From an uncultured Erysipelotrichaceae bacterium (GTDB lineage: Bacteria; Bacillota_I; Bacilli_A; RF39; UBA660): a stretch of DNA of 64,000 bases. Of the stretch, positions 1 to 64,000 are shown in pieces. The stretch covers positions 30,039 to 94,038 of the forward strand of contig CADBDE010000003.1 of assembly GCA_902793375.1 (NCBI GenBank). The letters are read 5' to 3'. Positions within the stretch are counted from its first letter, which is position 1; each line of letters begins with the position of its first letter. Position numbers and translations under genes: made by a program. The notes below the pieces were generated by a model. The model had not been told where the DNA came from. It saw only the letters and a list, made by a program, of their open reading frames with translations, and ran no database searches.

Positions 1-995
1 CACACTTTCATACCTTTAAATGCTTCTGATACTGGTCCTGATCCACTTATTGGAACACAACAAGAGAAAGTATTTGGATATTCATTAATCATTTTATAAG
101 CAAGAATTCCACCATGACTATGTCCTGAAAGTGCAATTCTATTCTTATCACCATTACATTTTTTAACTACTTCATCGGTTAATTCTTTTAATGCTTCCGT
201 TGTTCCTTTTTGATCATGACCACAAATATATGGCATTATTACTATTCCCTGTGGAGTTATTTCTTTCTTATCAATCATCCTAGGAAGTCCCTGCTTTAAA
301 GCTGTTGTAGCAGGAAGATTTCCAGCAGAATCTCCATGCATATAAAGAAGTACTGGTAATTTAATGTTTTCTGGATTCTTTGGAACATATACATATGTTT
401 CTATTGTTTTTCCATTCTTTGCAGTAAATTTCAAATAGTTTACTTCTCCATATTTTAAATCTTTAACTTCTACAGGTTTAGTATCACCAGATGAAGAACT
501 TGAAGGAAGAGAAATACTAGAATCTTTTCCTTTTAAAGCAGTTAAATCACTTTTTGCTTTTTCGTGTTTTTCATCGAATTGTTTTTCTAAAGAAGCGATT
601 TGGCTTTGATAATTACTTCTCTTATATTTTTCAGTATCCGAACTACCTTTTATACTATTCATTTTATTTGTTAATTCAGCAATTTGGGTATTGATATTCT
701 CTAATTCACCTATTTTACCAACCAATGCATCAGCTGAATTTATCATTCCCTTAAGTTCACTTGAAACGCTTGAAGAAATTGATGAATAAATTTGTCCTAT
801 TTCATCGAATTTACCCAATATTGTACTTTTATTAGAACTATCATAGTAATTATCTACTCCAGATTTTATAGTTTGTGTTTTGGAAGAAATTTCATTAACT
901 TTACTTATAATATTACTACAAGTAGAATTCATATTACCAATTTGTGGTTCAACACTAGATTTAAATTTTTTTAACTCTGCAGATATTTCTCCCAT
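1..995 (-). CDS. Partial CDS (C-terminus beyond the left window edge). Putative T7SS LXG-type polymorphic toxin: about 180-aa helical/coiled-coil N-terminal region, Ser-rich linker, then an alpha/beta-hydrolase (esterase/lipase-like) domain.
   Basis: Continuous minus-frame ORF from ATG at 995 (RBS aggagg just upstream) to position 1 with no stop. Translation begins MGEISAELKKFKSSVEPQIGNMNS.... It contains the nucleophile-elbow motif GHSHGG preceded by ETYVYVPKN...LLYMHGDSAG, as in esterases/lipases. It lies directly downstream of two small WXG100/Lap-like genes. Confidence 0.5.
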   Translation of the reverse strand, partial: MGEISAELKKFKSSVEPQIGNMNSTCSNIISKVNEISSKTQTIKSGVDNYYDSSNKSTILGKFDEIGQIYSSISSSVSSELKGMINSADALVGKIGELENINTQIAELTNKMNSIKGSSDTEKYKRSNYQSQIASLEKQFDEKHEKAKSDLTALKGKDSSISLPSSSSSGDTKPVEVKDLKYGEVNYLKFTAKNGKTIETYVYVPKNPENIKLPVLLYMHGDSAGNLPATTALKQGLPRMIDKKEITPQGIVIMPYICGHDQKGTTEALKELTDEVVKKCNGDKNRIALSGHSHGGILAYKMINEYPNTFSCCVPISGSGPVSEAFKGMKV

Positions 996-1004
996 AACTA
1001 CCTC

Positions 1005-1340
1005 CTATATAGCAATTTTATCGTCTATATGCTTATTAGCATTTTCTTCATATTCATTATAATTTTTAACTGAACTTTCTAGAAAGGCAATATCACCATC
1101 AAATCTTTCTATTTGTTCTTGAAAACCATTATATAATTCTTCAAAATTATTAAAAACAGAATTACTTGTTTTTGTTTCCCAATAATTTTTTAGATTATTA
1201 GTTTCTTTTTTTATATTTTCTAACTGATTATTTAATTTATCTCTTTCTTTTTTTAACCTGTTTAATTGTTCTGTTAATTTATCAGTATCAATTCTATTTT
1301 CATAGTTCATTTGCATCACTTCTTTCCATTTTAGTGGCAA
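1005..1340 (-). CDS. Small alpha-helical protein, LXG-associated (Lap/DUF3958-like) T7SS helper candidate. True start probably at an internal Met (about 1316 or 1310), because the annotated start overlaps the upstream gene by 41 nt.
   Basis: 111-aa coiled-coil-like sequence (LNRLKKERDKLNNQLENIKKETNNLKNYWE...) immediately upstream of the toxin gene. Gene size and position are typical of LXG partner proteins. Confidence 0.4.
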   Translation of the reverse strand: MPLKWKEVMQMNYENRIDTDKLTEQLNRLKKERDKLNNQLENIKKETNNLKNYWETKTSNSVFNNFEELYNGFQEQIERFDGDIAFLESSVKNYNEYEENANKHIDDKIAI

Positions 1341-1611
1341 AAGTATTATCTATGCCATTATGTTCAAGTGCATTCTTCTTTAGTAATGAGCCATTATCAT
1401 ACAAAAAATTAATAACTTGATCTAGATTATTAATGTGGGTGTTAAATGATACTAAGAAATTATGTCCGTCTGCTCCACCCCAAATACTTTCTATTTCACT
1501 AGATATATTGTTTAATTCTTTTTGTATGTTCATTATCTCCTCACTTCTATCTTGATAATAAACACCATTATCATATACTTTTCTACAATTTATTCTAATT
1601 CTATTTCCCAT
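1300..1611 (-). CDS. WXG100-family (EsxA-like) small secreted protein
   Basis: 103 aa, with a central W-x-G motif (SIWGGADGH) and helical flanks. Placed upstream of an LXG-like gene. Confidence 0.45.
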   Translation of the reverse strand: MGNRIRINCRKVYDNGVYYQDRSEEIMNIQKELNNISSEIESIWGGADGHNFLVSFNTHINNLDQVINFLYDNGSLLKKNALEHNGIDNTFATKMERSDANEL

Positions 1612-1616
1612 AATTA

Positions 1617-2687
1617 TTATCCTTCTTCCTTAATAATAATATTTGAATAAAGAGTTTTCTTTGCTTCATCTCCTAATGTCTTAGTTCCCTCTATAACAGA
1701 GAATGTATTAGACAAATCTTTTATTTCAGAAAGTAAAGTATCTTTATATTTTGAATCAGAAAGAATTTCTTCATAAGTTGCATTCGATGCAGTAGCAACT
1801 GTATCAACAAAATTTCTTGTAAAGTAAATAACATTATCATCTACTTTTTGAAGAGTTGAAGAACCAAAATAAATCTCTTTTAATTGATCTTGGAAATTAG
1901 TTTGTTTTGATAAGAAAGAATAAACATCTGCAATGCTTTTTGAAGAATCAAAAATTGTTGCATTCTTAAAGTTGTTTCTCAAATCATTATCAAAAATTGT
2001 AACTATTATTTTTGAAAAATCTGATACCATTGCACCTGAAGTATAAATTGATTTTAAATTAGTTTGAATTTCATTTTGATCCATATTAGATATTTTTTGT
2101 TTTAAATCATCACTAATATTAGGAGAACTTAATAGTTTTTCCTTAATTACAGATGCTGAATCAGTATTAAATAAATATTCATATAATTCACCATTAAATA
2201 TATTTTGAAATTCTTTAACAATACTTACATAATCATCATTTGTTAATTGAGCAGTTTCTGTTTCTGCTTTTTCATTTATATTTAAATCTTCATTTGAATT
2301 ATTAGACTCATAACTTCCTGTATTGACATTACCATTGTTTGAAGAGCCGCCTCCTGGAGTTGCTGAATAAGAACTGTAAGACGAATCCTCACTTTCTTCG
2401 GCACCACTTTCGTCAGCATCTTCTTGTTCTTGAGCAGATGCACTAATAAGACTAGATATATTCATTGCAAGTTTATCTGATTGTTGTAAAGCAGTCTGTA
2501 AACTTGCAATATAACCAGCACCTATTCCATTTGAAGTTAATGCTGAAAAACTACCACTTACATCAATTGATCCTAAATCAGCTGCCATAACAGCAGAATT
2601 CCAACTATTACATGCTTCTGTTAAACTTGATACATCAACACTTAAATCTTTGTCAGAAAGTTGTGAACTGTAATCATCATTTGCCAT
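1617..2687 (-). CDS. Hypothetical protein with N-terminal helical domain and acidic Ser/Asn-rich linker; possible T7SS-associated substrate or chaperone
   Basis: 356 aa. N-terminus LSVDVSSLTEACNSWNSAVMAADLG..., a low-complexity EDADESGAEESEDSSYSSYS stretch, and a C-terminal region of unknown fold. Same strand as the WXG/LXG genes and first in the cluster. Confidence 0.35.
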   Translation of the reverse strand: MANDDYSSQLSDKDLSVDVSSLTEACNSWNSAVMAADLGSIDVSGSFSALTSNGIGAGYIASLQTALQQSDKLAMNISSLISASAQEQEDADESGAEESEDSSYSSYSATPGGGSSNNGNVNTGSYESNNSNEDLNINEKAETETAQLTNDDYVSIVKEFQNIFNGELYEYLFNTDSASVIKEKLLSSPNISDDLKQKISNMDQNEIQTNLKSIYTSGAMVSDFSKIIVTIFDNDLRNNFKNATIFDSSKSIADVYSFLSKQTNFQDQLKEIYFGSSTLQKVDDNVIYFTRNFVDTVATASNATYEEILSDSKYKDTLLSEIKDLSNTFSVIEGTKTLGDEAKKTLYSNIIIKEEG

Positions 2688-2759
2688 ATTATCACCTATT
2701 TTAATATTAATTCATTTAACAAGATAAGTCAATTTTTTAATATAATTCTTTCATATATT

Positions 2760-3860
2760 TTACATAAACATTGCACAATATTCTTCATAAGTTATATTGT
2801 TTTCATTAATATATGTAGCAGCTTCTTCTCCTACAAATCTAAAATGCCAAGCTTCTGTACTATATCCAGTAATATCTTCTTTATCTTCTGGATATCGCAA
2901 AATAAAACCATATTTATATGCATTATTTAACATCCATTTATATTCTTTGGTAGTTTTAAATGGACTAGAAACCATTGATTTAATATCAAGAGCAAGCCCT
3001 GTTTGATGTTCTGAATAACCAGGTGTTGCTACATATTGATTAACATAATCCTGCCCATTACTCTTTAAATATGTTGCGTAAACATCTTGTTGACTTTCAT
3101 AACTTCTATAAGCAGACGTTATACCAAGTTTTAAACCATCTTTTAGCGATGCTGTACACAATTTATCATAAGCATTTTTAGCTTCCTCTGATAAATAATG
3201 CTCTCCATCTGTACATCTATCTACTTCAACAAGTTTAGTTGGTTTAAATGATGAATCTAATTTATTATATTTATTAACAATAACATTAATAGAATATTCT
3301 TTTATAATTTCTGGATCTTCATAGAATTTTTTATCTAATCCAATATTAACTTTAACAATTGTATCTTTATAATCTCCATTAAAATAATTCAAATATCTAT
3401 CAAACTTTTCAACTTTAAAGAAATTAAACTCTAAATAATTTGATATATCTTTTACAAATTTTTCACTTACTTTTGCATTTAATTCTTTACTATTCCATTT
3501 ATTAATAACATTTACATCCCCTGGAATGTATCCTAAATCTAACCATGTCTTTAAATTAACAAAGAAATCTTCATATTCGTAAAAATCAATAATTAAATAA
3601 CTACCAACATATTTTTTATCAAAAGTATCATCTTCTATTACTTCATCTAAAGTTTTTGAATAATCACTATCTAATACTCTTGAGGTTTCTCCTATTGAAT
3701 AAATTTTAAATGATGAAATAAAAGAATATCCTTTATTTTTTAGTTTAAATATACTTGTAACAGGATTTATTAATATTATTATTACTATTATTAATGCAAT
3801 AAAAACGATAATTCTTTTTTTAAGTCTTTTTTTTCTCTTTTTTTCTTCTCTATCTCTCAT
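2760..3860 (-). CDS. Membrane-anchored D-alanyl-D-alanine carboxypeptidase, peptidase M15B (VanY-like)
   Basis: N-terminal KKRKKRLKKR plus a TM helix. C-terminal SAYRSYESQQ...SEHQTGLALDI matches the VanY/M15 zinc-binding signature (SxHxxGxAxD). Confidence 0.75.
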   Translation of the reverse strand: MRDREEKKRKKRLKKRIIVFIALIIVIIILINPVTSIFKLKNKGYSFISSFKIYSIGETSRVLDSDYSKTLDEVIEDDTFDKKYVGSYLIIDFYEYEDFFVNLKTWLDLGYIPGDVNVINKWNSKELNAKVSEKFVKDISNYLEFNFFKVEKFDRYLNYFNGDYKDTIVKVNIGLDKKFYEDPEIIKEYSINVIVNKYNKLDSSFKPTKLVEVDRCTDGEHYLSEEAKNAYDKLCTASLKDGLKLGITSAYRSYESQQDVYATYLKSNGQDYVNQYVATPGYSEHQTGLALDIKSMVSSPFKTTKEYKWMLNNAYKYGFILRYPEDKEDITGYSTEAWHFRFVGEEAATYINENNITYEEYCAMFM

Positions 3861-3861
3861 A

Positions 3862-4518
3862 TTAATTCTTCCTTTCTATTTCATGATTAAACATAACTAG
3901 AATCATAATATATGCAAGTGATAATGCAAAACCTGCAATAGTATCACTCAAATAATGAACACCTAAATATATTCTACTAATACATATTAATATGATTAAG
4001 AATGATAATAATGAAATTAACAATACTTTTAGTCTTTTATTTTTTACAAACATATATATTAAATATATTAAAAAGCCATAAAAGAACGTTGAAACCATAG
4101 AATGCCCAGATGGAAAACTATAATTAGATTCTGTTATTAAATTATATCCAGTTGGTCTTGGTCTTTGAACAACAAATTTAATAAAATTATTAAGCATAAC
4201 AATAACTATAGTATTAATCATTAATACCATTGCAATCTTTTTGTTTTTCATAAACAAAAATAATAATAAGCAAATGATACCAATTATTACAATGCCTCCA
4301 CAAGCAGTAATTGTTTTCATAATTAAAGTCATTTCTTCACTTCTAAAATTCTCTACAAATACATTGTATGCCCAACTATCATATGAAGTAATTTCATATT
4401 GAAAAATATCTTTTAATATTAACAAAAAAACAATTATAGATACCGTAGCAATTATAATTGATTTATTTTTTTTATTAGATATGTTTTCCTTTTTCATAAT
4501 TATCTCCATACTAAACAA
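3862..4518 (-). CDS. PAP2-family membrane phosphatase (undecaprenyl-diphosphatase/BcrC-like)
   Basis: Multiple TM helices. PAP2 motifs KxxxxxxRP (QRPRPTGY), PSGH (FPSGHS) and SRxxxxxHxxxD (SRIYLGVHYLSD). Confidence 0.8.
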   Translation of the reverse strand: MFSMEIIMKKENISNKKNKSIIIATVSIIVFLLILKDIFQYEITSYDSWAYNVFVENFRSEEMTLIMKTITACGGIVIIGIICLLLFLFMKNKKIAMVLMINTIVIVMLNNFIKFVVQRPRPTGYNLITESNYSFPSGHSMVSTFFYGFLIYLIYMFVKNKRLKVLLISLLSFLIILICISRIYLGVHYLSDTIAGFALSLAYIMILVMFNHEIERKN

Positions 4519-4555
4519 ATTATATCAAAAAAAGTAGATTATTTCTACTTTTTAA

Positions 4556-5668
4556 TTATTTGATTCGTTTTCTTAAATATTCAACAAAACCTTCTAATAT
4601 TCTTTTATCATCATCTTTAATCCACTTAATATTATTTAAAATATTAACTGATTCATCATACATACTATTCATTAAAGTATTTGCATACTGGAAAGCACCA
4701 GATTTTTTAAAAATATCTCTTACTTTATCAATTTCTTCTTTTGATATATTCTCTTTCCCATAATACTTTAATAAATCATTTTTATATTCTTCTTTTTCAA
4801 CAGTATATGAGAATAAAATAGTTTGTTTATATTCTTTAATATCTGATCCTATTACTTTTCCCATATCATTATAAATGCCTAGTATATCATCTTGTATTTG
4901 GAAAGCAATACCTATTTTTTCACCAAATTCTTCTATTTCTTTTAATTTATCAGAATCTATTCCTCCAAGTATTAATCCAAGGTTAAGAGGCCCAACAATA
5001 GTGTAATATGCTGTTTTCAACTTATAAATAGTCATTATATTATCATATAAATTTGTATCTTTTAATTTGTATCTTCCATCAAAAGAAAGTTCTACATCAA
5101 TAAGTTCCCCTTCTATTGTTTTTAATACTATATCATTATAGTAATCTAGTATTTTTGCAAAGTTCTTATCATCTTTATAATATTTGATTATTTGTTTATT
5201 TGCTTCATAACAACCATAATCTCCCATACAAATAGCAATTGAATCTCCAGTTTTCTTAGCTAATTCATCATTATATTCTTTATTTAATGAATAATTATGA
5301 TAATGAATAGTTTCCTTTCCCCTTCTTAAATTATCTCCATCAATAATGTCATCATGAATTAAAACTGAAGTTTGAAATATTTCATAAGCAAGTGCAAGTG
5401 GATAACTATATTCTATATTCTTACATTGAGAAATCTTATAGCCAAGTGCAATTAAAAAACCTCTTACTAATTTCCCATCTCTATTTAAGTTACAAAATAA
5501 TCCCAAATTATCTTTTAAATATCCATTTTTATTTTTAATAACATTATCATTATATTTATTAATTACTTTTTCTAAATCACTTTTTATTTGTAAATAACTT
5601 TCATTGAACAATTCTAAATCACTTTTCATATATACCTCTTTATTTGAATATTCTTGGGACTCTATCAC
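4556..5668 (-). CDS. Polyprenyl diphosphate synthase (trans-isoprenyl diphosphate synthase family)
   Basis: First DDxxD motif in LIHDDIIDGDNLRRG and second DDxxD in FQIQDDILG. Confidence 0.85.
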   Translation of the reverse strand: MIESQEYSNKEVYMKSDLELFNESYLQIKSDLEKVINKYNDNVIKNKNGYLKDNLGLFCNLNRDGKLVRGFLIALGYKISQCKNIEYSYPLALAYEIFQTSVLIHDDIIDGDNLRRGKETIHYHNYSLNKEYNDELAKKTGDSIAICMGDYGCYEANKQIIKYYKDDKNFAKILDYYNDIVLKTIEGELIDVELSFDGRYKLKDTNLYDNIMTIYKLKTAYYTIVGPLNLGLILGGIDSDKLKEIEEFGEKIGIAFQIQDDILGIYNDMGKVIGSDIKEYKQTILFSYTVEKEEYKNDLLKYYGKENISKEEIDKVRDIFKKSGAFQYANTLMNSMYDESVNILNNIKWIKDDDKRILEGFVEYLRKRIK

Positions 5669-6716
5669 TAATTGTACTTAATATTTCATAATTAATTGTA
5701 TTACACTTTTCTGCAATATCATCTAAAGTAACATTTTCATTATCCCAAATATATACTTCATCCCCTACTTTAACATCTTTAACATCTGTTACATCAATCA
5801 TACAGCTATCCATACAAATAGTACCCAGTATTTTTACTTTTTGATTATGAATTACTACTTCTCCAATATTTGATAAAATCCTTCTTAATCCATCAGCATA
5901 TCCAATTGGAATAGTAGCAACCATCATTTTTTTGTTCGAAACAAACTTTTGGGAATAACTAATAGCTTCTCCTTCATCAAGTTCTTTTAGATATGTAATT
6001 TTTGTTTTTAATTTACATATTGGCTTAAAATCAAGTATGTCTTTGGCTCCAGGAAAAGATTCAAATCCATACATTATAATTCCTGCTCTAACTAAATTCG
6101 TACAATCATCTTTATATTTTAATAATCCATTAGATGCTTGTGAATGAACATATTTTATTGTACCAAATTCATAAATAATCTTTTTAACAGCTTTATTAAA
6201 TGTATCTAATTGTTTTAAAGTATATTTCTGATCATAATCTGCACTTGATAAATGAGTATATACTCCTTCAACAATAATGTTTTTATGCTTTTTTATAATC
6301 TTTATAAATTCATCAAGATTATTTAGTTTAATTCCAGTTCTATTCATACCTGTTTCAATTTCTAAATGAACTTTTACTTTTTCTTTCCATTTTATTAATT
6401 CATTTAGGAATTCAAATGAACTTATACCAATTATTAAATCATTTTCAATTATTTCATCTATTTCACTAATATCAGGTTGATTTAGAATTAAAACATCTTT
6501 TTGGTAACCAGTTTCTCTAATATCTATTCCTTCATCAACAATTGCTACTCCTACTATATTAAATTGATTTAATACATCAAGTTCTTTATTAATATAAGTA
6601 CCATATCCATTAGCTTTTATTACAGGGAGTATTTCTTTGTTTCCAACATACTTTTTAATTTTATTAATATTATTAATAAATTCATTTTTACTAACTTCCA
6701 TTACAGTAGCTCTCAT
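5640..6716 (-). CDS. alr: Alanine racemase
   Basis: PLP-lysine motif region VIKANGYGTY plus overall alanine racemase N-terminal barrel and C-terminal domain pattern (358 aa). Confidence 0.8.
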   Translation of the reverse strand: MRATVMEVSKNEFINNINKIKKYVGNKEILPVIKANGYGTYINKELDVLNQFNIVGVAIVDEGIDIRETGYQKDVLILNQPDISEIDEIIENDLIIGISSFEFLNELIKWKEKVKVHLEIETGMNRTGIKLNNLDEFIKIIKKHKNIIVEGVYTHLSSADYDQKYTLKQLDTFNKAVKKIIYEFGTIKYVHSQASNGLLKYKDDCTNLVRAGIIMYGFESFPGAKDILDFKPICKLKTKITYLKELDEGEAISYSQKFVSNKKMMVATIPIGYADGLRRILSNIGEVVIHNQKVKILGTICMDSCMIDVTDVKDVKVGDEVYIWDNENVTLDDIAEKCNTINYEILSTISDRVPRIFK

Positions 6717-6799
6717 AGTATCGCCTCTAATACTATTATATTATTAATAATAAAAAATAAAAAGAAAAACTCGAATTAAAAATCCGAGTTAATTTCATA

Positions 6800-6876
6800 T
6801 GGGGCGAAATAAGGGGATCGAACCCTTGCATACCGGAGCCACAATCCGGCGTGTTAACCACTTCACCAATTTCGCC
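6800..6876 (-). tRNA. tRNA-His (anticodon GTG), with encoded G-1 and CCA
   Basis: Reverse complement gGCGAAAT...ccggaTTGTGGCtccgg...GGTTCGATCCCC...ATTTCGC-C-CCA. It has a 7-bp acceptor stem, the extra 5-prime G typical of tRNA-His, anticodon loop TTGTGGC and a T-arm GGTTCGATCC. Confidence 0.85.
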
Positions 6877-7002
6877 AACATTTGTCTCAAAAGACTACTT
6901 TATTTTAGCAGTAATTAACTAAAATATCAAGTACTTTTTTTATCATGGCTATTCACCTATTCAATTATAATCACTTAACATATATTAGAACTAGGAGGAA
7001 TT

Positions 7003-7404
7003 ATGAATAATTATAATTATTTTGATCCATTAAATATTCCAAATAATGAAAATGCAAACAGTCTTTATGGAGCATATGAAGGATATTTAAAAGGAAATAT
7101 GTTTAGTAATCTATATGAAGAATATAAGGGTTATAAACCTGATGTATTAAGACCTGATAATGAAAAAGAACAAGAGTTATTTAACTTAAATCAAATAGGA
7201 TTTGCTTTACATGACATTAATCTATATTTAGATGTAAATCCAAACGACAATCAAATGCTTAGAATATTTGATAAATATAAGAATTTATATAATGAATTAT
7301 TTACACAATATGAAAATAAATATGGAGCAATTTGTGTAAATAATGTTAATAATAAAATTCCATTTGAATGGGAAAATTCAAGTTTCCCATGGGAGGGTAA
7401 ATAA
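7003..7404 (+). CDS. cotJB: Spore coat protein CotJB family (133 aa; the N-terminal extension may be a fused CotJA-like segment)
   Basis: IGFALHDINLYLDVNPNDNQMLRIFDKYKNLYNELFTQYENKYG matches the CotJB signature. It is translationally coupled (ATG overlapping the stop) to cotJC. Confidence 0.65.
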   Translation: MNNYNYFDPLNIPNNENANSLYGAYEGYLKGNMFSNLYEEYKGYKPDVLRPDNEKEQELFNLNQIGFALHDINLYLDVNPNDNQMLRIFDKYKNLYNELFTQYENKYGAICVNNVNNKIPFEWENSSFPWEGK

Positions 7405-7970
7405 TGTTTCAGTATCAAAAAAAATTACAATATCCAATTAATATAAAAAAGAAAGATTTAAAAATGGCAAAATACTTAGTAACTCAATATGGAGGATCTA
7501 ATGGTGAGCTTGGTGCTGCTTTAAGATATTTAAATCAAAGATATTCAATGCCTGATAATAGAGGAAAGGCACTTCTTACTGATATAGGAACAGAAGAATT
7601 AGCTCATGTTGAAATGATATCAACAATGATTTATCAATTAACAAAAGATGCAACGATTGAAGAGCTTGAAAGTGTTGGATTAGGTCCACATTATGCAGAA
7701 CATAGTAAAGGTCTATATCCAACTGATTCAAATGGAGTTCCATTTACAGTTGCATATTTTGCAACTACTGGAGATCCAATTGCAGATTTATACGAAGATA
7801 TGGCAGCAGAACAAAAAGCAAGAGCAGTATATGAAAATCTAATAAATATGACTGATGATAAAGATGTCATAAATCCATTAATATGGTTAAGACAAAGAGA
7901 AATAGTACATTTTAACATGTTTAAAGATTTAGTTAGTATATATGAAAAAGAAAAGAAAGTTAACTATTAA
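7404..7970 (+). CDS. cotJC: Spore coat protein CotJC (manganese-catalase-like ferritin fold)
   Basis: YQKKLQYPINIK...QYGGSNGELGAALRYLNQRYSMPD...TDIGTEELAHVEMI...DPIADLYEDMAAEQKARAVYE closely parallels B. subtilis CotJC. Confidence 0.85.
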   Translation: MFQYQKKLQYPINIKKKDLKMAKYLVTQYGGSNGELGAALRYLNQRYSMPDNRGKALLTDIGTEELAHVEMISTMIYQLTKDATIEELESVGLGPHYAEHSKGLYPTDSNGVPFTVAYFATTGDPIADLYEDMAAEQKARAVYENLINMTDDKDVINPLIWLRQREIVHFNMFKDLVSIYEKEKKVNY

Positions 7971-7978
7971 CTTTCTTT

Positions 7979-10933
7979 TTATTCATAAAAATCATCAAAT
8001 TTATTATCTTCCTCTGCTCCATTTTCAAGATTTAAATCAAATTGAGGTTTATTTTCTTCTGTTTGAACTCCCATATATTTATTTGTTTCCTCTTCTTTAA
8101 CTTTTCCTTGATTCAAATCTGAAAAATTAACAAAGTTTCCTGATTTCATATCTTCATAATAATCTTTATTATTTGTTGGACTAGTTATATTTCCATTAGT
8201 TGTAATATTATTCTCTTCTTTATTTTTTTGAACATCATCCAATATATTTTTTTGAAAGAACGATGAGTTATTTGTCATATTTTGTTGGTTATTATTACTT
8301 TGATTATCTATAAAAGTCCAATTTTTATTTGAATTCATTCCCATATTTGAATTATTCTGAATTCCAAAGCCGGTAGGATTATTATTAATTCCAAATCCTG
8401 CTGGATTATTATTTATTCCAAATCCCGTTGGATTAAATTGTTGATTTTGATTATTACCTTCATTACTTAAGGCAGCTGCAGAATTAGTAATGGCAGAAAG
8501 ATTATTCAATTTTTCAAAAGTTGGAAATTCATTAACAATCTCTCCATTTTTAATGCTCATATTATCAATAATCATATCATTATCTATAATACCAGTTGAA
8601 TTATTATCATTATTTTGTTTATCTTGATCTACACTATACATTGGTGCTCCAAATAATGTTTCTGAATTTTCATCTTTAGAACTTTCTCCATACATTGGTG
8701 CTCCAAACAATGTTTCACCACCATTATTAGAAGAACTATTATTAAAGAATGATCCAGTAGGTTGATTATTAGTAGGTATTTCACTATTCATTGGTCCACT
8801 AAACGATTGATTATTCATTTGTTGGTTCATTGGTCCTTGCATTGGTCCTCCATACATTTGATCATTCATTGGTGGGTTCATTGGTCCTTGCATTGGTCCT
8901 CCATACATTTGGTCATTCATTGGTGGGTTCATTGGTCCTTGCATTGGTCCTCCAAACATCTGGTCATTCATTGGTGGGTTCATTGGACCTTGCATTGCTC
9001 CTCCAAACATCTGGTCATTCATTGGTGGGTTCATTGGTCCTTGCATTGCTCCTCCATACATTTGGTCATTCATTGGCATGTTAATTGGTCCTTGCATTGG
9101 TCCTCCGAACACTTGGTCATTCATTGGCATGTTCATTGGTCCTTGCATTGGTCCTCCATACATTTGATCATTCATTGGCATGTTCATTGGTCCTTGCATT
9201 GGTCCTCCGAACATTTGATCATTCATTGGCATGTTCATTGGTCCTTGCATTTGATTGTTCATATTATAATTTCCACCAGTATTTGAATTTGCAACAGAAC
9301 TTCCACTCATAAGCATATCAATTCTATTTCTATCTTCATTATTATTTGCATTATTTTCAGGATGAAAATAATTCTGATACTTATCAAAATTTTGATTGCT
9401 TATATCTTGTCTTTCTGGTTTAAAATCATTATTCCACATACGCTTTCCCTCATTCTTTTTGTTTTTTTGATTTCCTCTATATTTTTCAGGCACATATTCT
9501 ATATTTTGTTCTTCTATTTCAGCATTACTTCCAATTGGTCTTCCAAGTAAAAAGCCATCATCTACTCCAGGTCTTATTTCATCAGTAACGACATAATCTA
9601 TAACTTGTTTTTGTTTTGGAGCTTCGTTTTTTAATACTCCAACATTTGATGATAATATCATATCATCTAGTTTACTTGAATCAACTGTTTTATTAATTTT
9701 TTCTTTCAATCCGGTAGAAACAGCAGCTGATCCTACTTTTGCATATTTTGTTTTTCCAGTTGATGTAATTATATTATTGATTGGTTTACTATTTCTAAGT
9801 TCAACCTTATCAATCATATCTGGATCACTTTCGAATAAAGACATTTTGTTTTGGAATTCTTCTTCCTCTTTTCTTTTCTTCATCCGATTATTATATACTT
9901 CATTATTCTTTATTTTTAATTCTTCGTGGCTTTCTTCATCGCCATCATCTTCTTCATTGTTTTCTAACTCACTTCTTGTTAAAGTTCCATCTTTTCGCCA
10001 CTCTTCAATTGGTTTCTCGCCCTTTTCCTCAAGCATTATATCATTAAACATCTTATCAAAATTAGGTAGTTCTTTTTTTATAACATCTGGATAAATGTTT
10101 TTAGAATTTTCTATTGCTTTTCTAACATCAAATATATCCATATATGGTCTATTATCATATACTGTATATGAAAAAGCTTGTTTTAAAAGTGTTAAACATA
10201 CATCAGGATACCTTGATCCTAGTGAAAATATTCTTTTATATTCACTAGTTATGTCTACGATGAAACTCATAATTCTTTCTTGAATAAATGATGTATACTT
10301 CATCTTCCTTCCTGTTTGTTTTTCAAACTTTGGAAGAGTTCCCATCATTATTGCTATTGTTTCATCTCTTGAAGGTTCTGGAACTTCAATTTTCTGAAAT
10401 CTTCTTGTAAAAGCTTTATCTCTTAAAATATATCTTTCATATTCTTCTGTCGTAGTAGCACCAATTACTTTTATGCTTCCTCTACCCAACCCCTCTTTAA
10501 AAATATTGGCAAAGTCCAATGATGAAGTTTCTGTTGATCCAATCAACATATGAATTTCATCTATAAATAATATTATTTTTTCTTTAGTTTTTAATTCATC
10601 AATCATTTTTTGAACTTTGCTTTCTCCACTTGGCATTGTTCCAAGTAAAGAAGCTGTTTTAATATTTAAAATTGTATATCCCTGTAAGGCATCAGGTACA
10701 TTGTTTTGTTGAATTCTATATGCTAATCCTTCAACAATAGCAGTTTTACCTATACCTGGTTTTCCAATTAAAATTGCAGATTTTTCAGGGGTTAATAGGA
10801 CTAAAATTAATTCTTTTATTTGCTGATCTCGCCCAATGGCAGGATCAGTAACATATTCATCTTTAGTGACATCTGTACCATAACGTTCAAGTACACTAAA
10901 ATTGGCTTCGAATTCCATTGTTTCCTTATCCAT
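7979..10933 (-). CDS. AAA+ ATPase with a single ClpA/ClpB D1-like module, followed by a long low-complexity C-terminal region (tandem 17-aa PMNMPMNDQMYGG repeats, FG and N/Q-rich tail)
   Basis: N-terminus DPAIGRDQQIKELILVLLTPEKSAILIGKPGIGKTAIVEGLAYRI...ILFIDEIHMLIG...RRFQKIEVPEPS matches the Clp/Hsp100 D1 Walker A/B and sensor regions. No Clp N-domain and no D2. About nine repeats of GGPMQGPMNMPMNDQMY, then NPTGFGINNNPAGFGINNNPTGFGIQNN. Confidence 0.7.
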   Translation of the reverse strand: MDKETMEFEANFSVLERYGTDVTKDEYVTDPAIGRDQQIKELILVLLTPEKSAILIGKPGIGKTAIVEGLAYRIQQNNVPDALQGYTILNIKTASLLGTMPSGESKVQKMIDELKTKEKIILFIDEIHMLIGSTETSSLDFANIFKEGLGRGSIKVIGATTTEEYERYILRDKAFTRRFQKIEVPEPSRDETIAIMMGTLPKFEKQTGRKMKYTSFIQERIMSFIVDITSEYKRIFSLGSRYPDVCLTLLKQAFSYTVYDNRPYMDIFDVRKAIENSKNIYPDVIKKELPNFDKMFNDIMLEEKGEKPIEEWRKDGTLTRSELENNEEDDGDEESHEELKIKNNEVYNNRMKKRKEEEEFQNKMSLFESDPDMIDKVELRNSKPINNIITSTGKTKYAKVGSAAVSTGLKEKINKTVDSSKLDDMILSSNVGVLKNEAPKQKQVIDYVVTDEIRPGVDDGFLLGRPIGSNAEIEEQNIEYVPEKYRGNQKNKKNEGKRMWNNDFKPERQDISNQNFDKYQNYFHPENNANNNEDRNRIDMLMSGSSVANSNTGGNYNMNNQMQGPMNMPMNDQMFGGPMQGPMNMPMNDQMYGGPMQGPMNMPMNDQVFGGPMQGPINMPMNDQMYGGAMQGPMNPPMNDQMFGGAMQGPMNPPMNDQMFGGPMQGPMNPPMNDQMYGGPMQGPMNPPMNDQMYGGPMQGPMNQQMNNQSFSGPMNSEIPTNNQPTGSFFNNSSSNNGGETLFGAPMYGESSKDENSETLFGAPMYSVDQDKQNNDNNSTGIIDNDMIIDNMSIKNGEIVNEFPTFEKLNNLSAITNSAAALSNEGNNQNQQFNPTGFGINNNPAGFGINNNPTGFGIQNNSNMGMNSNKNWTFIDNQSNNNQQNMTNNSSFFQKNILDDVQKNKEENNITTNGNITSPTNNKDYYEDMKSGNFVNFSDLNQGKVKEEETNKYMGVQTEENKPQFDLNLENGAEEDNKFDDFYE
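8812..9250. repeat. In-frame tandem DNA repeat, 51-bp period, about 8-9 copies, encoding the PMNMPMNDQMYGG protein repeats of the AAA+ gene
   Basis: Unit ttgcattggtcctccatacatttggtcattcattggtgggttcattggtcc is repeated head-to-tail with few substitutions (visible 8841-9250). Confidence 0.85.
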
Positions 10934-11354
10934 TGAACAAGCCTCCTATCATAGAACATTATAACACACGATTATGTATTTAATAAAGATAAAATAAAGA
11001 AAAAAAGAAACTTTTTTGTAGAAGATATCATATATCTAAATCTTCATCTTTACGATGAGCTAAAAATTTTGATGGTACTAAGGATTCTTTAATTGATGAA
11101 TCGCATAAATCTCTCTCAAAACACCCTAACGCTCAAACTGAATAAGAATTAAAATGGATTAAAGACATCTCTAATATTACTCTCCCTGAATTATATTGAA
11201 AAGTTGAAAGAAGTCATAGAAATGATCAATAAAGATTATATTCTTATCTAAAGTTCTATTCCTATGATAATTTATTACTTCAAATGAAAGTTTATCTTAA
11301 ACGTTCAAATAACATCATACTTGGTTGAATTTCTACTATTCAAAAAAAATCTAT

Positions 11355-11395
11355 TAGAAAAGCAATGCTAATGCACTGCTTTTGGTATTAATATT
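11355..11395 (-). terminator. Rho-independent terminator (bidirectional hairpin) downstream of the 11536..13923 operon
   Basis: Stem aaagcaatgc / gcactgcttt with loop taat and T/A runs on both sides. Confidence 0.45.
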
Positions 11396-11535
11396 TTTTC
11401 ATTTTTTTAGTATCACATCATTTACAATTATACAAAATAAAGAAAAAAGAAGCATTTTTTTGAAAGTGTATTCTATCACAAAACCAGTTTTTTATTAATG
11501 TCTACTTAGATGGGTACATTTCAAATAGTTTTTTA

Positions 11536-11736
11536 TTATCGACGTCTTACATTATCTTGAGATTCATAAGTAAAATTTCTTAACACTTCTTGTTTTTCTA
11601 TTTCTAAAAGCATTTTTATTTCTTCACTTGTTAATCCTTTTGCTTTTAAAACATATACCATCTCATCAGGTGGTAATTGTTTAATTACCTCTCTTATAGA
11701 TAGTTCTTTATAATTATCAACCATAAAACCCTCCAT
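11536..11736 (-). CDS. Small conserved protein (66 aa), paralog of 14044..14244. Start taken at MEGFMVDNY; the 83-aa track ORF has a spurious N-terminal extension.
   Basis: MEGFMVDNYKELSIREVIKQLPPDEMVYVLKAKGLTSEEIKMLLEIEKQEVLRNFTYESQDNVRRR is about 85% identical to the product of 14044..14244. It is placed 3 nt downstream of the large surface-protein gene. Confidence 0.55.
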   Translation of the reverse strand: MEGFMVDNYKELSIREVIKQLPPDEMVYVLKAKGLTSEEIKMLLEIEKQEVLRNFTYESQDNVRRR

Positions 11737-11790
11737 AAATAAACTGTATATAATACTATATATAATAATATAGTAATAATCAAGCACTTA

Positions 11791-13923
11791 TTAATTATTT
11801 TTAACTATTTTATGACATCTACGATTAATTGCTAAAAGTGTTCCAAAACTGATAAACAGTATAAAGCAATACTTTTTAATTGAATCATCAGTTGCTGGGT
11901 TATCAAGTACTTCATCTATTTTCCAGTTAACAGCTATTGTTACATTTTCAAACGGCATAGTAAATTTATTAAGCATTATAGATATTGTTCCATCTTCATT
12001 TTTTATTAAATCGTTTTCTTCAAAAGCTATTTCTTCTCCACTAGATGTTCTTACAATTATCTCCTTCAATTTTACTCCATTTTTAGAAGTAAGTTTAAAA
12101 GTTATTTCTTCTCCTCCTTTTGCATTATCTACAACTTCTATTTCCCCATTTTCATCTATTTCAGTATCTACTTTATAACTCAATTCACTAATTGGTATTG
12201 TTATTACAGGACGAACTCCACAGCCTAATTTAGTTTTATAATCATTAAGTATACTACCACATACAGATCTACTAGTTGTATCAAATCCTGCTCCACATAT
12301 GCCACCAGAACTATCTACAAATACAACTGAATTAACTCCTATTCCATTATTTGATCTATCATATCCTGCTCTTATCCAGTATGTTGTATTATATATAAAA
12401 CTATGTTTTTTCGCTAATAAGTCATTTAAAAAACCAAACTCATAATGTGGGGGTTGAATTGTTGGAGTTGCGCTACTCCACTCTTGATAAGGCAATGTTT
12501 TATTATTTAGCTTAGTTATTTCATTTATTTCATCTAATGTCAATAAATCAACGTCTGTAACATCAACACCATAAAAGTTTAAAGTAGTTTTGTATGATTT
12601 CAATTTTGTTAATATAGATGTCTCTGAATTATTATTTCCTAAAGTCAAATCATAAAAATATCCATCATATTTATCACCACTTGCTTCATCAACATAAAAA
12701 TCTACAAATGTATTAATATGTCCATTATAATATTGACGAGATTCTATATATATATCTCCTACTTGTGGATATAAATAATTGCCATCTTCATCCCAATGAG
12801 CACTTTTTGCTTCTTCATTTTGAGTTATTAAATCTGTTGAGATTTCTTGAGCTATAAAACAATAATTTGGAATATTATAATATCCTTCTCTTCTTGATTC
12901 AGCACCCAACGAAGTAGCTAAGTCTTGACAATATTCTTCATCAGTTCTATTATCACTAGAGTCTTTTTCTATTTTAATTTTTGATATTGTAGTACCTGTA
13001 TATAGATTATATTTTGATATCATTCTTACTTTTTCACTATCTTTTGATAATAAATAAAAATGTTCTTCACCACAGGCAATTTCATCACCTATTTCTTTTC
13101 CACTACCACTAATAACTTGACATTGCCATTTATCATGCTTTCCAAAATTTACTTCAACATATAATGATCCCATTGGTCTACTAGTAGACAAAGAAACAAA
13201 CTCATTTTCCAATGAATGAATATCATATTTTTCATATAAAATGTTTCCTTGATAGTCTTTTACAACAATTGAATCAACATAATTAAATTTGTCTGGAACT
13301 GCATAAAAATATACACTTTCATTTAATACATTAGTTAGTTCACTAACAGTTGTTGTTCCATTACCATTTATAGTTACATTAGTATCAAATTTAACACGGG
13401 TATAAAAGTTTCTATCCATTGAATCAACTATACTACAAGAAGAATTTCGACAACAACTTACAGTGCTTTTATCAGTAAATCTAAATTCATTTTCATTTGT
13501 TTTAAAGTAAAAATAATTATCAATAGATCCTTTATTATTATCATAATAATAAGAATAAAGAATACCTCCAAAGTTTGAATTAAGTGGAACCCAATCATGC
13601 GCTGACATGTCTATAAAAAAATTACTAGTTTTATTTTCATATATTACTTTATTACCAGTTATTTTTATAACTTCATTTTGAAAAGTATATCCTTCTACAT
13701 TTACTAAATATAAAAGTCCAGCTAGTTTTTCTGGAGTATTAATTAAGTAGTCATAATTTCCATAAAATGAAGAAACATCCCCCTTAACATTATTATAAGT
13801 ACTTGGATCAAACCAACTTGTATCTCTATAAGATGGATCATCTAACCAAGTATCTGCTTTCACCATTGTTGGTATAAAGAATAATGTTAATAATGTGACA
13901 ATTAAAAAAATTGCTTTTTTCAT
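11791..13923 (-). CDS. Secreted cell-surface protein (710 aa) with signal peptide, variable central domains and a conserved C-terminal module ending in an NPATD motif, hydrophobic segment and basic tail (putative cell-wall sorting/anchor signal)
   Basis: N-terminus MKKAIFLIVTLLTLFFIPTMVKA. C-terminus ...NWKIDEVLDNPATDDSIKKYCFILFISFGTLLAINRRCHKIVKNN. Last 130 aa are about 70% identical to the 14286..15998 product. Internal region CQVISGSGKEIGDEIACGEEHFY is shared with the paralog. Confidence 0.6.
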   Translation of the reverse strand: MKKAIFLIVTLLTLFFIPTMVKADTWLDDPSYRDTSWFDPSTYNNVKGDVSSFYGNYDYLINTPEKLAGLLYLVNVEGYTFQNEVIKITGNKVIYENKTSNFFIDMSAHDWVPLNSNFGGILYSYYYDNNKGSIDNYFYFKTNENEFRFTDKSTVSCCRNSSCSIVDSMDRNFYTRVKFDTNVTINGNGTTTVSELTNVLNESVYFYAVPDKFNYVDSIVVKDYQGNILYEKYDIHSLENEFVSLSTSRPMGSLYVEVNFGKHDKWQCQVISGSGKEIGDEIACGEEHFYLLSKDSEKVRMISKYNLYTGTTISKIKIEKDSSDNRTDEEYCQDLATSLGAESRREGYYNIPNYCFIAQEISTDLITQNEEAKSAHWDEDGNYLYPQVGDIYIESRQYYNGHINTFVDFYVDEASGDKYDGYFYDLTLGNNNSETSILTKLKSYKTTLNFYGVDVTDVDLLTLDEINEITKLNNKTLPYQEWSSATPTIQPPHYEFGFLNDLLAKKHSFIYNTTYWIRAGYDRSNNGIGVNSVVFVDSSGGICGAGFDTTSRSVCGSILNDYKTKLGCGVRPVITIPISELSYKVDTEIDENGEIEVVDNAKGGEEITFKLTSKNGVKLKEIIVRTSSGEEIAFEENDLIKNEDGTISIMLNKFTMPFENVTIAVNWKIDEVLDNPATDDSIKKYCFILFISFGTLLAINRRCHKIVKNN

Positions 13924-14043
13924 ATTACACCCTCACTTTATTATAATTCTATTATATATTATAATTATTAAAAACAACGTAACGAAATTATATTTTTAAT
14001 GTAAATGAGTGTAAAGAAAAACGAACTAAAATAGTTCGTTTTG

Positions 14044-14244
14044 TTATCTACATTTTACATTATCTTGAGATTCATAAGCAAAATTTCTTAATGCTTCTTG
14101 TTTTTCTATTTCTAGAAGCATTTTTATTTCTTCACTTGTTAATCCTTTTGCTTTCAATGCATCAATCATCTCATCAAGTGGTAATTGTCTAATTACCTCT
14201 CTTATAGATAATTCTTTATAATTATCAACCATAAAACCCTCCAT
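14044..14244 (-). CDS. Small conserved protein (66 aa), paralog of 11536..11736
   Basis: MEGFMVDNYKELSIREVIRQLPLDEMIDALKAKGLTSEEIKMLLEIEKQEALRNFAYESQDNVKCR. Confidence 0.55.
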   Translation of the reverse strand: MEGFMVDNYKELSIREVIRQLPLDEMIDALKAKGLTSEEIKMLLEIEKQEALRNFAYESQDNVKCR

Positions 14245-14285
14245 AAATATAACTGCACATAATACTATAAATAATCAAGCACTTA

Positions 14286-15998
14286 TTAATTATTTTTTGC
14301 TTTTTTATGGCATTTACGATTAATTGCTAAAAGTGTTCCATAACTGATAAATAAAATAAAGCAGTACTTTGCAATTTCATCATCAGTTGCTGGGTTATCA
14401 AGTACTTCATCTATTTTCCAGTTAGCTGTTATTGTTACATTTTCAAAAGGCATAACAAATTTATTATTCATTATTGTTACTGTTCCATCTTCGTTTTCAA
14501 TTAAATCTCCTTCAGTAAACTCTATTGTCGTTCCATTCTCGGTTGTTATTGTGATAGTAGATAATTTATATCCTTTTTTAGGAGACACTTTAAAACTTAT
14601 TGTTTCATTTCCTGCTGAATTATCTACTACTTCTATTTCACCATTGTTATCTGTTTCTGCAGCGATATTATATAAGATTTCATTTTTTGATAATGTAATT
14701 AAAGGTCTTAGTCCTGCTCCAACATCAACTGAACAGTACCCAGCATTACATATATCTCCCCAACTATCTACAAAGAAAGCATTACTTCCAGAATCTCTCG
14801 TTCTAGTCCAATATGTTGTAGCCCATATCCATGAATAATCATCTGGTATATGATCTTTTAAACTACCAATAATATTAAAATTAGCTCCAAAATGGTTTCC
14901 TTGTTGCCAATTTGATGTCCAATCATCAAGTGGTAATCTATTATTCGTTGTATTATATGTGAAATTATCTAAATCTTTTACAGTAATTAGATTGATATCA
15001 CTTATTCCAACATTTAAAGATTCTAAATATCTTTTATAAAACAATAATGAATTTGTCATTTTTTGATCATAACTATAATCTAATATAACATCTCGATAAT
15101 TATTATCGTTATATGATGAATTACTATCAAATGATCCCTGTCCTAACGGATTAGCGGTAAATGATCCATATTCAGGTAATTCAGCTACTCCTCTTACTGC
15201 TCCATGAGCTCCAATTGCTAACTCACTTTGTTTAACCATTTTTGATTCATTCATTTTTTTATAATAATATCCATAATAATAAATAACGGAATACTTAGTA
15301 TCTTTAAATTCAGAATAATGGATACTATATCCTTCTGCTATTTTTTGTTGATATTCTTCTGAACTTTGTATTTCATTAATATTTAACGAATGGTTTGAAT
15401 CTTCTGCCATGTGTATTTCTGTTGTATAAGAGTCATTTTTATAAAGTATAATATAAGTTGCATCATAGTAATACTCACCGTTAATTACTTCTCTAGTACT
15501 ATATCCTAATGTAATACTAATAGTACTTTTAGGAATAAAGCCTTCATTTTGAATAGCATCAATTACTTCAGGTAAATATAGTATTTCTCTATATGTTCTT
15601 GGTGTCCCATCAAGTTGAATTTTTTTATATGTAATCTCCATTTCTTTATAAAATGTATAATCCGTCTCGTTTTTTTGAAAATCATAAGCCGCTTTTTGTT
15701 CTGAATATCCAAGATTTAATAATTCTTGGGCTTTTTCATTATTACTATACCCAGGATAGCGTCCAGGAATAACGACATGATCAAATTGATTACCATCAAA
15801 TATATTATATTTTGCTAATAATCTTAGATTAGAATCATCTTTGTCAAATACGTAAAAGTGTTCCCCTCCACAATCAATTTCACTACCTAAATCATTTCCG
15901 TTTCCTGACACTACTCTACAGTGGCCTTCAGCATCTACAACTTTTGGTATAAAGAATAATGTTAATAATGTGACAATTAAAAAAAATACTTTTTTCAT
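14286..15998 (-). CDS. Secreted cell-surface protein (570 aa), paralog of 11791..13923, with the same C-terminal NPATD/hydrophobic/basic anchor
   Basis: N-terminus MKKVFFLIVTLLTLFFIPKVVDA. C-terminus ...NWKIDEVLDNPATDDEIAKYCFILFISYGTLLAINRKCHKKAKNN. DNA around the stop/start junction (14270-14340) duplicates 11788-11850. Confidence 0.6.
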   Translation of the reverse strand: MKKVFFLIVTLLTLFFIPKVVDAEGHCRVVSGNGNDLGSEIDCGGEHFYVFDKDDSNLRLLAKYNIFDGNQFDHVVIPGRYPGYSNNEKAQELLNLGYSEQKAAYDFQKNETDYTFYKEMEITYKKIQLDGTPRTYREILYLPEVIDAIQNEGFIPKSTISITLGYSTREVINGEYYYDATYIILYKNDSYTTEIHMAEDSNHSLNINEIQSSEEYQQKIAEGYSIHYSEFKDTKYSVIYYYGYYYKKMNESKMVKQSELAIGAHGAVRGVAELPEYGSFTANPLGQGSFDSNSSYNDNNYRDVILDYSYDQKMTNSLLFYKRYLESLNVGISDINLITVKDLDNFTYNTTNNRLPLDDWTSNWQQGNHFGANFNIIGSLKDHIPDDYSWIWATTYWTRTRDSGSNAFFVDSWGDICNAGYCSVDVGAGLRPLITLSKNEILYNIAAETDNNGEIEVVDNSAGNETISFKVSPKKGYKLSTITITTENGTTIEFTEGDLIENEDGTVTIMNNKFVMPFENVTITANWKIDEVLDNPATDDEIAKYCFILFISYGTLLAINRKCHKKAKNN

Positions 15999-16244
15999 AT
16001 CATACTCCTTAGATTTTATACTTTTATTATAAATGATAAATTTGAAAAACCATTAAATTAAAATAAATTTAAAATGTAAACCTGTAAAGTAAAAAAAGAG
16101 CTATAAGCTCTTTTTAATACAATATGGTGCGATACAAGAGCCTATTTTGAACACTTATATCCAAAAGAATAACTAATAAATATCAGTTCTATATATAATA
16201 GACCATATTTTTGAGTAATATCAACGATTTTTAGGACGTTTTTT

Positions 16245-16292
16245 TTGATTTTTTCGAAAAAATGTAGTATAGTATTAACCGTTTCGAAAAGG
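16245..16292 (+). promoter_or_regulatory. Sigma-A-type promoter for orf 16303..17700 with perfect 10-bp palindrome TTTTCGAAAA in the spacer and a second TTTCGAAAA copy in the leader (candidate operator)
   Basis: -35 TTGATT (16245-16250), 17-bp spacer, -10 TATAGT (16268-16273). Palindrome ttttcgaaaa at 16251-16260 and tttcgaaaa at 16282-16290. RBS aaaagggg before the ATG at 16303. Confidence 0.35.
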
Positions 16293-16302
16293 GGAAATAC
16301 TT

Positions 16303-17700
16303 ATGAAAATACAAATAAAAGATATAGAACTTATTTTTTCCAAAAATCAACAACAATTTATAGATGAGATTAAAACGATAATTCTAAACAACTATGAATT
16401 AATACTTGGTTGTTTAGGCGAAAACAAAACAATTGATATTTCTCAAGATGAATCTAATTTTAATGACACATTTTATTATATCGTTAAAGGAACGTATAAT
16501 GATGCTAATATTAGACGGTTACTTTATGATAAATTTTTTTTATTAAAACTTTATATTGAAGTTTTAATTAGAAGAAAAAATTATTCTAATATTTCAATAG
16601 ATCATAATCCGAATATAACTGATGAATTGTTATCTTCATTGATAGCATATAAATATTTTGAAACAAATGGATCTTTTGATGATTTTGTAGAATACCTAAA
16701 AGTTAGAAATACGGAAGAAACAATATTTGAATGGTTAAAAATTAATCAAAGATGGGAGACATATAATTACTTACTAAACATAGCATTAAATGGTTTAAAA
16801 GAAGAGGACGATGATTTTTTAACGCATGTAACTTATATAATAAGTTATTTTTCAAAAAAGGCCTTAGAATGCAACAAAAAGGAAAAAGCACCAAAAGTAG
16901 ATTATCCCAATATTTCTGATATAGAATTTGACCGTTTATTTTATGAATTTTTAAATTTTATTAATGCTCCAGATAGTTGGATAGATATTTATAATAGTCT
17001 TAAAGAGCAAAAATTATTAATTAGGGAACATGGGGTAACCGAATGTTTTCAAGATGAAGATGGAATATATAAGATTAAATTAGAAAATAGTAATGATTTA
17101 TTTGTTTTTTGTAATTTTGTTCATGAATTTATTCATTACATTTCAATGAAAGATGATTTTCTAAAAGCAGAAAAATTAATTGAAGAATTTCCTAGTATAT
17201 TTTTTGAAAAAATAGCTGCCGAATTTTTAACAATTAAAGGTTATCCAAATGTAATTATTGATATAATTGATGATGATAGAGATAGCAACAATTATTATAT
17301 AGTTACTTTTCCTTTATTTTTAAGAATATATGCCGATTTAATATATTATTTTAAAAATGGTAAAATAGAAAAAGAAAATATGATGGCTACATTGCAATCC
17401 TTTTTTGATGATGAAAGTAAACCATCTCGAACTGATTTAGAAAAACGTGCAGATGACTATTGCGATTTTCTAATAGATTTTTTTATTGAAGAAGGACTAC
17501 TATTTGGTTATCAATATTTATTTGATACTTATTTAGCAGAACAAGTATTAAATAAAAGAGAGCAAGATAATACAATAATTAAAAAAATGATTAATGTAAC
17601 TAATAATTTAGGAATGACAAGTGTTAAAGACATTCTAACTTTATTTGGTATTGAAAACACACTACAAGAAGAAGCAGCTAAAAAGTTAATAAAAAAATAA
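16303..17700 (+). CDS. Hypothetical protein with HExxH zinc-metallopeptidase-like motif
   Basis: 465 aa; the only recognizable motif is FVHEFIHYISM (HExxH) near residue 275. No signal peptide or TM helix. Confidence 0.45.
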   Translation: MKIQIKDIELIFSKNQQQFIDEIKTIILNNYELILGCLGENKTIDISQDESNFNDTFYYIVKGTYNDANIRRLLYDKFFLLKLYIEVLIRRKNYSNISIDHNPNITDELLSSLIAYKYFETNGSFDDFVEYLKVRNTEETIFEWLKINQRWETYNYLLNIALNGLKEEDDDFLTHVTYIISYFSKKALECNKKEKAPKVDYPNISDIEFDRLFYEFLNFINAPDSWIDIYNSLKEQKLLIREHGVTECFQDEDGIYKIKLENSNDLFVFCNFVHEFIHYISMKDDFLKAEKLIEEFPSIFFEKIAAEFLTIKGYPNVIIDIIDDDRDSNNYYIVTFPLFLRIYADLIYYFKNGKIEKENMMATLQSFFDDESKPSRTDLEKRADDYCDFLIDFFIEEGLLFGYQYLFDTYLAEQVLNKREQDNTIIKKMINVTNNLGMTSVKDILTLFGIENTLQEEAAKKLIKK

Positions 17701-17714
17701 AGGTAAAATTGAGT

Positions 17715-18905
17715 TTATCTCTCAAAGTCATCTTTTCCTTTGCTTAAATCCAACTCTTCAATATTATCATCATCTAAAACATTATCATCATACATGTCAT
17801 TAATAACATCAATATATTTATCATCTTTATCATACCAACTATGAAGTTTATCGTGTAAGAAGGATATTAATTTACTAAATTTATCCTTCCAATAATCTAT
17901 TGTATCTTTTAAATCTTGTATTTTAGATTTTAAAAATGATATTTCATTATTCTTTTCTTTAATTGTATCATTTAAAGTCTTAACTCTTAAATTAAGTACT
18001 TCATTGTTTTCAGTAAGAGTTTTAATCTTATTATTTTTATCTTTTAATTGTTCGTGAGCATTTACTAGTGTATTAGATAGAGTTTGTATTTTATCATATT
18101 CTTTATTAGTGTTATCTACTTGATTGATAAAGTCGATAAAAGTTTTTTTATCTTCTTTTGATAAAATATAATTATCTTTATTAAATCTAGATACTTTTAA
18201 TTTATCAATTTTATCTTTTATATCTTTGGAATTTTGTTTTAACTCCGAAGATTTTTTATTTGCTTGTTTTAGATTTTCGGTATTCTTTTCAATTTGCTTT
18301 TTCATTTCAATATAGTTATCCATATCAGATACATGAATATCTCTATTTCTACCTTTTTGTTTTTGTTTTAAAGTAGAGTCTAAACTATATACTTGATTAA
18401 ATTCTTCAATACATAAAGTTCTCATTTTATCTTGCAATCTTATTAAAGATTCTTTAGTAAATACATCAGATTTACCAACTTGTTTTTCCATACCATTTTT
18501 ATTTTTATATTTAATTGGAACTCCAACAATATGTAAATGTGGACTTGTTTCATCATAATGAATAATTGCACTAGCTACTTTAAAATTTGGAACAAGCATT
18601 TCTAAATCATCAACTTGTTTTTTATATACTTCTGACATTTTCTTTTTAAAGTTTTCATCTTTAGTATCCCAATATTCTTTATCTCCAAGTTCAAGTATTA
18701 TTTCACAAGCAAGATCTTTTTTCTCGTTATTAGATACATTTTCAAAATAATTATCTATCATACGACTAGGTCTAGATTGTTTAGAATTATATTCTAATCT
18801 TGCTTCTTCAAATTCACTTAAATAAAGTTCTTTTACATCATCAAGTGGAGAAGAAGTACCTCTTATTATTTCAATTAGTTCTTGATTATTAACATATTTT
18901 CTTTT
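17715..18905 (-). pseudogene. mob: MobV/Pre-family plasmid mobilization relaxase, 5-prime truncated. Annotated ORF is 17715..18761; the reading frame stays open upstream to a TGA at 18906-18908 with no start codon.
   Basis: HYDETSPHLHIVGVP matches the Mob_Pre HxDE...PHxH metal-binding motif. KDLACEIILELGDKEYW aligns to the KDAVL...TSDKDFF segment of pMV158 MobM. The N-terminal roughly 45 aa, including the catalytic region, are absent. In-frame upstream codons ...YVNNQELIEIIRGTSSPLDDVKELYLSEFEEARLEYNSKQSRPSR precede the annotated Met and stop at the repeat boundary. Confidence 0.65.
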
Positions 18906-18909
18906 TCAT

Positions 18910-18991
18910 ACAACAAAAAATCAATTCCATTTCTAGAATTGATATTTATTAGTAAATTGAACCTAAGTTCAACCAGATTCTTTAATGGTGC
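18910..18991. repeat. 82-bp direct repeat, copy 1, abutting the truncated mob gene
   Basis: acaacaaaaaatcaattccatttctagaattgatatttattagtaaattgaacctaagttcaaccagattctttaatggtgc is identical to 19769..19850 except one T/A difference. Confidence 0.85.
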
Positions 18992-19100
18992 GAGTGTCGT
19001 AGATATCTACAACTTTTCACAAGTACGGATGATATAAATATCACTCATTAAATACATTCTACCAAATAATAGAAAAGGTAGCAATATGTTTCATGCTACT

Positions 19101-19679
19101 TTATCTTTTTTTTGGAGAATCACTTTTTTGTTCTTTATGTGATTCTTCATAAAACCAATTTTTATCATAAGAATTATAACTATTTATATCTATCATTACA
19201 TTTTCACCAATGATTGGATTTAAAGACCATCCTTCTCCAAATGTGTGTTTACATCCATCTTTAAAATTTGACGAAAATTCTTGTTGTAATAATCTATATA
19301 ATTTTCTCAAATCTTCATTGCTTACCATTTTAATAGTATCACTTGTTATTCTTGTACCTTGTTCACATCTACCATAGTCTATTAAATTACCATTTCGTAA
19401 CATATATAAAACATATAATTCATTAGTATTTTCCACACATTGTTTAATATAGTTAATAAATTTTGTACATGCTTCATTAAATATATCTAAGTCACTACTA
19501 AATATGCTATTAGTTTCATCAGCTACATCAGGAAACATAGATTTAATCATATCAGCTGCTTTCTTATAATTTTCAAAACATTCATTTAGAAAAGGAACAA
19601 CAGGATCATTTTTATCTATACCTTTTTCATCGATTTCTTGTACTTTTTTAAATGTATCTTCCTTATTCATAGTCATCAC
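19101..19679 (-). CDS. Hypothetical protein (192 aa) inside the repeat-flanked cassette
   Basis: ORF with good codon usage and several Cys (CFENY, CTKF, CVENT, GRCEQG, CKHTF). No recognizable motif. Confidence 0.45.
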   Translation of the reverse strand: MMTMNKEDTFKKVQEIDEKGIDKNDPVVPFLNECFENYKKAADMIKSMFPDVADETNSIFSSDLDIFNEACTKFINYIKQCVENTNELYVLYMLRNGNLIDYGRCEQGTRITSDTIKMVSNEDLRKLYRLLQQEFSSNFKDGCKHTFGEGWSLNPIIGENVMIDINSYNSYDKNWFYEESHKEQKSDSPKKR

Positions 19680-19768
19680 TCATCCTTTAGATGTATTCAT
19701 TATAACACAGTTTTAAGATATTTTAACATTTTTTACATTTCTATTTCAAAATCATCCCTTTCTTTTAC

Positions 19769-19850
19769 ACAACAAAAAATCAATTCCATTTCTAGAATTG
19801 ATATTTATTAGTAAATTGAACCAAAGTTCAACCAGATTCTTTAATGGTGC
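19769..19850. repeat. 82-bp direct repeat, copy 2. Its last 6 nt are the 3-prime end (GCACCA) of tRNA-Leu.
   Basis: 81/82 identical to 18910..18991. The copies are 859 bp apart. Confidence 0.85.
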
Positions 19851-19930
19851 CTGAGGTGGGACTTGAACCCACACGGTGTCGCCACCATCGGATTTTGAGT
19901 CCGACACGTCTACCATTCCATCACTCAGGC
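19845..19930 (-). tRNA. tRNA-Leu (anticodon CAA) with long variable arm and encoded CCA
   Basis: Reverse complement gcctgag...tcggaCTCAAAAtccga...long variable arm tggtggcgacaccgtgt...GGTTCAAGTCCC...ctcaggc-a-cca. Anticodon loop is CTCAAAA. Confidence 0.85.
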
Positions 19931-19961
19931 GCAAAAATATTATAACATAAGATAATTAGTA

Positions 19962-19998
19962 ATGCAAAAAAATCTCTTTAATTAGAGATTTTTATTTG
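19962..19998 (-). terminator. Rho-independent terminator hairpin (bidirectional) overlapping the stop of 19982..21595
   Basis: aaaaaa-atctcttta-att-agagatt-tttatttg: stem aatctct/agagatt flanked by A-run and T-run. Confidence 0.5.
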
Positions 19999-21595
19999 AA
20001 TACTTTTCTATTATTTTTTCCGCTACTTTTATTCCATCAATTGCTGATGTTGTAATTCCTCCAGAATATCCTGCTCCTTCTCCTGCTGGATAAATTCCTT
20101 TTATATTTGATTCAAAAGAATCTCCTCTTTCCATCCTAACTGCAGATGATGTTCTACTTTCAATCCCTGCAAGTATCGTATCAGGATTTCCAAATCCTTT
20201 TATCTTATTATCAAAATCATCCATTGCTTCCTTAATTGCTTCATTGATATAATATGGAAATATTTCATTTAAATTAGCAAAAGAATACTTTCCTTTAAAC
20301 GAAGGATTAATACTTTTAAAATGATCACTTATTTTATTATTTTTATAATCTTCTAAAAGTTGTACTGGTATTTTACCATTACCTTTCCTAAAAGCAAGTG
20401 CTTCTAGTTTTCTTTGATATTCTATTCCATCAAGTGGATTTGGCCCAAAATCTTTTTTATCCACAGTTACAACAACTGCTGAGTTAGCATTTTCCCCATC
20501 TCTCTCATTATTACTCATTCCATTAATTATAATATGCCCTTCTTCACATGATGCATTAACAACATATCCTCCAGGACACATACAAAATGTATAAACTCCT
20601 CGATTATTAGATGCTTGATAAGTTAATTTATAACTTGCAGGAGGTAAGTCATCACTAAATTTACCATATTGACTTTTATTTATCATATCTTGCTTGTGTT
20701 GAACTCTAACACCAACCGCAAATGCTTTAGAATCCATATTTAATCCCTTATCATATAGCATTTTTATAGTATCTCTTGCACTATGACCAATAGCAAGAAT
20801 TAAACAGTCACATTTAATTCTTTTTCTTTTATTAATCACAATTGATTCTATCCTGTTATTCTCAACATATATATTTGTTAAACAAGAATGATACATTATT
20901 GTTCCACCTAAACTAATAATTCTATTCCTTAAATTTTTTATTACATCTTTTAATATATTACTTCCTATATGAGGTTTATTGGAAATAGATATTTCAGAAG
21001 GTGCTCCACATTTTATAAAAGTATCATATACTTTTTTAATTCTACCTTCTTTATCATTTACTAAAGTATTAAGTTTTCCGTCAGAAAACGTCCCTGCTCC
21101 ACCTTCTCCAAAACAAACATTACTTTCTTTATTAAGAGTCCCTTTTTTCCAAAATGTTTCAACTGAATTAGTTCTATCTTCTACTCTTTCCCCTCTTTCA
21201 ATAATAACTGGATTATATCCATTTTCTGCTAAAATAAGTGCACAAAAAAGCCCAGCAGGTCCTTCACCAACTATTACTGGTCTTTCCTTTAAAAGAACTC
21301 TTCCTTTTTTTATTTCTTTATAAATTACTTCTTCTATTTTAACTACATCATTTGATTTTACTTTATTTAATATTTTTTCTTCATCAAATAATTCTACATT
21401 TACTTCATATACAAATAAAACATTATTTTTGTCTCTTGCATCAATAGATTTTTTTACAATAATCATATCTTTCAAGTCTTTATAATTAATCTTTAACTTA
21501 GCAAGAACTTTCTTTTGTAAATAATCAAAAGTATCTTTTTTTATTTCAACTTTTATTTGTCTTACTCTAATCATCGCTAACACTCTTTCCTGCAA
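19982..21595 (-). CDS. FAD-dependent dehydrogenase (COG2509-like uncharacterized flavoprotein)
   Basis: Dinucleotide-binding motif VIVGEGPAGLFCALILAENG, then FGEGGAGTFSDGKL and C-terminal GEGAGYSGGITTSAIDG, typical of this family. Confidence 0.65.
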   Translation of the reverse strand: MQERVLAMIRVRQIKVEIKKDTFDYLQKKVLAKLKINYKDLKDMIIVKKSIDARDKNNVLFVYEVNVELFDEEKILNKVKSNDVVKIEEVIYKEIKKGRVLLKERPVIVGEGPAGLFCALILAENGYNPVIIERGERVEDRTNSVETFWKKGTLNKESNVCFGEGGAGTFSDGKLNTLVNDKEGRIKKVYDTFIKCGAPSEISISNKPHIGSNILKDVIKNLRNRIISLGGTIMYHSCLTNIYVENNRIESIVINKRKRIKCDCLILAIGHSARDTIKMLYDKGLNMDSKAFAVGVRVQHKQDMINKSQYGKFSDDLPPASYKLTYQASNNRGVYTFCMCPGGYVVNASCEEGHIIINGMSNNERDGENANSAVVVTVDKKDFGPNPLDGIEYQRKLEALAFRKGNGKIPVQLLEDYKNNKISDHFKSINPSFKGKYSFANLNEIFPYYINEAIKEAMDDFDNKIKGFGNPDTILAGIESRTSSAVRMERGDSFESNIKGIYPAGEGAGYSGGITTSAIDGIKVAEKIIEKYSNKNL

Positions 21596-22769
21596 TCATT
21601 CCAGATAGCCATGCAAACCCAAGATTGTATCCTCCACAATCTCCATCTACATCTAAAACTTCTCCAACGATATATAACCCCTTACATATTTTAGATTCAA
21701 AAGTCTTTGGATTTATTTCACTTGTATCTACTCCACCTGTACATACTTGAGAATCTATAAAAGATTTTGATCCAGATATTTCTAGTTTAAAATTTGATAA
21801 TTCGTTTACTAGTATTATTTTTTCATATTCACTTAAATCGTTCCATTTCTTTCCTGTCAACTGATTTTTATTTAAAATAGTTGCAATTAATTTATGATTT
21901 AATAAACTTTCCAAAAAACCTTCTAGATTATCTATAACATGTTTACTTCTTTCATCTAAAAAATCTCTCAAATTATTTATTTCTGGTAAAAAATTTATTC
22001 TTAAATATACTTCTTTATCTTCATCTAATGCTCTATTAGCAATTCCACTTAAGTTAAAAATACAAATTCCACTTACTCCAAAATCTGTAAGCATTATTTC
22101 CCCTTCTTCAGTTTTTTCCAAATTGTTATCAACATATATTTCAACTTTAGCACTATTTCTTACTCCTGCCCATTGTTTAAAATAATTTCCAACTCCTGTT
22201 AATTGAACCAAAGAAGGCATAACTTTAATAATATTATGTCCTAGTTTTTTACAAAATTTATATCCTAAATTTTCATCTTTATAATAAGAATTACTTCCAG
22301 TTGCTATTATTACTTTATCTGCTACAATAGATTCATTATCATTATATTTGATAATAAATCTATTGTTATCTTTCTTTATATCTTTTACATTTGAATTTGC
22401 TATTATATTAACATTATTAAACAAAGTATTATATAGTAAAGCATCTCTAACACTACTTGCTTCTTTAGACATAGGATAATAGTAACCATTTTTAATAGTA
22501 GGAACTATCCCAATTGTATTAAAGAAATCTAATACTTCATTTCTATTCTTTAAAGTATTAACTTCTTTTATAAAATTTTGATTTGTTGAATGAAAATGAT
22601 TATTATTAAAATCTTCATTCCAATAATTACATCTTCCATTTCCTGTTACAAGAATTTTTTTTGCGCTTTTATTAAATCTTTCTAAAATTGTTACATTATT
22701 AGAACCATTTTTGGCAAAATATCCTGCAACTAATCCACTTGCTCCTGCTCCTATTATTACTATTTCCAT
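21567..22769 (-). CDS. HI0933/YhiN-family NAD(P)/FAD-binding flavoprotein (BaiN-like)
   Basis: N-terminal IIGAGASGLVAGYFA Rossmann motif, VTGNGRCNYWN (GGxGRCN-type motif) and C-terminal GEVLDVDGDCGGYNLGFAWLSG, characteristic of the HI0933 family. Confidence 0.7.
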   Translation of the reverse strand: MEIVIIGAGASGLVAGYFAKNGSNNVTILERFNKSAKKILVTGNGRCNYWNEDFNNNHFHSTNQNFIKEVNTLKNRNEVLDFFNTIGIVPTIKNGYYYPMSKEASSVRDALLYNTLFNNVNIIANSNVKDIKKDNNRFIIKYNDNESIVADKVIIATGSNSYYKDENLGYKFCKKLGHNIIKVMPSLVQLTGVGNYFKQWAGVRNSAKVEIYVDNNLEKTEEGEIMLTDFGVSGICIFNLSGIANRALDEDKEVYLRINFLPEINNLRDFLDERSKHVIDNLEGFLESLLNHKLIATILNKNQLTGKKWNDLSEYEKIILVNELSNFKLEISGSKSFIDSQVCTGGVDTSEINPKTFESKICKGLYIVGEVLDVDGDCGGYNLGFAWLSGMIAGKSVSDD

Positions 22770-22782
22770 ATAATCACCTTAA

Positions 22783-23262
22783 CTATTCTTTACTTTTTTT
22801 AACAGACTTTTTTTCTTTATTTTTAGTTTCTTTTTTCTTTATAGTTTTTTTTGTAACATTCTTCTTTTTTGTTGCTTTAATTGGTTTTTCAATATTTATA
22901 ATATTTTCTTTTTCTATTTTTCTTTTTTTATTTTTATTGTGATTAATTAATGTATATAAATCATAACCAATACTTATTAATAATGCAATTAATAGAATAA
23001 AAGATAAAGTACCTAAATAATAAGAATCAACTACTTTGTCTGAAAGTATATCTTCTTTATCTGGTAATAACCAAAGTACTAAACCTCCTGAAAACAGTGT
23101 AATAATAAATAACAAGTATAATATGATTGTAATATTACTTAACTTTTGAATTAAATATTTAAGAATAATAAATCCAAGTACTACAAACAAAATAATTGTT
23201 AAAAAATTCTTGAAGAAAAATGCACTAATCATACAAAAAAAATAATTTATTGCATATATCAT
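22783..23262 (-). CDS. Hypothetical membrane protein with Lys-rich C-terminal tail
   Basis: Three predicted TM helices, then KKKNVTKKTIKKKETKNKEKKSVKKSKE. Confidence 0.4.
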   Translation of the reverse strand: MIYAINYFFCMISAFFFKNFLTIILFVVLGFIILKYLIQKLSNITIILYLLFIITLFSGGLVLWLLPDKEDILSDKVVDSYYLGTLSFILLIALLISIGYDLYTLINHNKNKKRKIEKENIINIEKPIKATKKKNVTKKTIKKKETKNKEKKSVKKSKE

Positions 23263-23825
23263 TATTCTTCCTCCTTGTACTTAGAATCATATAAATCTGT
23301 ATCATCTATTTGTTCTTTTATTTCCTCATACTTTGGTAATTCTTCTTTACTGGAAAGTCCAAAATAATCTAGAAAATCTCTTGTTGTTCTATACATAGTT
23401 GCTCTTCCTATTCCTTCACTTTTTCCAGCTTCACAAACAAATCCTTTAGCTACCAGTCTTCTAATCATTTCTCTTGAATTAATTCCTCTAATTGTATCAA
23501 CATCTTGCACGGTTACTGGTTCATTATATGCAATAATTGCTAAAGTTTCTAAAGCAGCTTGAGAAAGAGAATTTGTTTCAGGGTTTTCTATTAATTTTTG
23601 ATAATAATCTCTATGCTCTTTCTTTGTTGTTATTTTAAAACTATTACCTAAAAAACTTAATTGTATTCCATATTCTTCACTTTCATATCTATTACGAAGA
23701 GTATTTAATACTTCTTTTGCTTCTTCTTCTTTTAATTCTAGTATATCTTCTATTTGTTCAATAGTTAGTCCTTCGTCTCCAACTACAAATAAAAGTCCTT
23801 CAAGTATTCCTACGTATCTATTCAT
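23262..23825 (-). CDS. scpB: Segregation and condensation protein B
   Basis: GILEGLLFVVGDEGLTIEQI N-terminal winged-helix signature. Size 187 aa. Immediately downstream of scpA with a 4-nt overlap. Confidence 0.85.
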   Translation of the reverse strand: MNRYVGILEGLLFVVGDEGLTIEQIEDILELKEEEAKEVLNTLRNRYESEEYGIQLSFLGNSFKITTKKEHRDYYQKLIENPETNSLSQAALETLAIIAYNEPVTVQDVDTIRGINSREMIRRLVAKGFVCEAGKSEGIGRATMYRTTRDFLDYFGLSSKEELPKYEEIKEQIDDTDLYDSKYKEEE

Positions 23826-24577
23826 TTTGCTACCTCACAAATAATATCTCCATACTCTTCTTCTTGAGATATTTTAAGTTCATTTTGTTTTGCCATTTCT
23901 AATATTGCAAGAAATGTAACTACTACATACTCTTTATTTAAAACATCAAATAATTCTAAAAAATTTACACGCTTTTTATTATTTAATATTTTTCTTATGG
24001 AAATAGTTCTTTCTTCAACAGACATCTCTTTTTTTGTTATTTTTGTATGTAATGGTTGTTCAAGTTTCTTCCTTTCTAGGAATTTTTGAAATGCCTTTAG
24101 CAAGTCATCTAAAGAAACATCACTATTATTAATCATCATATTTGTATCACTATATTCTTTTAAATTTTCTGGAAGTCTTGTAAATATTTGTTTTCTTTCA
24201 TTTTCCAATATTTTAAAATCTTCTGTTAAATCTTTATACTTTTGATATTCAATTAATCTATTAACAAGATCTTGTTCTGGATCAACTTCTTCATCATCTT
24301 CCTCTTCTTCATGTCTTGGTAAAAGAAGTTTTGATTTCATTTCTAATAATTCACTAGCCATAACCAAATAACTACTTGCAATGTCTAGATTTAATCTTTC
24401 CATCTCATCTATAAACTTTAGATATTCATCTATTATTACTTCTATTTTTAAATTTAAAAGGTCCATTTTTTTCTCTTTTATTAAATGAAGTAATAAGTCC
24501 ATAGGACCTTCAAAATCATCTATTTTAAATGTTATTTCCATACCATCAATCCTTAATAAATATATTATAACATACAA
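23822..24577 (-). CDS. scpA: Segregation and condensation protein A
   Basis: FKIDDFEGPMDLLLHLIKEKKMDLLNLKIEVIIDEY matches the ScpA N-terminus. 251 aa. Confidence 0.85.
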   Translation of the reverse strand: MYVIIYLLRIDGMEITFKIDDFEGPMDLLLHLIKEKKMDLLNLKIEVIIDEYLKFIDEMERLNLDIASSYLVMASELLEMKSKLLLPRHEEEEDDEEVDPEQDLVNRLIEYQKYKDLTEDFKILENERKQIFTRLPENLKEYSDTNMMINNSDVSLDDLLKAFQKFLERKKLEQPLHTKITKKEMSVEERTISIRKILNNKKRVNFLELFDVLNKEYVVVTFLAILEMAKQNELKISQEEEYGDIICEVAK

Positions 24578-24613
24578 AACAAAAAAAGAATAATGTTTAG
24601 CATGAACATTATT

Positions 24614-25624
24614 CTATTTTATTATAAAATATTTTGAATAATAATTAGATAAGTAATTATCTGGATTATCACTATTCTCCAATCCCTTGAATCCTATAGC
24701 CACATATTTGATTTTTGAATCTTTATCTTCAAAAGTATAATTAATACATAGCATACTTCCTTCTAGTATATCATCAGCAATATACTCATCTTTTATAGTA
24801 TTTTTTTCATCATTTATACATAAACCACTTAATTGCTGTTTATTAATCAATGTATGAATATTATCTATTTCATTAAATTCTTCATCATAATAATCTATTA
24901 CAGGTAAATAATTCTTACTAATATTTTGATTTAATACATCTTTATTAGCTATAAAACCAGCATTTATTATTGAATTAGAAGATGTATCCTTTTTAGTAAC
25001 AGTTAAATCAATATTATCACTTTTATCATTAAATAATGAATTTAAACTATATGCATCATAATATTTGATTTGATAAAATGACTCGTTACCTGATTCATCA
25101 ATACCTTTAACGTTGATAAATCCATCATCTGTTTTTTCATATGTTAAATCACATTTGCCTGAATTATCAGTACACTCTATATCATCATAATTTTCTTTTT
25201 CATCTACAAATACAATTACATTATGTTTTGATGTTATTACAGGGTTTTCTCTATCTATGATTCCACTTATAACTTCTACAAATTCATTATTTCTATCTGA
25301 TGCTATATATCCTGTAATTCCTTGTTTTGTTTTTATTTTATACCAATAATAATCATCTTTATCAATATGTTCTAATACTGTAAAAATTTCACCTAAATAT
25401 ACAGTCCCTATATCTTTTGACTCAATAGTAGGTTCTTTTCTAATATTTAAAGCTTTAACTAATACTCTTATTTGGTTTTTGTTTATATCTCTTGGATTAC
25501 TTTGATTAAACTTTTCTTTTCCAGGCCAAAACAAAAATCCAACAATAAGGATTATTATGGCTAAAACAATATCTAAAATTAAACTTCTTCTCTTTGTTTC
25601 TATCATGATTATATTATATAGCAA
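24614..25624 (-). CDS. Hypothetical membrane-anchored protein
   Basis: Single N-terminal TM helix (LILDIVLAIIILIVGFLFW) followed by a 300-aa extracytoplasmic region with no recognizable motif. Confidence 0.4.
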   Translation of the reverse strand: MLYNIIMIETKRRSLILDIVLAIIILIVGFLFWPGKEKFNQSNPRDINKNQIRVLVKALNIRKEPTIESKDIGTVYLGEIFTVLEHIDKDDYYWYKIKTKQGITGYIASDRNNEFVEVISGIIDRENPVITSKHNVIVFVDEKENYDDIECTDNSGKCDLTYEKTDDGFINVKGIDESGNESFYQIKYYDAYSLNSLFNDKSDNIDLTVTKKDTSSNSIINAGFIANKDVLNQNISKNYLPVIDYYDEEFNEIDNIHTLINKQQLSGLCINDEKNTIKDEYIADDILEGSMLCINYTFEDKDSKIKYVAIGFKGLENSDNPDNYLSNYYSKYFIIK

Positions 25625-25638
25625 AACATCTAATTAAA

Positions 25639-25989
25639 TCAATCTTTTGGATTAAATATAAGTAAAAAAATGAATGAAAAGAAAATAACGGATACAATAC
25701 CTGCAGCTGTTAAGTCAAATGCACCTAGGAATAATCCAAAGAAGCCAACATCACTAGCACGTGCTAAAGCTCCATGTATCAAAGAATGTCCAAAAGAAGT
25801 AATTGGAACGTATGCACCGGGTCCAACATTATCTATAAACCAATCATAAATGCTAAATATATCTAAGAAAGCTCCAATTATTACAAAAAGACTAGTAATA
25901 TGTCCTGGAGTTAATTTAGTATTATCAAGAATTATTTGTCCAATTAAACAAACAATTCCTACAAATAAAAATGAATATAAATATGTCAT
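25639..25989 (-). CDS. spoVAEB: Stage V sporulation protein AEB (SpoVAEB)
   Basis: 116-aa polytopic membrane protein. Paralogous to the spoVAC product (shared GxxHSLIHGALA-type segment). Third gene after spoVAC-spoVAD. Confidence 0.65.
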   Translation of the reverse strand: MTYLYSFLFVGIVCLIGQIILDNTKLTPGHITSLFVIIGAFLDIFSIYDWFIDNVGPGAYVPITSFGHSLIHGALARASDVGFFGLFLGAFDLTAAGIVSVIFFSFIFLLIFNPKD

Positions 25990-26981
25990 ATTACACTCTC
26001 CAAACTAATAGCATGACTTATAGATAATATTGGATGTTTTTGATAAATAAAAGTTGGTGAAAATAATGCTCCTGTTGCTACAACTAATACTTTCTTAAGT
26101 ATTCCTTTTTCAATTAATGGAAAAATATAAGAATAATTAACAAGTGGAGAACAAGCAGGTCCACTTCCTCCTGCATGTACATTTTTCTGTTTATTTAAAT
26201 CATAAATCATAGTACCACTATCATTATAATTATTTAATAAATCTATTCCATATTCATCTTTTAAATAGTCTCTTAATATTCCCATTCCATATATTCCTAA
26301 ATCTCCGGTAATGATTAAATCATAATAATTTATATCTCTTTTTGTATCTTTTAAATGAGCTACTATTGTTTCTCCTGCTGCTACTGCCATATTAGCACCC
26401 ATATTATTTGCATCATTTTGACCCATATCACAAATTTTTCCAATTGTTCCACTCTCAACTTTTATTTTTGTTTTATGATTACAAAGCAAAATACTTGCTC
26501 CACCTGTTGTAGTAAACGTTGAACTAAGTGGCCTTGGTGCACCATATTCAATTGGATTTCTATATTGTTTTTCACTTGATAAATTATGAGAGGAAACGCT
26601 TACAATAGCATTCTTAATATAATCTTTTTCAATTAAAGAAGAAGCAATTATTACTCCTTCAGTAAATGTTGAACAAGCACTATATATTCCAAGATGTGGT
26701 ATATTGAACTTTTTAATTCCATAACTTGTAGCAGTTATTTGATTTAGTAAATCTCCTCCAATAATTAAAGATATTTCTTTACTACTTTTTCTCGCCTTTC
26801 TTAACAAAATATCCACTGATTCTTCTAATAATCTCACTTCAGCATCTTCAAAACTTTTCTCACCAATATATAAGTTATCATAACTTTTATCAAATTTATG
26901 TCCAAGTGGTCCCTTTTTCTCATATGGTCCTGTTACACAAGAAGTATTTTCTACATAAACATTATCAAATTTAAACGTCAT
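25986..26981 (-). CDS. spoVAD: Stage V sporulation protein AD (thiolase-fold SpoVAD)
   Basis: MTFKFDNVYVENTSCVTGPYEKKGPLG...YDLIITGDLG...GGSGPACS; 331 aa, matches SpoVAD length and thiolase-like fold motifs. Confidence 0.8.
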   Translation of the reverse strand: MTFKFDNVYVENTSCVTGPYEKKGPLGHKFDKSYDNLYIGEKSFEDAEVRLLEESVDILLRKARKSSKEISLIIGGDLLNQITATSYGIKKFNIPHLGIYSACSTFTEGVIIASSLIEKDYIKNAIVSVSSHNLSSEKQYRNPIEYGAPRPLSSTFTTTGGASILLCNHKTKIKVESGTIGKICDMGQNDANNMGANMAVAAGETIVAHLKDTKRDINYYDLIITGDLGIYGMGILRDYLKDEYGIDLLNNYNDSGTMIYDLNKQKNVHAGGSGPACSPLVNYSYIFPLIEKGILKKVLVVATGALFSPTFIYQKHPILSISHAISLESVI

Positions 26982-26982
26982 A

Positions 26983-27420
26983 TCAAAAACCTCCTATATA
27001 TCGTATACTTCCAAATAAAACTGCAGACACAATTCCATACACAATTACTGATCCAGCAAGTTTCAACATGTTACAACCAATTCCATAAATTGGACCTTCT
27101 CTTTTATAATCAAGTCCAGCACTCATTACTGAATGAGCAAATCCTGTTATTGGAATTATAAGACCACATTTTGCAAAATTAACCCATTTGTCAAAAAAAC
27201 CTAAAGCAGTAAAAAGACAAGCTAATATAATAAAAGTTAAAAGCATAAATGTGGCTGCATCTTTAGAAGAAATATCAAAAGTAAATTGATAAAAATCAGA
27301 TAAAAGATGAGCAAATACTCCCATAAATCCACCAACTAAGAAAGAAATAACAGAATTTGCAATTCTATTTTCTTTTGGTTTATTACTATCAACTATTCTC
27401 TTATAGTCTTTCTTTTCCAT
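26983..27420 (-). CDS. spoVAC: Stage V sporulation protein AC (SpoVAC)
   Basis: 145-aa membrane protein with GFAHSVMSAGLDYKREGPIYGIG. First gene of the spoVAC-AD-AEB tricistron. Confidence 0.7.
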   Translation of the reverse strand: MEKKDYKRIVDSNKPKENRIANSVISFLVGGFMGVFAHLLSDFYQFTFDISSKDAATFMLLTFIILACLFTALGFFDKWVNFAKCGLIIPITGFAHSVMSAGLDYKREGPIYGIGCNMLKLAGSVIVYGIVSAVLFGSIRYIGGF

Positions 27421-27462
27421 ATAATCACCACTAGTATTTTTAACAATAAAAAAAATAATATA

Positions 27463-28119
27463 CTAACATGTAATATTATCTTTTATTTTTTTTAATATTT
27501 TGCTCTCTTTTCTAGATACTTGTACTTGGGATATACCTAACTCCCTAGACGTTTCTATTTGACTTTTATCTTTAAAATATCTAATTTCAATTAGTTTTCT
27601 TTCATCATCTGGAAGTTGTTCTATTTCTTCTTTTAATGCAAGAATATCTTCATCATATCCCTTTTCGATATATGCTTCATAATCATAAAGATTAACATCA
27701 TTTTCATCTGATAAATCACAATCCATACTTTTTACTGTTAAGGATAAATTAATAGCATTAACAATATCACTTACAGAAACTTCTAAATAGCTAGCTAATT
27801 CTTCTATACTAGGTTCTTTAGAATTAACCTGTGTTAAATATTCTTTTACTCTTGATATAGATCGTATTAATTTATCATTATCATAGTTTCTTTTAATTGT
27901 TCTATTTTCTCTAATATATTTTAGTATTTCTCCCTTAATATAAAAATGAGCATAAGTAGAAAACTTAGCAATACTATCTTCTTTATAGTTTTCAAAAGCT
28001 TTTTGAAGTCCAATATTTCCTACTTGATATAAATCTTCTAAATCTTCTTCATTATAACAATATTTTTTAGCTATTCCATATATTAAGTTTTTAAACAGCT
28101 CTACTGTTTCATTATCCAT
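27463..28119 (-). CDS. sigF: Sporulation sigma factor, SigF-like (sigma-70 group 3)
   Basis: Region 4 LGISQVQVSRKESKILKKIK is nearly identical to B. subtilis SigF LGISQVQVSRLEKKILKQIK. Region 2 LYQVGNIGLQKAFENYK...FSTYAHFYIKGEILKYIR. Located directly upstream of spoVA genes, as in spoIIA-spoVA loci. Confidence 0.7.
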   Translation of the reverse strand: MDNETVELFKNLIYGIAKKYCYNEEDLEDLYQVGNIGLQKAFENYKEDSIAKFSTYAHFYIKGEILKYIRENRTIKRNYDNDKLIRSISRVKEYLTQVNSKEPSIEELASYLEVSVSDIVNAINLSLTVKSMDCDLSDENDVNLYDYEAYIEKGYDEDILALKEEIEQLPDDERKLIEIRYFKDKSQIETSRELGISQVQVSRKESKILKKIKDNITC

Positions 28120-28189
28120 TCATTTCACCTTTTCTTATAAACAAATATAGAACAATTTATAAAAAAAATATACACATTCGACAAAACTA

Positions 28190-28224
28190 GCTAAAAAAAG
28201 TATTCGACAAAAATCGAATACTTA
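28190..28224 (-). terminator. Rho-independent terminator after the glycosyltransferase gene
   Basis: Hairpin gtattcga-caaaaa-tcgaatac (28199-28222). The A-run on the plus strand at 28192-28198 gives a U-run in the minus transcript. Confidence 0.5.
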
Positions 28225-29193
28225 TTCTTTATCTTCTAAATTTTTATCTATTATATATCTTGGTCTTTGTTTAGTTTCACTATATATCTTACCAATATAT
28301 TCCCCAATTATTCCAATAGATAACATTTGTATTCCTGCAATTAACCAAATAGATCCCACAATAAACGTCCAACCAGCAACTGTCTGTCCAAGAAGTTTAA
28401 CAATAAGACAATATAACAGCATAATAATACTTAAAACAAATATTACTACTCCAATACTTAATACCATTCTTATTGGTTTAATACTAAATGAAGTAATTCC
28501 ATCCCAAGCAAAACTCATCATTTTTTTTAATGGATATTTTGACTTTCCAGCAAATCTTTTCTTTCTTTCATAATAAACTACGTCTGATTTAAATCCTACT
28601 AAAGGAAACATTCCTCTTAAAAATAAGTTTACTTCATTAAAATTAGAGAAAGCATCAAGTGCTTTTTTGCTTGTCAATCTATAGTCAGCATGGTTATATA
28701 CAATATCTACTCCCATAAACTTCATAAACTTATAAAATCCTTGAGCAGTAATTCTTTTGAAAAAAGAATCTTTTTTTCTTGAACTTCTTACACCATAAAC
28801 TACTTCAGAGCCATCATAATACTTATCAATCATCTCATCCATAGCATTTACATCATCTTGCAAATCGGCATCCATACTTATAACAATATCTGCATATTCT
28901 TTTGCAGTCATTAATCCCGCTAATAATGCATTTTGATGTCCTTCGTTTTTAGATAAAGAAATACCTGTAAACATCTTATCTTTTCTATTAATATCACTAA
29001 TTATTTTCCAAGTATTATCATGTGATCCATCATTTACAAACATTACTTTGCTATTACCAGATATCTTTTTTTTCTTAATTAATGATTCAAGTTTTTTCTT
29101 TAATTCTTTTATTGTTTCATTTAATACTTCCTCTTCATTAAAACATGGAACAACAACATACAAAGTATTTCCTCTTTTCATACAATCACTCAC
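28222..29193 (-). CDS. Family 2 glycosyltransferase, polyprenyl-phosphate sugar transferase type (GtrB/ArnC-like) with C-terminal TM helices
   Basis: LYVVVPCFNEEEVLNETI...VNDGSHDNT...ISMDADLQDD (DxD) GT-A signatures plus two C-terminal TM segments. Confidence 0.8.
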   Translation of the reverse strand: MSDCMKRGNTLYVVVPCFNEEEVLNETIKELKKKLESLIKKKKISGNSKVMFVNDGSHDNTWKIISDINRKDKMFTGISLSKNEGHQNALLAGLMTAKEYADIVISMDADLQDDVNAMDEMIDKYYDGSEVVYGVRSSRKKDSFFKRITAQGFYKFMKFMGVDIVYNHADYRLTSKKALDAFSNFNEVNLFLRGMFPLVGFKSDVVYYERKKRFAGKSKYPLKKMMSFAWDGITSFSIKPIRMVLSIGVVIFVLSIIMLLYCLIVKLLGQTVAGWTFIVGSIWLIAGIQMLSIGIIGEYIGKIYSETKQRPRYIIDKNLEDKE

Positions 29194-29238
29194 TAACTAA
29201 AAATATTATATCACTTAAAAACAAAAGTAAGAAACTAT

Positions 29239-29547
29239 TTATTTCTTACTTTTTCTTTTTCCTAAATGTCTAATTTTATAATATAATGCGGGTAAAAACA
29301 ATGAAATTATTGATCCAGTTACAACATAATTTATTACAAATTCATTAGATAATTCTTCATTCCATACAAAGTATCTTTTAATAATTAATACTAATATTAT
29401 TAATAATATATTAAGTATTACTGTAGCTTTTAAATAATAACCAAGGATTTCAAAAAAATCATATCCTTCTTCCATGAGAAATCTTTTAAATATATGAAGT
29501 AAAGTTATTAATAATGCTACAGAAAAAAAACATATTAATTGTCCCAT
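29239..29547 (-). CDS. Small polytopic membrane protein (possibly GtrA-like flippase-associated)
   Basis: 102 aa, 3-4 hydrophobic helices and a basic C-terminus. Adjacent to the GtrB-like gene. Confidence 0.3.
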   Translation of the reverse strand: MGQLICFFSVALLITLLHIFKRFLMEEGYDFFEILGYYLKATVILNILLIILVLIIKRYFVWNEELSNEFVINYVVTGSIISLFLPALYYKIRHLGKRKSKK

Positions 29548-29555
29548 ATTACCTC

Positions 29556-29942
29556 TTACTCAACCACTGTTTTCCAAAGTAAATGTTTATTACAATAAGC
29601 ATATAAAACCATTCCAGGAACATAATCAAATTCTTCTTTAACTTGTTCCCCTGGTTTATAATACTTTACAATTTCTTTATCTTCGTATGATGCTGAAATC
29701 CATTCAATATAATGATCTTCTTCCATTACATGATTTACTAATACTTCTATAACATCCCCATATTTTTCATATGTTGGAACATGTTTTTCAACTGCTCCAT
29801 CACTACTGTTTGCAGTTAAAGTTTTCATGTTTTCTCCGCAACATATAATTCCACAATTATCGCAATTACAATCTTCTATAACTCTTACTATTGCACCACA
29901 TTTCATGCACTTTTTAATAACTAATTCTCTCATATTAAACAC
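29556..29942 (-). CDS. dfx: Desulfoferrodoxin (class I superoxide reductase)
   Basis: N-terminal desulforedoxin-like Cys cluster (CMKCGAIV...CDNCGIICCGE) and the SOR signature EKHVPTYE, with downstream His/Cys ligands (HVMEEDHYIEW...YAYCNKH). Confidence 0.85.
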   Translation of the reverse strand: MFNMRELVIKKCMKCGAIVRVIEDCNCDNCGIICCGENMKTLTANSSDGAVEKHVPTYEKYGDVIEVLVNHVMEEDHYIEWISASYEDKEIVKYYKPGEQVKEEFDYVPGMVLYAYCNKHLLWKTVVE

Positions 29943-30023
29943 CTCACAAATTCAATATACCTTTTTTTTGTAATTTAATCAAGTATATATTATTTATACT
30001 TTTTCAAAAATCCTTTCTATAAA

Positions 30024-30052
30024 GATAAAAGTCACTTATACGTGACTTCTAT
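30024..30052 (-). terminator. Rho-independent terminator downstream of the small peptide gene
   Basis: Hairpin aagtcac-ttatac-gtgactt followed (minus sense) by ttttatcttt. Confidence 0.45.
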
Positions 30053-30180
30053 TCTTCTTTTTTCTCTTTTTTTACTTCTTGCCCTTTATTCTTATTTTTT
30101 CTAATAAACCCAAGAGTTACTACTGAAGCAACAGCTGCTAAAGCAGCTCCAACTCCAATTGCTACTTTTTTCTTACTCAT
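30046..30180 (-). CDS. Small hydrophobic peptide (44 aa) with Lys-rich tail
   Basis: MSKKKVAIGVGAALAAVASVVTLGFIRKNKNKGQEVKKEKKEE, RBS aggaggt upstream, own terminator. Not in the ORF track because it is under 60 aa. Confidence 0.35.
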
Positions 30181-30269
30181 AAATACCTCCTATATAAGTT
30201 TCTTATATATAATATTATAAAATAAGCATTATAATTTTACAACAAGTCAAACATATTTATATGTAAACT

Positions 30270-30989
30270 TTACTTAAAAAATGGTTTCTTGTTTAAAACT
30301 TTTACGTGTTGTTTTACATCAAGATAATTATCAGCTCTATCAATCATTACATATCCTAAATCTGGAGAATGATTTGTATTATATGGATTTACTATTGATG
30401 GAAGCGCAATAATAATTTTATTGTTATAAACAAATTCCTCAAATCTATTTTTTCCACCAATTAACACTAGATCCTTGTCATAATTCTTAATTATACTATT
30501 AAGTCTTATACTTGGATCATATGTGTGACCTTTATAAGTCATTATTTCCCCATCATTAAATCCAAGATTATTTTGCTTACCATATGTACATTTTAATAAT
30601 GTATCATTGTAAACCACCCTATCAAATCCTAAATCCTCTATATCTTCTCTTTTTCTAGATAACTCTTTATTCATATTAATAAGATTTCTTTTTAATACAT
30701 AAATCTCAGTAGCTCCAGATAACACTTTATATCTTATATTAACATTTTTAGGAAGAATATTTGCTACTCTATCTATTTCTTCTTCAACTTTTCTTCTATT
30801 TTCAATATTTTTTTTAGAAAAGTTATACATCCCTCCACAAATAACAATATTATTACATTTATTATTTTCACATTCTTCTATTAATTTATTAAATTGTTCT
30901 ACTGTAAATTGGTCATCATCTTTGCTTTTTCCAAATGATGGATTAGCAATAAAACATGATATTCTATTCATTATATTACCTCCTTTCAT
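30270..30989 (-). CDS. Hypothetical protein, possibly a degenerate calcineurin-like metallophosphoesterase
   Basis: Layout resembles the MPE fold (ISCFIANPSFG...NIVICGGMYNF...VLIGGKNRFEE), but the canonical metal-ligand His/Asp residues are mostly replaced. Confidence 0.3.
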   Translation of the reverse strand: MKGGNIMNRISCFIANPSFGKSKDDDQFTVEQFNKLIEECENNKCNNIVICGGMYNFSKKNIENRRKVEEEIDRVANILPKNVNIRYKVLSGATEIYVLKRNLINMNKELSRKREDIEDLGFDRVVYNDTLLKCTYGKQNNLGFNDGEIMTYKGHTYDPSIRLNSIIKNYDKDLVLIGGKNRFEEFVYNNKIIIALPSIVNPYNTNHSPDLGYVMIDRADNYLDVKQHVKVLNKKPFFK

Positions 30990-31045
30990 TAGAGCTTTTA
31001 AATTGTATCACAAAACAAAAAACGAGTCAATTATGACTCGTTATA

Positions 31046-31573
31046 TTATTCTACTAAATCTAATGTTTGATATTCGTATGTTTTGTACTTTTCTCTTGTA
31101 TAGTTTCCTTGAGTAACAGTTGCAGTTCTTATATCTCCTTCATCAGTTCTAACTTTAAGTTTATCTCCCTTTTTTAGTATAACGTTTTCAGGAGCAACAT
31201 ATATTAGATTTTTCTTAGTTCCATAAAACTTAACTTTTACATATGTTTCTTGATTAGAATTAACTTTTATTATTCTTTTTGTTTTTTTAGCTGCATTTGT
31301 TTTTTTAGTTTTCTTTGCTTGTTTCTTTTTAACAACAACTATTTTATCTTCATCATCATCTTCATCTAATAAAAACTTATTAGTTTTCTTTACAGTAGTA
31401 TATCTACTATCTCTCATCTTATACATAATTCCTATAAGAATTGTCCATATAATTGTTAAGAATAAAATAATTGCTAAACATATTAATAATTTATCAACAT
31501 TTGAAATACTACCATTTTCCACTACATCTAAAAACATAATTTCACCAAAACCTTTCCCTTTTTTATGTCGCAT
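31046..31573 (-). CDS. Hypothetical membrane-anchored protein with Lys-rich linker and small C-terminal beta-rich domain
   Basis: TM helix LLICLAIILFLTIIWTILIGIMY, then KKKQAKKTKKTNAAKKTKR, then C-terminal VKVKFYGTKKNLIYVAPENVILKKGDKLKVRTDEGDIRTATV. Confidence 0.35.
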   Translation of the reverse strand: MRHKKGKGFGEIMFLDVVENGSISNVDKLLICLAIILFLTIIWTILIGIMYKMRDSRYTTVKKTNKFLLDEDDDEDKIVVVKKKQAKKTKKTNAAKKTKRIIKVNSNQETYVKVKFYGTKKNLIYVAPENVILKKGDKLKVRTDEGDIRTATVTQGNYTREKYKTYEYQTLDLVE

Positions 31574-31609
31574 ATTATATCATATTTTTTTTATTTTGTC
31601 TAGTTTTTA

Positions 31610-32731
31610 TTATTTCCTAGTCTTTTTATAATTTTCTATATTAAGTATTTTACATTTGTGTTCGTTAATTTCTTCAACCTGTTCAGTATAAAACAAATTA
31701 GACTTTATAATATTTTTTATATTATTATAATTCATTTTATCTATAAAAGAATGATTTAACACATCTTTATAATTCTTTTTATCTTCATTAACAATATCAA
31801 TATCTAATGAATCAATTAGTTGGTATTGAACTAGTTTATCTTGTATTCCATATTTCATTCCTACAATAGTTACTATTTCTCTTTCTGATAATATGCCTTT
31901 TTCTTTATGCTCATCAAAATAGTCTTCAATTTCTCCACCTAATATATTAAATCTATTTGATTCATTTACATCAACATATTTATCCCATCTTTTTGAAACA
32001 TATTTATATTTAACAATTACATCTTTTAGCAATTCTTTATTAACACAAATGTAATCAGATAACATTTCATCATAAATTCTTATTGCCTCAATTAAAGCAT
32101 TATATATTCCTTTTTCTTCTAATTCTTCAAGTGATTGGTATTGTTTATGAAGTATTCTATCAAGAGCATAATAGTCATCAATAAATAACTCATTAATCAT
32201 TTTCTTAGCATAAAAATCTGTTACAATTTTATTATTTTTGTATAAATCAAAAACATACCAAAATCCAAGTCCCACATCACTTTGAAATTCATAATCATCC
32301 TTTTCAAAATATTTTGCATGTTCAACTTGTAATCTTAAAGCTGTATAAAGAACATTTCTCATTAATTCGTATTGATAATATCTATCATCATTTTTAGATT
32401 TTAATAAATTTCTCATTATAATTGATATCTCTATTATATTATCATTATCATCAGTATTTTTTGTATAATAATCTACACAGTTACATAAAAAATCTAAATT
32501 ATTATTAAATTTTTTAATAAGAAATCTGATAAATCCAGTATCAGTTTTTACTTTATTAGAGCAATAGAAATACATTTTGTAATCATTAGATACATTTAAT
32601 ACTCTTTCCATAAAATACTTATTATTTTCTAATTGCTCAATAGGAAAATCTGATATGTCTTTACCATCTATATAATCATTAACTAATTTATTAATATCAA
32701 CAGCCATAAGAACCCCCACAAAATTGTTCAT
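31610..32731 (-). CDS. Hypothetical protein (373 aa)
   Basis: Long ORF with coding-like composition. No recognizable motif. Confidence 0.4.
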   Translation of the reverse strand: MNNFVGVLMAVDINKLVNDYIDGKDISDFPIEQLENNKYFMERVLNVSNDYKMYFYCSNKVKTDTGFIRFLIKKFNNNLDFLCNCVDYYTKNTDDNDNIIEISIIMRNLLKSKNDDRYYQYELMRNVLYTALRLQVEHAKYFEKDDYEFQSDVGLGFWYVFDLYKNNKIVTDFYAKKMINELFIDDYYALDRILHKQYQSLEELEEKGIYNALIEAIRIYDEMLSDYICVNKELLKDVIVKYKYVSKRWDKYVDVNESNRFNILGGEIEDYFDEHKEKGILSEREIVTIVGMKYGIQDKLVQYQLIDSLDIDIVNEDKKNYKDVLNHSFIDKMNYNNIKNIIKSNLFYTEQVEEINEHKCKILNIENYKKTRK

Positions 32732-32908
32732 TATTATATCATAATAATTATTATTTGTCTATATAAAAGAAGCTTATTATTTAACAAGCTTCTTAACACA
32801 TGCTCTTGAATGATTAATAAAATCAATTGAATTGAATATTTCTTAATATAGATAAAAACATTTATCATTGAGCATTTTTAAAGTCAAAAAAAGAAACTCA
32901 CGTTTCTT

Positions 32909-33784
32909 TTATAAATATCTTTTTCTTTTAGTTCTATTCATAGTTTGTTTATAAAAGTCATCTTCTACTAACTCGAGACCTTCTTTTGAAATAAGAGAAT
33001 CTTCTATTCCATTTATAATTTTATTTCTAATATCAATAGCGTTTCTAACTTCTTTAATATCAGTATTATAGTAATCTACTATATCTTTTACAAATCTTTC
33101 TTTACGCTCTAATCTTCTAATTGATTCTTCCATAATTTCATTAGTAAGTGGATGTAGATTAGATTCTTCGACTATCTTTCTTAATTTGTTTTGCTCTTTT
33201 TCTAAGTCAAATGTATTAATAATATCTAGACTAGGGATTTCATTACCACTTATAGATACTAATGAATTACCATCAATTGTTATAATTCTATTTCCACATT
33301 TAATTCCATCTTTATTAAATTCATATAATTTGTTATTGTCTTTTAAACAAATTCTATCAAGTCCTAAACCAAAACTTGCAATTTCTTTTCCATATTTATC
33401 ACAATATTTAGTTCTTACTCCATTCATTATATCGTGCCTATGAACATTTTCAAAAGATTCATAACCAGGTTCTAATCCAATATTATTTGACAAATTAATA
33501 TAATCTCCATTATTCAATAAATAATCTAAAGATATATCATGCCTAATATATTTAACTGTTCTATTATAATCATCTTTTGTTTCTTCTTCGTTATAATTAA
33601 TCTTTATATTTGTTTGATGTCCTAATGAATCAGTTACTTTAAACTCATTACCATGTTTTTCGTAATTATATTTAACACCATTTAACTCTACTTCTCCATT
33701 AAGTTCATTAATATCAGTAGTTACCCCCATTCTTCCAATAATTCCTGCTATTTCTTTTAATCCAAGATCAATAAATAATTCCAT
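32909..33784 (-). CDS. Hypothetical protein (291 aa)
   Basis: ORF only; basic C-terminus RTKRKRYL. Confidence 0.4.
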   Translation of the reverse strand: MELFIDLGLKEIAGIIGRMGVTTDINELNGEVELNGVKYNYEKHGNEFKVTDSLGHQTNIKINYNEEETKDDYNRTVKYIRHDISLDYLLNNGDYINLSNNIGLEPGYESFENVHRHDIMNGVRTKYCDKYGKEIASFGLGLDRICLKDNNKLYEFNKDGIKCGNRIITIDGNSLVSISGNEIPSLDIINTFDLEKEQNKLRKIVEESNLHPLTNEIMEESIRRLERKERFVKDIVDYYNTDIKEVRNAIDIRNKIINGIEDSLISKEGLELVEDDFYKQTMNRTKRKRYL

Positions 33785-33797
33785 AAAACCTCCACTG

Positions 33798-34724
33798 TTA
33801 CCTTACTATTATAATACTATTATTATTATTTAAAAGCTTTTTTTTCTTTTCTTTATTAATATGTTTCATAAATAAATCTTTTATTGCTTGATTCATTTTA
33901 TTTTCTCTTTCATCTTTCATAGGACATTCATTAGATAATTCTAAATTCTTACAAGAATAATTATTATTAACAAACTTAAAATAATTAGTAATAAACTCTT
34001 TAGCTGAAAGCTTTTCAATCATTTTAATAAATTTAATAAATTCATTCTTTTTATTTGGCATATATTTTTCAAATTGTTTATAAATTGCAATTAAATGTTC
34101 TTCATTAAATTCGAGTCTACTAACAACATTTTCTTTATAAAATGAAGGAACTGGTATCATTCCAATATTAGTTAAAAATTCTTTTCCTAACTCTTCCTCT
34201 GTATAATTATTCTTTACAAATTCTACTGGTCCATTTCCATCAAGTATAAACATATATCTATTAAATATTATTGGTATTTTTATATTAATATTTTTATCAT
34301 ATTCACTTATTTCGCTATACTCATAATATGCATCATTAATATCATTTAATGTTTCTAAATCAAAATCATTAACATGAATGTCACTCCTAAGAAGTTTATT
34401 CACATTTTTGTAATTGTCTAACTTTTTAGTCATTTTATAAGTATCTTTTTTTACTTTATCAGAAAAATAATCTGATTTTATAAAGTCTTCAATTACTTTA
34501 GAATATGTTGGATCTATATAAGGTCTTCTAATAATATAATAAATATATAAATCAAGAGCATTATTAACTATTCTTCCATTATCTTCTAACTTTTTTCCAT
34601 CTAAGAATTTACATATACTAATTAATTTTTCTACAGTTAAATCTGCATCAGGAAACAATACTTTTCTACAAAAATCATCATATGTATATTGTCCTACAAG
34701 GCTAGGAGTCATATTATCACTCAT
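33798..34724 (-). CDS. Hypothetical protein (308 aa)
   Basis: ORF only. Confidence 0.4.
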   Translation of the reverse strand: MSDNMTPSLVGQYTYDDFCRKVLFPDADLTVEKLISICKFLDGKKLEDNGRIVNNALDLYIYYIIRRPYIDPTYSKVIEDFIKSDYFSDKVKKDTYKMTKKLDNYKNVNKLLRSDIHVNDFDLETLNDINDAYYEYSEISEYDKNINIKIPIIFNRYMFILDGNGPVEFVKNNYTEEELGKEFLTNIGMIPVPSFYKENVVSRLEFNEEHLIAIYKQFEKYMPNKKNEFIKFIKMIEKLSAKEFITNYFKFVNNNYSCKNLELSNECPMKDERENKMNQAIKDLFMKHINKEKKKKLLNNNNSIIIVR

Positions 34725-34800
34725 TTCTAAAAAAACTATGTAGATACAATACCTACATAGTTATCTATAATATCATATTCAGATAATTGAATCAAGACAA

Positions 34801-35373
34801 TTAAATATTAGAAAAAGCTGGTTTTAATACTTTTTTAGGGCTTCCTAATGATAAAACATAATCTTTACTTCCCATTACGTGTTCTTGTAAAACTGAAGTA
34901 TCTTTTATTCTTCCTGCATAATCATAAGTAGGAAGAAGAATATATTTTGATTGAAGTATTTGAGGAATTTTCTGTTCATTTAATCTAATTTCATATTTTC
35001 TATCATATTGTTTAGATTGTTTTATTAATTCATATGATGTTTCAATATTAGAATCTTTTAATTTTGAAACTAATTTCTTTAATTCTTGTTCACTTTTTTC
35101 TTTATATAAATCTGTTTTTAAAGCTAAATGTGGTAATAAATTAATTGTATAAACAATACCAAATTGTGCTATTAACATAGTTATGATCTTTTTAATATCT
35201 CCTTTATAGATTAGACAATCCAATCCTAAAAATACTGGAAGATTAATCTTAGCCCAATCTCCTTTATTATTTCTAGTTATTTTTTTTATAGAAAATTTTT
35301 CATTTACATTCTTAACTGCACATATTAAATCATAATTAATTAAAACATTCATAATAATTCCCTCAAAGTGCAA
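34801..35373 (-). CDS. Hypothetical protein (190 aa)
   Basis: ORF only, located 43 nt downstream of the Macro-domain gene. Confidence 0.4.
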   Translation of the reverse strand: MHFEGIIMNVLINYDLICAVKNVNEKFSIKKITRNNKGDWAKINLPVFLGLDCLIYKGDIKKIITMLIAQFGIVYTINLLPHLALKTDLYKEKSEQELKKLVSKLKDSNIETSYELIKQSKQYDRKYEIRLNEQKIPQILQSKYILLPTYDYAGRIKDTSVLQEHVMGSKDYVLSLGSPKKVLKPAFSNI

Positions 35374-35416
35374 TTATTATAACAAAAAAAATATAATTAT
35401 TCAAATATAACGAGTA

Positions 35417-35941
35417 TTAATCTAATAATACTCTTATTTGATCGTATTCATGTTTTGTAAAAGCACATAATCTAACATTTATTTCATAATCTTTATTATC
35501 CTCAATAAATTTATTGTATGCTTTGATACACTCTCTAGCAGACTCTATAGTTGGATTAGATAATTTTCCTCCAAATATTCCTGAACTAATAAGTGGAAAA
35601 GATATACTATGAAGATTATTTTCTTTTAAAATTTTTAAAGAATTGAAATAAGCATTAAATAATTTATTAAAAGCATCAGGAGTCCTGTTAAAATCTGGTC
35701 CTACTGCATGAATAATATATTTAGCATTAGTTATATTAAATGCTGGTGTTATTACTGCCTCTCCATCATTTAATGGAATTTGATATTTGCTACAAGCAGT
35801 AGTTAACTCTTTGTATCCTGCTCTTGAAAAAATAGCTCCACAAACTCCACCACCACTTGCTAAATATTTATTTGCAGCGTTTACTATCGCATCTACTTCT
35901 TCATCAACACAAGAAGCATTAATAAACTCTAATTTACTCAT
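35417..35941 (-). CDS. Macro-domain protein (ADP-ribose binding / O-acetyl-ADP-ribose deacetylase, YmdB-like)
   Basis: IVNAANKYLASGGGVCGAIF, IHAVGP and ISFPLISSGIFGG are the three canonical Macro-domain motifs. Confidence 0.8.
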   Translation of the reverse strand: MSKLEFINASCVDEEVDAIVNAANKYLASGGGVCGAIFSRAGYKELTTACSKYQIPLNDGEAVITPAFNITNAKYIIHAVGPDFNRTPDAFNKLFNAYFNSLKILKENNLHSISFPLISSGIFGGKLSNPTIESARECIKAYNKFIEDNKDYEINVRLCAFTKHEYDQIRVLLD

Positions 35942-36044
35942 ATTCTACCTTTTTGTCTCCTTTTATTGTATATAATACACTTATTATTATCTAATCTTAC
36001 ATCACTATTTATTGAAATAGCATCTACTTATATTAAGTATAACA

Positions 36045-36084
36045 TTTAAAAAGCAATTAGAATACTAATTGCTTTATTTTTTTA
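36045..36084 (-). terminator. Hairpin terminator (bidirectional) overlapping the stop of 36074..37339
   Basis: aagcaattag-aatac-taattgctt followed by attttttt on the plus strand, and by an A-run on the other side. Confidence 0.45.
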
Positions 36085-37339
36085 CTCTAACATAACTTGT
36101 AAACCATTTGTTAAAATCTTCTTTTGAATTTGAGTACTTTAAGTCATCATTACTTTCAGCATCTGTATATGCAAGTATTTCTCCTTTATAGATTATCATT
36201 ACTGAAGGAGCATATTTTACTTTTTCAAATAATCTTGAATTTTTATATATTTTTAATCCAATATTATAAATATAAAGATCATTTTCTTTTGCAAGAGCCA
36301 AGATATTGTTTTCTAAACTTACTTCTCCTTCTATACTAGAATAGCAAAAGTCTCCATTAGTTAGTAATATAACAAATGATTCCTTATTATCAAGCATTTG
36401 ATTTATTTTTTTTCCATACTCTACTGATTTATTATCTATTTTTTCTTCTATTTCTGTTGCTTTATCAGTTCCTGCAAAAGCAGTATATTCACTTTTATAT
36501 TCGTATAGATTTAGTTCCTCTATTCCTTTTCCAGAAGCATTATTATAATATTTATCATCTATATAGATAGGTAATTCTATCTCTTTTTTTATTTCTTTTA
36601 ATTCATCAAATTTTATTTCATGATATGGAACTGTACTAAAATCATAACCATCTTCTGTTTTATTAACTTTTATATCATTTTTTCCTTCATAATACCAATA
36701 ACCACCAATATTATATATTTTAGTTTCGTCCCATCCAAGTGATACAAGAAATGCTTTAGTCATTCCAGCATATCCTCCACCACCACACATTAAAAAAATT
36801 ACTTTATCTTTTGGAAATAGTTCTTCTATAATACTTAATGATTCTTCATAATTCGGAACATAATTACCATTTTCATCAACACCAAATAAAGTTTTTCCAG
36901 AATAAGTACTTCCTACTACTTCAGGAAGACCTTCAACTGGTACTATATAAGGAAGTGGTATTACTTCAAATCCTTTAATATATCCTGATAAAAATCTATC
37001 CCCTCCAATATTTTCATATTGAGCTGGATCATCTAACATTCTCATGTCTCTATATACTGAATCACTTCTATTTAAATATTCATCTATATTAGATTCATTA
37101 ATATTTTTATCTATTCCAAGCTGTCCACGCTCTCCTCCAGTTACTTCAGGAAGTGGAAGAGGTTTTAAATTTCCTTCATTACCATTTTCAGTATTATTTG
37201 ATTTATTATTTGATGTTAATAAAAATATAACTCCAATTACTATTAGTAAAACTGAAGCAATTATAGCAATAATACCTTTATTAAATTTCTTTTTTGTTGG
37301 ATCAGTAATTATTTCTTCATTATTATTCACAATATACAT
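36074..37339 (-). CDS. Hypothetical membrane-anchored extracytoplasmic protein (421 aa)
   Basis: N-terminal TM helix IIAIIASVLLIVIGVIFLL, then a large domain with CGGGGYAG and a C-terminal thioredoxin-like pattern (FVILLTNGDFCYSSIE) that is only weakly suggestive. Confidence 0.35.
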   Translation of the reverse strand: MYIVNNNEEIITDPTKKKFNKGIIAIIASVLLIVIGVIFLLTSNNKSNNTENGNEGNLKPLPLPEVTGGERGQLGIDKNINESNIDEYLNRSDSVYRDMRMLDDPAQYENIGGDRFLSGYIKGFEVIPLPYIVPVEGLPEVVGSTYSGKTLFGVDENGNYVPNYEESLSIIEELFPKDKVIFLMCGGGGYAGMTKAFLVSLGWDETKIYNIGGYWYYEGKNDIKVNKTEDGYDFSTVPYHEIKFDELKEIKKEIELPIYIDDKYYNNASGKGIEELNLYEYKSEYTAFAGTDKATEIEEKIDNKSVEYGKKINQMLDNKESFVILLTNGDFCYSSIEGEVSLENNILALAKENDLYIYNIGLKIYKNSRLFEKVKYAPSVMIIYKGEILAYTDAESNDDLKYSNSKEDFNKWFTSYVRVKK

Positions 37340-37384
37340 CTCCTATCCTCTTATAGATTATAATATCACAAATAAAAAATTAAA

Positions 37385-37422
37385 AAAGTGGAAATATTAT
37401 TTTCCACTCTTTTATTTTATAA
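37385..37422 (-). terminator. Rho-independent terminator after 37426..38034
   Basis: agtggaaaa-tatt-attttccact with T-runs on both sides. Confidence 0.5.
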
Positions 37423-37425
37423 ATG

Positions 37426-38034
37426 CTATTTTCTTTTCCAAAATGGTCTTTTTGTTAATTTTTTTGGTTCTTCTTTTACTACTTCTTCATTAGTTTTTTC
37501 TTTTAGGTCAGCAAATATAGATACGTCAAATTTTTCTCCTGATAGAATTGCATCTTTGAAGTCATCAAAAGTTTCTGGTCCTTCAAAAGATATGCCATCT
37601 TTTTTCATTTTAGAAATGAAACTATTGTAATTTATGAAACCTTGTCTGTCATATGGATATTTATGTTCATTAGCTCTTTCACCATTTAGGAAACTTGTAA
37701 CTTCACCAGTATAGCAACGAACTACATCTTTGATTGGGTTTGCATTTTCTTTAAAATGATTTTCTTCATCAACATCATTTTTATTGTATACAAGACCAAG
37801 TTCCAAATTCATTTTAATAGTATCATATGGTTTTTGTCTTGCGTAATACTCTGCAGCATCACGAAATATAAACTTTACAGTCCCAATAAAATCATCTTGA
37901 TAAAAACTATTCATTCTTTCTGTAACTATGTTCTTATCTGTTCTAACTTCACCATTGTTAAAGAAACTTACATACGCATCATCATTAGATACACTTGCTT
38001 CTTGTAATTCCTCAAGTAACGTTTTTCCAAACAT
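37426..38034 (-). CDS. Hypothetical cytoplasmic protein (202 aa)
   Basis: ORF only. Divergently oriented to the LysR gene. Confidence 0.4.
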   Translation of the reverse strand: MFGKTLLEELQEASVSNDDAYVSFFNNGEVRTDKNIVTERMNSFYQDDFIGTVKFIFRDAAEYYARQKPYDTIKMNLELGLVYNKNDVDEENHFKENANPIKDVVRCYTGEVTSFLNGERANEHKYPYDRQGFINYNSFISKMKKDGISFEGPETFDDFKDAILSGEKFDVSIFADLKEKTNEEVVKEEPKKLTKRPFWKRK

Positions 38035-38143
38035 TTTTTAACCTCCTTCTATAATTTTTGTTTGATAGGCCCCCAAACAAACTTGTATTATATTCAGTTT
38101 TGTGGTATAATCAAATACAAATTTTTTATGGGTTGTATAACCT

Positions 38144-39040
38144 GTGGTTATGGGGGTTTTTATGAATACTAGTTTAGATCTTTATAAAGCATTTTATTAT
38201 GTTGCAAAAAACAAAAGCATTACACAAGCATCAAATGAAATGATGATAAGCCAACCTGCTGTTAGTAAGTCAATTAAAGTATTAGAAAGAGACTTAAATG
38301 TTATTTTATTTAATAGAAATAAAGATGGTGTTTCACTAACTAATGCAGGAGATATTTTATACAATAAAATTAATAAAGCTATGGAATTAATTGTATCAGC
38401 TGAAGAAGATATAACAAGCATTAATACACTTGAAAAAGGAACAATTAATATTGGAGCAGGAAATACAATAATGCAAAGATATTTGATGCCATACATAAAA
38501 GAATTTCATGAGAAATATCCACATATTAATGTAATTGTACATACTGTTGTTACTGAAGAATTAATTAAAAAAGCACAACTTGGACTTATTGATATAGTGT
38601 TTACTCACCTACCTAATACAATCCCAAATAACTTTAATATATTAAAGATAAAAGAATTACATGATATCTTAGTAGTTAATAAAGATAGTAAATATATAGA
38701 TAAAACAATAAGTAAAAAAGAAATTAAGAAATTACCACTAGTTTTACTTCCATTTAATGCAAGTAATAGAAAAAATTTCAACAAGTTCTGTGCAAAAAAT
38801 AATATTGTTATTAATCCATTAATGGAAATAGGAAATGATTTAATTATTGAAGACTGTGCACAAAATGGATTAGGAGTTGGATTAGTAGTTAAAGAATATG
38901 TTCAAAATAAATTAGATAATAAAGAATTATTTGAATTAAAGACATCATTTGATATAGAACCAAAATATTTAGTATGTTTAATAGAACAAAATAGAATGAA
39001 CAATATAACAGTTAAAAAATTTGTAGAACTTTTAAAATAG
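38144..39040 (+). CDS. LysR-family transcriptional regulator (likely start at the MNTSLDLYK Met, 38162)
   Basis: N-terminal HTH YYVAKNKSITQASNEMMISQPAVSKSIKVLERDLNVILFNR plus a 200-aa substrate-binding domain, as in LysR-type regulators. Confidence 0.8.
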   Translation: MVMGVFMNTSLDLYKAFYYVAKNKSITQASNEMMISQPAVSKSIKVLERDLNVILFNRNKDGVSLTNAGDILYNKINKAMELIVSAEEDITSINTLEKGTINIGAGNTIMQRYLMPYIKEFHEKYPHINVIVHTVVTEELIKKAQLGLIDIVFTHLPNTIPNNFNILKIKELHDILVVNKDSKYIDKTISKKEIKKLPLVLLPFNASNRKNFNKFCAKNNIVINPLMEIGNDLIIEDCAQNGLGVGLVVKEYVQNKLDNKELFELKTSFDIEPKYLVCLIEQNRMNNITVKKFVELLK

Positions 39041-39082
39041 AATAAAAATATGATATAATTAAGATAATCTTGGGGTGATTAT

Positions 39083-39547
39083 ATGAATAAAATAAACATA
39101 TATTTATCAAGTTTTGTACCAGATAATATGAAGTTTTTAGTAGAGTTTTTAAACTATGAATATGGTTATTTAAAAACTCATTATTATGAAGTATCATTTG
39201 AACTAGGAGAAGAAAAATCAAATACAATTAAAATAACTGGAATAAAAGAATTAGATGAAGTACTTCCTTATTTTGAAAGTGTTTTTAAAAAAGGAAGTAT
39301 TAAAGATCGTAAATTAGATGAAGAAACAACAAATGATGTTATTAAATTATTATGTAAAGAATTATTAGATAAAAATGAAAATAAAATCACTCTAGAAAAA
39401 GAAGTTAAAATAAACTTAGATAAACAAGATAATACCTCTTTTGAAGAAATTGAAAATCCCAATATCAGTAATGATAGTTTTAACAGCTATCTTTTTAGTA
39501 AAAGAAGTTTTAATAATTATTTAAAATCAAAGAGAGAGTTTAAATAA
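39083..39547 (+). CDS. Hypothetical protein (154 aa)
   Basis: ORF downstream of lysR; 3-nt gap to the next ORF (operon-like). Confidence 0.4.
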   Translation: MNKINIYLSSFVPDNMKFLVEFLNYEYGYLKTHYYEVSFELGEEKSNTIKITGIKELDEVLPYFESVFKKGSIKDRKLDEETTNDVIKLLCKELLDKNENKITLEKEVKINLDKQDNTSFEEIENPNISNDSFNSYLFSKRSFNNYLKSKREFK

Positions 39548-39549
39548 CT

Positions 39550-41247
39550 ATGCAACAAGAATTAAATAGAATAATTGATTATATCAATTCAAGAACTGAT
39601 TGGGGAAAACTTGAAAAAATGAGGTTTGCTTACATTGAATTAGGTAAGCTTGTACATAAAGACGTATTTTTCTTTTACACAATACAAAATAATTTATTAA
39701 ATGGAAAAGAAGATTTTCAATATGATATAAATACTATTGATGAAATGGTTAATTCTACTAATAGATTTGACTACAAAGTAATATGTAAAAATAGTGCAGA
39801 TATGCTTAAATACATATTTGATCATGTTGGAATAGAATGTGAATTAAGAAAAACTATTAAAACTGAAATTTATAAAAGTGATGATAAAGAAGTTATAATA
39901 AATCACTACTTCATTGTGGCAGTTGATGAAGACAATAAAAAGTATATTATGACATTAAATCCTGATATATATAATATTAAAATTAGTAAAAAAACATCTC
40001 ACTTTGGTACTAAAATACCTTATAAAGTATATGAGACTATAACTAATGAAAAAGGAGAAAAAGAAAAAGTTCTTACACAAGTTTATGAAGGTGAAGAAAT
40101 AGATGGTACTCCTCTTTCTGTTGATGAATTAAAAGCACTTGATGAAAAGATTGGTTATAATTTTATTAATTATAACGGAAGACTTGTTTACACAGATGAA
40201 CTACTAGATGCCTTAGAAAAAAGTTATAAATATAACACAAAATTATTAAATGATGGAGAATACTTCAACATGGTTAGTTGTGATACTCCATTCTATTATG
40301 ATATTTGTAATCTATTAAATGGTAAAAAATCTTTAGAAGAAATTCTTGGAAGTGATAAAGTACCTACTAAAGAAGAAATAGATGATTCTTATATAGATTA
40401 TGAAAACTTATCTTTAGATGAAAAAACATTAAGTGATTTAAAATTATTTATTCTATTTGAAGTAATTATGGAAATATATAATAGATACAAAATAGGATTA
40501 GATGAATATATATTAGATGACTATAAAGATAAATTAGAAGATAAAGATTATGTTAATATGTTAGAAGCATTTAGAAAAAACTTTAGTGATAAAAACTATA
40601 CTAATCTTGGTCCTTATAATCCAATTATGGAATTCAAAAAAACTATTTTAATGATGAAAACAATAGATAATATTATTGAAAAAGGAAACAAGATAGATAG
40701 AAAACAAGATATTAAAGACTTAAGTAATGCTTTAAAAAATGTATTATTAATATTTGTTCCAGAAATGTACTTACCTAGTACTGAAGAAAGATTAAATAGT
40801 TCATATATTACTAATAAGATTATTAAATCATTTGAAAAAATATTTGATATTGGACATATTGGAGAATTTAACAAGCTTGAACTAGCAGAACAAATTGATT
40901 TAATAAAGGAAATACTTTTAAGAGTATTTACTGATCCAAAATTAAATATACCAGATCCTAATGTTCCAGGATATAAAACAGAAAAAAGTCCATTATTTAA
41001 TAGAGTATATTCTACAGTATTATTTAATAAAGAAACAAATGATCCATATTATTTAATGATTGTAAGAAATCCAGCATTACAAATGGATATAAATGAAGGA
41101 TCTGTTCCAATAGTATTTGATTTAAAAAGAAATACATTAACAACTGATATATCTTTAACTGATATATTTGATTCATTCTATATTATTAAAGATCGTGACT
41201 TTAATTTAATGATTGAACAAATAGAAACACAAAATATAAATAAATAA
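39550..41247 (+). CDS. Hypothetical protein (565 aa)
   Basis: Long ORF. No recognizable motif. Confidence 0.4.
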   Translation: MQQELNRIIDYINSRTDWGKLEKMRFAYIELGKLVHKDVFFFYTIQNNLLNGKEDFQYDINTIDEMVNSTNRFDYKVICKNSADMLKYIFDHVGIECELRKTIKTEIYKSDDKEVIINHYFIVAVDEDNKKYIMTLNPDIYNIKISKKTSHFGTKIPYKVYETITNEKGEKEKVLTQVYEGEEIDGTPLSVDELKALDEKIGYNFINYNGRLVYTDELLDALEKSYKYNTKLLNDGEYFNMVSCDTPFYYDICNLLNGKKSLEEILGSDKVPTKEEIDDSYIDYENLSLDEKTLSDLKLFILFEVIMEIYNRYKIGLDEYILDDYKDKLEDKDYVNMLEAFRKNFSDKNYTNLGPYNPIMEFKKTILMMKTIDNIIEKGNKIDRKQDIKDLSNALKNVLLIFVPEMYLPSTEERLNSSYITNKIIKSFEKIFDIGHIGEFNKLELAEQIDLIKEILLRVFTDPKLNIPDPNVPGYKTEKSPLFNRVYSTVLFNKETNDPYYLMIVRNPALQMDINEGSVPIVFDLKRNTLTTDISLTDIFDSFYIIKDRDFNLMIEQIETQNINK

Positions 41248-41256
41248 AAGACTAAA

Positions 41257-41469
41257 TTATCTAAATTTAGTCTTTTTATATTTATTTAAATCAAATCCAT
41301 TATTAATTGCTATTTGTATAACTTCTATACTATCTGCTCTTTCTATTTCAGATATGTCTATTAAAGCAGCGCCAAATCCACCAACAAAATAGGCTCCTTC
41401 AAAATAATTGATTAAATCATTTCTTAATCTTTCAATATCAATATCATTAATATCTATATCTTCTATCAT
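41257..41469 (-). CDS. Small hypothetical protein (70 aa)
   Basis: ORF only. It could instead be the downstream part of the frameshifted flavodoxin region in another frame. Confidence 0.25.
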   Translation of the reverse strand: MIEDIDINDIDIERLRNDLINYFEGAYFVGGFGAALIDISEIERADSIEVIQIAINNGFDLNKYKKTKFR

Positions 41470-41919
41470 AATATCCCTATTTATTATTAACTTCCTTTAT
41501 TAATTCTTTTACTTCTTCTTTTTTTGTATTATCTTCAAAAGTTACTTTTTTCTTAGTAACAAGTTTAACTATTGTTCTTCCAAAAATCCCATCTTCTTAG
41601 AATTAGTTCCACCTTCGAAATAGAAAAATGGAGTATCTTCTAGTTTATTATCTTTAATCATTTTATCGATATTAATATCCTTTTTAGGAGTTAATCCAAC
41701 TCCAAAAACAATTAACTTTTTAGAGTTTATTTTTTTAATCTTTTTAACTCCTTTAATTATTCCTCCCATAATCCATCCACCATGAATAACTAAGTCATAA
41801 TTATTTACTTCTTTAACACTTTTTAGTTCTTTTAAATCACATTTTAATTCTTCGCTAATCCACTCTGCATATTTTTTAGTGAATCCAGTTTTACTTTGAT
41901 AAGTCACTAATACTTTCAT
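41470..41919 (-). pseudogene. Flavodoxin-like protein, apparently frameshifted. ORF 41569..41919 (116 aa) stops prematurely; the C-terminal 38 codons continue in another frame down to about 41471.
   Basis: MKVLVTYQSKTGFTKKYAEWI is a flavodoxin-like N-terminus. After ...KKMGFLEEQ-stop, an alternate frame reads EDGIFGRTIVKLVTKKKVTFEDNTKKEEVKELIKEVNNK, a plausible flavodoxin C-terminus. The switch lies at an A5 homopolymer (41575-41585). Confidence 0.4.
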
Positions 41920-42937
41920 AATAATTCTCCTGTTTTAATAAATCTTTTCTAATCTTTCTTGGTCCTCTAATTGCTTTTATACCTAAACTATTTAAATATT
42001 TAAATGTATAATCTTCTTTATCTAATCTTTTTAATAATTTAAGTTTCATAACACGATTAATAATTAAATTATCATCTTTATAATCATATGGCATATTAAC
42101 TACTGTTGCTTTACACTTATACATTACTTTTGAGTATGGCTCTGCTACATAAAGATATACTATATCATCAACATGTATATCACTTGATTGTTTCCATATT
42201 ACTTCATCAGTATCATTAAAGCAGTTAATTACATCATAATACTTAGGATTAGCAGGAACTATCCATGCTTCTTTTTCATCAATAATATTATAAGATTCAT
42301 CTATTAATTTAAATATTTCTTTATCACTTAAAGTATCATTTAAAATAATAGTAATCCAATCTTTTTTATTCATATGATATGCTTTATAAAACCCTTTTTG
42401 TTTTAATAAATCTAATATTTTTTCTTCATTTAATTTAACATTTATTATTTCTACTTCTCCACTACCATCATCTATTTTAGATAGATCAATATTCATAATA
42501 ATTGCATACCATTTATCATTATTTTTATTTCTATATACTCCACACCCAGGAGTTTTCTCCCATAAGAATTCTGGATCATTATTATATTTATCTTTAATAT
42601 ATTTATTAATTCTATTTGTTTGATTATTAATAAAATAATTTGTTTCGAAACATTTACTTTTAATATCTATTAATATTTCTTTATAAGAGTCTCTTACTTT
42701 ATTTACAAATTCTCCATTCATTTTAGATTTTAATCCTAAATATTCTTCATCTATTTGTAAATCAATTACTTTACCATTAAGAGCTCCCATATTATTAATA
42801 GTAATAATTGCATTAAAGTCATCATTTAAAAACTTTTTTTCATAAACATAATTATTATTACTCTTTTTAAATCCATATGCTTCTAACTTTTTAAAATCAA
42901 CACTTGCTCTTTTAAATACTTCTTCTTCTATATTCAT
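41891..42937 (-). CDS. Two-domain protein: MmcQ/YjbR-like predicted DNA-binding domain fused to a C-terminal EVE (PUA-like) domain
   Basis: YHMNKKDWITIILNDTLSDKEIFKLIDESY matches the YjbR signature (HMNKKHW...L). C-terminal WIVPANPKYYDV...IWKQSS...DIVYLYVAEPYSKVMY matches the EVE pattern. Confidence 0.5.
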   Translation of the reverse strand: MNIEEEVFKRASVDFKKLEAYGFKKSNNNYVYEKKFLNDDFNAIITINNMGALNGKVIDLQIDEEYLGLKSKMNGEFVNKVRDSYKEILIDIKSKCFETNYFINNQTNRINKYIKDKYNNDPEFLWEKTPGCGVYRNKNNDKWYAIIMNIDLSKIDDGSGEVEIINVKLNEEKILDLLKQKGFYKAYHMNKKDWITIILNDTLSDKEIFKLIDESYNIIDEKEAWIVPANPKYYDVINCFNDTDEVIWKQSSDIHVDDIVYLYVAEPYSKVMYKCKATVVNMPYDYKDDNLIINRVMKLKLLKRLDKEDYTFKYLNSLGIKAIRGPRKIRKDLLKQENYYESISDLSK

Positions 42938-43071
42938 TAATTATCATCCTCGTAATAATAATCGTCTTCTTCTAAATCTTCTTCTCCAAAGTCTTCAGGA
43001 CTATAATCTCCACTTCTTACCTCTTCTTTTTCTTCTTCATCATAAGAATTAAAAAATTCAAACAATCCCAT
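42937..43071 (-). CDS. Small acidic peptide (44 aa) ending in an EEDDYYYEDD tail
   Basis: MGLFEFFNSYDEEEKEEVRSGDYSPEDFGEEDLEEDDYYYEDDN. The tail matches the C-terminus of the 50927..51904 product (...EEDDYYYEDD). Its stop overlaps the start of the downstream gene. Confidence 0.3.
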   Translation of the reverse strand: MGLFEFFNSYDEEEKEEVRSGDYSPEDFGEEDLEEDDYYYEDDN

Positions 43072-43091
43072 AATAACCTCCAGTTATTTTT

Positions 43092-44198
43092 TTATTTAAC
43101 CATTTGTAAATATATTCTTTCTTTATCAAAATAAATATCTTTAGTATCATTATATATTTTACTAATACTATCTATCTTATCAGTAAAGATTTTTATATTT
43201 GAATCCTTCATTTCTTCAAATTTAGATGAAATATTATCTTTCATATCCTGACTTTTATTCTTTAAATCTTCTCCACCTTTATTAAACCAAGAATCTATTT
43301 TTTTATCCTTTAAAAAAGATACTTTTTCTGAAAGACCACCAAGAGCTTTTCCAGTATTTCCAATTCCTGATAATACATTTCCTTGTAAAGACTTATTAGC
43401 TTCATTTTTTACAAATTCATAAGCTTTATTATAATTATCTATGTATTCATTACTAAGTGTTATTAATTCTTCTTTTCTAGATGAAAGATATTCTTTTTGG
43501 AAATTTTCTAAAAGCATTATTTCCATAAAAGAGGCAAAAGAATAAACATATAACGATAATCTATAATATGAAAAATCTTGTTCTAATTCATCTTGATTTT
43601 CATTTATAGATTTATTTGTTTTTAAAAATCCACTTTTTTTAATATCATCTGCTATTTGTTTTTGATAAAAATTTATATTTTTCATAGCAGTTCTTTTAAT
43701 ATCTAACATTTGATTATAATTATTATCAATATACTGTTCATCTTCCCAATTATATTTATAATCTACTATTACTCTATTTAAAGTTTTTAGATCTCCTTCT
43801 ATTTCTGCTTGTTTATCATTATCTAAAAAAGATAATATATCTTTACTAATTTCTTTAATTTCATTTACATCTTTTTCTATTTCTGCTAAAGAAATAGTAA
43901 TCATAATTGTAGCAGGATTAAATCCCATTTTATTTAAGTCTTTAGCTTTAGATTTATTTTTTGGATCTTTAAAGAAATCAATAACTGATTTAGGGCCTTC
44001 AAAATTATTTATTTTAAATACTTTATTATCATTATTATTATCATTTTGTTTAAATGCTTCATGATATTCTTTAAATTCTTCATTGATATCAGATAAGTTT
44101 GATAATAAAACTGAAAAACTATCTTTATCAATTTCTTCTTTTTTTACACTTGATAATATATAATTAGAATCTTCTATAATACTTTTATTATCTTCCAT
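43092..44198 (-). CDS. Hypothetical protein (368 aa)
   Basis: ORF only; coiled-coil-rich. Confidence 0.4.
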   Translation of the reverse strand: MEDNKSIIEDSNYILSSVKKEEIDKDSFSVLLSNLSDINEEFKEYHEAFKQNDNNNDNKVFKINNFEGPKSVIDFFKDPKNKSKAKDLNKMGFNPATIMITISLAEIEKDVNEIKEISKDILSFLDNDKQAEIEGDLKTLNRVIVDYKYNWEDEQYIDNNYNQMLDIKRTAMKNINFYQKQIADDIKKSGFLKTNKSINENQDELEQDFSYYRLSLYVYSFASFMEIMLLENFQKEYLSSRKEELITLSNEYIDNYNKAYEFVKNEANKSLQGNVLSGIGNTGKALGGLSEKVSFLKDKKIDSWFNKGGEDLKNKSQDMKDNISSKFEEMKDSNIKIFTDKIDSISKIYNDTKDIYFDKERIYLQMVK

Positions 44199-44542
44199 AG
44201 TTTCCTCCTAACTGTCTACAATGTTATTATAGCATATAAAAAGAAGAATACTTAACTATTCTTCTTAATTAATAATCACCATGATTATCTTAAATCTCAA
44301 TTTCATTTAATATTCTATTTAAGTATTCATAGTTTCTTATTTCATGAATACCAAAATACTTTTTACCCATATCTTTAATTGATATTCCACATAAATATAG
44401 TTTTTTCCTATCTATAATAATAAACCTATCATGAAATGAATTATTATGAATAAAAGTAACATTATGATATTCTTTTTCATACTTTTCTTTTAATACATTA
44501 TCTATATTTGCAGATACAATAATTATTTTTTTATCTATATTC

Positions 44543-45370
44543 TTAATTATTTTTCTTATACTTAAACAAGTATGATGGACGATGTCCTTCTCCTGTTTTC
44601 ATCTTATTTGTTTTTTCAACTTTATTAGCTATAATACGACGAAATGCAGGATCTAATAGTTTCTTATTTAGTATTACTTCATATACTTGTTGTAATTCTC
44701 CTAATGTAAAATACTCAGGCATCATGTTAAATACTATATCTGTATAATTTGCTTTATTTTTAATTCTTTCAATTGCAGATAAAATTACTAAATCATGATC
44801 GAATGCTAGGTATTTATTTTCTTTAGTAACAAATTGATAACGATCTGTTGTTCTTTCTCTTAATTCTTTCTTAATACTAAAATCAATTATTTCTTCATTA
44901 TTACTTAATGTTAATGTTACAACATTTTTTTCTTCTTTTATGGAAATGATGTTAAACCATGATGCATGTTCTACTTTTTCTTCTAATTTTTCTTTATCTA
45001 TTAATGCAACAAAAGAAGTTGATACAACTCTTAATCTTGGATCTCTATCAATTCTATCAAAAGTATATAATTGTTCTAAATAAATATTAGAAAGATTTGT
45101 TTCTCTTTTTAATACTCTTCTTGCACATTCTTCAAGTGTTTCATCTTTAGGATTTAAAAATCCTCCAGGCAAGCACCATTTATCTTTGTATGGATAGTCT
45201 TTCCTTTTTACCAATAAAACACTCATCATTTTCTTATCATTTTTACGATAATTATTTGTATCTTCATTAGAAACACTTATTATTGCTATATCAGTAGTCA
45301 TAGATAATTTTTCATACATACTTGAGTCATAATCTTTTAAAAACTCTTCTTCTGTTTTATATTCTTTCAT
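44543..45370 (-). CDS. nrtR: NrtR-type Nudix-related transcriptional regulator of NAD metabolism
   Basis: N-terminal Nudix fold with degenerate Nudix box (LLVKRKDYPYKDKWCLPGGFLNPKDETLEECARRVLKRETNL), plus about 100 C-terminal residues (winged-helix-like) in a 275-aa protein. Last gene of an NAD salvage operon. Confidence 0.65.
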   Translation of the reverse strand: MKEYKTEEEFLKDYDSSMYEKLSMTTDIAIISVSNEDTNNYRKNDKKMMSVLLVKRKDYPYKDKWCLPGGFLNPKDETLEECARRVLKRETNLSNIYLEQLYTFDRIDRDPRLRVVSTSFVALIDKEKLEEKVEHASWFNIISIKEEKNVVTLTLSNNEEIIDFSIKKELRERTTDRYQFVTKENKYLAFDHDLVILSAIERIKNKANYTDIVFNMMPEYFTLGELQQVYEVILNKKLLDPAFRRIIANKVEKTNKMKTGEGHRPSYLFKYKKNN

Positions 45371-45412
45371 CTTGCACCTCTTTTATACAAATTGATTATA
45401 ACATAAAAAGGA

Positions 45413-45889
45413 TTATTTTATAATTTTTAATAATTCTTTTTTTATAATTTCAATAATATATTTTTTATTATTTGCTCTATTATCTTTTATAGCAACAACT
45501 TCTTTAGTATAAAACTTATTATTATCTCTATCATAAATACTTATATATATTTTATTATTATTATTAACTATATTTCTTTTATCTATCCTGTTTATTTGAC
45601 CAGTTATTCCTACTCCATAATTTGAACTTGTAAAATCGCTTATATTTTTACTCATTTCATTAGCTGTTTCTTTTGAATAAACAGTATACTTATCAATTAC
45701 TTTTTTATTAACACCCATTTTTATTTTATATTCATTTGAGTACGTTACTGCACTATATTTAAAAACTTCACTAGATCCTTCTATATTTGTTATCTCGTTT
45801 GCAAGAAATCCTCCTGTACAAGACTCCATTGTAGATATTGTTTTATTTAGTTTAATTAGTCTTTTTACTATTTCTTTCATATAAACCAT
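45413..45889 (-). CDS. pncC: CinA-type nicotinamide-nucleotide amidohydrolase (PncC domain)
   Basis: TMESCTGGFLANEITNIEGSSEVFKYSAVTYSNEYK matches the CinA C-terminal domain signature (ESCTGG...GSS...VTYSN). Confidence 0.75.
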   Translation of the reverse strand: MVYMKEIVKRLIKLNKTISTMESCTGGFLANEITNIEGSSEVFKYSAVTYSNEYKIKMGVNKKVIDKYTVYSKETANEMSKNISDFTSSNYGVGITGQINRIDKRNIVNNNNKIYISIYDRDNNKFYTKEVVAIKDNRANNKKYIIEIIKKELLKIIK

Positions 45890-46415
45890 TCTTTTTAATA
45901 TAGTTTAATACTTTAGGATCTAAGAATTCATTTTTATTATTAACTCTTACACCAGTAGAAGATAAATCAAGACTTGGATAATTATCTAATACGATAAAAT
46001 TATCTTTATTATATTTCTCTAAATATTTATTTATATCTATACCATTTCTATTCATAATAATAATTTTATATTTTAATAGTTCTTGATAATTTTTCCATTT
46101 ATCAAAATTAATAATATTATCAGCACCCATAATTAAATATAAATCATGATTATATTTTTTTGATAATTCTTGCATTAATAAATAAGTATATGAAATATCA
46201 TTGTGTTCACAATCAATATGAATTTTATCAGTTTCAAAAAACTTTAACATATTAATTCGATGTTTAATATCTACTAAATCTTGTTTATTCCAATAATTTT
46301 GAGTTGCTACTATTAAAATTTGATCTACATAGTTATTATCTAATAAATAATTAACTAAATGGATATGTCCCTTATGAACTGGATTAAAGCTTCCTATAAA
46401 TACCCCTAATCTCAT
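45852..46415 (-). CDS. nadD: Nicotinate-nucleotide adenylyltransferase
   Basis: LGVFIGSFNPVHKGHIHLV is the (H/T)xGH nucleotidyltransferase motif of NadD. 187 aa. Confidence 0.85.
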   Translation of the reverse strand: MRLGVFIGSFNPVHKGHIHLVNYLLDNNYVDQILIVATQNYWNKQDLVDIKHRINMLKFFETDKIHIDCEHNDISYTYLLMQELSKKYNHDLYLIMGADNIINFDKWKNYQELLKYKIIIMNRNGIDINKYLEKYNKDNFIVLDNYPSLDLSSTGVRVNNKNEFLDPKVLNYIKKNGLYERNSKKTN

Positions 46416-46423
46416 ATTATCAC

Positions 46424-47188
46424 CTATTTCTTTGCCTTTACCTCACCATATTGATATGATTGCATTAATTCTAATTTAAATTTATTTAAAGTATGTTTTT
46501 TATCAATTAATGCTTTTACTTTAGGATTTTCACATTCACCAGTTCTTAAATAATTATCAAGTGTTGCATAAGTAAACCCTAAATTATCTTCATCAGTTTT
46601 ACCACATAATCCGTCAGATGGTGTTTTATAAACTAAATCGTATGGGAGTCCAAGTTCTAATCCTACTTTTCTTACTTCATCTACAGTTAAATTAGCAAGT
46701 GGTGCAACATCACCAGCTGAATCTCCATAGCGTGTAGAGTAACCTACCCAATCTTCTGATAAATTGCATGTGTTAATTACTCTTCCATTTAAAGATTGAC
46801 TAACAGCATATAAAGTTGTCATACGTGTTCTTGGTGGAATATTAATAATTGTCTGATTAGTAAGTTCTTTTATTCCAAGTTTTTTTAATTCATTTAAAGT
46901 TTCTTTTTTAACATCATCAACGATATCTTTAATATTAATAGTAATATTTTTAATATCTAAAAAATCACATACTCTTTTAGAATCAGCAATATCAGCTTGA
47001 TAACCATTTGGCATCAATACACCAATTACTCTATCTTTACCTATTGCCCTAGCACATAAAGCTGCTGTTACTGTAGAATCTTTACCACCTGAAATACCTA
47101 TAATGGCATTACAATCTTTTCCATTTTCATTAAACCAATTTCTTAACCATTCTAATAATTCTTTAGTTACTTTTTTTTCATCAAACAT
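46424..47188 (-). CDS. nadE: NH3-dependent NAD+ synthetase
   Basis: IGISGGKDSTVTAAL is the PP-loop SGGxDS motif. Length of 254 aa fits NadE. Confidence 0.85.
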   Translation of the reverse strand: MFDEKKVTKELLEWLRNWFNENGKDCNAIIGISGGKDSTVTAALCARAIGKDRVIGVLMPNGYQADIADSKRVCDFLDIKNITINIKDIVDDVKKETLNELKKLGIKELTNQTIINIPPRTRMTTLYAVSQSLNGRVINTCNLSEDWVGYSTRYGDSAGDVAPLANLTVDEVRKVGLELGLPYDLVYKTPSDGLCGKTDEDNLGFTYATLDNYLRTGECENPKVKALIDKKHTLNKFKLELMQSYQYGEVKAKK

Positions 47189-47190
47189 AT

Positions 47191-48018
47191 TTACATCTCC
47201 TTTTTACATTTTTCATAACCTTCAACAACAAAATAGTCATAACTTATAATTCCTTCAGTAAAATAATTAAAACTATTTATAGTTGTTTCAACTGTTTTCC
47301 ACAAAGTTACTTCAACTCCGTACACATCATATATTTCAGCTTTGTAAAAATTTCTTAAAAATTTAAAATTATTTTTTATATAATTACTAATCTCTTTATA
47401 AGCATCTATATCTTCTTTTAATTCATCATAACGATTATCAGTAGCACATCCTCTTAATTGGATATAACGTATATTTTTATTTGATGATAATTCTTTTATC
47501 ATATCTATTATTTCATTTTTATTGTATCTATTTACTACTATCCCAATACGATAATTCCTGTTTATAAATTTATTAATATCATTTAAATTTATAGTCTTTT
47601 TCACTTCTGTAATTTTAAGATTTGTTTCATCATTTAATGAGTGTACTGAATAACTTATTGTTCCATTTAAACTTTCTAATTCTTTTTTCTTTTCTATTGC
47701 TAATAAACCATTTGTTCTTATTCCAACGATAAAGTCTTTTGATTTTAAATATTCTATTAATTCTAAAAGATATTTGTATAATAATGGATCAGTGTTTTGC
47801 CCAGTTAAGTATATTTTTTTTATATTGTTTTTCTTACATATATCTAAATAATTATCAAAGTTTTTCCATTTTTTAAAATGAACATTTAAATAATTACTTT
47901 TTAAGCATTTAATATCCTTTCCTAAGCAAAAGAAACATTTATAATTACATGGTCCTTGCAAATTTATATTTGCAAATACTGGATTTTCTCTTTCTCTATT
48001 TTTATACATAAATATCAC
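47191..48018 (-). CDS. Radical SAM domain protein of unknown function, embedded in the NAD operon
   Basis: CNYKCFFC is a CxxxCxxC cluster at residues 25-32, followed by IYLTGQNTDPLL (SAM-binding glycine-rich-like). 275 aa. Confidence 0.65.
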   Translation of the reverse strand: MIFMYKNRERENPVFANINLQGPCNYKCFFCLGKDIKCLKSNYLNVHFKKWKNFDNYLDICKKNNIKKIYLTGQNTDPLLYKYLLELIEYLKSKDFIVGIRTNGLLAIEKKKELESLNGTISYSVHSLNDETNLKITEVKKTINLNDINKFINRNYRIGIVVNRYNKNEIIDMIKELSSNKNIRYIQLRGCATDNRYDELKEDIDAYKEISNYIKNNFKFLRNFYKAEIYDVYGVEVTLWKTVETTINSFNYFTEGIISYDYFVVEGYEKCKKEM

Positions 48019-48590
48019 TTCTTTTTTAAATAATTTTTACCTTTTTCAAGTGCATATATAGAATTTAATCCTCCTATATATCCTTTTTCTATGAGACAAT
48101 CGATTTCTTCAAAATCAACAAGTATATATTTTATAAATTCACCCTTATCTAGTTTTTGTTCTTTAACTTTTTTACAATGAAGTGCTACAAAGTAATGGTT
48201 ATATGCTTCTGAACAAGCTTGATCTTGATAAAAGCTTCCAAGCGATACAAACTCATCAGTTGTATATCCAGTCTCTTCTAATAGTTCTCTTTTTGCTGCA
48301 TCAAGAGCGGTTTCATTTTTTTCGATGTATCCAGCAGGAAGACCAACATCAACTGTTCTTTTAGTAAACACTCTTGGTTCTACTGCAAGTATTACTTTAT
48401 TATCTTCAGTAATAGGAAGAATAATAGATGCACTACCGCTTCCTCCATTTTTAAGTATTTTTTCTCTTTTTATTATTTCTCCATTATTAAGCTTACATTC
48501 ATAAGTTTTTGTTGTAAGAAAGTTACCACTTTCTGTTTCAATCATTTGAAGTGTCTTTAATTCATTAAAGTACTTTTCTATTTGGTTCAT
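48015..48590 (-). CDS. Nudix hydrolase (ADP-ribose pyrophosphatase-like)
   Basis: Nudix box GYIEKNETALDAAKRELLEETGY (Gx5Ex7REUxEExGU). Confidence 0.75.
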   Translation of the reverse strand: MNQIEKYFNELKTLQMIETESGNFLTTKTYECKLNNGEIIKREKILKNGGSGSASIILPITEDNKVILAVEPRVFTKRTVDVGLPAGYIEKNETALDAAKRELLEETGYTTDEFVSLGSFYQDQACSEAYNHYFVALHCKKVKEQKLDKGEFIKYILVDFEEIDCLIEKGYIGGLNSIYALEKGKNYLKKK

Positions 48591-50061
48591 TTCTTTTCAC
48601 CAACTTCTTGGCTTCCTCAATCATATCTTTTTTAAAGTTTACATAATTTTCTGTTCCATCTACATAATACTCATGAGGCATTACTGTTCTTTTAACCTCA
48701 GGATATAGTGTATCCATTTCTTTATTACAGTAATCTTTCTTTTCTAAAATACTTGGATCTTTATATACTAATTCTCCATTTATAAATATTGGTTTTTGTA
48801 ATTCAACTAAATCAAAGTTATCTATTGTAGTACTCTTTAAAAAGTCAGTTACACTTACTATTGTTAATTCTCTTTCATTTACTTTTTCATTATGTCTTGC
48901 TAGGACATCTGCTAATGCATAACCTGTTTTTTTATCGTATGCTCTATAAAGTTTCTTATAATCTGGATTTACTATTTTAATTGTGTCATTACTTAATTTA
49001 ATCTTTGGTACCCAAACACCTTTTTCTTTTCTCCAAGCTACTTCTTTATAAACACAACCCATTCTTCCTTCTGGTTTTGAAATGTTATCTCCTACTCCTA
49101 AGCTATCAAACTTAGCTCCTTGAGCAATTAATGTTTCTATTGTTTCAGCAGTAAGACCATTACTTAAACATATTTTAGCTTGTGGAAAACCTGCTTCATC
49201 TAACATTCTTCTTGCTTCTTTAGATAAGTATGCTAAGTCTCCTGAATCAATTCTAATTCCTATATGATTCGTATCAAGTCCATTTTCTTTCATATATTTA
49301 AATGTTTTAATAGCATTTGGAATACCACTTCTTAAAGTATCTATTGTGTCAACTAGTAATATACAGTTATTTGGATATGTTTTAGCATATTCAATAAATG
49401 ATTCTAATTCAGTTTCATAAGACTCTATCCATGAATGTGCTTGTGTTCCCATTGCTTTCATATTTAACATATTTGCAGCGATTATATTACTTGTTCCAAC
49501 ACATCCTGCCATAATACCATAGATTGATGCATCTATTGCAGCTTCGCAGCCATCAGCTCTTCTTGCACCAAACTCCATTACTCCAACATTTTTTGGTGTT
49601 GCTTCAATTATTCTTCTTGCACCAGTTGCATGTTCCATCGCACCATTTACTATTGATAATAAAGCTGTTTCTACAATTTGAGCTTCTATTAATGGAGCTT
49701 TTACTGTTACGATTGGCTCATTAGGAAACACTGGAGTTCCATCAGGTACTGCATATATGTCTCCAGTAAACTTAAATTTTTTTAAATAATTGATAAAATC
49801 TTCATCATAACCTTTTCTTCTAAAATAATCTAATTCTTGTTCACCAAACTTAAAGTTTTCGATAAATGGAATTACTTTATCAAGCCCTGCCATAATAGCA
49901 TATCCACCATTATTTGGAACTTTTCTAAAGAAAACATCAAATACTGCTTCTTCATCTTTCTTACCACTTTTTAAATAACCATTAGCCATTGTGAATTCAT
50001 ATTCATCATCCATTAATGTATAGTTTCTAGGAAGTCTTTCATATCCATTATAAATTTCCAT
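48565..50061 (-). CDS. pncB: Nicotinate phosphoribosyltransferase
   Basis: 498 aa; N-terminal LMDDEYEFTMANGYL and central MEFGARRA...GTQAHSW match NAPRTase family signatures. Confidence 0.85.
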   Translation of the reverse strand: MEIYNGYERLPRNYTLMDDEYEFTMANGYLKSGKKDEEAVFDVFFRKVPNNGGYAIMAGLDKVIPFIENFKFGEQELDYFRRKGYDEDFINYLKKFKFTGDIYAVPDGTPVFPNEPIVTVKAPLIEAQIVETALLSIVNGAMEHATGARRIIEATPKNVGVMEFGARRADGCEAAIDASIYGIMAGCVGTSNIIAANMLNMKAMGTQAHSWIESYETELESFIEYAKTYPNNCILLVDTIDTLRSGIPNAIKTFKYMKENGLDTNHIGIRIDSGDLAYLSKEARRMLDEAGFPQAKICLSNGLTAETIETLIAQGAKFDSLGVGDNISKPEGRMGCVYKEVAWRKEKGVWVPKIKLSNDTIKIVNPDYKKLYRAYDKKTGYALADVLARHNEKVNERELTIVSVTDFLKSTTIDNFDLVELQKPIFINGELVYKDPSILEKKDYCNKEMDTLYPEVKRTVMPHEYYVDGTENYVNFKKDMIEEAKKLVKRNEPNRKVL

Positions 50062-50062
50062 A

Positions 50063-50680
50063 TTATATACCTCTTTTCTTTTTAGCTAAAACTTTTATTC
50101 CATTAGCTTTCATTTCTTCTATTGCTCTTTTTGTTACTTCGTCAGCATCATGCCCTGGCGCATCATAAGTATCGATTCCATCTTCTGCTACATAGATATC
50201 AATATCTCTATCTAATTGATCAAATAGATTTCTTAATGTAATTCCTCCATTTTTAACACATACTTCTGATAGGCATCCCATAAGAAGTACTGTTTTAAGA
50301 TTTTTTAAACGATCTATAAAATCCATAAATCCTGGTGCAAATACGAAGTTTGTACTATTTTTAGTATAGTCATATGAACAATCTTTATAATCTTCTAGCT
50401 CATCAATTAACATTGGCTCTTCTGTATCTATAGAACAGTGTTCACCAAATGTTTTGTATTCAACTGAACCTTTATGATGCAAATCTCTTATAATTGCAAT
50501 TGCTTTGTTATCATCTTCTTTATAAGATTTTAAAAGTTCATGTTGTCTTCTTACTACCCTCATAATTGATGGTGCAGCAAGAGCTCCTTTCACTACGAAT
50601 CCTTTAACCATATCTATGTTTATGGCTAAGTGTTCAATTTTTAATTCTTGTTCTTGATTTGTTTTGTTATTAATTATCAT
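50063..50680 (-). CDS. pncA: Isochorismatase-family cysteine hydrolase, nicotinamidase-like
   Basis: Catalytic-triad context IDMVKGFV (Asp), K at about position 113, and LLMGCLSEVCV (Cys), as in PncA/isochorismatase hydrolases. First gene of the NAD operon. Confidence 0.65.
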   Translation of the reverse strand: MIINNKTNQEQELKIEHLAINIDMVKGFVVKGALAAPSIMRVVRRQHELLKSYKEDDNKAIAIIRDLHHKGSVEYKTFGEHCSIDTEEPMLIDELEDYKDCSYDYTKNSTNFVFAPGFMDFIDRLKNLKTVLLMGCLSEVCVKNGGITLRNLFDQLDRDIDIYVAEDGIDTYDAPGHDADEVTKRAIEEMKANGIKVLAKKKRGI

Positions 50681-50699
50681 TTTTCATCTCTCCTCTTTT

Positions 50700-50815
50700 T
50701 AACAACTTGTTAATAACATTAGGTATAAAAAAAGTAAATATTTCACACCTGTTATTAACATTATATTAATAACAAACAAAAATGTCAATACTCTTTTTAA
50801 CATTTTGTTAAAAAG
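50700..50815 (-). promoter_or_regulatory. Promoter/operator region of the NAD salvage operon with three palindromic elements (candidate NrtR operators)
   Basis: TGTTAATAACA at 50708-50718; its exact reverse complement TGTTATTAACA at 50750-50760; and TTTAACATTTTGTTAAA at 50796-50812. All lie within 140 bp upstream of the pncA start. Confidence 0.4.
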
Positions 50816-50926
50816 ATATACATTCTACTGTAAAGCAAACAAAAACAATTGCATCAATTATTGGGGAAATGATGAATTTGAAATAAAAGTGAGGCAATTA
50901 AAAAAAGTTATATAAATATAACTCTT

Positions 50927-51904
50927 TTAATCATCTTCATAATAATAATCATCTTCTTCCATATTTTCTTCTTCAAAATGGAATGGCTCATATTCACCTT
51001 TTTTAACTAAATCTTCTTCCCAAGACATTAAAGTAGTATCATTTTTTGATTTAGAATTATTAAATAATTTATATAAGAATCCAAAAAATAAAGTTTTCTT
51101 TATTTTCTTTTCATTTTCTTTTTTTGCTTTTTCTAATTCTTTTAAATTTTTTTCTAATTCATTTATTTCATTACTTATTTTATCAAATTTATCATAAATA
51201 AACGAATCATCAAATACATATGTATATCCTTCATCTTCATATTCTTCTTTTGGTTTTAATTTCTCTTCAGCTTTCTTTCTTTTTCTTTCTTCAATTACAT
51301 TTTTTCCTTCTTCAATTTTATCAAGTAATTCATTATAATCATCTATTGTATAATTTAAATAATCACAAGAATATCTTAGTGCAGATCTTAATTTATATAT
51401 ATTTTTTTCGTCAATAAAATCTTCTAATTTTTTAATATAATTTAAGTATTTTTTGTCATCTTTAAACGTCACCGTAAACATCAAAACATTTAAGTATTTT
51501 TTGTTTTCATAGTAAGTATTTTTTATTAATTCAACAATTTCTTTAATTCGTTCAATATTCTTTTTATATTCTACTAACATTCTTTCTTTTTCATATATCA
51601 TTTTTAATGACATTAATAAAGCATATACATGTTTACAATATTTATCCGTACTTTTGTGATATTCACACTCACAAGAAACATCGACAATATTATCATTATC
51701 AAAATCAATTGATACTTTATATTCTTTAGTACCTTCTACTAATCCAGATACTTTATTATTTGACTTATGAATGGCTTTTACTCTATCAATAGAATAATAA
51801 TTCTTTCCTCTTGACTTTATAATTTCTCTAAATAAATAATCATATTTCGTATTATTTAAATCATACATTTTTTCATCATAAGTTACTTTATCTAATTTCT
51901 TCAT
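50927..51904 (-). CDS. SWIM zinc-finger domain protein with acidic Tyr-rich C-terminus
   Basis: VSCECEYHKSTDKYCKHVYALL fits the SWIM CxCxnCxH zinc-finger pattern. C-terminus EENMEEDDYYYEDD. Confidence 0.5.
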   Translation of the reverse strand: MKKLDKVTYDEKMYDLNNTKYDYLFREIIKSRGKNYYSIDRVKAIHKSNNKVSGLVEGTKEYKVSIDFDNDNIVDVSCECEYHKSTDKYCKHVYALLMSLKMIYEKERMLVEYKKNIERIKEIVELIKNTYYENKKYLNVLMFTVTFKDDKKYLNYIKKLEDFIDEKNIYKLRSALRYSCDYLNYTIDDYNELLDKIEEGKNVIEERKRKKAEEKLKPKEEYEDEGYTYVFDDSFIYDKFDKISNEINELEKNLKELEKAKKENEKKIKKTLFFGFLYKLFNNSKSKNDTTLMSWEEDLVKKGEYEPFHFEEENMEEDDYYYEDD

Positions 51905-51986
51905 AGAATCATCTCAATAATTATTATATCATATTAAAAAATAAGGGGATTTAAAAAAACTTAAGATTTATACTTAAGTCAAAATA

Positions 51987-52517
51987 CTATTTCACATTTC
52001 CAATTCTTTTTACATAGTCTTTATAAATTTTAAAAAATTCTTTAGCATCAAAATAATAACTATCAATATTAAATTCTCTCTTTATAATACCTCTATTTGT
52101 ACATAGTTTTATTATGCAATCTCCACTTAAATCAATATTTTTTGATAATTCAATAAACTCTCTAGAATCATTTAATCCTGAAATATTAATAGGAAAAGTA
52201 GCAGAAAATAATTTAGATACACCTGTTATATTTTTACCGGTTCTACTAGTAATCTCACTTAATAATGTTGGATTTATATTTATTTTATATTCTTTTTCTC
52301 CTTTTACTATTTTTATACTATTAATAGATATTGGAAGTCTTGATTTATTTTCTATAAGCAAATCAAAAATATAAATATATTTATCCTTAATATAATTTCT
52401 AGTATATGAATTGATAATTAAATTAATATTTTTGTGATTACACTTATAAGTATAAATAGCATTACCTAACGATAAGACAAAAGCTAATATTGCAATAATG
52501 ATTGAAATTATTTCCAT
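51987..52517 (-). CDS. Hypothetical membrane-anchored protein (176 aa)
   Basis: N-terminal TM helix IISIIIAILAFVLSLG. No other motif. Confidence 0.35.
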   Translation of the reverse strand: MEIISIIIAILAFVLSLGNAIYTYKCNHKNINLIINSYTRNYIKDKYIYIFDLLIENKSRLPISINSIKIVKGEKEYKININPTLLSEITSRTGKNITGVSKLFSATFPINISGLNDSREFIELSKNIDLSGDCIIKLCTNRGIIKREFNIDSYYFDAKEFFKIYKDYVKRIGNVK

Positions 52518-52541
52518 ATTTTTTTACCTCCATTTTTATTT

Positions 52542-53462
52542 CTATTTATTGGTGTCATATTTATCAACTATTTTTATCAAGTCATTTTTTAAATTTTCTA
52601 TTTTTATCTCATATTCTTTTTTCGACTTTACTTCTTTATGAATGCAATTATTTATAATTCTTATTGCCTCTTTTTGCTGATCAGTACCATTCTCCTCAAT
52701 ATATTTACAAAAGTTATCATTTAAAGAATTTAGTTTGTTATCCATTAAATCATATTTCTTAATAGTATCTTCATCTTTATTAAAAAAACTAATGAGATTA
52801 TTTGAATCAAAATATTCTTTCAAAATGTGTATAGATTCCTCATTTTCTCTTGAAAACATTTTATCTATTTCATTTGTTGATTCATTATATTTTTGCTCTA
52901 TATAATTAATTTTTTCGTTTATTTTATCAAAAGAATATTGAATTCTAGGCTTTGATAATATGATTGATTCTATTCTCTTTTTTGATATTTTATTATATAC
53001 TTCATAGAAAATATCATTAATAATTATTCGTAATTTTTCAATAATTTTGAAATCAATAAACATCTCAAATAACATAGTATCATCTTCATCATCTTTAAAA
53101 AAATGATTTACTTGGTCTCTTATATATTTAATTATTTTATAAAAATTTGATTTGTAATTTGGTTGATTATAGTATTTTTTATCAGTTGCATAAAACTCTT
53201 TGTTTATAAAAAGTTCAAAGTCATTAAAACGCTTACATTTTCCAAATAAATCTTTTGAATTTTTTATAGAATTTAACAGGTTATATATAGAAGAACAATA
53301 AACTTTATATACCCTGTTTCTTTCAGTCATAGTGTCAATAGATAATTCTTTGTCATCAAATTCAACATATATTTTAGATAGTGTATTAGATAATTCTACA
53401 AAATCTTGAATTCTTAAAATACGTTTTATTTGTTTATTTGAATATGTCATAATATACCTCAC
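52542..53462 (-). CDS. Hypothetical protein (306 aa), all-helical; possible Abi-like gene by context only
   Basis: ORF only. Located in the defense-type island. Confidence 0.3.
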   Translation of the reverse strand: MRYIMTYSNKQIKRILRIQDFVELSNTLSKIYVEFDDKELSIDTMTERNRVYKVYCSSIYNLLNSIKNSKDLFGKCKRFNDFELFINKEFYATDKKYYNQPNYKSNFYKIIKYIRDQVNHFFKDDEDDTMLFEMFIDFKIIEKLRIIINDIFYEVYNKISKKRIESIILSKPRIQYSFDKINEKINYIEQKYNESTNEIDKMFSRENEESIHILKEYFDSNNLISFFNKDEDTIKKYDLMDNKLNSLNDNFCKYIEENGTDQQKEAIRIINNCIHKEVKSKKEYEIKIENLKNDLIKIVDKYDTNK

Positions 53463-53547
53463 TTTAATGTAATATTATATCATAAACTAGAATAACTTTT
53501 TTTCAAATTTATTATATAATTTTTTTATACAATTTATAATAAATAAT

Positions 53548-53580
53548 TAAAAACCGATGATAATCATTCATCGGTTATTT
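53548..53580 (-). terminator. Rho-independent terminator after the KAP NTPase gene
   Basis: aaccgatga-taatcat-tcatcggtt followed (minus sense) by ttttaattattt. Confidence 0.5.
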
Positions 53581-55476
53581 TCATAGTAATTCAAATTTTT
53601 CAGATAAAATGCTTAATAAATAATTTATAGCTTCTTTTTTTGTAACGCCATACTTATCTTTTTCCAATTTGTTAATACCATTTATTAATTCTTCAAATGA
53701 TTCTTTATCACTATCATAATACTCCTTCATATTTCCATTATTATATATTCTATCTATGCAATACTTAAAATAGTATATATTTTTATTATTACTTTTATCA
53801 ATATTACTTATTATTCTTTCTATATTCAATTTTGATAAAAAACCTTTCACATTAAAAAAGTAATTATAATTTTCACTTTCTCGAATATAATTATATAATT
53901 TTATTCCCCAATCATCATCAGTTAATATATTATCAAGAGAATCTTTATTAATATTGATATTTTTGTTTTTACTTGCTATTTTTAATCTTTCTATATTTTT
54001 ATTATAAGTATTCAATACCTTCTCATCTCTAATGATTTGCTCATAATTTATGTAATACTTTCTATCAAGATTTTTATCTATCTTATCTTCCATAATAGTT
54101 ATTATCTCATCAATAAGTTTAGTTTCAAAATTCAAATTCTGTAATGCTGATAATGTTACAATTATTTTTGGGAAAACACCACATGTATATAAATCATTGC
54201 TTAATTCATCTTTTAATGAATTTAATAGTTCATGCAATTTATCATCATCTAATTCCCAATAAATCTTTAATTTTGAAAATGCATTATCTGTATTTTCAAA
54301 GTCAGTTTCATTACTATTAATATATTCATCTATCGTACTCTCTATTTCTTTTATATCCACATCTTTATTTAGAATATAGTCATCAACAAACTTAAATGCT
54401 ACAAAATACATAAGCATGCTCTGATGTTCATCATCACCAAAACATGTTGTTTGATATTTTATTCCACCAGACCAATTCAACATTTTATTACCTGCTTTAA
54501 TATTAATAATATCAATAATAAAATTAATATATATTTTTGAATACATTTCTTTTTTTAATTTTAATTTAGCTTCATTTATTTTTAAAAACAGTTCATAAAA
54601 ATCTTCGAATATACATTTTATTGTTCTTAAATTGCTACAAGTATATAAGTTGGTTTCATTAATCAATATTTTTTTATGTTCCTTTAAAAACATAAAGTAA
54701 TCTTTATCATATTTATATATATCAATCAACCTATCTATTATTGTATCTAAATTAGGATTATATTTATAAGTTTTACCAATTAGTTTTTCTTTAATAATCC
54801 TGTAATTATAATTTATTTCATATAAACGATTCACTCTTTCTTTTACAGTAGAAATAGTCGGTGTAGTATTATCAATTTTATTACCAAAAAAATCTTTATT
54901 TTCAGGATCTTCATAATTAATGCTTGATTGCATCGTAGATATAAGTTTCAATTCATAGTTCTTATCAAAATCTATTTTACCAATTTCATTTTCATTTGCA
55001 ATTATAACTACTTTTATACCATTATGTTCAACGAATGAATTAATATATGCTAAGCACACATTAATATCTAAATTTACTCTTTCTAAATCATCAAATATTA
55101 ATAAATAATTTTTTAAATCACATTTTTCATTTAGTTTTCCAAACACTTCTGAATAATCTAAATCTAGTTTTAGTATTTTAGCTGCACTAAAACCAATTGA
55201 AAGCATTTTTGAATACTTTCCTGTGATTTGTAAATAAATATTGGCAGATATTATATCTAGAGAATCTACACCATATAATGATATGTATATAGGTTTCTTA
55301 AATTTTAAAGATGGTTTTTTCCCATTACTTTTAATATCATCATTTAATTTTGGAATCAATTCTTCTTTAACAAAATGTGTTTTCCCTGATCCCCAGTCTC
55401 CATCAATTAATACAGCATAATTTATTCTGTCATTTACTATATATTTTTTTATTTCTTCTATTAAATCTAAATTCAT
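53581..55476 (-). CDS. KAP-family P-loop NTPase
   Basis: AVLIDGDWGSGKTHFV is the KAP-type GxWGxGKT Walker A; LIFDDLER is the Walker B region. 631 aa. Confidence 0.7.
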   Translation of the reverse strand: MNLDLIEEIKKYIVNDRINYAVLIDGDWGSGKTHFVKEELIPKLNDDIKSNGKKPSLKFKKPIYISLYGVDSLDIISANIYLQITGKYSKMLSIGFSAAKILKLDLDYSEVFGKLNEKCDLKNYLLIFDDLERVNLDINVCLAYINSFVEHNGIKVVIIANENEIGKIDFDKNYELKLISTMQSSINYEDPENKDFFGNKIDNTTPTISTVKERVNRLYEINYNYRIIKEKLIGKTYKYNPNLDTIIDRLIDIYKYDKDYFMFLKEHKKILINETNLYTCSNLRTIKCIFEDFYELFLKINEAKLKLKKEMYSKIYINFIIDIINIKAGNKMLNWSGGIKYQTTCFGDDEHQSMLMYFVAFKFVDDYILNKDVDIKEIESTIDEYINSNETDFENTDNAFSKLKIYWELDDDKLHELLNSLKDELSNDLYTCGVFPKIIVTLSALQNLNFETKLIDEIITIMEDKIDKNLDRKYYINYEQIIRDEKVLNTYNKNIERLKIASKNKNININKDSLDNILTDDDWGIKLYNYIRESENYNYFFNVKGFLSKLNIERIISNIDKSNNKNIYYFKYCIDRIYNNGNMKEYYDSDKESFEELINGINKLEKDKYGVTKKEAINYLLSILSEKFELL

Positions 55477-55633
55477 TTTATCCTCCTAAAAAGAAAAATT
55501 CTATACTTTAATGTATAGAAATCTATAATTACATTATACTACTTTTTCCAATAAATGTCTGAAATAATTATAAATAAAAAAAGTATCATATTAATAATAA
55601 TTAGTTACATTATTCTTTTAATTTTTAAAATAA

Positions 55634-56638
55634 CTATTTTATTATTTCTTTCACAATTTCTTCTCCATGTGTTTTTACTTTAATTTCAGGAAGTATATTA
55701 GAATTTTTTAATTCATCAAGAGTCTCTGGTCTAATTTCAACTAATTTATCTAACTCTTCATTAGTAAACACATAATAAGCAGGAATCCCCATTTCACTAG
55801 ATCTATTCTTTCTTAATTCAATTAACCTATCCTTTAAATCATCTACAACTGTAACTGTATTGTTATTACAATATTTCTCTTTATAGTAATTATAGTAATC
55901 AACAACATCATTTGATGATATATCTAAATAATACTGTGCAATTGATTCCATATCTTTTTTATATTCAATTGGATCAAGTCTATCTCTATGATCAATTTCA
56001 TATTGAATTTGTCTTGTTAATGAATCAGCACGAAGAACTTTATACTTCATATCACTTGGAGCTTTACTAGTATTTAATATTGTATCTTGATTAGCAGCTA
56101 CTACCAATACTCTTCTATAATACTCATAATTACTTGATGCAAACATTTTTTTAATTGTAGAAGTATTCTTTTCCCATATCTTTCTCAAAACTTCTCTTTG
56201 AGCTTCTACTTGCGTTAAAGGAGAATTCATTCCTTTTTTAATTATCTTTCCATTAATATTTAGTTCTCTTATAAAATCTCCTTTTTCATTAACAGTAATA
56301 TTTCCAACAAGATTTTTACATTCAACATAATAAATAAATACAGGAGTAATAATAACATAATCTATTTGTGCAGTTAAATCTTCATATTTAACTTTTATAT
56401 CTCTTAAAATATACATACCAATATTAGATTTCTTTAATTGATATGCTATTTCATTTTCTCCATCTAATCCCTTTTTAATAATATATAATTCACTTAATAA
56501 TTCTTCATTATTAGGATATTCTTCATTTAATCTTTTTAAAGCATCATATCTATCTTGTAAATCACTATTCTCTTTATAAAAAACTGTATCTTTAAATCTA
56601 AATGCTTCTATACTACTTAATAAACCCATTTTTACCAC
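55634..56638 (-). CDS. NERD-domain nuclease-related protein with C-terminal HRDC/HTH-like tail
   Basis: GENEIAYQLKKS...LRDIKV...AQIDYVIITPVFIYYVECKNLVGNITV fits the NERD core (QIDhhhh...G.hhhE.KN). Confidence 0.65.
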   Translation of the reverse strand: MVKMGLLSSIEAFRFKDTVFYKENSDLQDRYDALKRLNEEYPNNEELLSELYIIKKGLDGENEIAYQLKKSNIGMYILRDIKVKYEDLTAQIDYVIITPVFIYYVECKNLVGNITVNEKGDFIRELNINGKIIKKGMNSPLTQVEAQREVLRKIWEKNTSTIKKMFASSNYEYYRRVLVVAANQDTILNTSKAPSDMKYKVLRADSLTRQIQYEIDHRDRLDPIEYKKDMESIAQYYLDISSNDVVDYYNYYKEKYCNNNTVTVVDDLKDRLIELRKNRSSEMGIPAYYVFTNEELDKLVEIRPETLDELKNSNILPEIKVKTHGEEIVKEIIK

Positions 56639-56837
56639 CCAACTGAATTATAGCATATTTATTTGTAATTAACCTAGTTATTTTCTCTATCCATGAATAT
56701 TAAATAATTCTAGATTGTATCACAAGCATTTAAAAAAAAAGCAAAATGTTTATCAGTTATACATATATTTTTCAGAAAATAGTATATAAGTTCATAACTT
56801 AAATAAATAAAATATAAAAAAAGCTAGACTTAAAAAT

Positions 56838-57635
56838 CTAATTTTTTTCCTTCTCGCTATTCTTATTGCTAAGTAAACTTCCTATTCTTATCTTTCTTTT
56901 TTCTAATTGTTTCTTATATATTTCATCCTCTAAAATAATTTCAATAGCACTTTTTAGTAATTTAAATTGTTCATTGCATTCTTCTTCAGACAAGTTATGA
57001 ACTCCATCACTTAGTAGCGAGTATAAAACATTATATCCAGTACTTTTTAGCATTTCATTTAAAAGATTTTCCTTAACAAGTTGTTTTATAATATCTTTTG
57101 TTTTCATGCCGGTAAAATCTGTTTTGCTTTTATTTTTTGCTTTTTCTATTAAGGATTCAAAAACTCTTCTCAAATAAACAACTGACGCAATGTTCAAATT
57201 ATTTTCTTTAGATTTAATTGATAGAAGATAATATTCCTTCTCAGATTCATCCAACTCTTTGATGATATTATCATTTATTTCTTTGCTAAAATACATTGAG
57301 GATGGATATTGTCCAAATTTTACTAAGTTTCCCTTTCCTAAAGTTTCAAATGATACTTTAAAACTATGATTATACTCACATGAAAAATCATAAATTAATA
57401 ATTCATTATTATGTACGATTAGCGCTTCATTCACGCTTTTACTTAAATAATAACCAGCTGTAGTTACATCTGAGCATTTGAATATTCTTTTTTCTTTGCA
57501 TCTTGGACAATACAATTCAACTTTGATAGACTTACTATAAGTTGGAAAAAGAAACTCAAAATCTTCTGATTTAACATTTATTTCTGATCCAATTGCTTTT
57601 AATAATAAATCTTCATTTATTATTTTATCATTCAT
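56838..57635 (-). CDS. Hypothetical protein with N-terminal C4 zinc-ribbon and C-terminal helical domain (possibly DUF4145-like)
   Basis: CPRCKEKRIFKCS...(20 aa)...CEYNH zinc ribbon. C-terminal LLNEMLKSTGYNVLYSLLSDGVHNL is reminiscent of the DUF4145 R..GN..AH helix. Last gene of the MTase-REase-MazG-NTPase operon (20-nt gap). Confidence 0.3.
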   Translation of the reverse strand: MNDKIINEDLLLKAIGSEINVKSEDFEFLFPTYSKSIKVELYCPRCKEKRIFKCSDVTTAGYYLSKSVNEALIVHNNELLIYDFSCEYNHSFKVSFETLGKGNLVKFGQYPSSMYFSKEINDNIIKELDESEKEYYLLSIKSKENNLNIASVVYLRRVFESLIEKAKNKSKTDFTGMKTKDIIKQLVKENLLNEMLKSTGYNVLYSLLSDGVHNLSEEECNEQFKLLKSAIEIILEDEIYKKQLEKRKIRIGSLLSNKNSEKEKN

Positions 57636-57655
57636 ATTTTTATCACTCCTAATTT

Positions 57656-59389
57656 TTAATAACTATTATTATTATTTATATATTTACTTAAATATTTTCT
57701 TAGCCCTTCATCACACACATAAATATATGTCCCAAGCATACCCCTAAGCATCATTGTTCTGTAGATATTCAATACATATTCTAACAATTCTTCATCTGTT
57801 GTATTGGCTTTACCTTTAGCATCAAAATAATTTTTTCTATCAGTAATAAATTCTTTTGTTTTTAAATCATACCTTAACTCATTTCCTATTATTAATCCTA
57901 CATAATTTAAATCAAATCCTTGAGTTGTATGAATACTTCCAATTTCATTTACTGAATTTGGAGAATTAATCCAATCTGTCGCTTTCGAATTCCATATATA
58001 TTTGAATCCATCAATTTCTATATCAAATATTCCATTTTCAAAATTATTCTTTATTTCTTTTTTGTCCCAATACAAATGTAGTCTTTTACCTTTACTATTC
58101 CATTTCCATGCATATCCAGCAACATTTCTACACAAACCAAATTCAGAATCTTTTTTTATAATATCTTGAACCATTTCATTAACATCATCAAACATTTTTA
58201 AATCATATTTATTGAATTTTATCTTCTTTATTGGTGGTTTATCACTAAAAATCGATTTAACATAATCAACATATTCTTCTCCACCTGCAATACATCTCAA
58301 TTGAGCAGTCAATTTATATGTTTTATAGTTTTTTCTTTGCATTAATTCATAAAATTTTTCTTTTCTTATATCTGTTGGTTTTATCGATTGATCTTCATCA
58401 TAGAAAAATATTTGATATTTACTTTTTTTCAATACCCAATCTAGTTCTGTTCCTTCTTTTCCTAAACCCATTTTTCTATTATTCTCATCAAAAGTACAAT
58501 ATTGTGTTAAATTTTTTCTTCTTCTAAGCCTATGAGCTTCATCTACAATTAATACATCATATATTTCATTTGATTTACCAATATCATGTGGACTTAATAC
58601 CATTCTGGAGTTTAACCCTTTAATGTGTTTAAAAACATTCCTTAAAGTAGTTCTTAAATTATCCATTGGTATAACTAAACCTATTTTTAAGTCATCGATA
58701 GCATCATTAATTTTTAATATATCAGAAAGGTTTTGTTCAACTTGATCTTCTTCTATTTCAATTGTTTTTTTATCTTTTGCCTGCATCAATAATTTAAGAA
58801 TATAAATACCTAAAATAGTTTTTCCAGTACCAGCTCCACCCTCAACTACAAATGTGGCCGGTTCTTTTGTGTTAACATAATCTGCTAAATCTGATAATAT
58901 ACTATTAACAATCATATATTGATCAATAGTTAAGGATTTGTATGGAGAATATTTAAACAAATCTGTATTTTCAATCATTCTCAAATCATTCTTAACAAGG
59001 CCTTTTGTTTTTAATTGAATCCATATTTCTCGAAATTTATCTTCATACATTTTTCTTTGATAATAATCATGGTTTTGTAATCCACCATTCCCATTTTGCA
59101 ATAAATATTTATTATCAGCAGACATATATTTTATTAAAAAAGACTCAAGATCTAAGATAGATGATTTATTAAATGTATCATCTCCTATAATGCTTATCTT
59201 ATCTAAATTTCTTCTTACTTCATTCGCCCAATGCTGATTTGATCTAATACTAGCATCAGTAGTTTCTCCAATATAAGCTTCTTCCTTATTGTTAATTATA
59301 TAAACTACCGGCCAATTACTTCCATATTTTTCATTTTTTAGAACATTAGAAGTACCAGCATTAAACATCTTAGTAATAATCTCTGCCAT
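57656..59389 (-). CDS. GIY-YIG nuclease-like N-terminal domain fused to a DUF2075/Schlafen-like SF1-type P-loop NTPase (Nhi-like architecture)
   Basis: N-terminus VVYIINNKEEAYIGETTDASIRSNQH resembles GIY-YIG (Y...YIG...R...QH). Core FVVEGGAGTGKTILG (Walker A) and VLIVDEAHRLRRR (Walker B, DEAH-like). 577 aa. 11-nt gap from the MazG gene. Confidence 0.6.
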   Translation of the reverse strand: MAEIITKMFNAGTSNVLKNEKYGSNWPVVYIINNKEEAYIGETTDASIRSNQHWANEVRRNLDKISIIGDDTFNKSSILDLESFLIKYMSADNKYLLQNGNGGLQNHDYYQRKMYEDKFREIWIQLKTKGLVKNDLRMIENTDLFKYSPYKSLTIDQYMIVNSILSDLADYVNTKEPATFVVEGGAGTGKTILGIYILKLLMQAKDKKTIEIEEDQVEQNLSDILKINDAIDDLKIGLVIPMDNLRTTLRNVFKHIKGLNSRMVLSPHDIGKSNEIYDVLIVDEAHRLRRRKNLTQYCTFDENNRKMGLGKEGTELDWVLKKSKYQIFFYDEDQSIKPTDIRKEKFYELMQRKNYKTYKLTAQLRCIAGGEEYVDYVKSIFSDKPPIKKIKFNKYDLKMFDDVNEMVQDIIKKDSEFGLCRNVAGYAWKWNSKGKRLHLYWDKKEIKNNFENGIFDIEIDGFKYIWNSKATDWINSPNSVNEIGSIHTTQGFDLNYVGLIIGNELRYDLKTKEFITDRKNYFDAKGKANTTDEELLEYVLNIYRTMMLRGMLGTYIYVCDEGLRKYLSKYINNNNSY

Positions 59390-59400
59390 AGTACCACTTC

Positions 59401-59715
59401 CTACAATTTATTATATTTAGTGCTAACACCTTTAGCTTTTTCTACAGGATATTTTCTAGCGGTTTTTCCCATTTTATCTAAAACAATTTGTTTAGGATCA
59501 ACACCAAGCTTGTCTGCCATTAATAAACAATAATTAATAACATCTGCTAATTCTTCTTTTACTTCATCTAAATTATATTCACTATTCCATTGAAAACATT
59601 CTAAAAGTTCTCCAGCTTCAATACATATACTTTTAGCTAAATTCTCTGGAGAATGGAATTGATCCCAATCTCTTTCTCTTGTAAATTCAACGACTTTATT
59701 TGATAAATCTTTCAT
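59401..59715 (-). CDS. MazG-like nucleotide pyrophosphohydrolase (all-alpha NTP-PPase)
   Basis: RDWDQFHSPENLAKSICIEAGELLECFQW and EELADVINYCLLMADKLGVD match the two EExxE/D helices of MazG-family NTP pyrophosphatases. 104 aa. Confidence 0.75.
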   Translation of the reverse strand: MKDLSNKVVEFTRERDWDQFHSPENLAKSICIEAGELLECFQWNSEYNLDEVKEELADVINYCLLMADKLGVDPKQIVLDKMGKTARKYPVEKAKGVSTKYNKL

Positions 59716-59724
59716 ATATATCTC

Positions 59725-60813
59725 CTATGCAGTAACTCTATAACTTACTGGTGTCATTTTCATATTTATTATTTCTTTATATGTATAAGTTTTATAATTA
59801 GGAAATTCCGAATTAACATTAGTAACCATGTACAAAATATAATTATCTTTATGTTCATTCATAAATTTCAATTCTCCTGATGATAAGTTAAATACTTCTT
59901 TATTACTTTGAGTAGCTTTTACTTCAATATATTTCTTTACACCATCTTCAATATATTCAATATCATATGGCGAAAATTTATAAGTTTTACTTGTATGAAA
60001 TAAATCATTATCTTCTAGCAACTTAGATTTTAGTAACTCATATACAAATTCTTCACCCTTTAAACCATTACTACTTCTTGTTCTATTTATTTCTTCAATT
60101 TCAATATCTTCTTTACCGGTTACCAAATTTCGTTTACATGTAACTACAACATTATTTTCATAAGAAAAGCTATCATCTATTTTTAATTTTTGTCCTACAC
60201 CTTTACCTTCTTTAAAAACGCTTGTTAATAAAATTCCTTTGGGTCCAACTAATTTTATTAAAAAATTTAATGTACGGGTTTCAGAATAGTAAACAAACCC
60301 ATTAACTACAAAAGCATAATCACCATTTTCTTCCATTATTTTGTCGAGTATTAATCTATTATTAATATTAAAACCATCTTTTCTATAATCAAAAGAAATT
60401 GGATAATGAATCATTAATCTTCCTAAATGAGTATTACTATTATGTGACGCGTTAATTATATTGGCTGTCTCAGAAGTTTCTTCTTTTATATACATACAAT
60501 ATGAGGCATCAACATCTAATTTTTCACCATTAACTAATATATTATCAAAAACAAATATATCTGTAACATTTGTTTTATTTTTTTCATTTTTTCTGCAAGC
60601 ATCTATTAAATCATCAGGAATTTTATTATCATCCACCCTACAATTCATATCACGTAATTGTAATATATCGTTTCTCCATTTATTTGGATTTTTACTTTGA
60701 TTAAGTTCTGTTTCCACACTAGCTGTGTGACCTTTTTTATAGTTATTATACATCCCATATCTAAGTGATGTTTCGGATATTTTAAATTTTAATTCTTTCA
60801 TAATAATCTCCAA
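59725..60813 (-). CDS. Putative Type II restriction endonuclease, PD-(D/E)xK fold, cognate to the adjacent C5-MTase
   Basis: C-terminal SPYDIEYIED...KYIEVKAT gives a P-Y-D ... E-V-K arrangement, the PD-(D/E)xK catalytic motif. Start codon abuts the MTase stop. Confidence 0.5.
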   Translation of the reverse strand: MEIIMKELKFKISETSLRYGMYNNYKKGHTASVETELNQSKNPNKWRNDILQLRDMNCRVDDNKIPDDLIDACRKNEKNKTNVTDIFVFDNILVNGEKLDVDASYCMYIKEETSETANIINASHNSNTHLGRLMIHYPISFDYRKDGFNINNRLILDKIMEENGDYAFVVNGFVYYSETRTLNFLIKLVGPKGILLTSVFKEGKGVGQKLKIDDSFSYENNVVVTCKRNLVTGKEDIEIEEINRTRSSNGLKGEEFVYELLKSKLLEDNDLFHTSKTYKFSPYDIEYIEDGVKKYIEVKATQSNKEVFNLSSGELKFMNEHKDNYILYMVTNVNSEFPNYKTYTYKEIINMKMTPVSYRVTA

Positions 60814-60814
60814 A

Positions 60815-61918
60815 CTAGCCTAACCAATCCTCATCTATTTCTTTTAATTGATTAAATATATGATCCAAAAGAATATAGACTAAATTTACATCCCAACCAT
60901 TTCCTGCTCTTTTTGATAATTGAGTATAAGACTGATTTCCAAATACTATATCAACTTTTCTACCAACACCATCTAGTCCTTCAAGACCCATAAGTCTAAA
61001 TTGCTCTGTAACAGACATTTTTCTAACAACTTCTTTATTTCCATGTGGCTCTATAACCCTTAAAGCATTATGTTCTGGCATTGTAATGGTAATTGAATAA
61101 CCATCTGTTTTTATTTTTTTATTATATACATCAAAACATAATGCTTTCTTTACTTTAAAACTATCTACATTATGTTTTTCTTTAAGATGTTTAATTTGTT
61201 TATCAGACAAATACATTTCTCTTGGAACATATCCATCCGGATCTAGAAAATCTGCCATAAGCTTTCCATTGTGAATTTCATTAGGAACCATTGAAAAATC
61301 TACTGGTAGCCCTCCTAATCTTGCAAACATCCATACTCTTTCTCTGTTTTGAGGCACACCATAATCTTTACTATTTAATAATGCAACTCTTAGAGGTGAA
61401 TCTTTACCACCACTTGTATATCCCATATCTATAAGCATATTATCCATTTGTTTTCTTGTAGACTCAAACTTTTTTGAAAAAAATCCTTTAACATTTTCTA
61501 ATAAAATATATTTTGGTTTTTTTGCTTCACATATTCTCATAATATGTTGAAATAAAGTTCCCCTACCATATGGATCATCTACACCTTTTTGCATTCCAGC
61601 AGTTGAAAAAGGTTGGCAAGGAAATCCTCCCATAAAAATATCAAAATCTGGGACATCATCTGGATTAAGCTTTGTAATATCACCAAAATTCTTAATATTT
61701 TTTCCATCTTTATTTTTGTGATTTAAATCATATAATTCACAAGCATATTTATCTATTTCAGAATAACCAATTATTTCAAAATCAAAATTTGGATACTTTC
61801 CTTTTAGTCGATCTAAAGCAAAATGCCCCCCGCCATAACCTGCAAATCCTTCAAATACTTTTAATTTTTTCCTTTTTTTGTTTGCCATGACAAACCTCCT
61901 AAATTGTTTTACATACAA
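60815..61918 (-). CDS. DNA (cytosine-5)-methyltransferase
   Basis: Motif I VFEGFAGYGGG, motif IV GGFPCQPFSTAG, motif VI ENVKGF, motif VIII QNRERVW. Confidence 0.9.
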   Translation of the reverse strand: MYVKQFRRFVMANKKRKKLKVFEGFAGYGGGHFALDRLKGKYPNFDFEIIGYSEIDKYACELYDLNHKNKDGKNIKNFGDITKLNPDDVPDFDIFMGGFPCQPFSTAGMQKGVDDPYGRGTLFQHIMRICEAKKPKYILLENVKGFFSKKFESTRKQMDNMLIDMGYTSGGKDSPLRVALLNSKDYGVPQNRERVWMFARLGGLPVDFSMVPNEIHNGKLMADFLDPDGYVPREMYLSDKQIKHLKEKHNVDSFKVKKALCFDVYNKKIKTDGYSITITMPEHNALRVIEPHGNKEVVRKMSVTEQFRLMGLEGLDGVGRKVDIVFGNQSYTQLSKRAGNGWDVNLVYILLDHIFNQLKEIDEDWLG

Positions 61919-61971
61919 TTATATCATATAATTATTTAAAGTCTTTAATTTTTTAATGATAGATTATATAA

Positions 61972-62994
61972 TTAAATACTAAAGTTACTAAAGAAATCAT
62001 CTTTCACATTTGCACGACGAGATCTATTACGCAACTTCATAAGAGCTTTTGATTCAATTCGGAGTATTGCTTTAGGTGTTACACCAAACTCTTCAGCGAT
62101 TTCTTTAAGCGTTCTTGGTTTCCCATCTCCAATTCCAAACCTTAGTCTCAATACTTTTTCTTCTCTATCAGTTAAAGTTAGTAAAATAGCATCCAATCTT
62201 TCATCATCGACACCCACTAAATCATATAATTTATTAAACGTTAATAATTCTTCTTGTTCTTGTTGCTCTTTTTCTACCGCTTCTTCAGATATATTCTCAC
62301 CTAATTCATTTAAAGCAGTTGAAGCATATTTTACAAACTTTATTGTTTTTCTTGTTTTATTTTTATATTCTTCACATAATATTTTTTCATTATTTAAATA
62401 AGTATCATCACGTGTAACAAACAAAACATCATATTTTGAATTACATAATAACGATTCCCATATATATTCATCACAAATAGTTAAACTTTTATATCCTCCC
62501 TTATCACTTCTTGGTACTCCACCTAAATTGTTTCTCTTTATTGCTTCATTATAAGCAAAATCATTGTCTTTGATTATTATTGTGTGACTATTTTCAATGA
62601 TCTTATTAAACATACTAAGCACAATATCTTTGTTTTCATCATTTATCATTTTTTCTATTTCATTTTTTAATGGAATATAACTTTCTTTTATTTTAGAAAC
62701 TAATTTAGCATTATCCTTATTTAGTTCAGTTATTTTTTCTGTAAAAATCCCAAGCGGTTCTAAATTAAACATGTTATTTGTGATTTGTTTCTCTTTTGAT
62801 TCAACTTTATCAAATAATCCTTTTAACTCTGTAACCCTATTTCTTTTGAATTCTCTTATAACTTGTTCGGTAATTATCAAATTATTTGATGATGATAGTT
62901 TATCTAGTATTTCTTTATTTTCTTCTTTATATCGATAAAAATCCAAATATTTATTAGTATCAATAAAAATTTTAAGCATATTTGCCACCACCAA
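61972..62994 (-). CDS. Fusion protein: N-terminal PIN-like nuclease domain plus C-terminal sigma-70 region-4 helix-turn-helix
   Basis: N-terminus KIFIDTNKYLDFY (PIN Asp-1 motif). Later LFVTRDDTY (PIN distal acidic motif). C-terminus EKVLRLRFGIGDGKPRTLKEIAEEFGVTPKAILRIESKALMKLR is a textbook sigma-70 region 4 (RpoD/SigA-like 4.2 HTH). Confidence 0.5.
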   Translation of the reverse strand: MVVANMLKIFIDTNKYLDFYRYKEENKEILDKLSSSNNLIITEQVIREFKRNRVTELKGLFDKVESKEKQITNNMFNLEPLGIFTEKITELNKDNAKLVSKIKESYIPLKNEIEKMINDENKDIVLSMFNKIIENSHTIIIKDNDFAYNEAIKRNNLGGVPRSDKGGYKSLTICDEYIWESLLCNSKYDVLFVTRDDTYLNNEKILCEEYKNKTRKTIKFVKYASTALNELGENISEEAVEKEQQEQEELLTFNKLYDLVGVDDERLDAILLTLTDREEKVLRLRFGIGDGKPRTLKEIAEEFGVTPKAILRIESKALMKLRNRSRRANVKDDFFSNFSI

Positions 62995-63143
62995 TTACAT
63001 TATATCATAAAGAAAAGTCATATTTCTATTCAATTATTGCATACTTATATTTTTTTATAATAATATCTACCTTTTGACAAAAATAATGATAATAACTATT
63101 TTATCATTAGATTTGTCAGAACAAAAAAAGAACATTTCTGTTC

Positions 63144-64000
63144 TTATCTTTTAAGTTTTAAACTATATTCTTCTACTACTTCTTCGTTAGTTTTATTAAA
63201 TTGTTTAACAAATACTTTTTCTCCCATAAATAATCTTCTATAATTTGATTCATTTACTTTAAGTCCTTTTGCTTCTAAGAAACTATTTCTTGCTTTAGAT
63301 AAAGTAAGACTTTGCATTAAATGTTTTGGTTCTCTAACAAGAATACTATGAAGTCCTAATGAACTATAAAAAGAAAGCTTTTCTTTAATAGATTCACTAC
63401 TTAAAGTAACAATACCTGGATACCTTTTTATTATATCTTTAACATTATCATCTTGATAATCACATTCTTTTATAGTTTTTATTTTTTCTTTAATCTTATC
63501 AGGACTCATACTAAACAACGTTCTTTGATGAGAATAGAGTCTTATTGCTTCTTCTTTAGTAAATCCAAGTTCACTAAGTAAATTTATTCTTTCAATAATA
63601 GATTCTTTTGTATATCCAAGTATTGCTGGATTAATTCTTAATATTGAATATATTGCTTCTCTTTTAAATCCAATATCTATTAGATCATTTATTTTATTAT
63701 ATAATGTATCATTGGTAAAAAGTAAAAGAGTTGGTGTTCTTTTAAATACTTTTAAAGCATCTTCTTCACTCATTCCAAAAGATTTATAAAGATCTAATCT
63801 ATTTTTAATATAATTAGATGAACGAGATAATAAAGCAGGAGATTTCTTAACCATTCCTATTACTTCTTCTTTAGTGTATCCTAAGGATAAAAAATAATTA
63901 AATGATTCATCTACTTTATTTTTAAATGCAAGAACATTAGGAGCAAGAATAATCATCTTTTTAATATCTTCTTTTGAAAATCCTAAAGATAATAAATGTT
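63144..64000 (-). CDS. mTERF-like repeat protein (partial; the reading frame continues beyond the right window edge, so the true N-terminus is outside the window)
   Basis: At least six tandem repeats of about 30-35 aa of the type LSLGYTKEEVIGMVKKSPALLSRS / LYKSFGMSEEDALKVFKRTPTLLLFT / LIDIGFKREAIYSILRINPAILGYT / LSELGFTKEEAIRLYSHQRTLFSMS. These match the mTERF motif (L..LGfs.e.i.k.l...P.lL..s). The frame upstream of the annotated Met (63956) stays open to 64000 and continues with HLLSLGFSKEDIKKMIIL. Confidence 0.55.
   Translation of the reverse strand, partial: HLLSLGFSKEDIKKMIILAPNVLAFKNKVDESFNYFLSLGYTKEEVIGMVKKSPALLSRSSNYIKNRLDLYKSFGMSEEDALKVFKRTPTLLLFTNDTLYNKINDLIDIGFKREAIYSILRINPAILGYTKESIIERINLLSELGFTKEEAIRLYSHQRTLFSMSPDKIKEKIKTIKECDYQDDNVKDIIKRYPGIVTLSSESIKEKLSFYSSLGLHSILVREPKHLMQSLTLSKARNSFLEAKGLKVNESNYRRLFMGEKVFVKQFNKTNEEVVEEYSLKLKR

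Follow-up and report, generated by a model that had tools for sequence, protein, structure and literature searches.

The locus comprises five genes packed into 5.1 kb of the minus strand (56838-61918) of the 64,000-nucleotide stretch of DNA analysed here, hereafter the window (Table 1). All five open reading frames given in the preliminary description are present. It gave the intergenic gaps of 9, 11 and 20 nt correctly, but the gap of 1 nt that it placed between the methyltransferase (M) and endonuclease (R) genes widens to 13 nt once the start codons are corrected. The uncorrected limits were mechanical calls beginning at TTG codons; we moved the start of M to the ATG at 61888 and that of R to the ATG at 60801, guided in each case by a Shine-Dalgarno sequence (AGGAGG and GGAG, respectively) and by the starts called on metagenome contigs of identical sequence. 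Genes for a PDC-S49 KAP NTPase, a NERD-HRDC protein and a PIN_8-sigma r4 protein flank the block in the window.

Table 1. Genes and candidate promoter element of the five-gene block, numbered from the first nucleotide of the window.
Feature	Position	Strand	Basis
C5 cytosine DNA methyltransferase (M), 357 aa	60815..61888	-	PF00145, TIGR00675, PADLOC MTase_II, M.HhaI structure match
Restriction endonuclease (R), 358 aa	59725..60801	-	C-terminal NOV_C/DUF3883 PD-(D/E)xK nuclease
MazG-like all-alpha NTP pyrophosphatase, 104 aa	59401..59715	-	PF12643, PDB 2a3q/6sqw
GIY-YIG nuclease + DUF2075/Schlafen-group-3 SF1-type helicase, 577 aa	57656..59389	-	PF09848, invariant residues
ORF5, 265 aa, zinc-ribbon-like + HEPN-like helical domain	56838..57635	-	C43, C46, C86
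Possible extended -10 element, TGaTATAAT	61918..61926	-	By eye, in 83-nt spacer upstream of the methyltransferase gene

It is plausible that the five genes are co-transcribed, probably by read-through that starts at a promoter ahead of the methylase gene. The TGaTATAAT element is a possible promoter for the whole block, although the evidence for it is weak because a consensus scan of positions 55400-63200, where the DNA has 25% GC, was not enriched over shuffles (52 promoter-like sites found, 61 expected). The scan detected no terminator-like site on the coding (minus) strand, either inside the block or elsewhere in the scanned range, and both the promoter and the terminator results are uninformative at this base composition.

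The first two genes had been read as a Type II restriction-modification (RM) pair, the third as an all-alpha MazG-type enzyme and the fourth as a GIY-YIG nuclease joined to a DUF2075 NTPase in an Nhi-like architecture, and all three assignments were upheld by profile matches and conserved catalytic residues. The methyltransferase matched PF00145 (E 6e-57), TIGR00675 and the PADLOC MTase_II model (E 4e-65), the nearest solved structure was M.HhaI (E 3e-31), and its translation displays FxGxG, PCQ, ENV and QNRER, corresponding to C5 motifs I, IV, VI and VIII. R has a PD-(D/E)xK fold in which the catalytic residues D284, E297 and K299 are invariant, together with a conserved N-terminal domain of approximately 240 aa that has no relative in the PDB or Pfam. 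Searching the PDB with the sequences of R and the helicase returned nothing significant, and NCBIfam holds no named family for R, the MazG-like protein, the helicase or ORF5. A C5 methyltransferase gene always precedes R homologues at 42-50% identity, sometimes accompanied by a C-protein gene, and a MazG or DUF2075 gene was never found beside them. M-R adjacency was kept in all three distant contexts and in the loci L004 and L133. By these sequence criteria, M and R constitute an autonomous Type II C5 RM pair. We also considered whether R depends on modification, as enzymes of the DUF3427-DUF3883 type do (Lutz et al. 2019), and rejected this assignment given the strict linkage to a methylase and an N-terminus that matches no reader domain.

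The MazG-like protein matched PF12643 (E 6e-22, 78 bits) and the structures of mammalian dCTP pyrophosphatase 1 (DCTPP1; PDB 2a3q and 6sqw, E 1e-17). Across 85 orthologues, the four acidic metal ligands E33, E36, E55 and D58 (ExxE...ExxD) are kept in 99-100% of sequences, and the ligands together with 15 further residues identical in DCTPP1 are 95-100% conserved; judged by alignment, none of the catalytic residues of mammalian DCTPP1 is missing from the protein. DCTPP1 prefers 5-modified dCTP, and by homology the substrate of the bacterial enzyme may be dCTP or 5-modified dCTP. In approximately one third of metagenome loci, this MazG subfamily occurs without a DUF2075 partner, beside housekeeping genes.

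The 577-aa protein matched SLFN-g3/DUF2075 (PF09848, E 8.5e-62). Its GIY-YIG match falls below the Pfam threshold (18.8 versus 22.6 bits), which its relatives pass with 25-30 bits. The GIY-YIG residues Y30, Y39, G41, E42, R49, H53, E82 and N99 vary little or not at all in 41 relatives, where Walker A (G184-K190) and Walker B (D283 and E284) are invariant. About half of the helicase family additionally carries a LexA-like S24 domain, and in these long forms neither the AAG cleavage site nor the GxSM serine nor the lysine has been lost; the window copy is a short form without S24. Among 150 representatives we found no MazG-helicase fusion protein, the extensions being Peptidase_S24 or HTH at the C-terminus and HSDR_N at the N-terminus.

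The fifth gene, ORF5, had been described as a zinc-ribbon protein with a DUF4145-like C-terminus, and the second half of this description has weak support. ORF5 matches no Pfam family; it has an N-terminal beta/zinc-ribbon-like domain and C-terminal HEPN-like helices. DUF4145 (PF13643) gave no match to ORF5 itself and only sub-threshold matches to 5 of 23 relatives (best E 0.026), and the four-helix HEPN fold, which is present in ORF5, is the better description. The Rx4-6H motif is absent, as the invariant H213 has no arginine 4-6 residues ahead of it, and the invariant R156 and R157 sit on a different helix. Homologues of ORF5 are rare and lie in other, unrelated defence islands, and in L004 an unrelated gene occupies its place. 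By its distribution, ORF5 is an independent defence-island gene.

The preliminary description had proposed that the block is a candidate composite or novel defence system, either RM coupled to a nucleotide-pool or nuclease-helicase second line, or a new multi-gene system in which the methyltransferase serves for self-marking. We turn to gene co-occurrence in 80 loci of the MazG-helicase pair, drawn from GTDB species representatives of Saccharibacteria, Bacteroidota, Proteobacteria, Actinobacteria and Firmicutes and from one archaeon. The MazG-like ORF adjoins the GIY-YIG/DUF2075 gene in 77 of these loci (74 upstream on the same strand, 2 downstream, 1 divergent), most commonly with a gap of -4 nt, that is, a 4-nt overlap. 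In contrast, neither R, nor ORF5, nor the gene p306 was found near the pair in any of the 80 loci, and C5 methyltransferases occurred in only four, distant and on the opposite strand. No third neighbour of the pair is conserved: the largest neighbour cluster was found in 8 of 79 loci, at varying positions. At 75-78% identity, relatives have the pair by itself, preceded by its own spacer of 100-480 nt, and R was present in none of five close-relative contexts outside this lineage. The word "composite" is apt and the association of MazG with DUF2075 is confirmed, whereas neither ORF5 nor R travels with them, and the proposed coupling to RM finds no support from either side, R homologues pairing only with methyltransferases and the MazG-helicase pair being essentially free of them.

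An integrated system of four or five genes, in which the methyltransferase marks self while R, MazG, the nuclease-helicase and ORF5 act as a methylation-discriminating multi-effector machine, would agree with the tight spacing (13, 9, 11 and 20 nt) and the absence of an internal terminator, and DUF3883 nucleases have been noted next to DUF2075 NTPases (Lutz et al. 2019). In addition, the four genes M-R-MazG-DUF2075 are found together again in a second island context (L004-L009, 79-94% identity, R-MazG gap 9-13 nt), and because of this recurrence a lineage-specific functional link could still exist. However, besides the absence of R from the diverse and the close-relative pair loci, the isolation of R homologues from MazG and DUF2075 and the replacement of ORF5 in L004, the metagenome locus L133 parts the two units physically, with an intrinsic terminator at the end of the RM unit and a TGnTATAAT element belonging to MazG. 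Moreover, the window MazG is as similar to that of L096, a relative without RM, as to that of the RM-bearing L004 (89%). Co-occurrence largely refutes the integrated system, and we regard it as highly improbable. We consider it likely that the block is instead a head-to-tail stack of three independent, separately inherited modules inside a larger defence island.

As a stack of three modules, the block might operate as follows. In module 1 (61888-59725), the C5 methylase would mark host sites, and R would read the same site via its N-terminal domain and cleave unmethylated DNA at its PD-(D/E)xK centre. Module 2 (59715-57656) consists of the MazG pyrophosphatase and the GIY-YIG nuclease/SF1 helicase, which would be translationally coupled. 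If it works as Nhi does, the helicase may engage replication intermediates of the invader, which the GIY-YIG domain would cut, while through hydrolysis of dCTP or 5-modified dCTP by the MazG enzyme the invader's DNA synthesis would be starved or corrupted. In the long-form relatives, the LexA-like domain probably gates activity by self-cleavage stimulated by RecA and single-stranded DNA, a gate that is absent from the window copy. Module 3 (57635-56838), the solo zinc-ribbon/HEPN-like gene, is probably an abortive-infection effector of the RNase type.

Judged by gene content and neighbourhood, MazG and the GIY-YIG/DUF2075 helicase are a deeply conserved, self-contained two-gene unit. The pair is present in hundreds of species, its spread is patchy and crosses phyla, close relatives differ in its presence, and a 32%-identical version resides on Bacillus megaplasmids. 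Its immediate neighbours include RloB/AbiL, type IV, I and III restriction endonucleases and Cas9, as well as SoFic, AriA, PbeA and MADS genes. Phage carriage amounted to 4 matches among the GenBank phages and 12 in IMG/VR, most of them located at the ends of contigs. The pair had already been flagged as a defence candidate, "Pyrophosphatase", in Table S2 of Millman et al. 2022, and is unvalidated, since SG192 from Bacillus firmus LK28, the one related candidate to have been assayed, gave no defence and the cloning of SG193 from B. thuringiensis Lr3/2 failed. This supplementary table is the sole prior mention that we found in the literature, no main text treating DUF2075 together with MazG.

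Three readings of the pair's function were weighed. In the first, the pair is not antiviral and serves in DNA-damage and nucleotide-pool house-cleaning, sanitising oxidised or modified dCTP and processing damaged DNA or stalled forks under an SOS-like switch. Consistent with this, among characterised proteins the one most closely related to MazG is DCTPP1, a house-cleaning enzyme; the S24 domain in about half of the helicase family is of the LexA/UmuD type, with both the cleavage site and the Ser-Lys dyad intact; genes of the MazG subfamily also occur singly next to housekeeping genes; and SG192 showed no phage defence. The patchy, cross-phylum and partly megaplasmid-borne distribution of the pair speaks against it, as do the variable flanks rich in RM, Abi and CRISPR genes. 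Likewise, neither the Cheo-type nor the E. coli-type LexA box (GAAC-N4-GTTC, CTGT-N8-ACAG) occurred in the 330 nt that precede MazG in any of 63 loci, a count of zero to be read in the light of the different boxes used by many other phyla. On balance, we think a house-cleaning role unlikely.

A genuine two-gene anti-phage system seems a doubtful proposition in the specific form in which the pair would destroy the 5-methyl- or 5-hydroxymethyl-dCTP pool of cytosine-replacing phages. Loss of this pool would leave unmodified, cleavable DNA or stalled replication while the GIY-YIG helicase degrades DNA, and in the long forms the trigger would be RecA-stimulated, LexA-like self-cleavage of S24. The phage panel of the earlier screen reportedly may have lacked cytosine-modified phages, in which case this reading would explain the negative SG192 assay. 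Finally, the pair could resemble a toxin-antitoxin module in which the small MazG protein, without using its catalytic activity, restrains a toxic nuclease-helicase or serves as its sensor. In favour of this, the small gene leads the pair, the 4-nt overlaps point to stoichiometric co-translation, the helicase almost always has MazG although MazG can do without the helicase, and SG193 resisted cloning. Nevertheless, the 99-100% retention of metal ligands and substrate-pocket residues in 85 orthologues argues for a required enzymatic activity, and we hold a toxin-antitoxin role to be very unlikely.

Taken together, our results dissolve the five-gene "system", and the locus illustrates well why close spacing of genes within a defence island should not be taken as evidence of functional coupling. 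What remains of interest is the two-gene unit, with its near-invariable linkage in hundreds of species and two enzymes that both look catalytically intact, which joins a counterpart of a human nucleotide-pool sanitiser to a helicase domain common to Schlafen-type antiviral proteins. Should the pair be antiviral, nucleotide-depletion immunity would gain an arm directed at dCTP, beside dCTP deaminase and dGTPase, and a LexA-type damage sensor would be connected with an effector nuclease. Should it serve repair or house-cleaning instead, it would be a common defence-island passenger, and prediction pipelines should stop counting it as defence.

Compared with known systems, the RM pair resembles Type II C5 systems of the M.HhaI class in its adjoining, co-oriented M and R genes, its full set of C5 methyltransferase motifs, the invariant PD...ExK of R, the M-R adjacency maintained down to 42% identity and the HTH C-protein found upstream in some relatives. 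It differs in the N-terminus of R, which stands apart from PDB and Pfam families, and in the PIN_8-sigma70 region 4 gene that takes the usual C-protein position in the window. ORF5 departs from HEPN abortive-infection and toxin proteins in lacking the canonical Rx4-6H.

Validated DUF2075 defence proteins include Nhi, a single-protein nuclease-helicase defence of S. epidermidis (SERP2475; Bari et al. 2022), and the likewise single-protein Nhi-like (Millman et al. 2022), and PF09848 is treated as an Abi-type family. Like them, the window protein joins a nuclease at its N-terminus to a DUF2075 SF1-type helicase and resides in a defence island, and members of its family match the PADLOC models of Nhi (~40 bits) and AbiO weakly and in part, over the helicase core only. 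Unlike Nhi, it carries a GIY-YIG rather than a PD-(D/E)xK nuclease and has no Nhi HMM match at E<0.01, about half of its family adds the S24 domain, and the almost constant MazG partner speaks against single-gene autonomy. With SG192 and SG193 the pair shares a small MazG-type pyrophosphatase gene followed by a DUF2075 gene, in the same order. The window MazG shares 46% identity with the pyrophosphatase of SG192 (E 3e-28), whereas the SG192 DUF2075 protein aligns over the helicase core only (27%) and has a PD-(D/E)xK-like N-terminus in place of GIY-YIG. Lastly, the MazG-like protein belongs to the same all-alpha MazG fold family as DCTPP1 (RS21-C6/XTP3-TPA), with identical metal ligands and R-D-W-x-Q-F-H, F-Q-W and K-Y-P motifs, but is a protein of about 104 aa without the mammalian N- and C-terminal extensions, and its gene is genetically tied to a nuclease-helicase.

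Profile searches and an ORF scan of the window confirmed a block of five co-oriented genes, which most likely comprises an ordinary Type II restriction-modification (RM) pair, a widespread candidate pair of a MazG-like pyrophosphatase and a GIY-YIG/DUF2075 nuclease-helicase, and a solo HEPN-like gene, ORF5. The preliminary description had called the block a composite or a novel defence system; 'composite' proved right, while the idea of a single novel multi-gene system with the methylase as self-marker was not supported. Its domain calls were borne out by the profile searches, in which ORF5 gave no Pfam match. The TTG starts that mechanical ORF calling assigned to the methylase (M) and nuclease (R) genes are probably not the true ones: AGGAGG/GGAG Shine-Dalgarno sequences, together with gene calls on identical metagenome contigs, place both starts at ATG codons, so that the M-R gap, initially put at 1 nt, becomes 13 nt, and the remaining gaps of 9, 11 and 20 nt are as claimed. 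No terminator-like hairpin was found within the block on the coding strand, and downstream of ORF5 come a weak hairpin, AT-rich and accompanied by a T run, and then a 199-nt spacer. Judged from sequence, co-transcription of the five genes is plausible; the tight packing of the three units, co-transcription included, is probably an accident of island assembly.

Features of the block and its surroundings (window positions), with long-form relatives of the helicase
Feature	Position or locus	Strand	Match or remark
mTERF-domain protein, upstream of block	63144-64000 (gene truncated by window end)	minus	PF02536, E 1e-30; 374 aa in L001
PIN_8 fused to sigma-70 region 4	61972-62994	minus	C-terminal match to MzaA (MZA system)
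Five co-oriented ORFs	56838-61918	minus	ORF scan of window
C5 DNA methyltransferase (M)	start ATG 61888	minus	PF00145, E 6e-57
Nuclease R	start ATG 60801	minus	C-terminus NOV_C/DUF3883, E 5e-16
MazG-like pyrophosphatase		minus	PF12643, E 6e-22
577-aa protein, Schlafen-group-3/DUF2075 helicase domain		minus	E 8.5e-62; GIY-YIG match sub-threshold
NERD nuclease-HRDC fusion, downstream of block	55634-56638	minus	
KAP-family P-loop NTPase, downstream	53581-55476	minus	PADLOC candidate PDC-S49, full length, E 2.5e-50
306-aa protein (p306)	52542-53462	minus	no assignment
NAD salvage/regulation cluster	44543-50680	minus	adjoins defence island directly
Long forms of the helicase, loci	L022, L031, L032, L035 and 33 others		
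Long forms of the helicase, proteins	P0148, P0152, P0157, P0160, P0162, P0186, P0192, P0293		

The neighbourhood survey began with 41 full-length relatives of the 577-aa protein, a diverse set at 34-51% identity, whose alignment served to retrieve 80 loci from one-genome-per-species contigs. These loci come from Saccharibacteria, Bacteroidota, Gammaproteobacteria, Actinobacteria, Firmicutes and one archaeon, and their six-frame ORFs were searched with the window proteins. A MazG-like ORF adjoins the helicase gene in 77 of the 80 loci: it is upstream on the helicase strand in 74, downstream in two and divergent in one. One of the three exceptions lies at a contig end. By simple gene calls, the modal spacing of the two genes is a 4-nt overlap. 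In contrast, the same search found R, ORF5 and the 306-aa protein at none of the 80 loci and a C5 methylase at four, every time distant and on the opposite strand. Co-occurrence across genomes, which had been suggested as a check, thus linked MazG to DUF2075 but left the methylase, R and ORF5 outside. No third recurring gene family was found beside the pair, the biggest neighbour cluster being present at 8 of 79 loci in varying positions. Relatives at 75-78% identity (L095, L096, L098-L100) carry the pair alone, behind a spacer of 100-480 nt with no relationship to the 3' end of the window R gene. Megaplasmids of Bacillus thuringiensis and B. mycoides bear a 32%-identical pair, whose annotations say no more than 'nucleotide pyrophosphohydrolase' and 'DUF2075 domain-containing protein'.

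Reciprocally, with the MazG subfamily as the starting point, a DUF2075 gene was found beside the MazG gene at about 48 of 73 testable loci on metagenome contigs, either downstream, upstream, or downstream past one small membrane-protein gene, and at several loci this partner has a non-GIY-YIG N-terminus. At other MazG loci the neighbours are housekeeping genes, for example those for a glycosyl hydrolase family 88 protein (PF07470), an alcohol dehydrogenase or a Crp-family regulator. The two adjacency rates point to an asymmetric dependency, in which the helicase almost always comes with the pyrophosphatase, whereas the pyrophosphatase can stand alone. Members of the window-type MazG subfamily (up to 88% identical) also pair with other helicase-nuclease architectures. 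Six loci (L123-L125, L134, L136, L137) encode MazG, a transmembrane protein of about 260-279 aa and a DUF2075 protein with a non-GIY-YIG N-terminus; at one locus the partner is a PLD-ResIII helicase instead of DUF2075 (L176:4314-5387), and at another it is a 712-aa DUF2075 protein with an unassigned N-terminal domain (L144:439-2574).

The RM genes have a distribution of their own. R belongs to a small family (168 clusters), and its homologues at 42-50% identity are invariably found 10-19 nt downstream from a C5 methylase of 355-363 aa, at some loci with an HTH C-protein ahead of M-R, and never beside MazG or DUF2075. ORF5 has just 27 detectable homologues; those with context occur in other islands, separating hsdM from hsdS in a Type I system, beside an SNF2/N6-methylase system and in a Flagellimonas chromosome. 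The order M-R-MazG-helicase is repeated in one lineage (L004-L009), in a different island beside an integrase/Mob gene, with identities to the window of 91, 94, 89 and 79%, respectively. The fifth gene there is not ORF5 but a 44%-identical homologue of the 306-aa protein (L004:9769-10680), which in the window is separated from the helicase by ORF5, NERD-HRDC and the KAP NTPase (56838-53581). Because the homologue directly follows the helicase in L004-L009, these three genes look like an insertion of about 4 kb into an older M-R-MazG-helicase-p306 arrangement. The MazG of L096, which lacks RM, is 89% identical to that of the window, as is the L004 MazG. At a metagenome locus (L133:2-1963), the methylase shares 91% identity with that of the window, against just 50% for the adjoining nuclease; from these identities, this looks like the exchange of an R allele behind an almost unchanged M. 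Between this RM pair and MazG lie an intrinsic terminator and a promoter-like TGnTATAAT element. The L096 similarity and the L133 elements together indicate that RM and the MazG pair are separable neighbours, which have been brought into contact within this lineage.

The window MazG matches dCTP pyrophosphatase 1 (RS21-C6/DCTPP1) of mouse and human at E 1e-17. Its metal ligands E33, E36, E55 and D58, corresponding to E63, E66, E95 and D98 of mouse DCTPP1, are 99-100% conserved among 85 orthologues, and likewise conserved and identical to DCTPP1 are F11, R15, W17, Q19, F20, H21, E39, W43, K81, K88, Y89, P90, G96, K100 and Y101. Given this conservation, the protein is very probably enzymatically active with a DCTPP1-like pocket. 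DCTPP1 itself prefers 5-substituted dCTP. In the helicase, the 41-sequence alignment revealed invariant GIY-YIG residues (Y30, Y39, G41, E42, R49, H53, E82, N99) together with invariant Walker A (G184-K190) and Walker B (D283, E284) motifs. Our favoured reading, to which we give roughly even chances, is that the nuclease-helicase would attack invader DNA in an Nhi-like manner and that MazG would assist by hydrolysing dCTP or modified dCTP. Of the rival readings of the pair, we consider a damage and house-cleaning role unlikely and a toxin-antitoxin-like relationship less likely still.

Long forms of about 730 aa make up 37 of the 79 helicase family members, and their extension is a C-terminal Peptidase_S24 domain of the LexA/UmuD type. 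Compared with a manually entered LexA reference sequence, the extension keeps an AAG site that aligns with the point of LexA cleavage, along with a GxSM serine and a lysine that are both invariant; because these are conserved, the long forms suggest that RecA/ssDNA may trigger self-cleavage of the nuclease-helicase. The window helicase is a short form without the S24 domain, and no canonical LexA box was found upstream of the pair in 63 loci. Among other helicase relatives, HTH_3 occurs at the C-terminus (P0246) and HSDR_N at the N-terminus (P0204).

The five-gene block is located within a defence island. Separated from the methylase by 83 nt on its upstream side, the PIN_8-sigma-70 region 4 gene fills the slot that an HTH C-protein takes in relatives, and it could be either a regulator or a defence gene in its own right. 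The mTERF family is chiefly organellar, in eukaryotes; here, a member is encoded by a low-GC bacterial defence island. Downstream, the NERD-HRDC and KAP NTPase genes are two more single-gene defence candidates of the island, accompanied by two unassigned proteins. The NAD cluster encodes an NrtR-type Nudix regulator, CinA/PncC, NadE, a radical SAM protein, a Nudix protein, NAPRTase and a nicotinamidase-like isochorismatase, and this NrtR-controlled cluster is probably ordinary chromosome at the island edge.

Finally, a qualitative survey of the genes directly flanking the pair at the 80 loci, 149 in all, showed a heterogeneous set that includes RloB/AbiL, DUF3427 type IV enzymes, Type I and III restriction subunits, Cas9, SoFic, AriA, PbeA and MADS components; viral collections hold few copies of the pair. 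DUF2075 nuclease-helicases are established defence proteins, Nhi combining a PD-(D/E)xK nuclease with DUF2075 (Bari et al. 2022) and Nhi-like having been verified (Millman et al. 2022), and PF09848 is in use as an Abi-type marker. The PADLOC Nhi model gives no match to the window helicase, and it matches relatives of this protein through the helicase core alone. A literature search did not find DUF2075 together with MazG in the main texts that it covered. Table S2 of Millman et al. (2022), however, lists a candidate system 'Pyrophosphatase' that pairs a 98-aa pyrophosphatase with a 643-aa DUF2075 protein, with SG192 from Bacillus firmus marked 'x' (defence not observed) and SG193 from B. thuringiensis 'Cloning failed'; the association had therefore already been noticed, and tested once without success. 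Their Table S1 also appears to score a MazG-superfamily gene family (COG4997, all-alpha NTP-PPase) for defence-gene association and to flag it as one without an earlier known defence role. As far as we found, the GIY-YIG form of the pair, its breadth, its DCTPP1-grade conservation and its LexA-like fusions are undescribed. The pyrophosphatase of SG192 shares 46% identity with the window MazG, whereas the SG192 DUF2075 protein has the helicase core alone in common with the window helicase, the N-terminal domains being different.

What the first reader, a model, noticed from the sequence alone, without database searches (positions are those of the whole stretch)
63144..64000. Bacterial mTERF-repeat protein adjacent to the PIN-sigma4 gene
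At least six tandem roughly 30-aa repeats (for example LSELGFTKEEAIRLYSHQRTLFSMS and LSLGYTKEEVIGMVKKSPALLSRS) match the mitochondrial transcription termination factor (mTERF) repeat. That family is characteristic of eukaryotic organelles, where it binds duplex DNA and terminates transcription, and it is rare in bacteria. The gene continues beyond the window. Pairing an mTERF-like DNA-binding solenoid with a sigma-region-4/PIN protein hints at a transcription-targeting module, possibly acting against foreign DNA.
Basis: partly seen in the sequence, partly recalled or inferred. Interest (0 to 1): 0.65.

Follow-up and report, generated by a model that had tools for sequence, protein, structure and literature searches.

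The report
Bacterial mTERF-family repeat protein, stand-alone gene
The window ends inside a genuine mTERF-family (organelle-type nucleic-acid-binding repeat) gene in an uncultured, spore-forming gut Firmicute; papers say prokaryotes lack this family, but the gene is a self-contained unit and is not functionally paired with the PIN-sigma4 gene next to it.

Summary

The host is bacterial: about 25% GC, with SpoVAD and a SigF-like sigma factor. The protein belongs to a sizeable bacterial clade. About 150 of the 163 best-ranked family proteins examined have the bacterial-type composition, and 362 clusters score E<=1e-30. Some relatives form tandem arrays of up to 10 paralogs.

The proposed mTERF/PIN-sigma4 module is not supported. 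The pairing occurs only in this species. Orthologs have unrelated neighbours but keep their own conserved promoter/leader and their own terminator. PIN-sigma4 homologs sit in other defence islands without mTERF.

Most likely function (inferred, not shown): a basic solenoid that binds host DNA or RNA to modulate gene expression. It is a new member of a known family in an unexpected domain of life.

The parts
63144..64000 (-). 3' part of the mTERF-family gene: codons for residues 91-374 of a 374-aa protein, plus the TAA stop at 63146-63144. The first 90 codons lie beyond the window edge (L053 5122-5391).
   Evidence: Translation. Pfam mTERF E=4.1e-35. L053 is 100% identical to the window and completes the gene.
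63885..63986 (-). mTERF repeat 3 (residues 95-128, LGFSKEDIKKMIILAPNVLAFKNKVDESFNYFLS)
   Evidence: Repeat parsing. Three helices per unit in the model.
63780..63884 (-). mTERF repeat 4 (residues 129-163, LGYTKEEVIGMVKKSPALLSRSSNYIKNRLDLYKS)
63675..63779 (-). mTERF repeat 5 (residues 164-198, FGMSEEDALKVFKRTPTLLLFTNDTLYNKINDLID)
63570..63674 (-). mTERF repeat 6 (residues 199-233, IGFKREAIYSILRINPAILGYTKESIIERINLLSE)
63465..63569 (-). mTERF repeat 7 (residues 234-268, LGFTKEEAIRLYSHQRTLFSMSPDKIKEKIKTIKE)
63360..63464 (-). mTERF repeat 8 (residues 269-303, CDYQDDNVKDIIKRYPGIVTLSSESIKEKLSFYSS)
63147..63359 (-). C-terminal cap (residues 304-374, LGLHSILVREPKHLMQSLTLSKARNSFLEAKG...RRLFMGEKVFVKQF...). 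It is the best-conserved part across the bacterial clade. The Pfam mTERF match runs to profile position 313 of 314.
   Evidence: Invariant and near-invariant columns. Pfam stretch 97-263 of the fragment aligns to profile positions 144-313. 139 of the top hits cover this half.
63118..63144 (-). Terminator-like hairpin plus T-run directly after the stop codon. Either GAACA(63143-63139)/TGTTC(63134-63130) followed by T7 (63129-63123), or the 10-bp alternative stem found by folding.
   Evidence: Fold -9.7 kcal/mol, z=-1.8. Every ortholog has a hairpin plus T-run at the same position with a different stem sequence. The simple scan misses it because the stem has fewer than 3 G-C pairs.

Best explanation
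The gene encodes a true member of the mTERF family. The protein is 374 aa and basic (pI 9.3). It is an all-alpha solenoid of eight 34-39-aa three-helix repeats plus a conserved 71-aa C-terminal cap. It is encoded on the chromosome of an uncultured endospore-forming Firmicute with about 25% GC.

The gene is a self-contained, monocistronic unit. It has its own extended -10 promoter, a short conserved leader and an intrinsic terminator. It sits at the edge of a variable defence island but is not part of it.

Inferred mechanism, by analogy with the solved and characterised family members: the superhelix wraps a specific stretch of the host's own nucleic acid. The target could be duplex DNA, as for human MTERF1 and plant mTERF5/6/8, which act on the bacterial-type plastid RNA polymerase. 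It could instead be structured RNA, as for the MTERF3/MTERF4 type. Binding would modulate gene expression, through site-specific transcription pausing or termination, or through RNA or ribosome maturation.

Shown here: family and fold membership, the bacterial host, transcriptional autonomy, purifying selection, and the lack of a conserved partner. Inferred only: nucleic-acid binding, the target, and the regulatory outcome.
For: Family:
- Pfam mTERF scores 121.6 bits for the fragment and 220.4 bits (E=3.5e-65) for the 98%-identical full-length ortholog P0001.
- A profile of the bacterial proteins hits human MTERF1, MTERF3 and MTERF4 at E=7.6e-21, 2.9e-19 and 1.2e-15.

Fold:
- The AlphaFold model has pLDDT 89 with three helices per 35-aa unit.
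- Foldseek's best match is MTERF1-DNA at E=1.5e-8 over 329 columns.

Chemistry:
- pI is 9.3, with 60 K+R against 47 D+E.
- Basic residues concentrate at repeat positions 5, 10, 13, 14 and 29, and a near-invariant Pro sits at position 16.

Bacterial host:
- The window carries tRNAs, ScpA, SpoVAD and a SigF-like sigma factor.
- Relatives lie next to mraZ-rsmH-ftsL-pbp, cmk/alaS/mltG, cdd-era and GerA.

Autonomy:
- About 45 nt upstream of the ATG are nearly invariant in 7 orthologs of 37-62% protein identity that have unrelated upstream genes.
- Each ortholog has a hairpin plus T-run after its stop codon, with a different stem sequence.

Selection: dN/dS is 0.18-0.50 in the unsaturated pairs.

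No mobile carrier: nothing was found in phage, plasmid or viral-contig collections.

Precedent for mTERFs acting on a bacterial-type polymerase: PMC7909791.
Against: - No binding, target or phenotype is shown.
- No conserved neighbour gives a functional hint.
- Sigma-70-like promoter matches are no more frequent than in shuffled sequence in this AT-rich DNA. The promoter call therefore rests on cross-species conservation only.
- Several orthologs sit beside restriction-modification, diversity-generating-retroelement or conjugation-type genes. A loose link to variable regions is therefore not excluded.
- Some mTERF proteins act mainly as protein adaptors, for example MTERF4-NSUN4.
Confidence: 0.5

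Rival explanations
1. One reading: mTERF and the adjacent PIN_8/Sigma70_r4 protein form one anti-foreign-DNA module, in which the solenoid targets transcription or DNA and the PIN nuclease executes.
For: The two genes are adjacent and on the same strand at the edge of a defence island that includes a Dcm methylase, a NOV_C nuclease-like protein, a MazG-like protein, an SLFN-type helicase, a NERD-HRDC protein and a KAP NTPase matching PDC-S49. The pairing is kept in a second strain, L001, which shares 97-98% identity. Other orthologs also lie near Type I restriction-modification genes or mobile genes.
Against: - PIN-sigma4 is absent from all fetched mTERF loci outside this species.
- PIN-sigma4 homologs P0175 (70% identity) and P0194 (53%) lie in other islands with no mTERF within 8 kb.
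- A hairpin plus T-run and a separate TGnTATAAT promoter-like site lie in the 149-nt spacer between the two genes.
- mTERF has no PADLOC hit.
- Distant family members sit among housekeeping genes.
Confidence: 0.05
2. An RNA-side role: an adaptor for ribosome biogenesis or RNA maturation, like MTERF3, MTERF4-NSUN4, plant mTERF9 or the mitoribosomal mS93. It would bind rRNA or another structured RNA, possibly recruiting a modifying enzyme, rather than acting on DNA.
Against: These adjacencies are each seen in one lineage only, and the genes have their own promoter and terminator. No methyltransferase partner is conserved. Foldseek ranks DNA-bound MTERF1 first, over the full length.
Confidence: 0.25
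3. A eukaryote-like effector: a gene acquired from a eukaryote and used against a eukaryotic host or protist organelle, diversifying in tandem arrays as TALE and BurrH proteins do.
For: The family is otherwise eukaryotic. The carriers come from gut and rumen metagenomes. Tandem arrays of up to 10 divergent paralogs exist in relatives.
Against: The N-terminus shows no signal-peptide-like sequence, by inspection; the model starts its first helix at residue 9. The carriers are spore-formers, and no secretion genes lie nearby. The promoter is housekeeping-type and conserved. dN/dS is below 1. Paralogs are embedded among core genes.
Confidence: 0.07
4. A purely protein-binding scaffold, or a structural repeat protein with no nucleic-acid role.
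For: Alpha-solenoids often bind proteins. The faint UBA-like matches reflect a helical-hairpin resemblance.
Against: The basic pI is conserved across the clade, at 8.6-9.5 in 9 of the 10 proteins checked. All strong structural neighbours bind DNA or RNA.
Confidence: 0.1

Closest known systems
Human MTERF1 (PDB 3MVA/3N6S), mitochondrial transcription termination factor bound to the tRNA-Leu(UUR) site
   Different: Sequence identity is only 16-19%. The bacterial protein has no mitochondrial presequence. Its repeats are much more regular, with a 35-aa period. It has a conserved 71-aa cap. Its host polymerase is the multi-subunit bacterial enzyme, not the phage-type mtRNAP. Whether MTERF1's base-flipping residues are conserved was not tested.
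Human MTERF3 (PDB 3M66) and MTERF4-NSUN4 (4FZV, 7O9K)
   Different: These proteins act in mitoribosome biogenesis, and MTERF4 works with a dedicated methyltransferase partner. No conserved partner gene is found next to the bacterial genes.
Plant plastid mTERF5/MDA1, mTERF6 and mTERF8, which pause or terminate the bacterial-type plastid polymerase (PMC7909791, PMC6085346)
   Same: They are the only known mTERFs acting on a bacterial-type RNA polymerase. That makes a DNA-roadblock role in a bacterium mechanistically plausible. Single plant mTERF units score 63-83 bits against the bacterial profile, similar to human MTERF1 at 77.6 bits.
   Different: The plant proteins are nucleus-encoded and carry transit peptides. 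The bacterial clade is not detectably closer to plants than to animals.
BurrH / TALE DNA-binding repeat proteins of bacteria
   Different: They have two helices per repeat with a hypervariable di-residue, and they belong to a different family. Scores are far below those of the mTERF proteins.

Membership tests
mTERF family (Pfam PF02536) | Significant match to the family profile, above the curated threshold | tested here: met
   121.6 bits (E=4.1e-35) for the 284-aa fragment and 220.4 bits (E=3.5e-65) for the 98%-identical full-length ortholog P0001, against a cut-off of 23.1.
mTERF family (Pfam PF02536) | Tandem mterf motifs of about 30-35 aa, each of three short helices, with a conserved proline | tested here: met
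   Eight repeats of 34-39 aa plus a cap. Repeat similarity is about 24 sd above shuffles. The model shows a helix 10 / helix 5 / helix 11-13 pattern per unit. Pro at repeat position 16 occurs in 34 of 49 cells.
mTERF family (Pfam PF02536) | Superhelical fold shared with solved mTERF structures | tested here: met
mTERF family (Pfam PF02536) | Usual attribute of characterised members, not part of the sequence definition: nucleus-encoded and organelle-targeted in eukaryotes | tested here: not met
   The gene is on a bacterial chromosome, with tRNAs, SpoVAD, a sigma factor and a Dcm methylase nearby. The first helix begins at residue 9, so there is no presequence. This is what makes the case unusual.
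mTERF family (Pfam PF02536) | Binds DNA or RNA | not testable with these tools
   Only indirect evidence: pI 9.3 and basic residues at fixed repeat positions.
Two-gene defence module with the PIN_8/Sigma70_r4 protein | Conserved co-occurrence of the two genes across lineages | tested here: not met
   PIN-sigma4 is found only in the window, L001, L053 and L054, which are one species. It is absent from all other fetched mTERF loci. Two PIN-sigma4 homolog loci lack mTERF.
Two-gene defence module with the PIN_8/Sigma70_r4 protein | Co-transcription as an operon | tested here: not met
   A positionally conserved hairpin plus T-run follows the mTERF stop codon, and a separate TGnTATAAT site precedes the PIN gene. 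This is sequence-level inference only; no transcript data were available.
Known anti-phage defence proteins (PADLOC-DB 2.0) | Match to a defence-system model | tested here: not met
   No hit at E<=1e-3 for the mTERF fragment, whereas the neighbouring genes do hit.
   No such family appears at E<=0.01 in Pfam for the fragment or for the full-length ortholog P0001.
TALE/BurrH repeat proteins | Two-helix repeats of 33-35 aa, with close structural similarity | tested here: not met

The most novel reading that the evidence does not exclude
mTERF proteins are not a eukaryotic invention confined to organelles. A diversified bacterial clade exists in very low-GC gut Firmicutes, comprising single-copy orthologs, tandem arrays of up to 10 paralogs, and a short partner protein. 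Its members would act as programmable, sequence-specific protein roadblocks or RNA binders on the bacterial transcription machinery. That would be a protein-based, site-specific termination or pausing system in bacteria. The clade would be either the long-sought prokaryotic source of the family or an ancient eukaryote-to-bacterium transfer.
Probability: 0.2. Interest if true: 0.8.

Novelty: new member of a known kind. Interest (0 to 1): 0.55.

Why it matters
Reviews and recent family surveys state that mTERF genes are missing from prokaryotes (PMC12977773; bioRxiv 10.1101/2022.01.18.476766). No paper on a bacterial mTERF turned up in five full-text searches.

A clear bacterial clade reopens the question of where this organellar gene-expression family came from. 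It also offers compact, very regular 35-aa-repeat proteins in which a nucleic-acid recognition code could be studied. The tandem arrays of divergent paralogs suggest many different targets.

For the window itself the practical message is narrower. The gene should be annotated as an mTERF-family protein. One source currently calls a relative a 'GntR-family regulator'. It should not be counted as a component of the neighbouring defence island.

Tried and rejected
- An exact-sequence look-up of the PIN-sigma4 product found nothing. The ORF listing TTG start gives 340 aa, whereas the called genes are 335 aa. The look-up worked with the SLFN-type helicase instead.
- The AlphaFold-database fold library was unavailable, so no taxonomic spread of structural neighbours could be obtained.
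- The genome-contig scan returned only 2 loci. It is pattern-limited and so underestimates the spread.
- The viral contig scan, phage and plasmid tblastn, and the BFVD viral structure search gave no homolog. The one weak BFVD match is a giant-virus protein.
- The NCBIfam library gave only a sub-threshold, irrelevant hit.
- Pfam on longer family members (P0020, P0140, P0134) found no informative fused domain.
- Neighbour clustering across the loci fetched up to that point found no partner conserved across subfamilies.
- A neighbour-joining tree of the C-terminal half could not place the eukaryotic sequences, because only one true eukaryotic sequence covered that region.
- The plant proteins P0022 and P0036 ranked very high, which suggested a plant-to-bacterium transfer. 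I rejected this as shown: their scores are sums over 5-6 fused copies of 50-83 bits each, no better than human MTERF1.
- The simple promoter and terminator scans are not informative in this AT-rich DNA. I used cross-species alignment instead.
- Host taxonomy could not be taken beyond 'uncultured Bacilli-labelled MAG relatives'.

Full report
**1. What is at the coordinates**

The feature is a protein-coding gene on the minus strand. Its stop codon (TAA) is at 63146-63144, and the reading frame is open up to the window edge.

Pfam matches the fragment to mTERF (PF02536) at E=4.1e-35 and 121.6 bits, against a curated cut-off of 23.1. Nothing else matches convincingly. There are only short UBA/RuvA_C-like resemblances without a significant stretch, and no TPR, PPR or HEAT model. 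NCBIfam has no model for the protein.

The repeats are real at the protein level. Six complete 34-35-aa units have a mean pairwise local score of 40.7, against 17.6 +/- 0.95 in 500 shuffles. They are old: no tandem repeat is visible in the DNA. The period is 35 aa rather than about 30.

**2. The complete gene**

An exact-sequence look-up of a neighbouring gene product returned contig L053 (ENA ERZ27280399, 111 kb). L053 is 100% identical to window 47656-64000 over 16,345 nt and continues past the window edge.

The full protein is 374 aa, and the window lacks residues 1-90. It differs at 5 positions from P0001, the best database hit. P0001 scores 220.4 bits (E=3.5e-65) against Pfam mTERF.

The protein consists of eight repeats of 34-39 aa and a 71-aa C-terminal cap. 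Its pI is 9.3. The repeat consensus is L-G-[FY]-[TS]-K-E-[ED]-[IV]-x-x-[IM]-I-[KR]-[RK]-x-P-T-[IL]-[LF]-x-[YLF]-S-x-[ED]-S-I-x-x-[KR]-I-x-x-L. Basic residues concentrate at positions 5, 10, 13, 14 and 29.

**3. Fold**

An AlphaFold2 model built on 16 homologs has mean pLDDT 89.2 and pTM 0.75. It shows a strictly repeating three-helix unit.

A sequence profile of the bacterial proteins finds MTERF1, MTERF3 and MTERF4 in the PDB at E=7.6e-21, 2.9e-19 and 1.2e-15. Membership of the mTERF family is therefore met on every criterion that could be tested. The one usual attribute it lacks is organellar targeting.

**4. The host is a bacterium**

The window has about 25% GC and a strong strand bias. 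It carries two tRNA genes. It also carries ScpA, SpoVAD, a SigF-like sigma factor, a VanY-type carboxypeptidase and an NAD-salvage cluster.

Relatives of the gene lie next to mraZ-rsmH-ftsL-PBP-murE, GerA germination genes, cmk/alaS/mltG and cdd-era. The only named relatives of the neighbouring helicase are MAGs labelled 'Bacilli bacterium'. The two reference-genome hits are an 'uncultured Bacilli bacterium' from rabbit gut and a human-gut MAG.

**5. How rare is it**

Papers state that mTERF genes are absent from prokaryotes. A search for MTERF1 homologs in cyanobacteria was negative. Five full-text searches found nothing on bacterial mTERFs. A pattern-based scan of one genome per 185,579 species found two loci.

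Metagenomic protein space tells a different story. A profile search of 1.84 billion cluster representatives gave 5,019 hits at E<=1e-3, 2,229 at E<=1e-10 and 362 at E<=1e-30.

I examined the 145 new representatives in that list together with the 18 proteins from the first homolog search, 163 in all.
- About 150 have the Lys/Asn/Ile/Tyr/Phe-rich composition of very AT-rich bacteria.
- 139 cover the C-terminal half including the cap.
- About 11 are long eukaryote-type proteins. Two of them are plant gene models. They rank high only because several partial matches add up: 50-83 bits per copy for the two plant models, and up to 118 bits for the other long proteins. Human MTERF1 scores 77.6 bits on the same profile.

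The bacterial clade is therefore real and sizeable. It is not visibly closer to plants than to animals. The direction and age of any transfer remain open.

The fetched loci have 21-29% GC, with one exception at 37%. No homolog was found in phage genomes, plasmids or viral contigs. BFVD gave only a weak giant-virus match.

**6. Is it paired with the PIN-sigma4 gene?**

No.

- *From the mTERF side.* The PIN_8/Sigma70_r4 protein occurs next to mTERF only in the window and in L001, L053 and L054, which are the same species at 97-100% identity. It is absent from all other fetched mTERF loci.
- *Ortholog neighbours.* Orthologs at 55-62% identity have quite different neighbours. These include a Type I restriction-modification system and a PcfJ-like gene (L008), a glycosyltransferase (L011), and an ABC transporter and a Macro-domain gene (L018). 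A 41% relative sits between remnants of a diversity-generating retroelement and mraZ.
- *From the PIN side.* The fusion family has about 30 clusters. Homologs at 70% and 53% identity sit in other defence-type islands with no mTERF within 8 kb. One island has AlwI-type restriction-modification genes, an SRA-NOV_C protein and an SLFN fragment. The other has Abi_alpha and a PRTase plus reverse transcriptase.
- *PADLOC.* The defence-system library has no match to the mTERF protein. The neighbours do match: MzaA-like sigma region 4, MTase_II, TmtA-like NOV_C and PDC-S49.

**7. Transcription unit**

I aligned the upstream DNA of seven orthologs whose upstream genes are unrelated. About 45 nt are almost invariant: TTTTGTGGTATAATA-n-C-n-ACT-nnn-AAAGAGGGGAT-nn-ATG. 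This comprises an extended -10 element, a short leader and a strong ribosome-binding site. Further upstream, five of the seven (L008, L011, L015, L017, L018) show a hairpin plus T-run that would terminate the preceding gene.

Directly after the stop codon every ortholog has a hairpin plus T-run whose stem sequence differs from species to species. In the window this is GAACA-GAAA-TGTTC-T7 at 63143-63123. Folding also offers a 10-bp alternative stem. The consensus terminator scan misses it because the stem has only two G-C pairs.

The PIN-sigma4 gene has its own TGnTATAAT site in the 149-nt spacer. Single-sequence promoter matches are not above shuffle expectation in this DNA, so the argument rests on the conservation.

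The motif occurs nowhere else in the window. Among the fetched loci, the exact pattern occurs only upstream of mTERF orthologs. Why the leader is this well conserved is unexplained. Autoregulation is one possibility.

The gene is under purifying selection, with dN/dS of 0.18-0.50 in pairs where dS is not saturated.

**8. Most likely function**

Shown here:
- a genuine mTERF solenoid
- a basic protein
- expression as an autonomous unit
- conservation under purifying selection
- chromosomal location in a spore-forming Firmicute
- no fixed partner

Inferred: like every characterised relative, it binds nucleic acid along the superhelix and affects gene expression. Two versions are plausible. The first is a DNA-bound roadblock that pauses or terminates the bacterial RNA polymerase. 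Plant mTERF5/6/8, which act on the bacterial-type plastid polymerase, set the precedent. The second is an RNA or ribosome-maturation adaptor of the MTERF3/4 type.

**9. Comparison and novelty**

The gene is a new member of a known family, in a domain of life where the literature says the family does not occur. The window's gene itself is a plain mTERF solenoid.

The more unusual features are in its relatives. Tandem arrays reach ten divergent paralogs (L003 4515-14848). In the 30%-identity subfamily, a conserved short mTERF-like ORF of roughly 130-145 aa follows the long gene.

Automated Pfam annotation already flags these proteins. The novelty therefore lies in recognising and characterising the clade, not in detecting it.

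**10. Verdict**

The family assignment and its unusual host are supported. The functional pairing with PIN-sigma4 is not supported. Interest is moderate, at 0.55. A specialist in organellar gene expression would be surprised by a diversified bacterial mTERF clade, and it makes the origin of the family testable. No function is demonstrated, and the specific hypothesis that prompted the finding fails.

Noticed in passing
window 50927-62994 (minus strand): A defence island. It contains a SWIM/ATG17-like protein, two unknowns, a KAP NTPase matching PADLOC PDC-S49 (53581-55476), NERD+HRDC (55634-56638), an unknown 265-aa protein, an SLFN-group-3 helicase with a faint GIY-YIG match (57656-59389), a MazG-like protein, a NOV_C nuclease-like protein (TmtA-like C-terminus), a Dcm C5-methylase and the PIN_8/Sigma70_r4 fusion. 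A 97-98% identical strain (L001) replaces the distal part with DpnII/MboI, another SLFN helicase and HamA plus a DEAD helicase.
   Followed up: partly
window 61972-62994 (minus); homologs P0173-P0203: The PIN_8 + sigma-70 region 4 fusion is a family of about 30 clusters. In the loci looked at it sits in defence-island contexts. Its region 4 resembles the MzaA sigma factor of the MZA anti-phage system. It has its own TGnTATAAT promoter-like site.
   Followed up: partly
L053 5075-5121 and the corresponding positions in L008, L011, L015, L017, L018, L005: About 45 nt upstream of the mTERF start codon are nearly invariant across orthologs of 37-62% protein identity (extended -10, leader ACT..AAAGAGGGGAT). 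This is better conserved than the flanks and absent elsewhere in the window. The reason is unknown; autoregulation is possible.
   Followed up: partly
L003 4515-15318; L004; L013 5629-10722; L006 4292-6778; L007 7791-9582: Tandem arrays of divergent mTERF paralogs, up to 10 in L003 at 29-54% identity to each other, in related low-GC gut bacteria.
   Followed up: partly
e.g. L020 11070-11507, L022 11496-11945, L025 2082-2537, L003 14926-15318: In the distant (about 30% identity) subfamily, the long mTERF gene is almost always followed by a short mTERF-like ORF of roughly 130-145 aa (Pfam mTERF 28.6 bits). It may be a dedicated partner. It is absent next to the window's ortholog group.
   Followed up: partly
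L020 7928-14396; L026 5833-10581: Distant mTERF genes are inserted among core genes. One arrangement is AI-2E transporter, cmk, mTERF(s), alaS (only 597 aa in the stop-to-stop ORF) and mltG/YceG. Another lies upstream of cdd-era.
   Followed up: no
L003 1-3372: A 977-aa protein with three RNA-polymerase alpha-CTD-like domains plus a sigma-70 region 4, followed by a HIRAN-domain protein, lies just upstream of the mTERF array. It is not present at that position in the syntenic L013.
   Followed up: partly
L053 1761-5054 (just beyond the window edge): Upstream of the mTERF gene lie a 767-aa UvrD-type helicase that JGI calls 'DNA helicase-4', an 80-aa ORF, a 225-aa protein with a faint Peptidase_MA_2 match, and TraX. 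In a related species (80% helicase identity, L058) the helicase is flanked by another defence cluster: a methyltransferase, RE_AlwI, GmrSD and DUF6119.
   Followed up: partly
window 45413-50680 (minus): An NAD salvage and repair cluster (CinA, NadD-like, NadE, a radical SAM protein, NUDIX, PncB, PncA-like isochorismatase) directly abuts the defence island.
   Followed up: no
window 11791-13923, 14286-15998, 16303-17700, 36074-37339, 39550-41247, 30270-34724: Many large ORFs have no Pfam match at the thresholds used, so the genome is poorly covered by known families.
   Followed up: no
P0020 (residues ~345-560) and P0140 (residues ~430-550): Two family members carry extra regions with repeated 'WFEKNG...LG.KL' motifs that look like helicase-associated-type repeats. 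Pfam found nothing there.
   Followed up: partly
P0006 (73 of 5.8 billion-cluster database entry): One source (JGI) names an ortholog 'DNA-binding transcriptional regulator YhcF (GntR family)'. This looks like a mis-annotation, since only mTERF matches.
   Followed up: no
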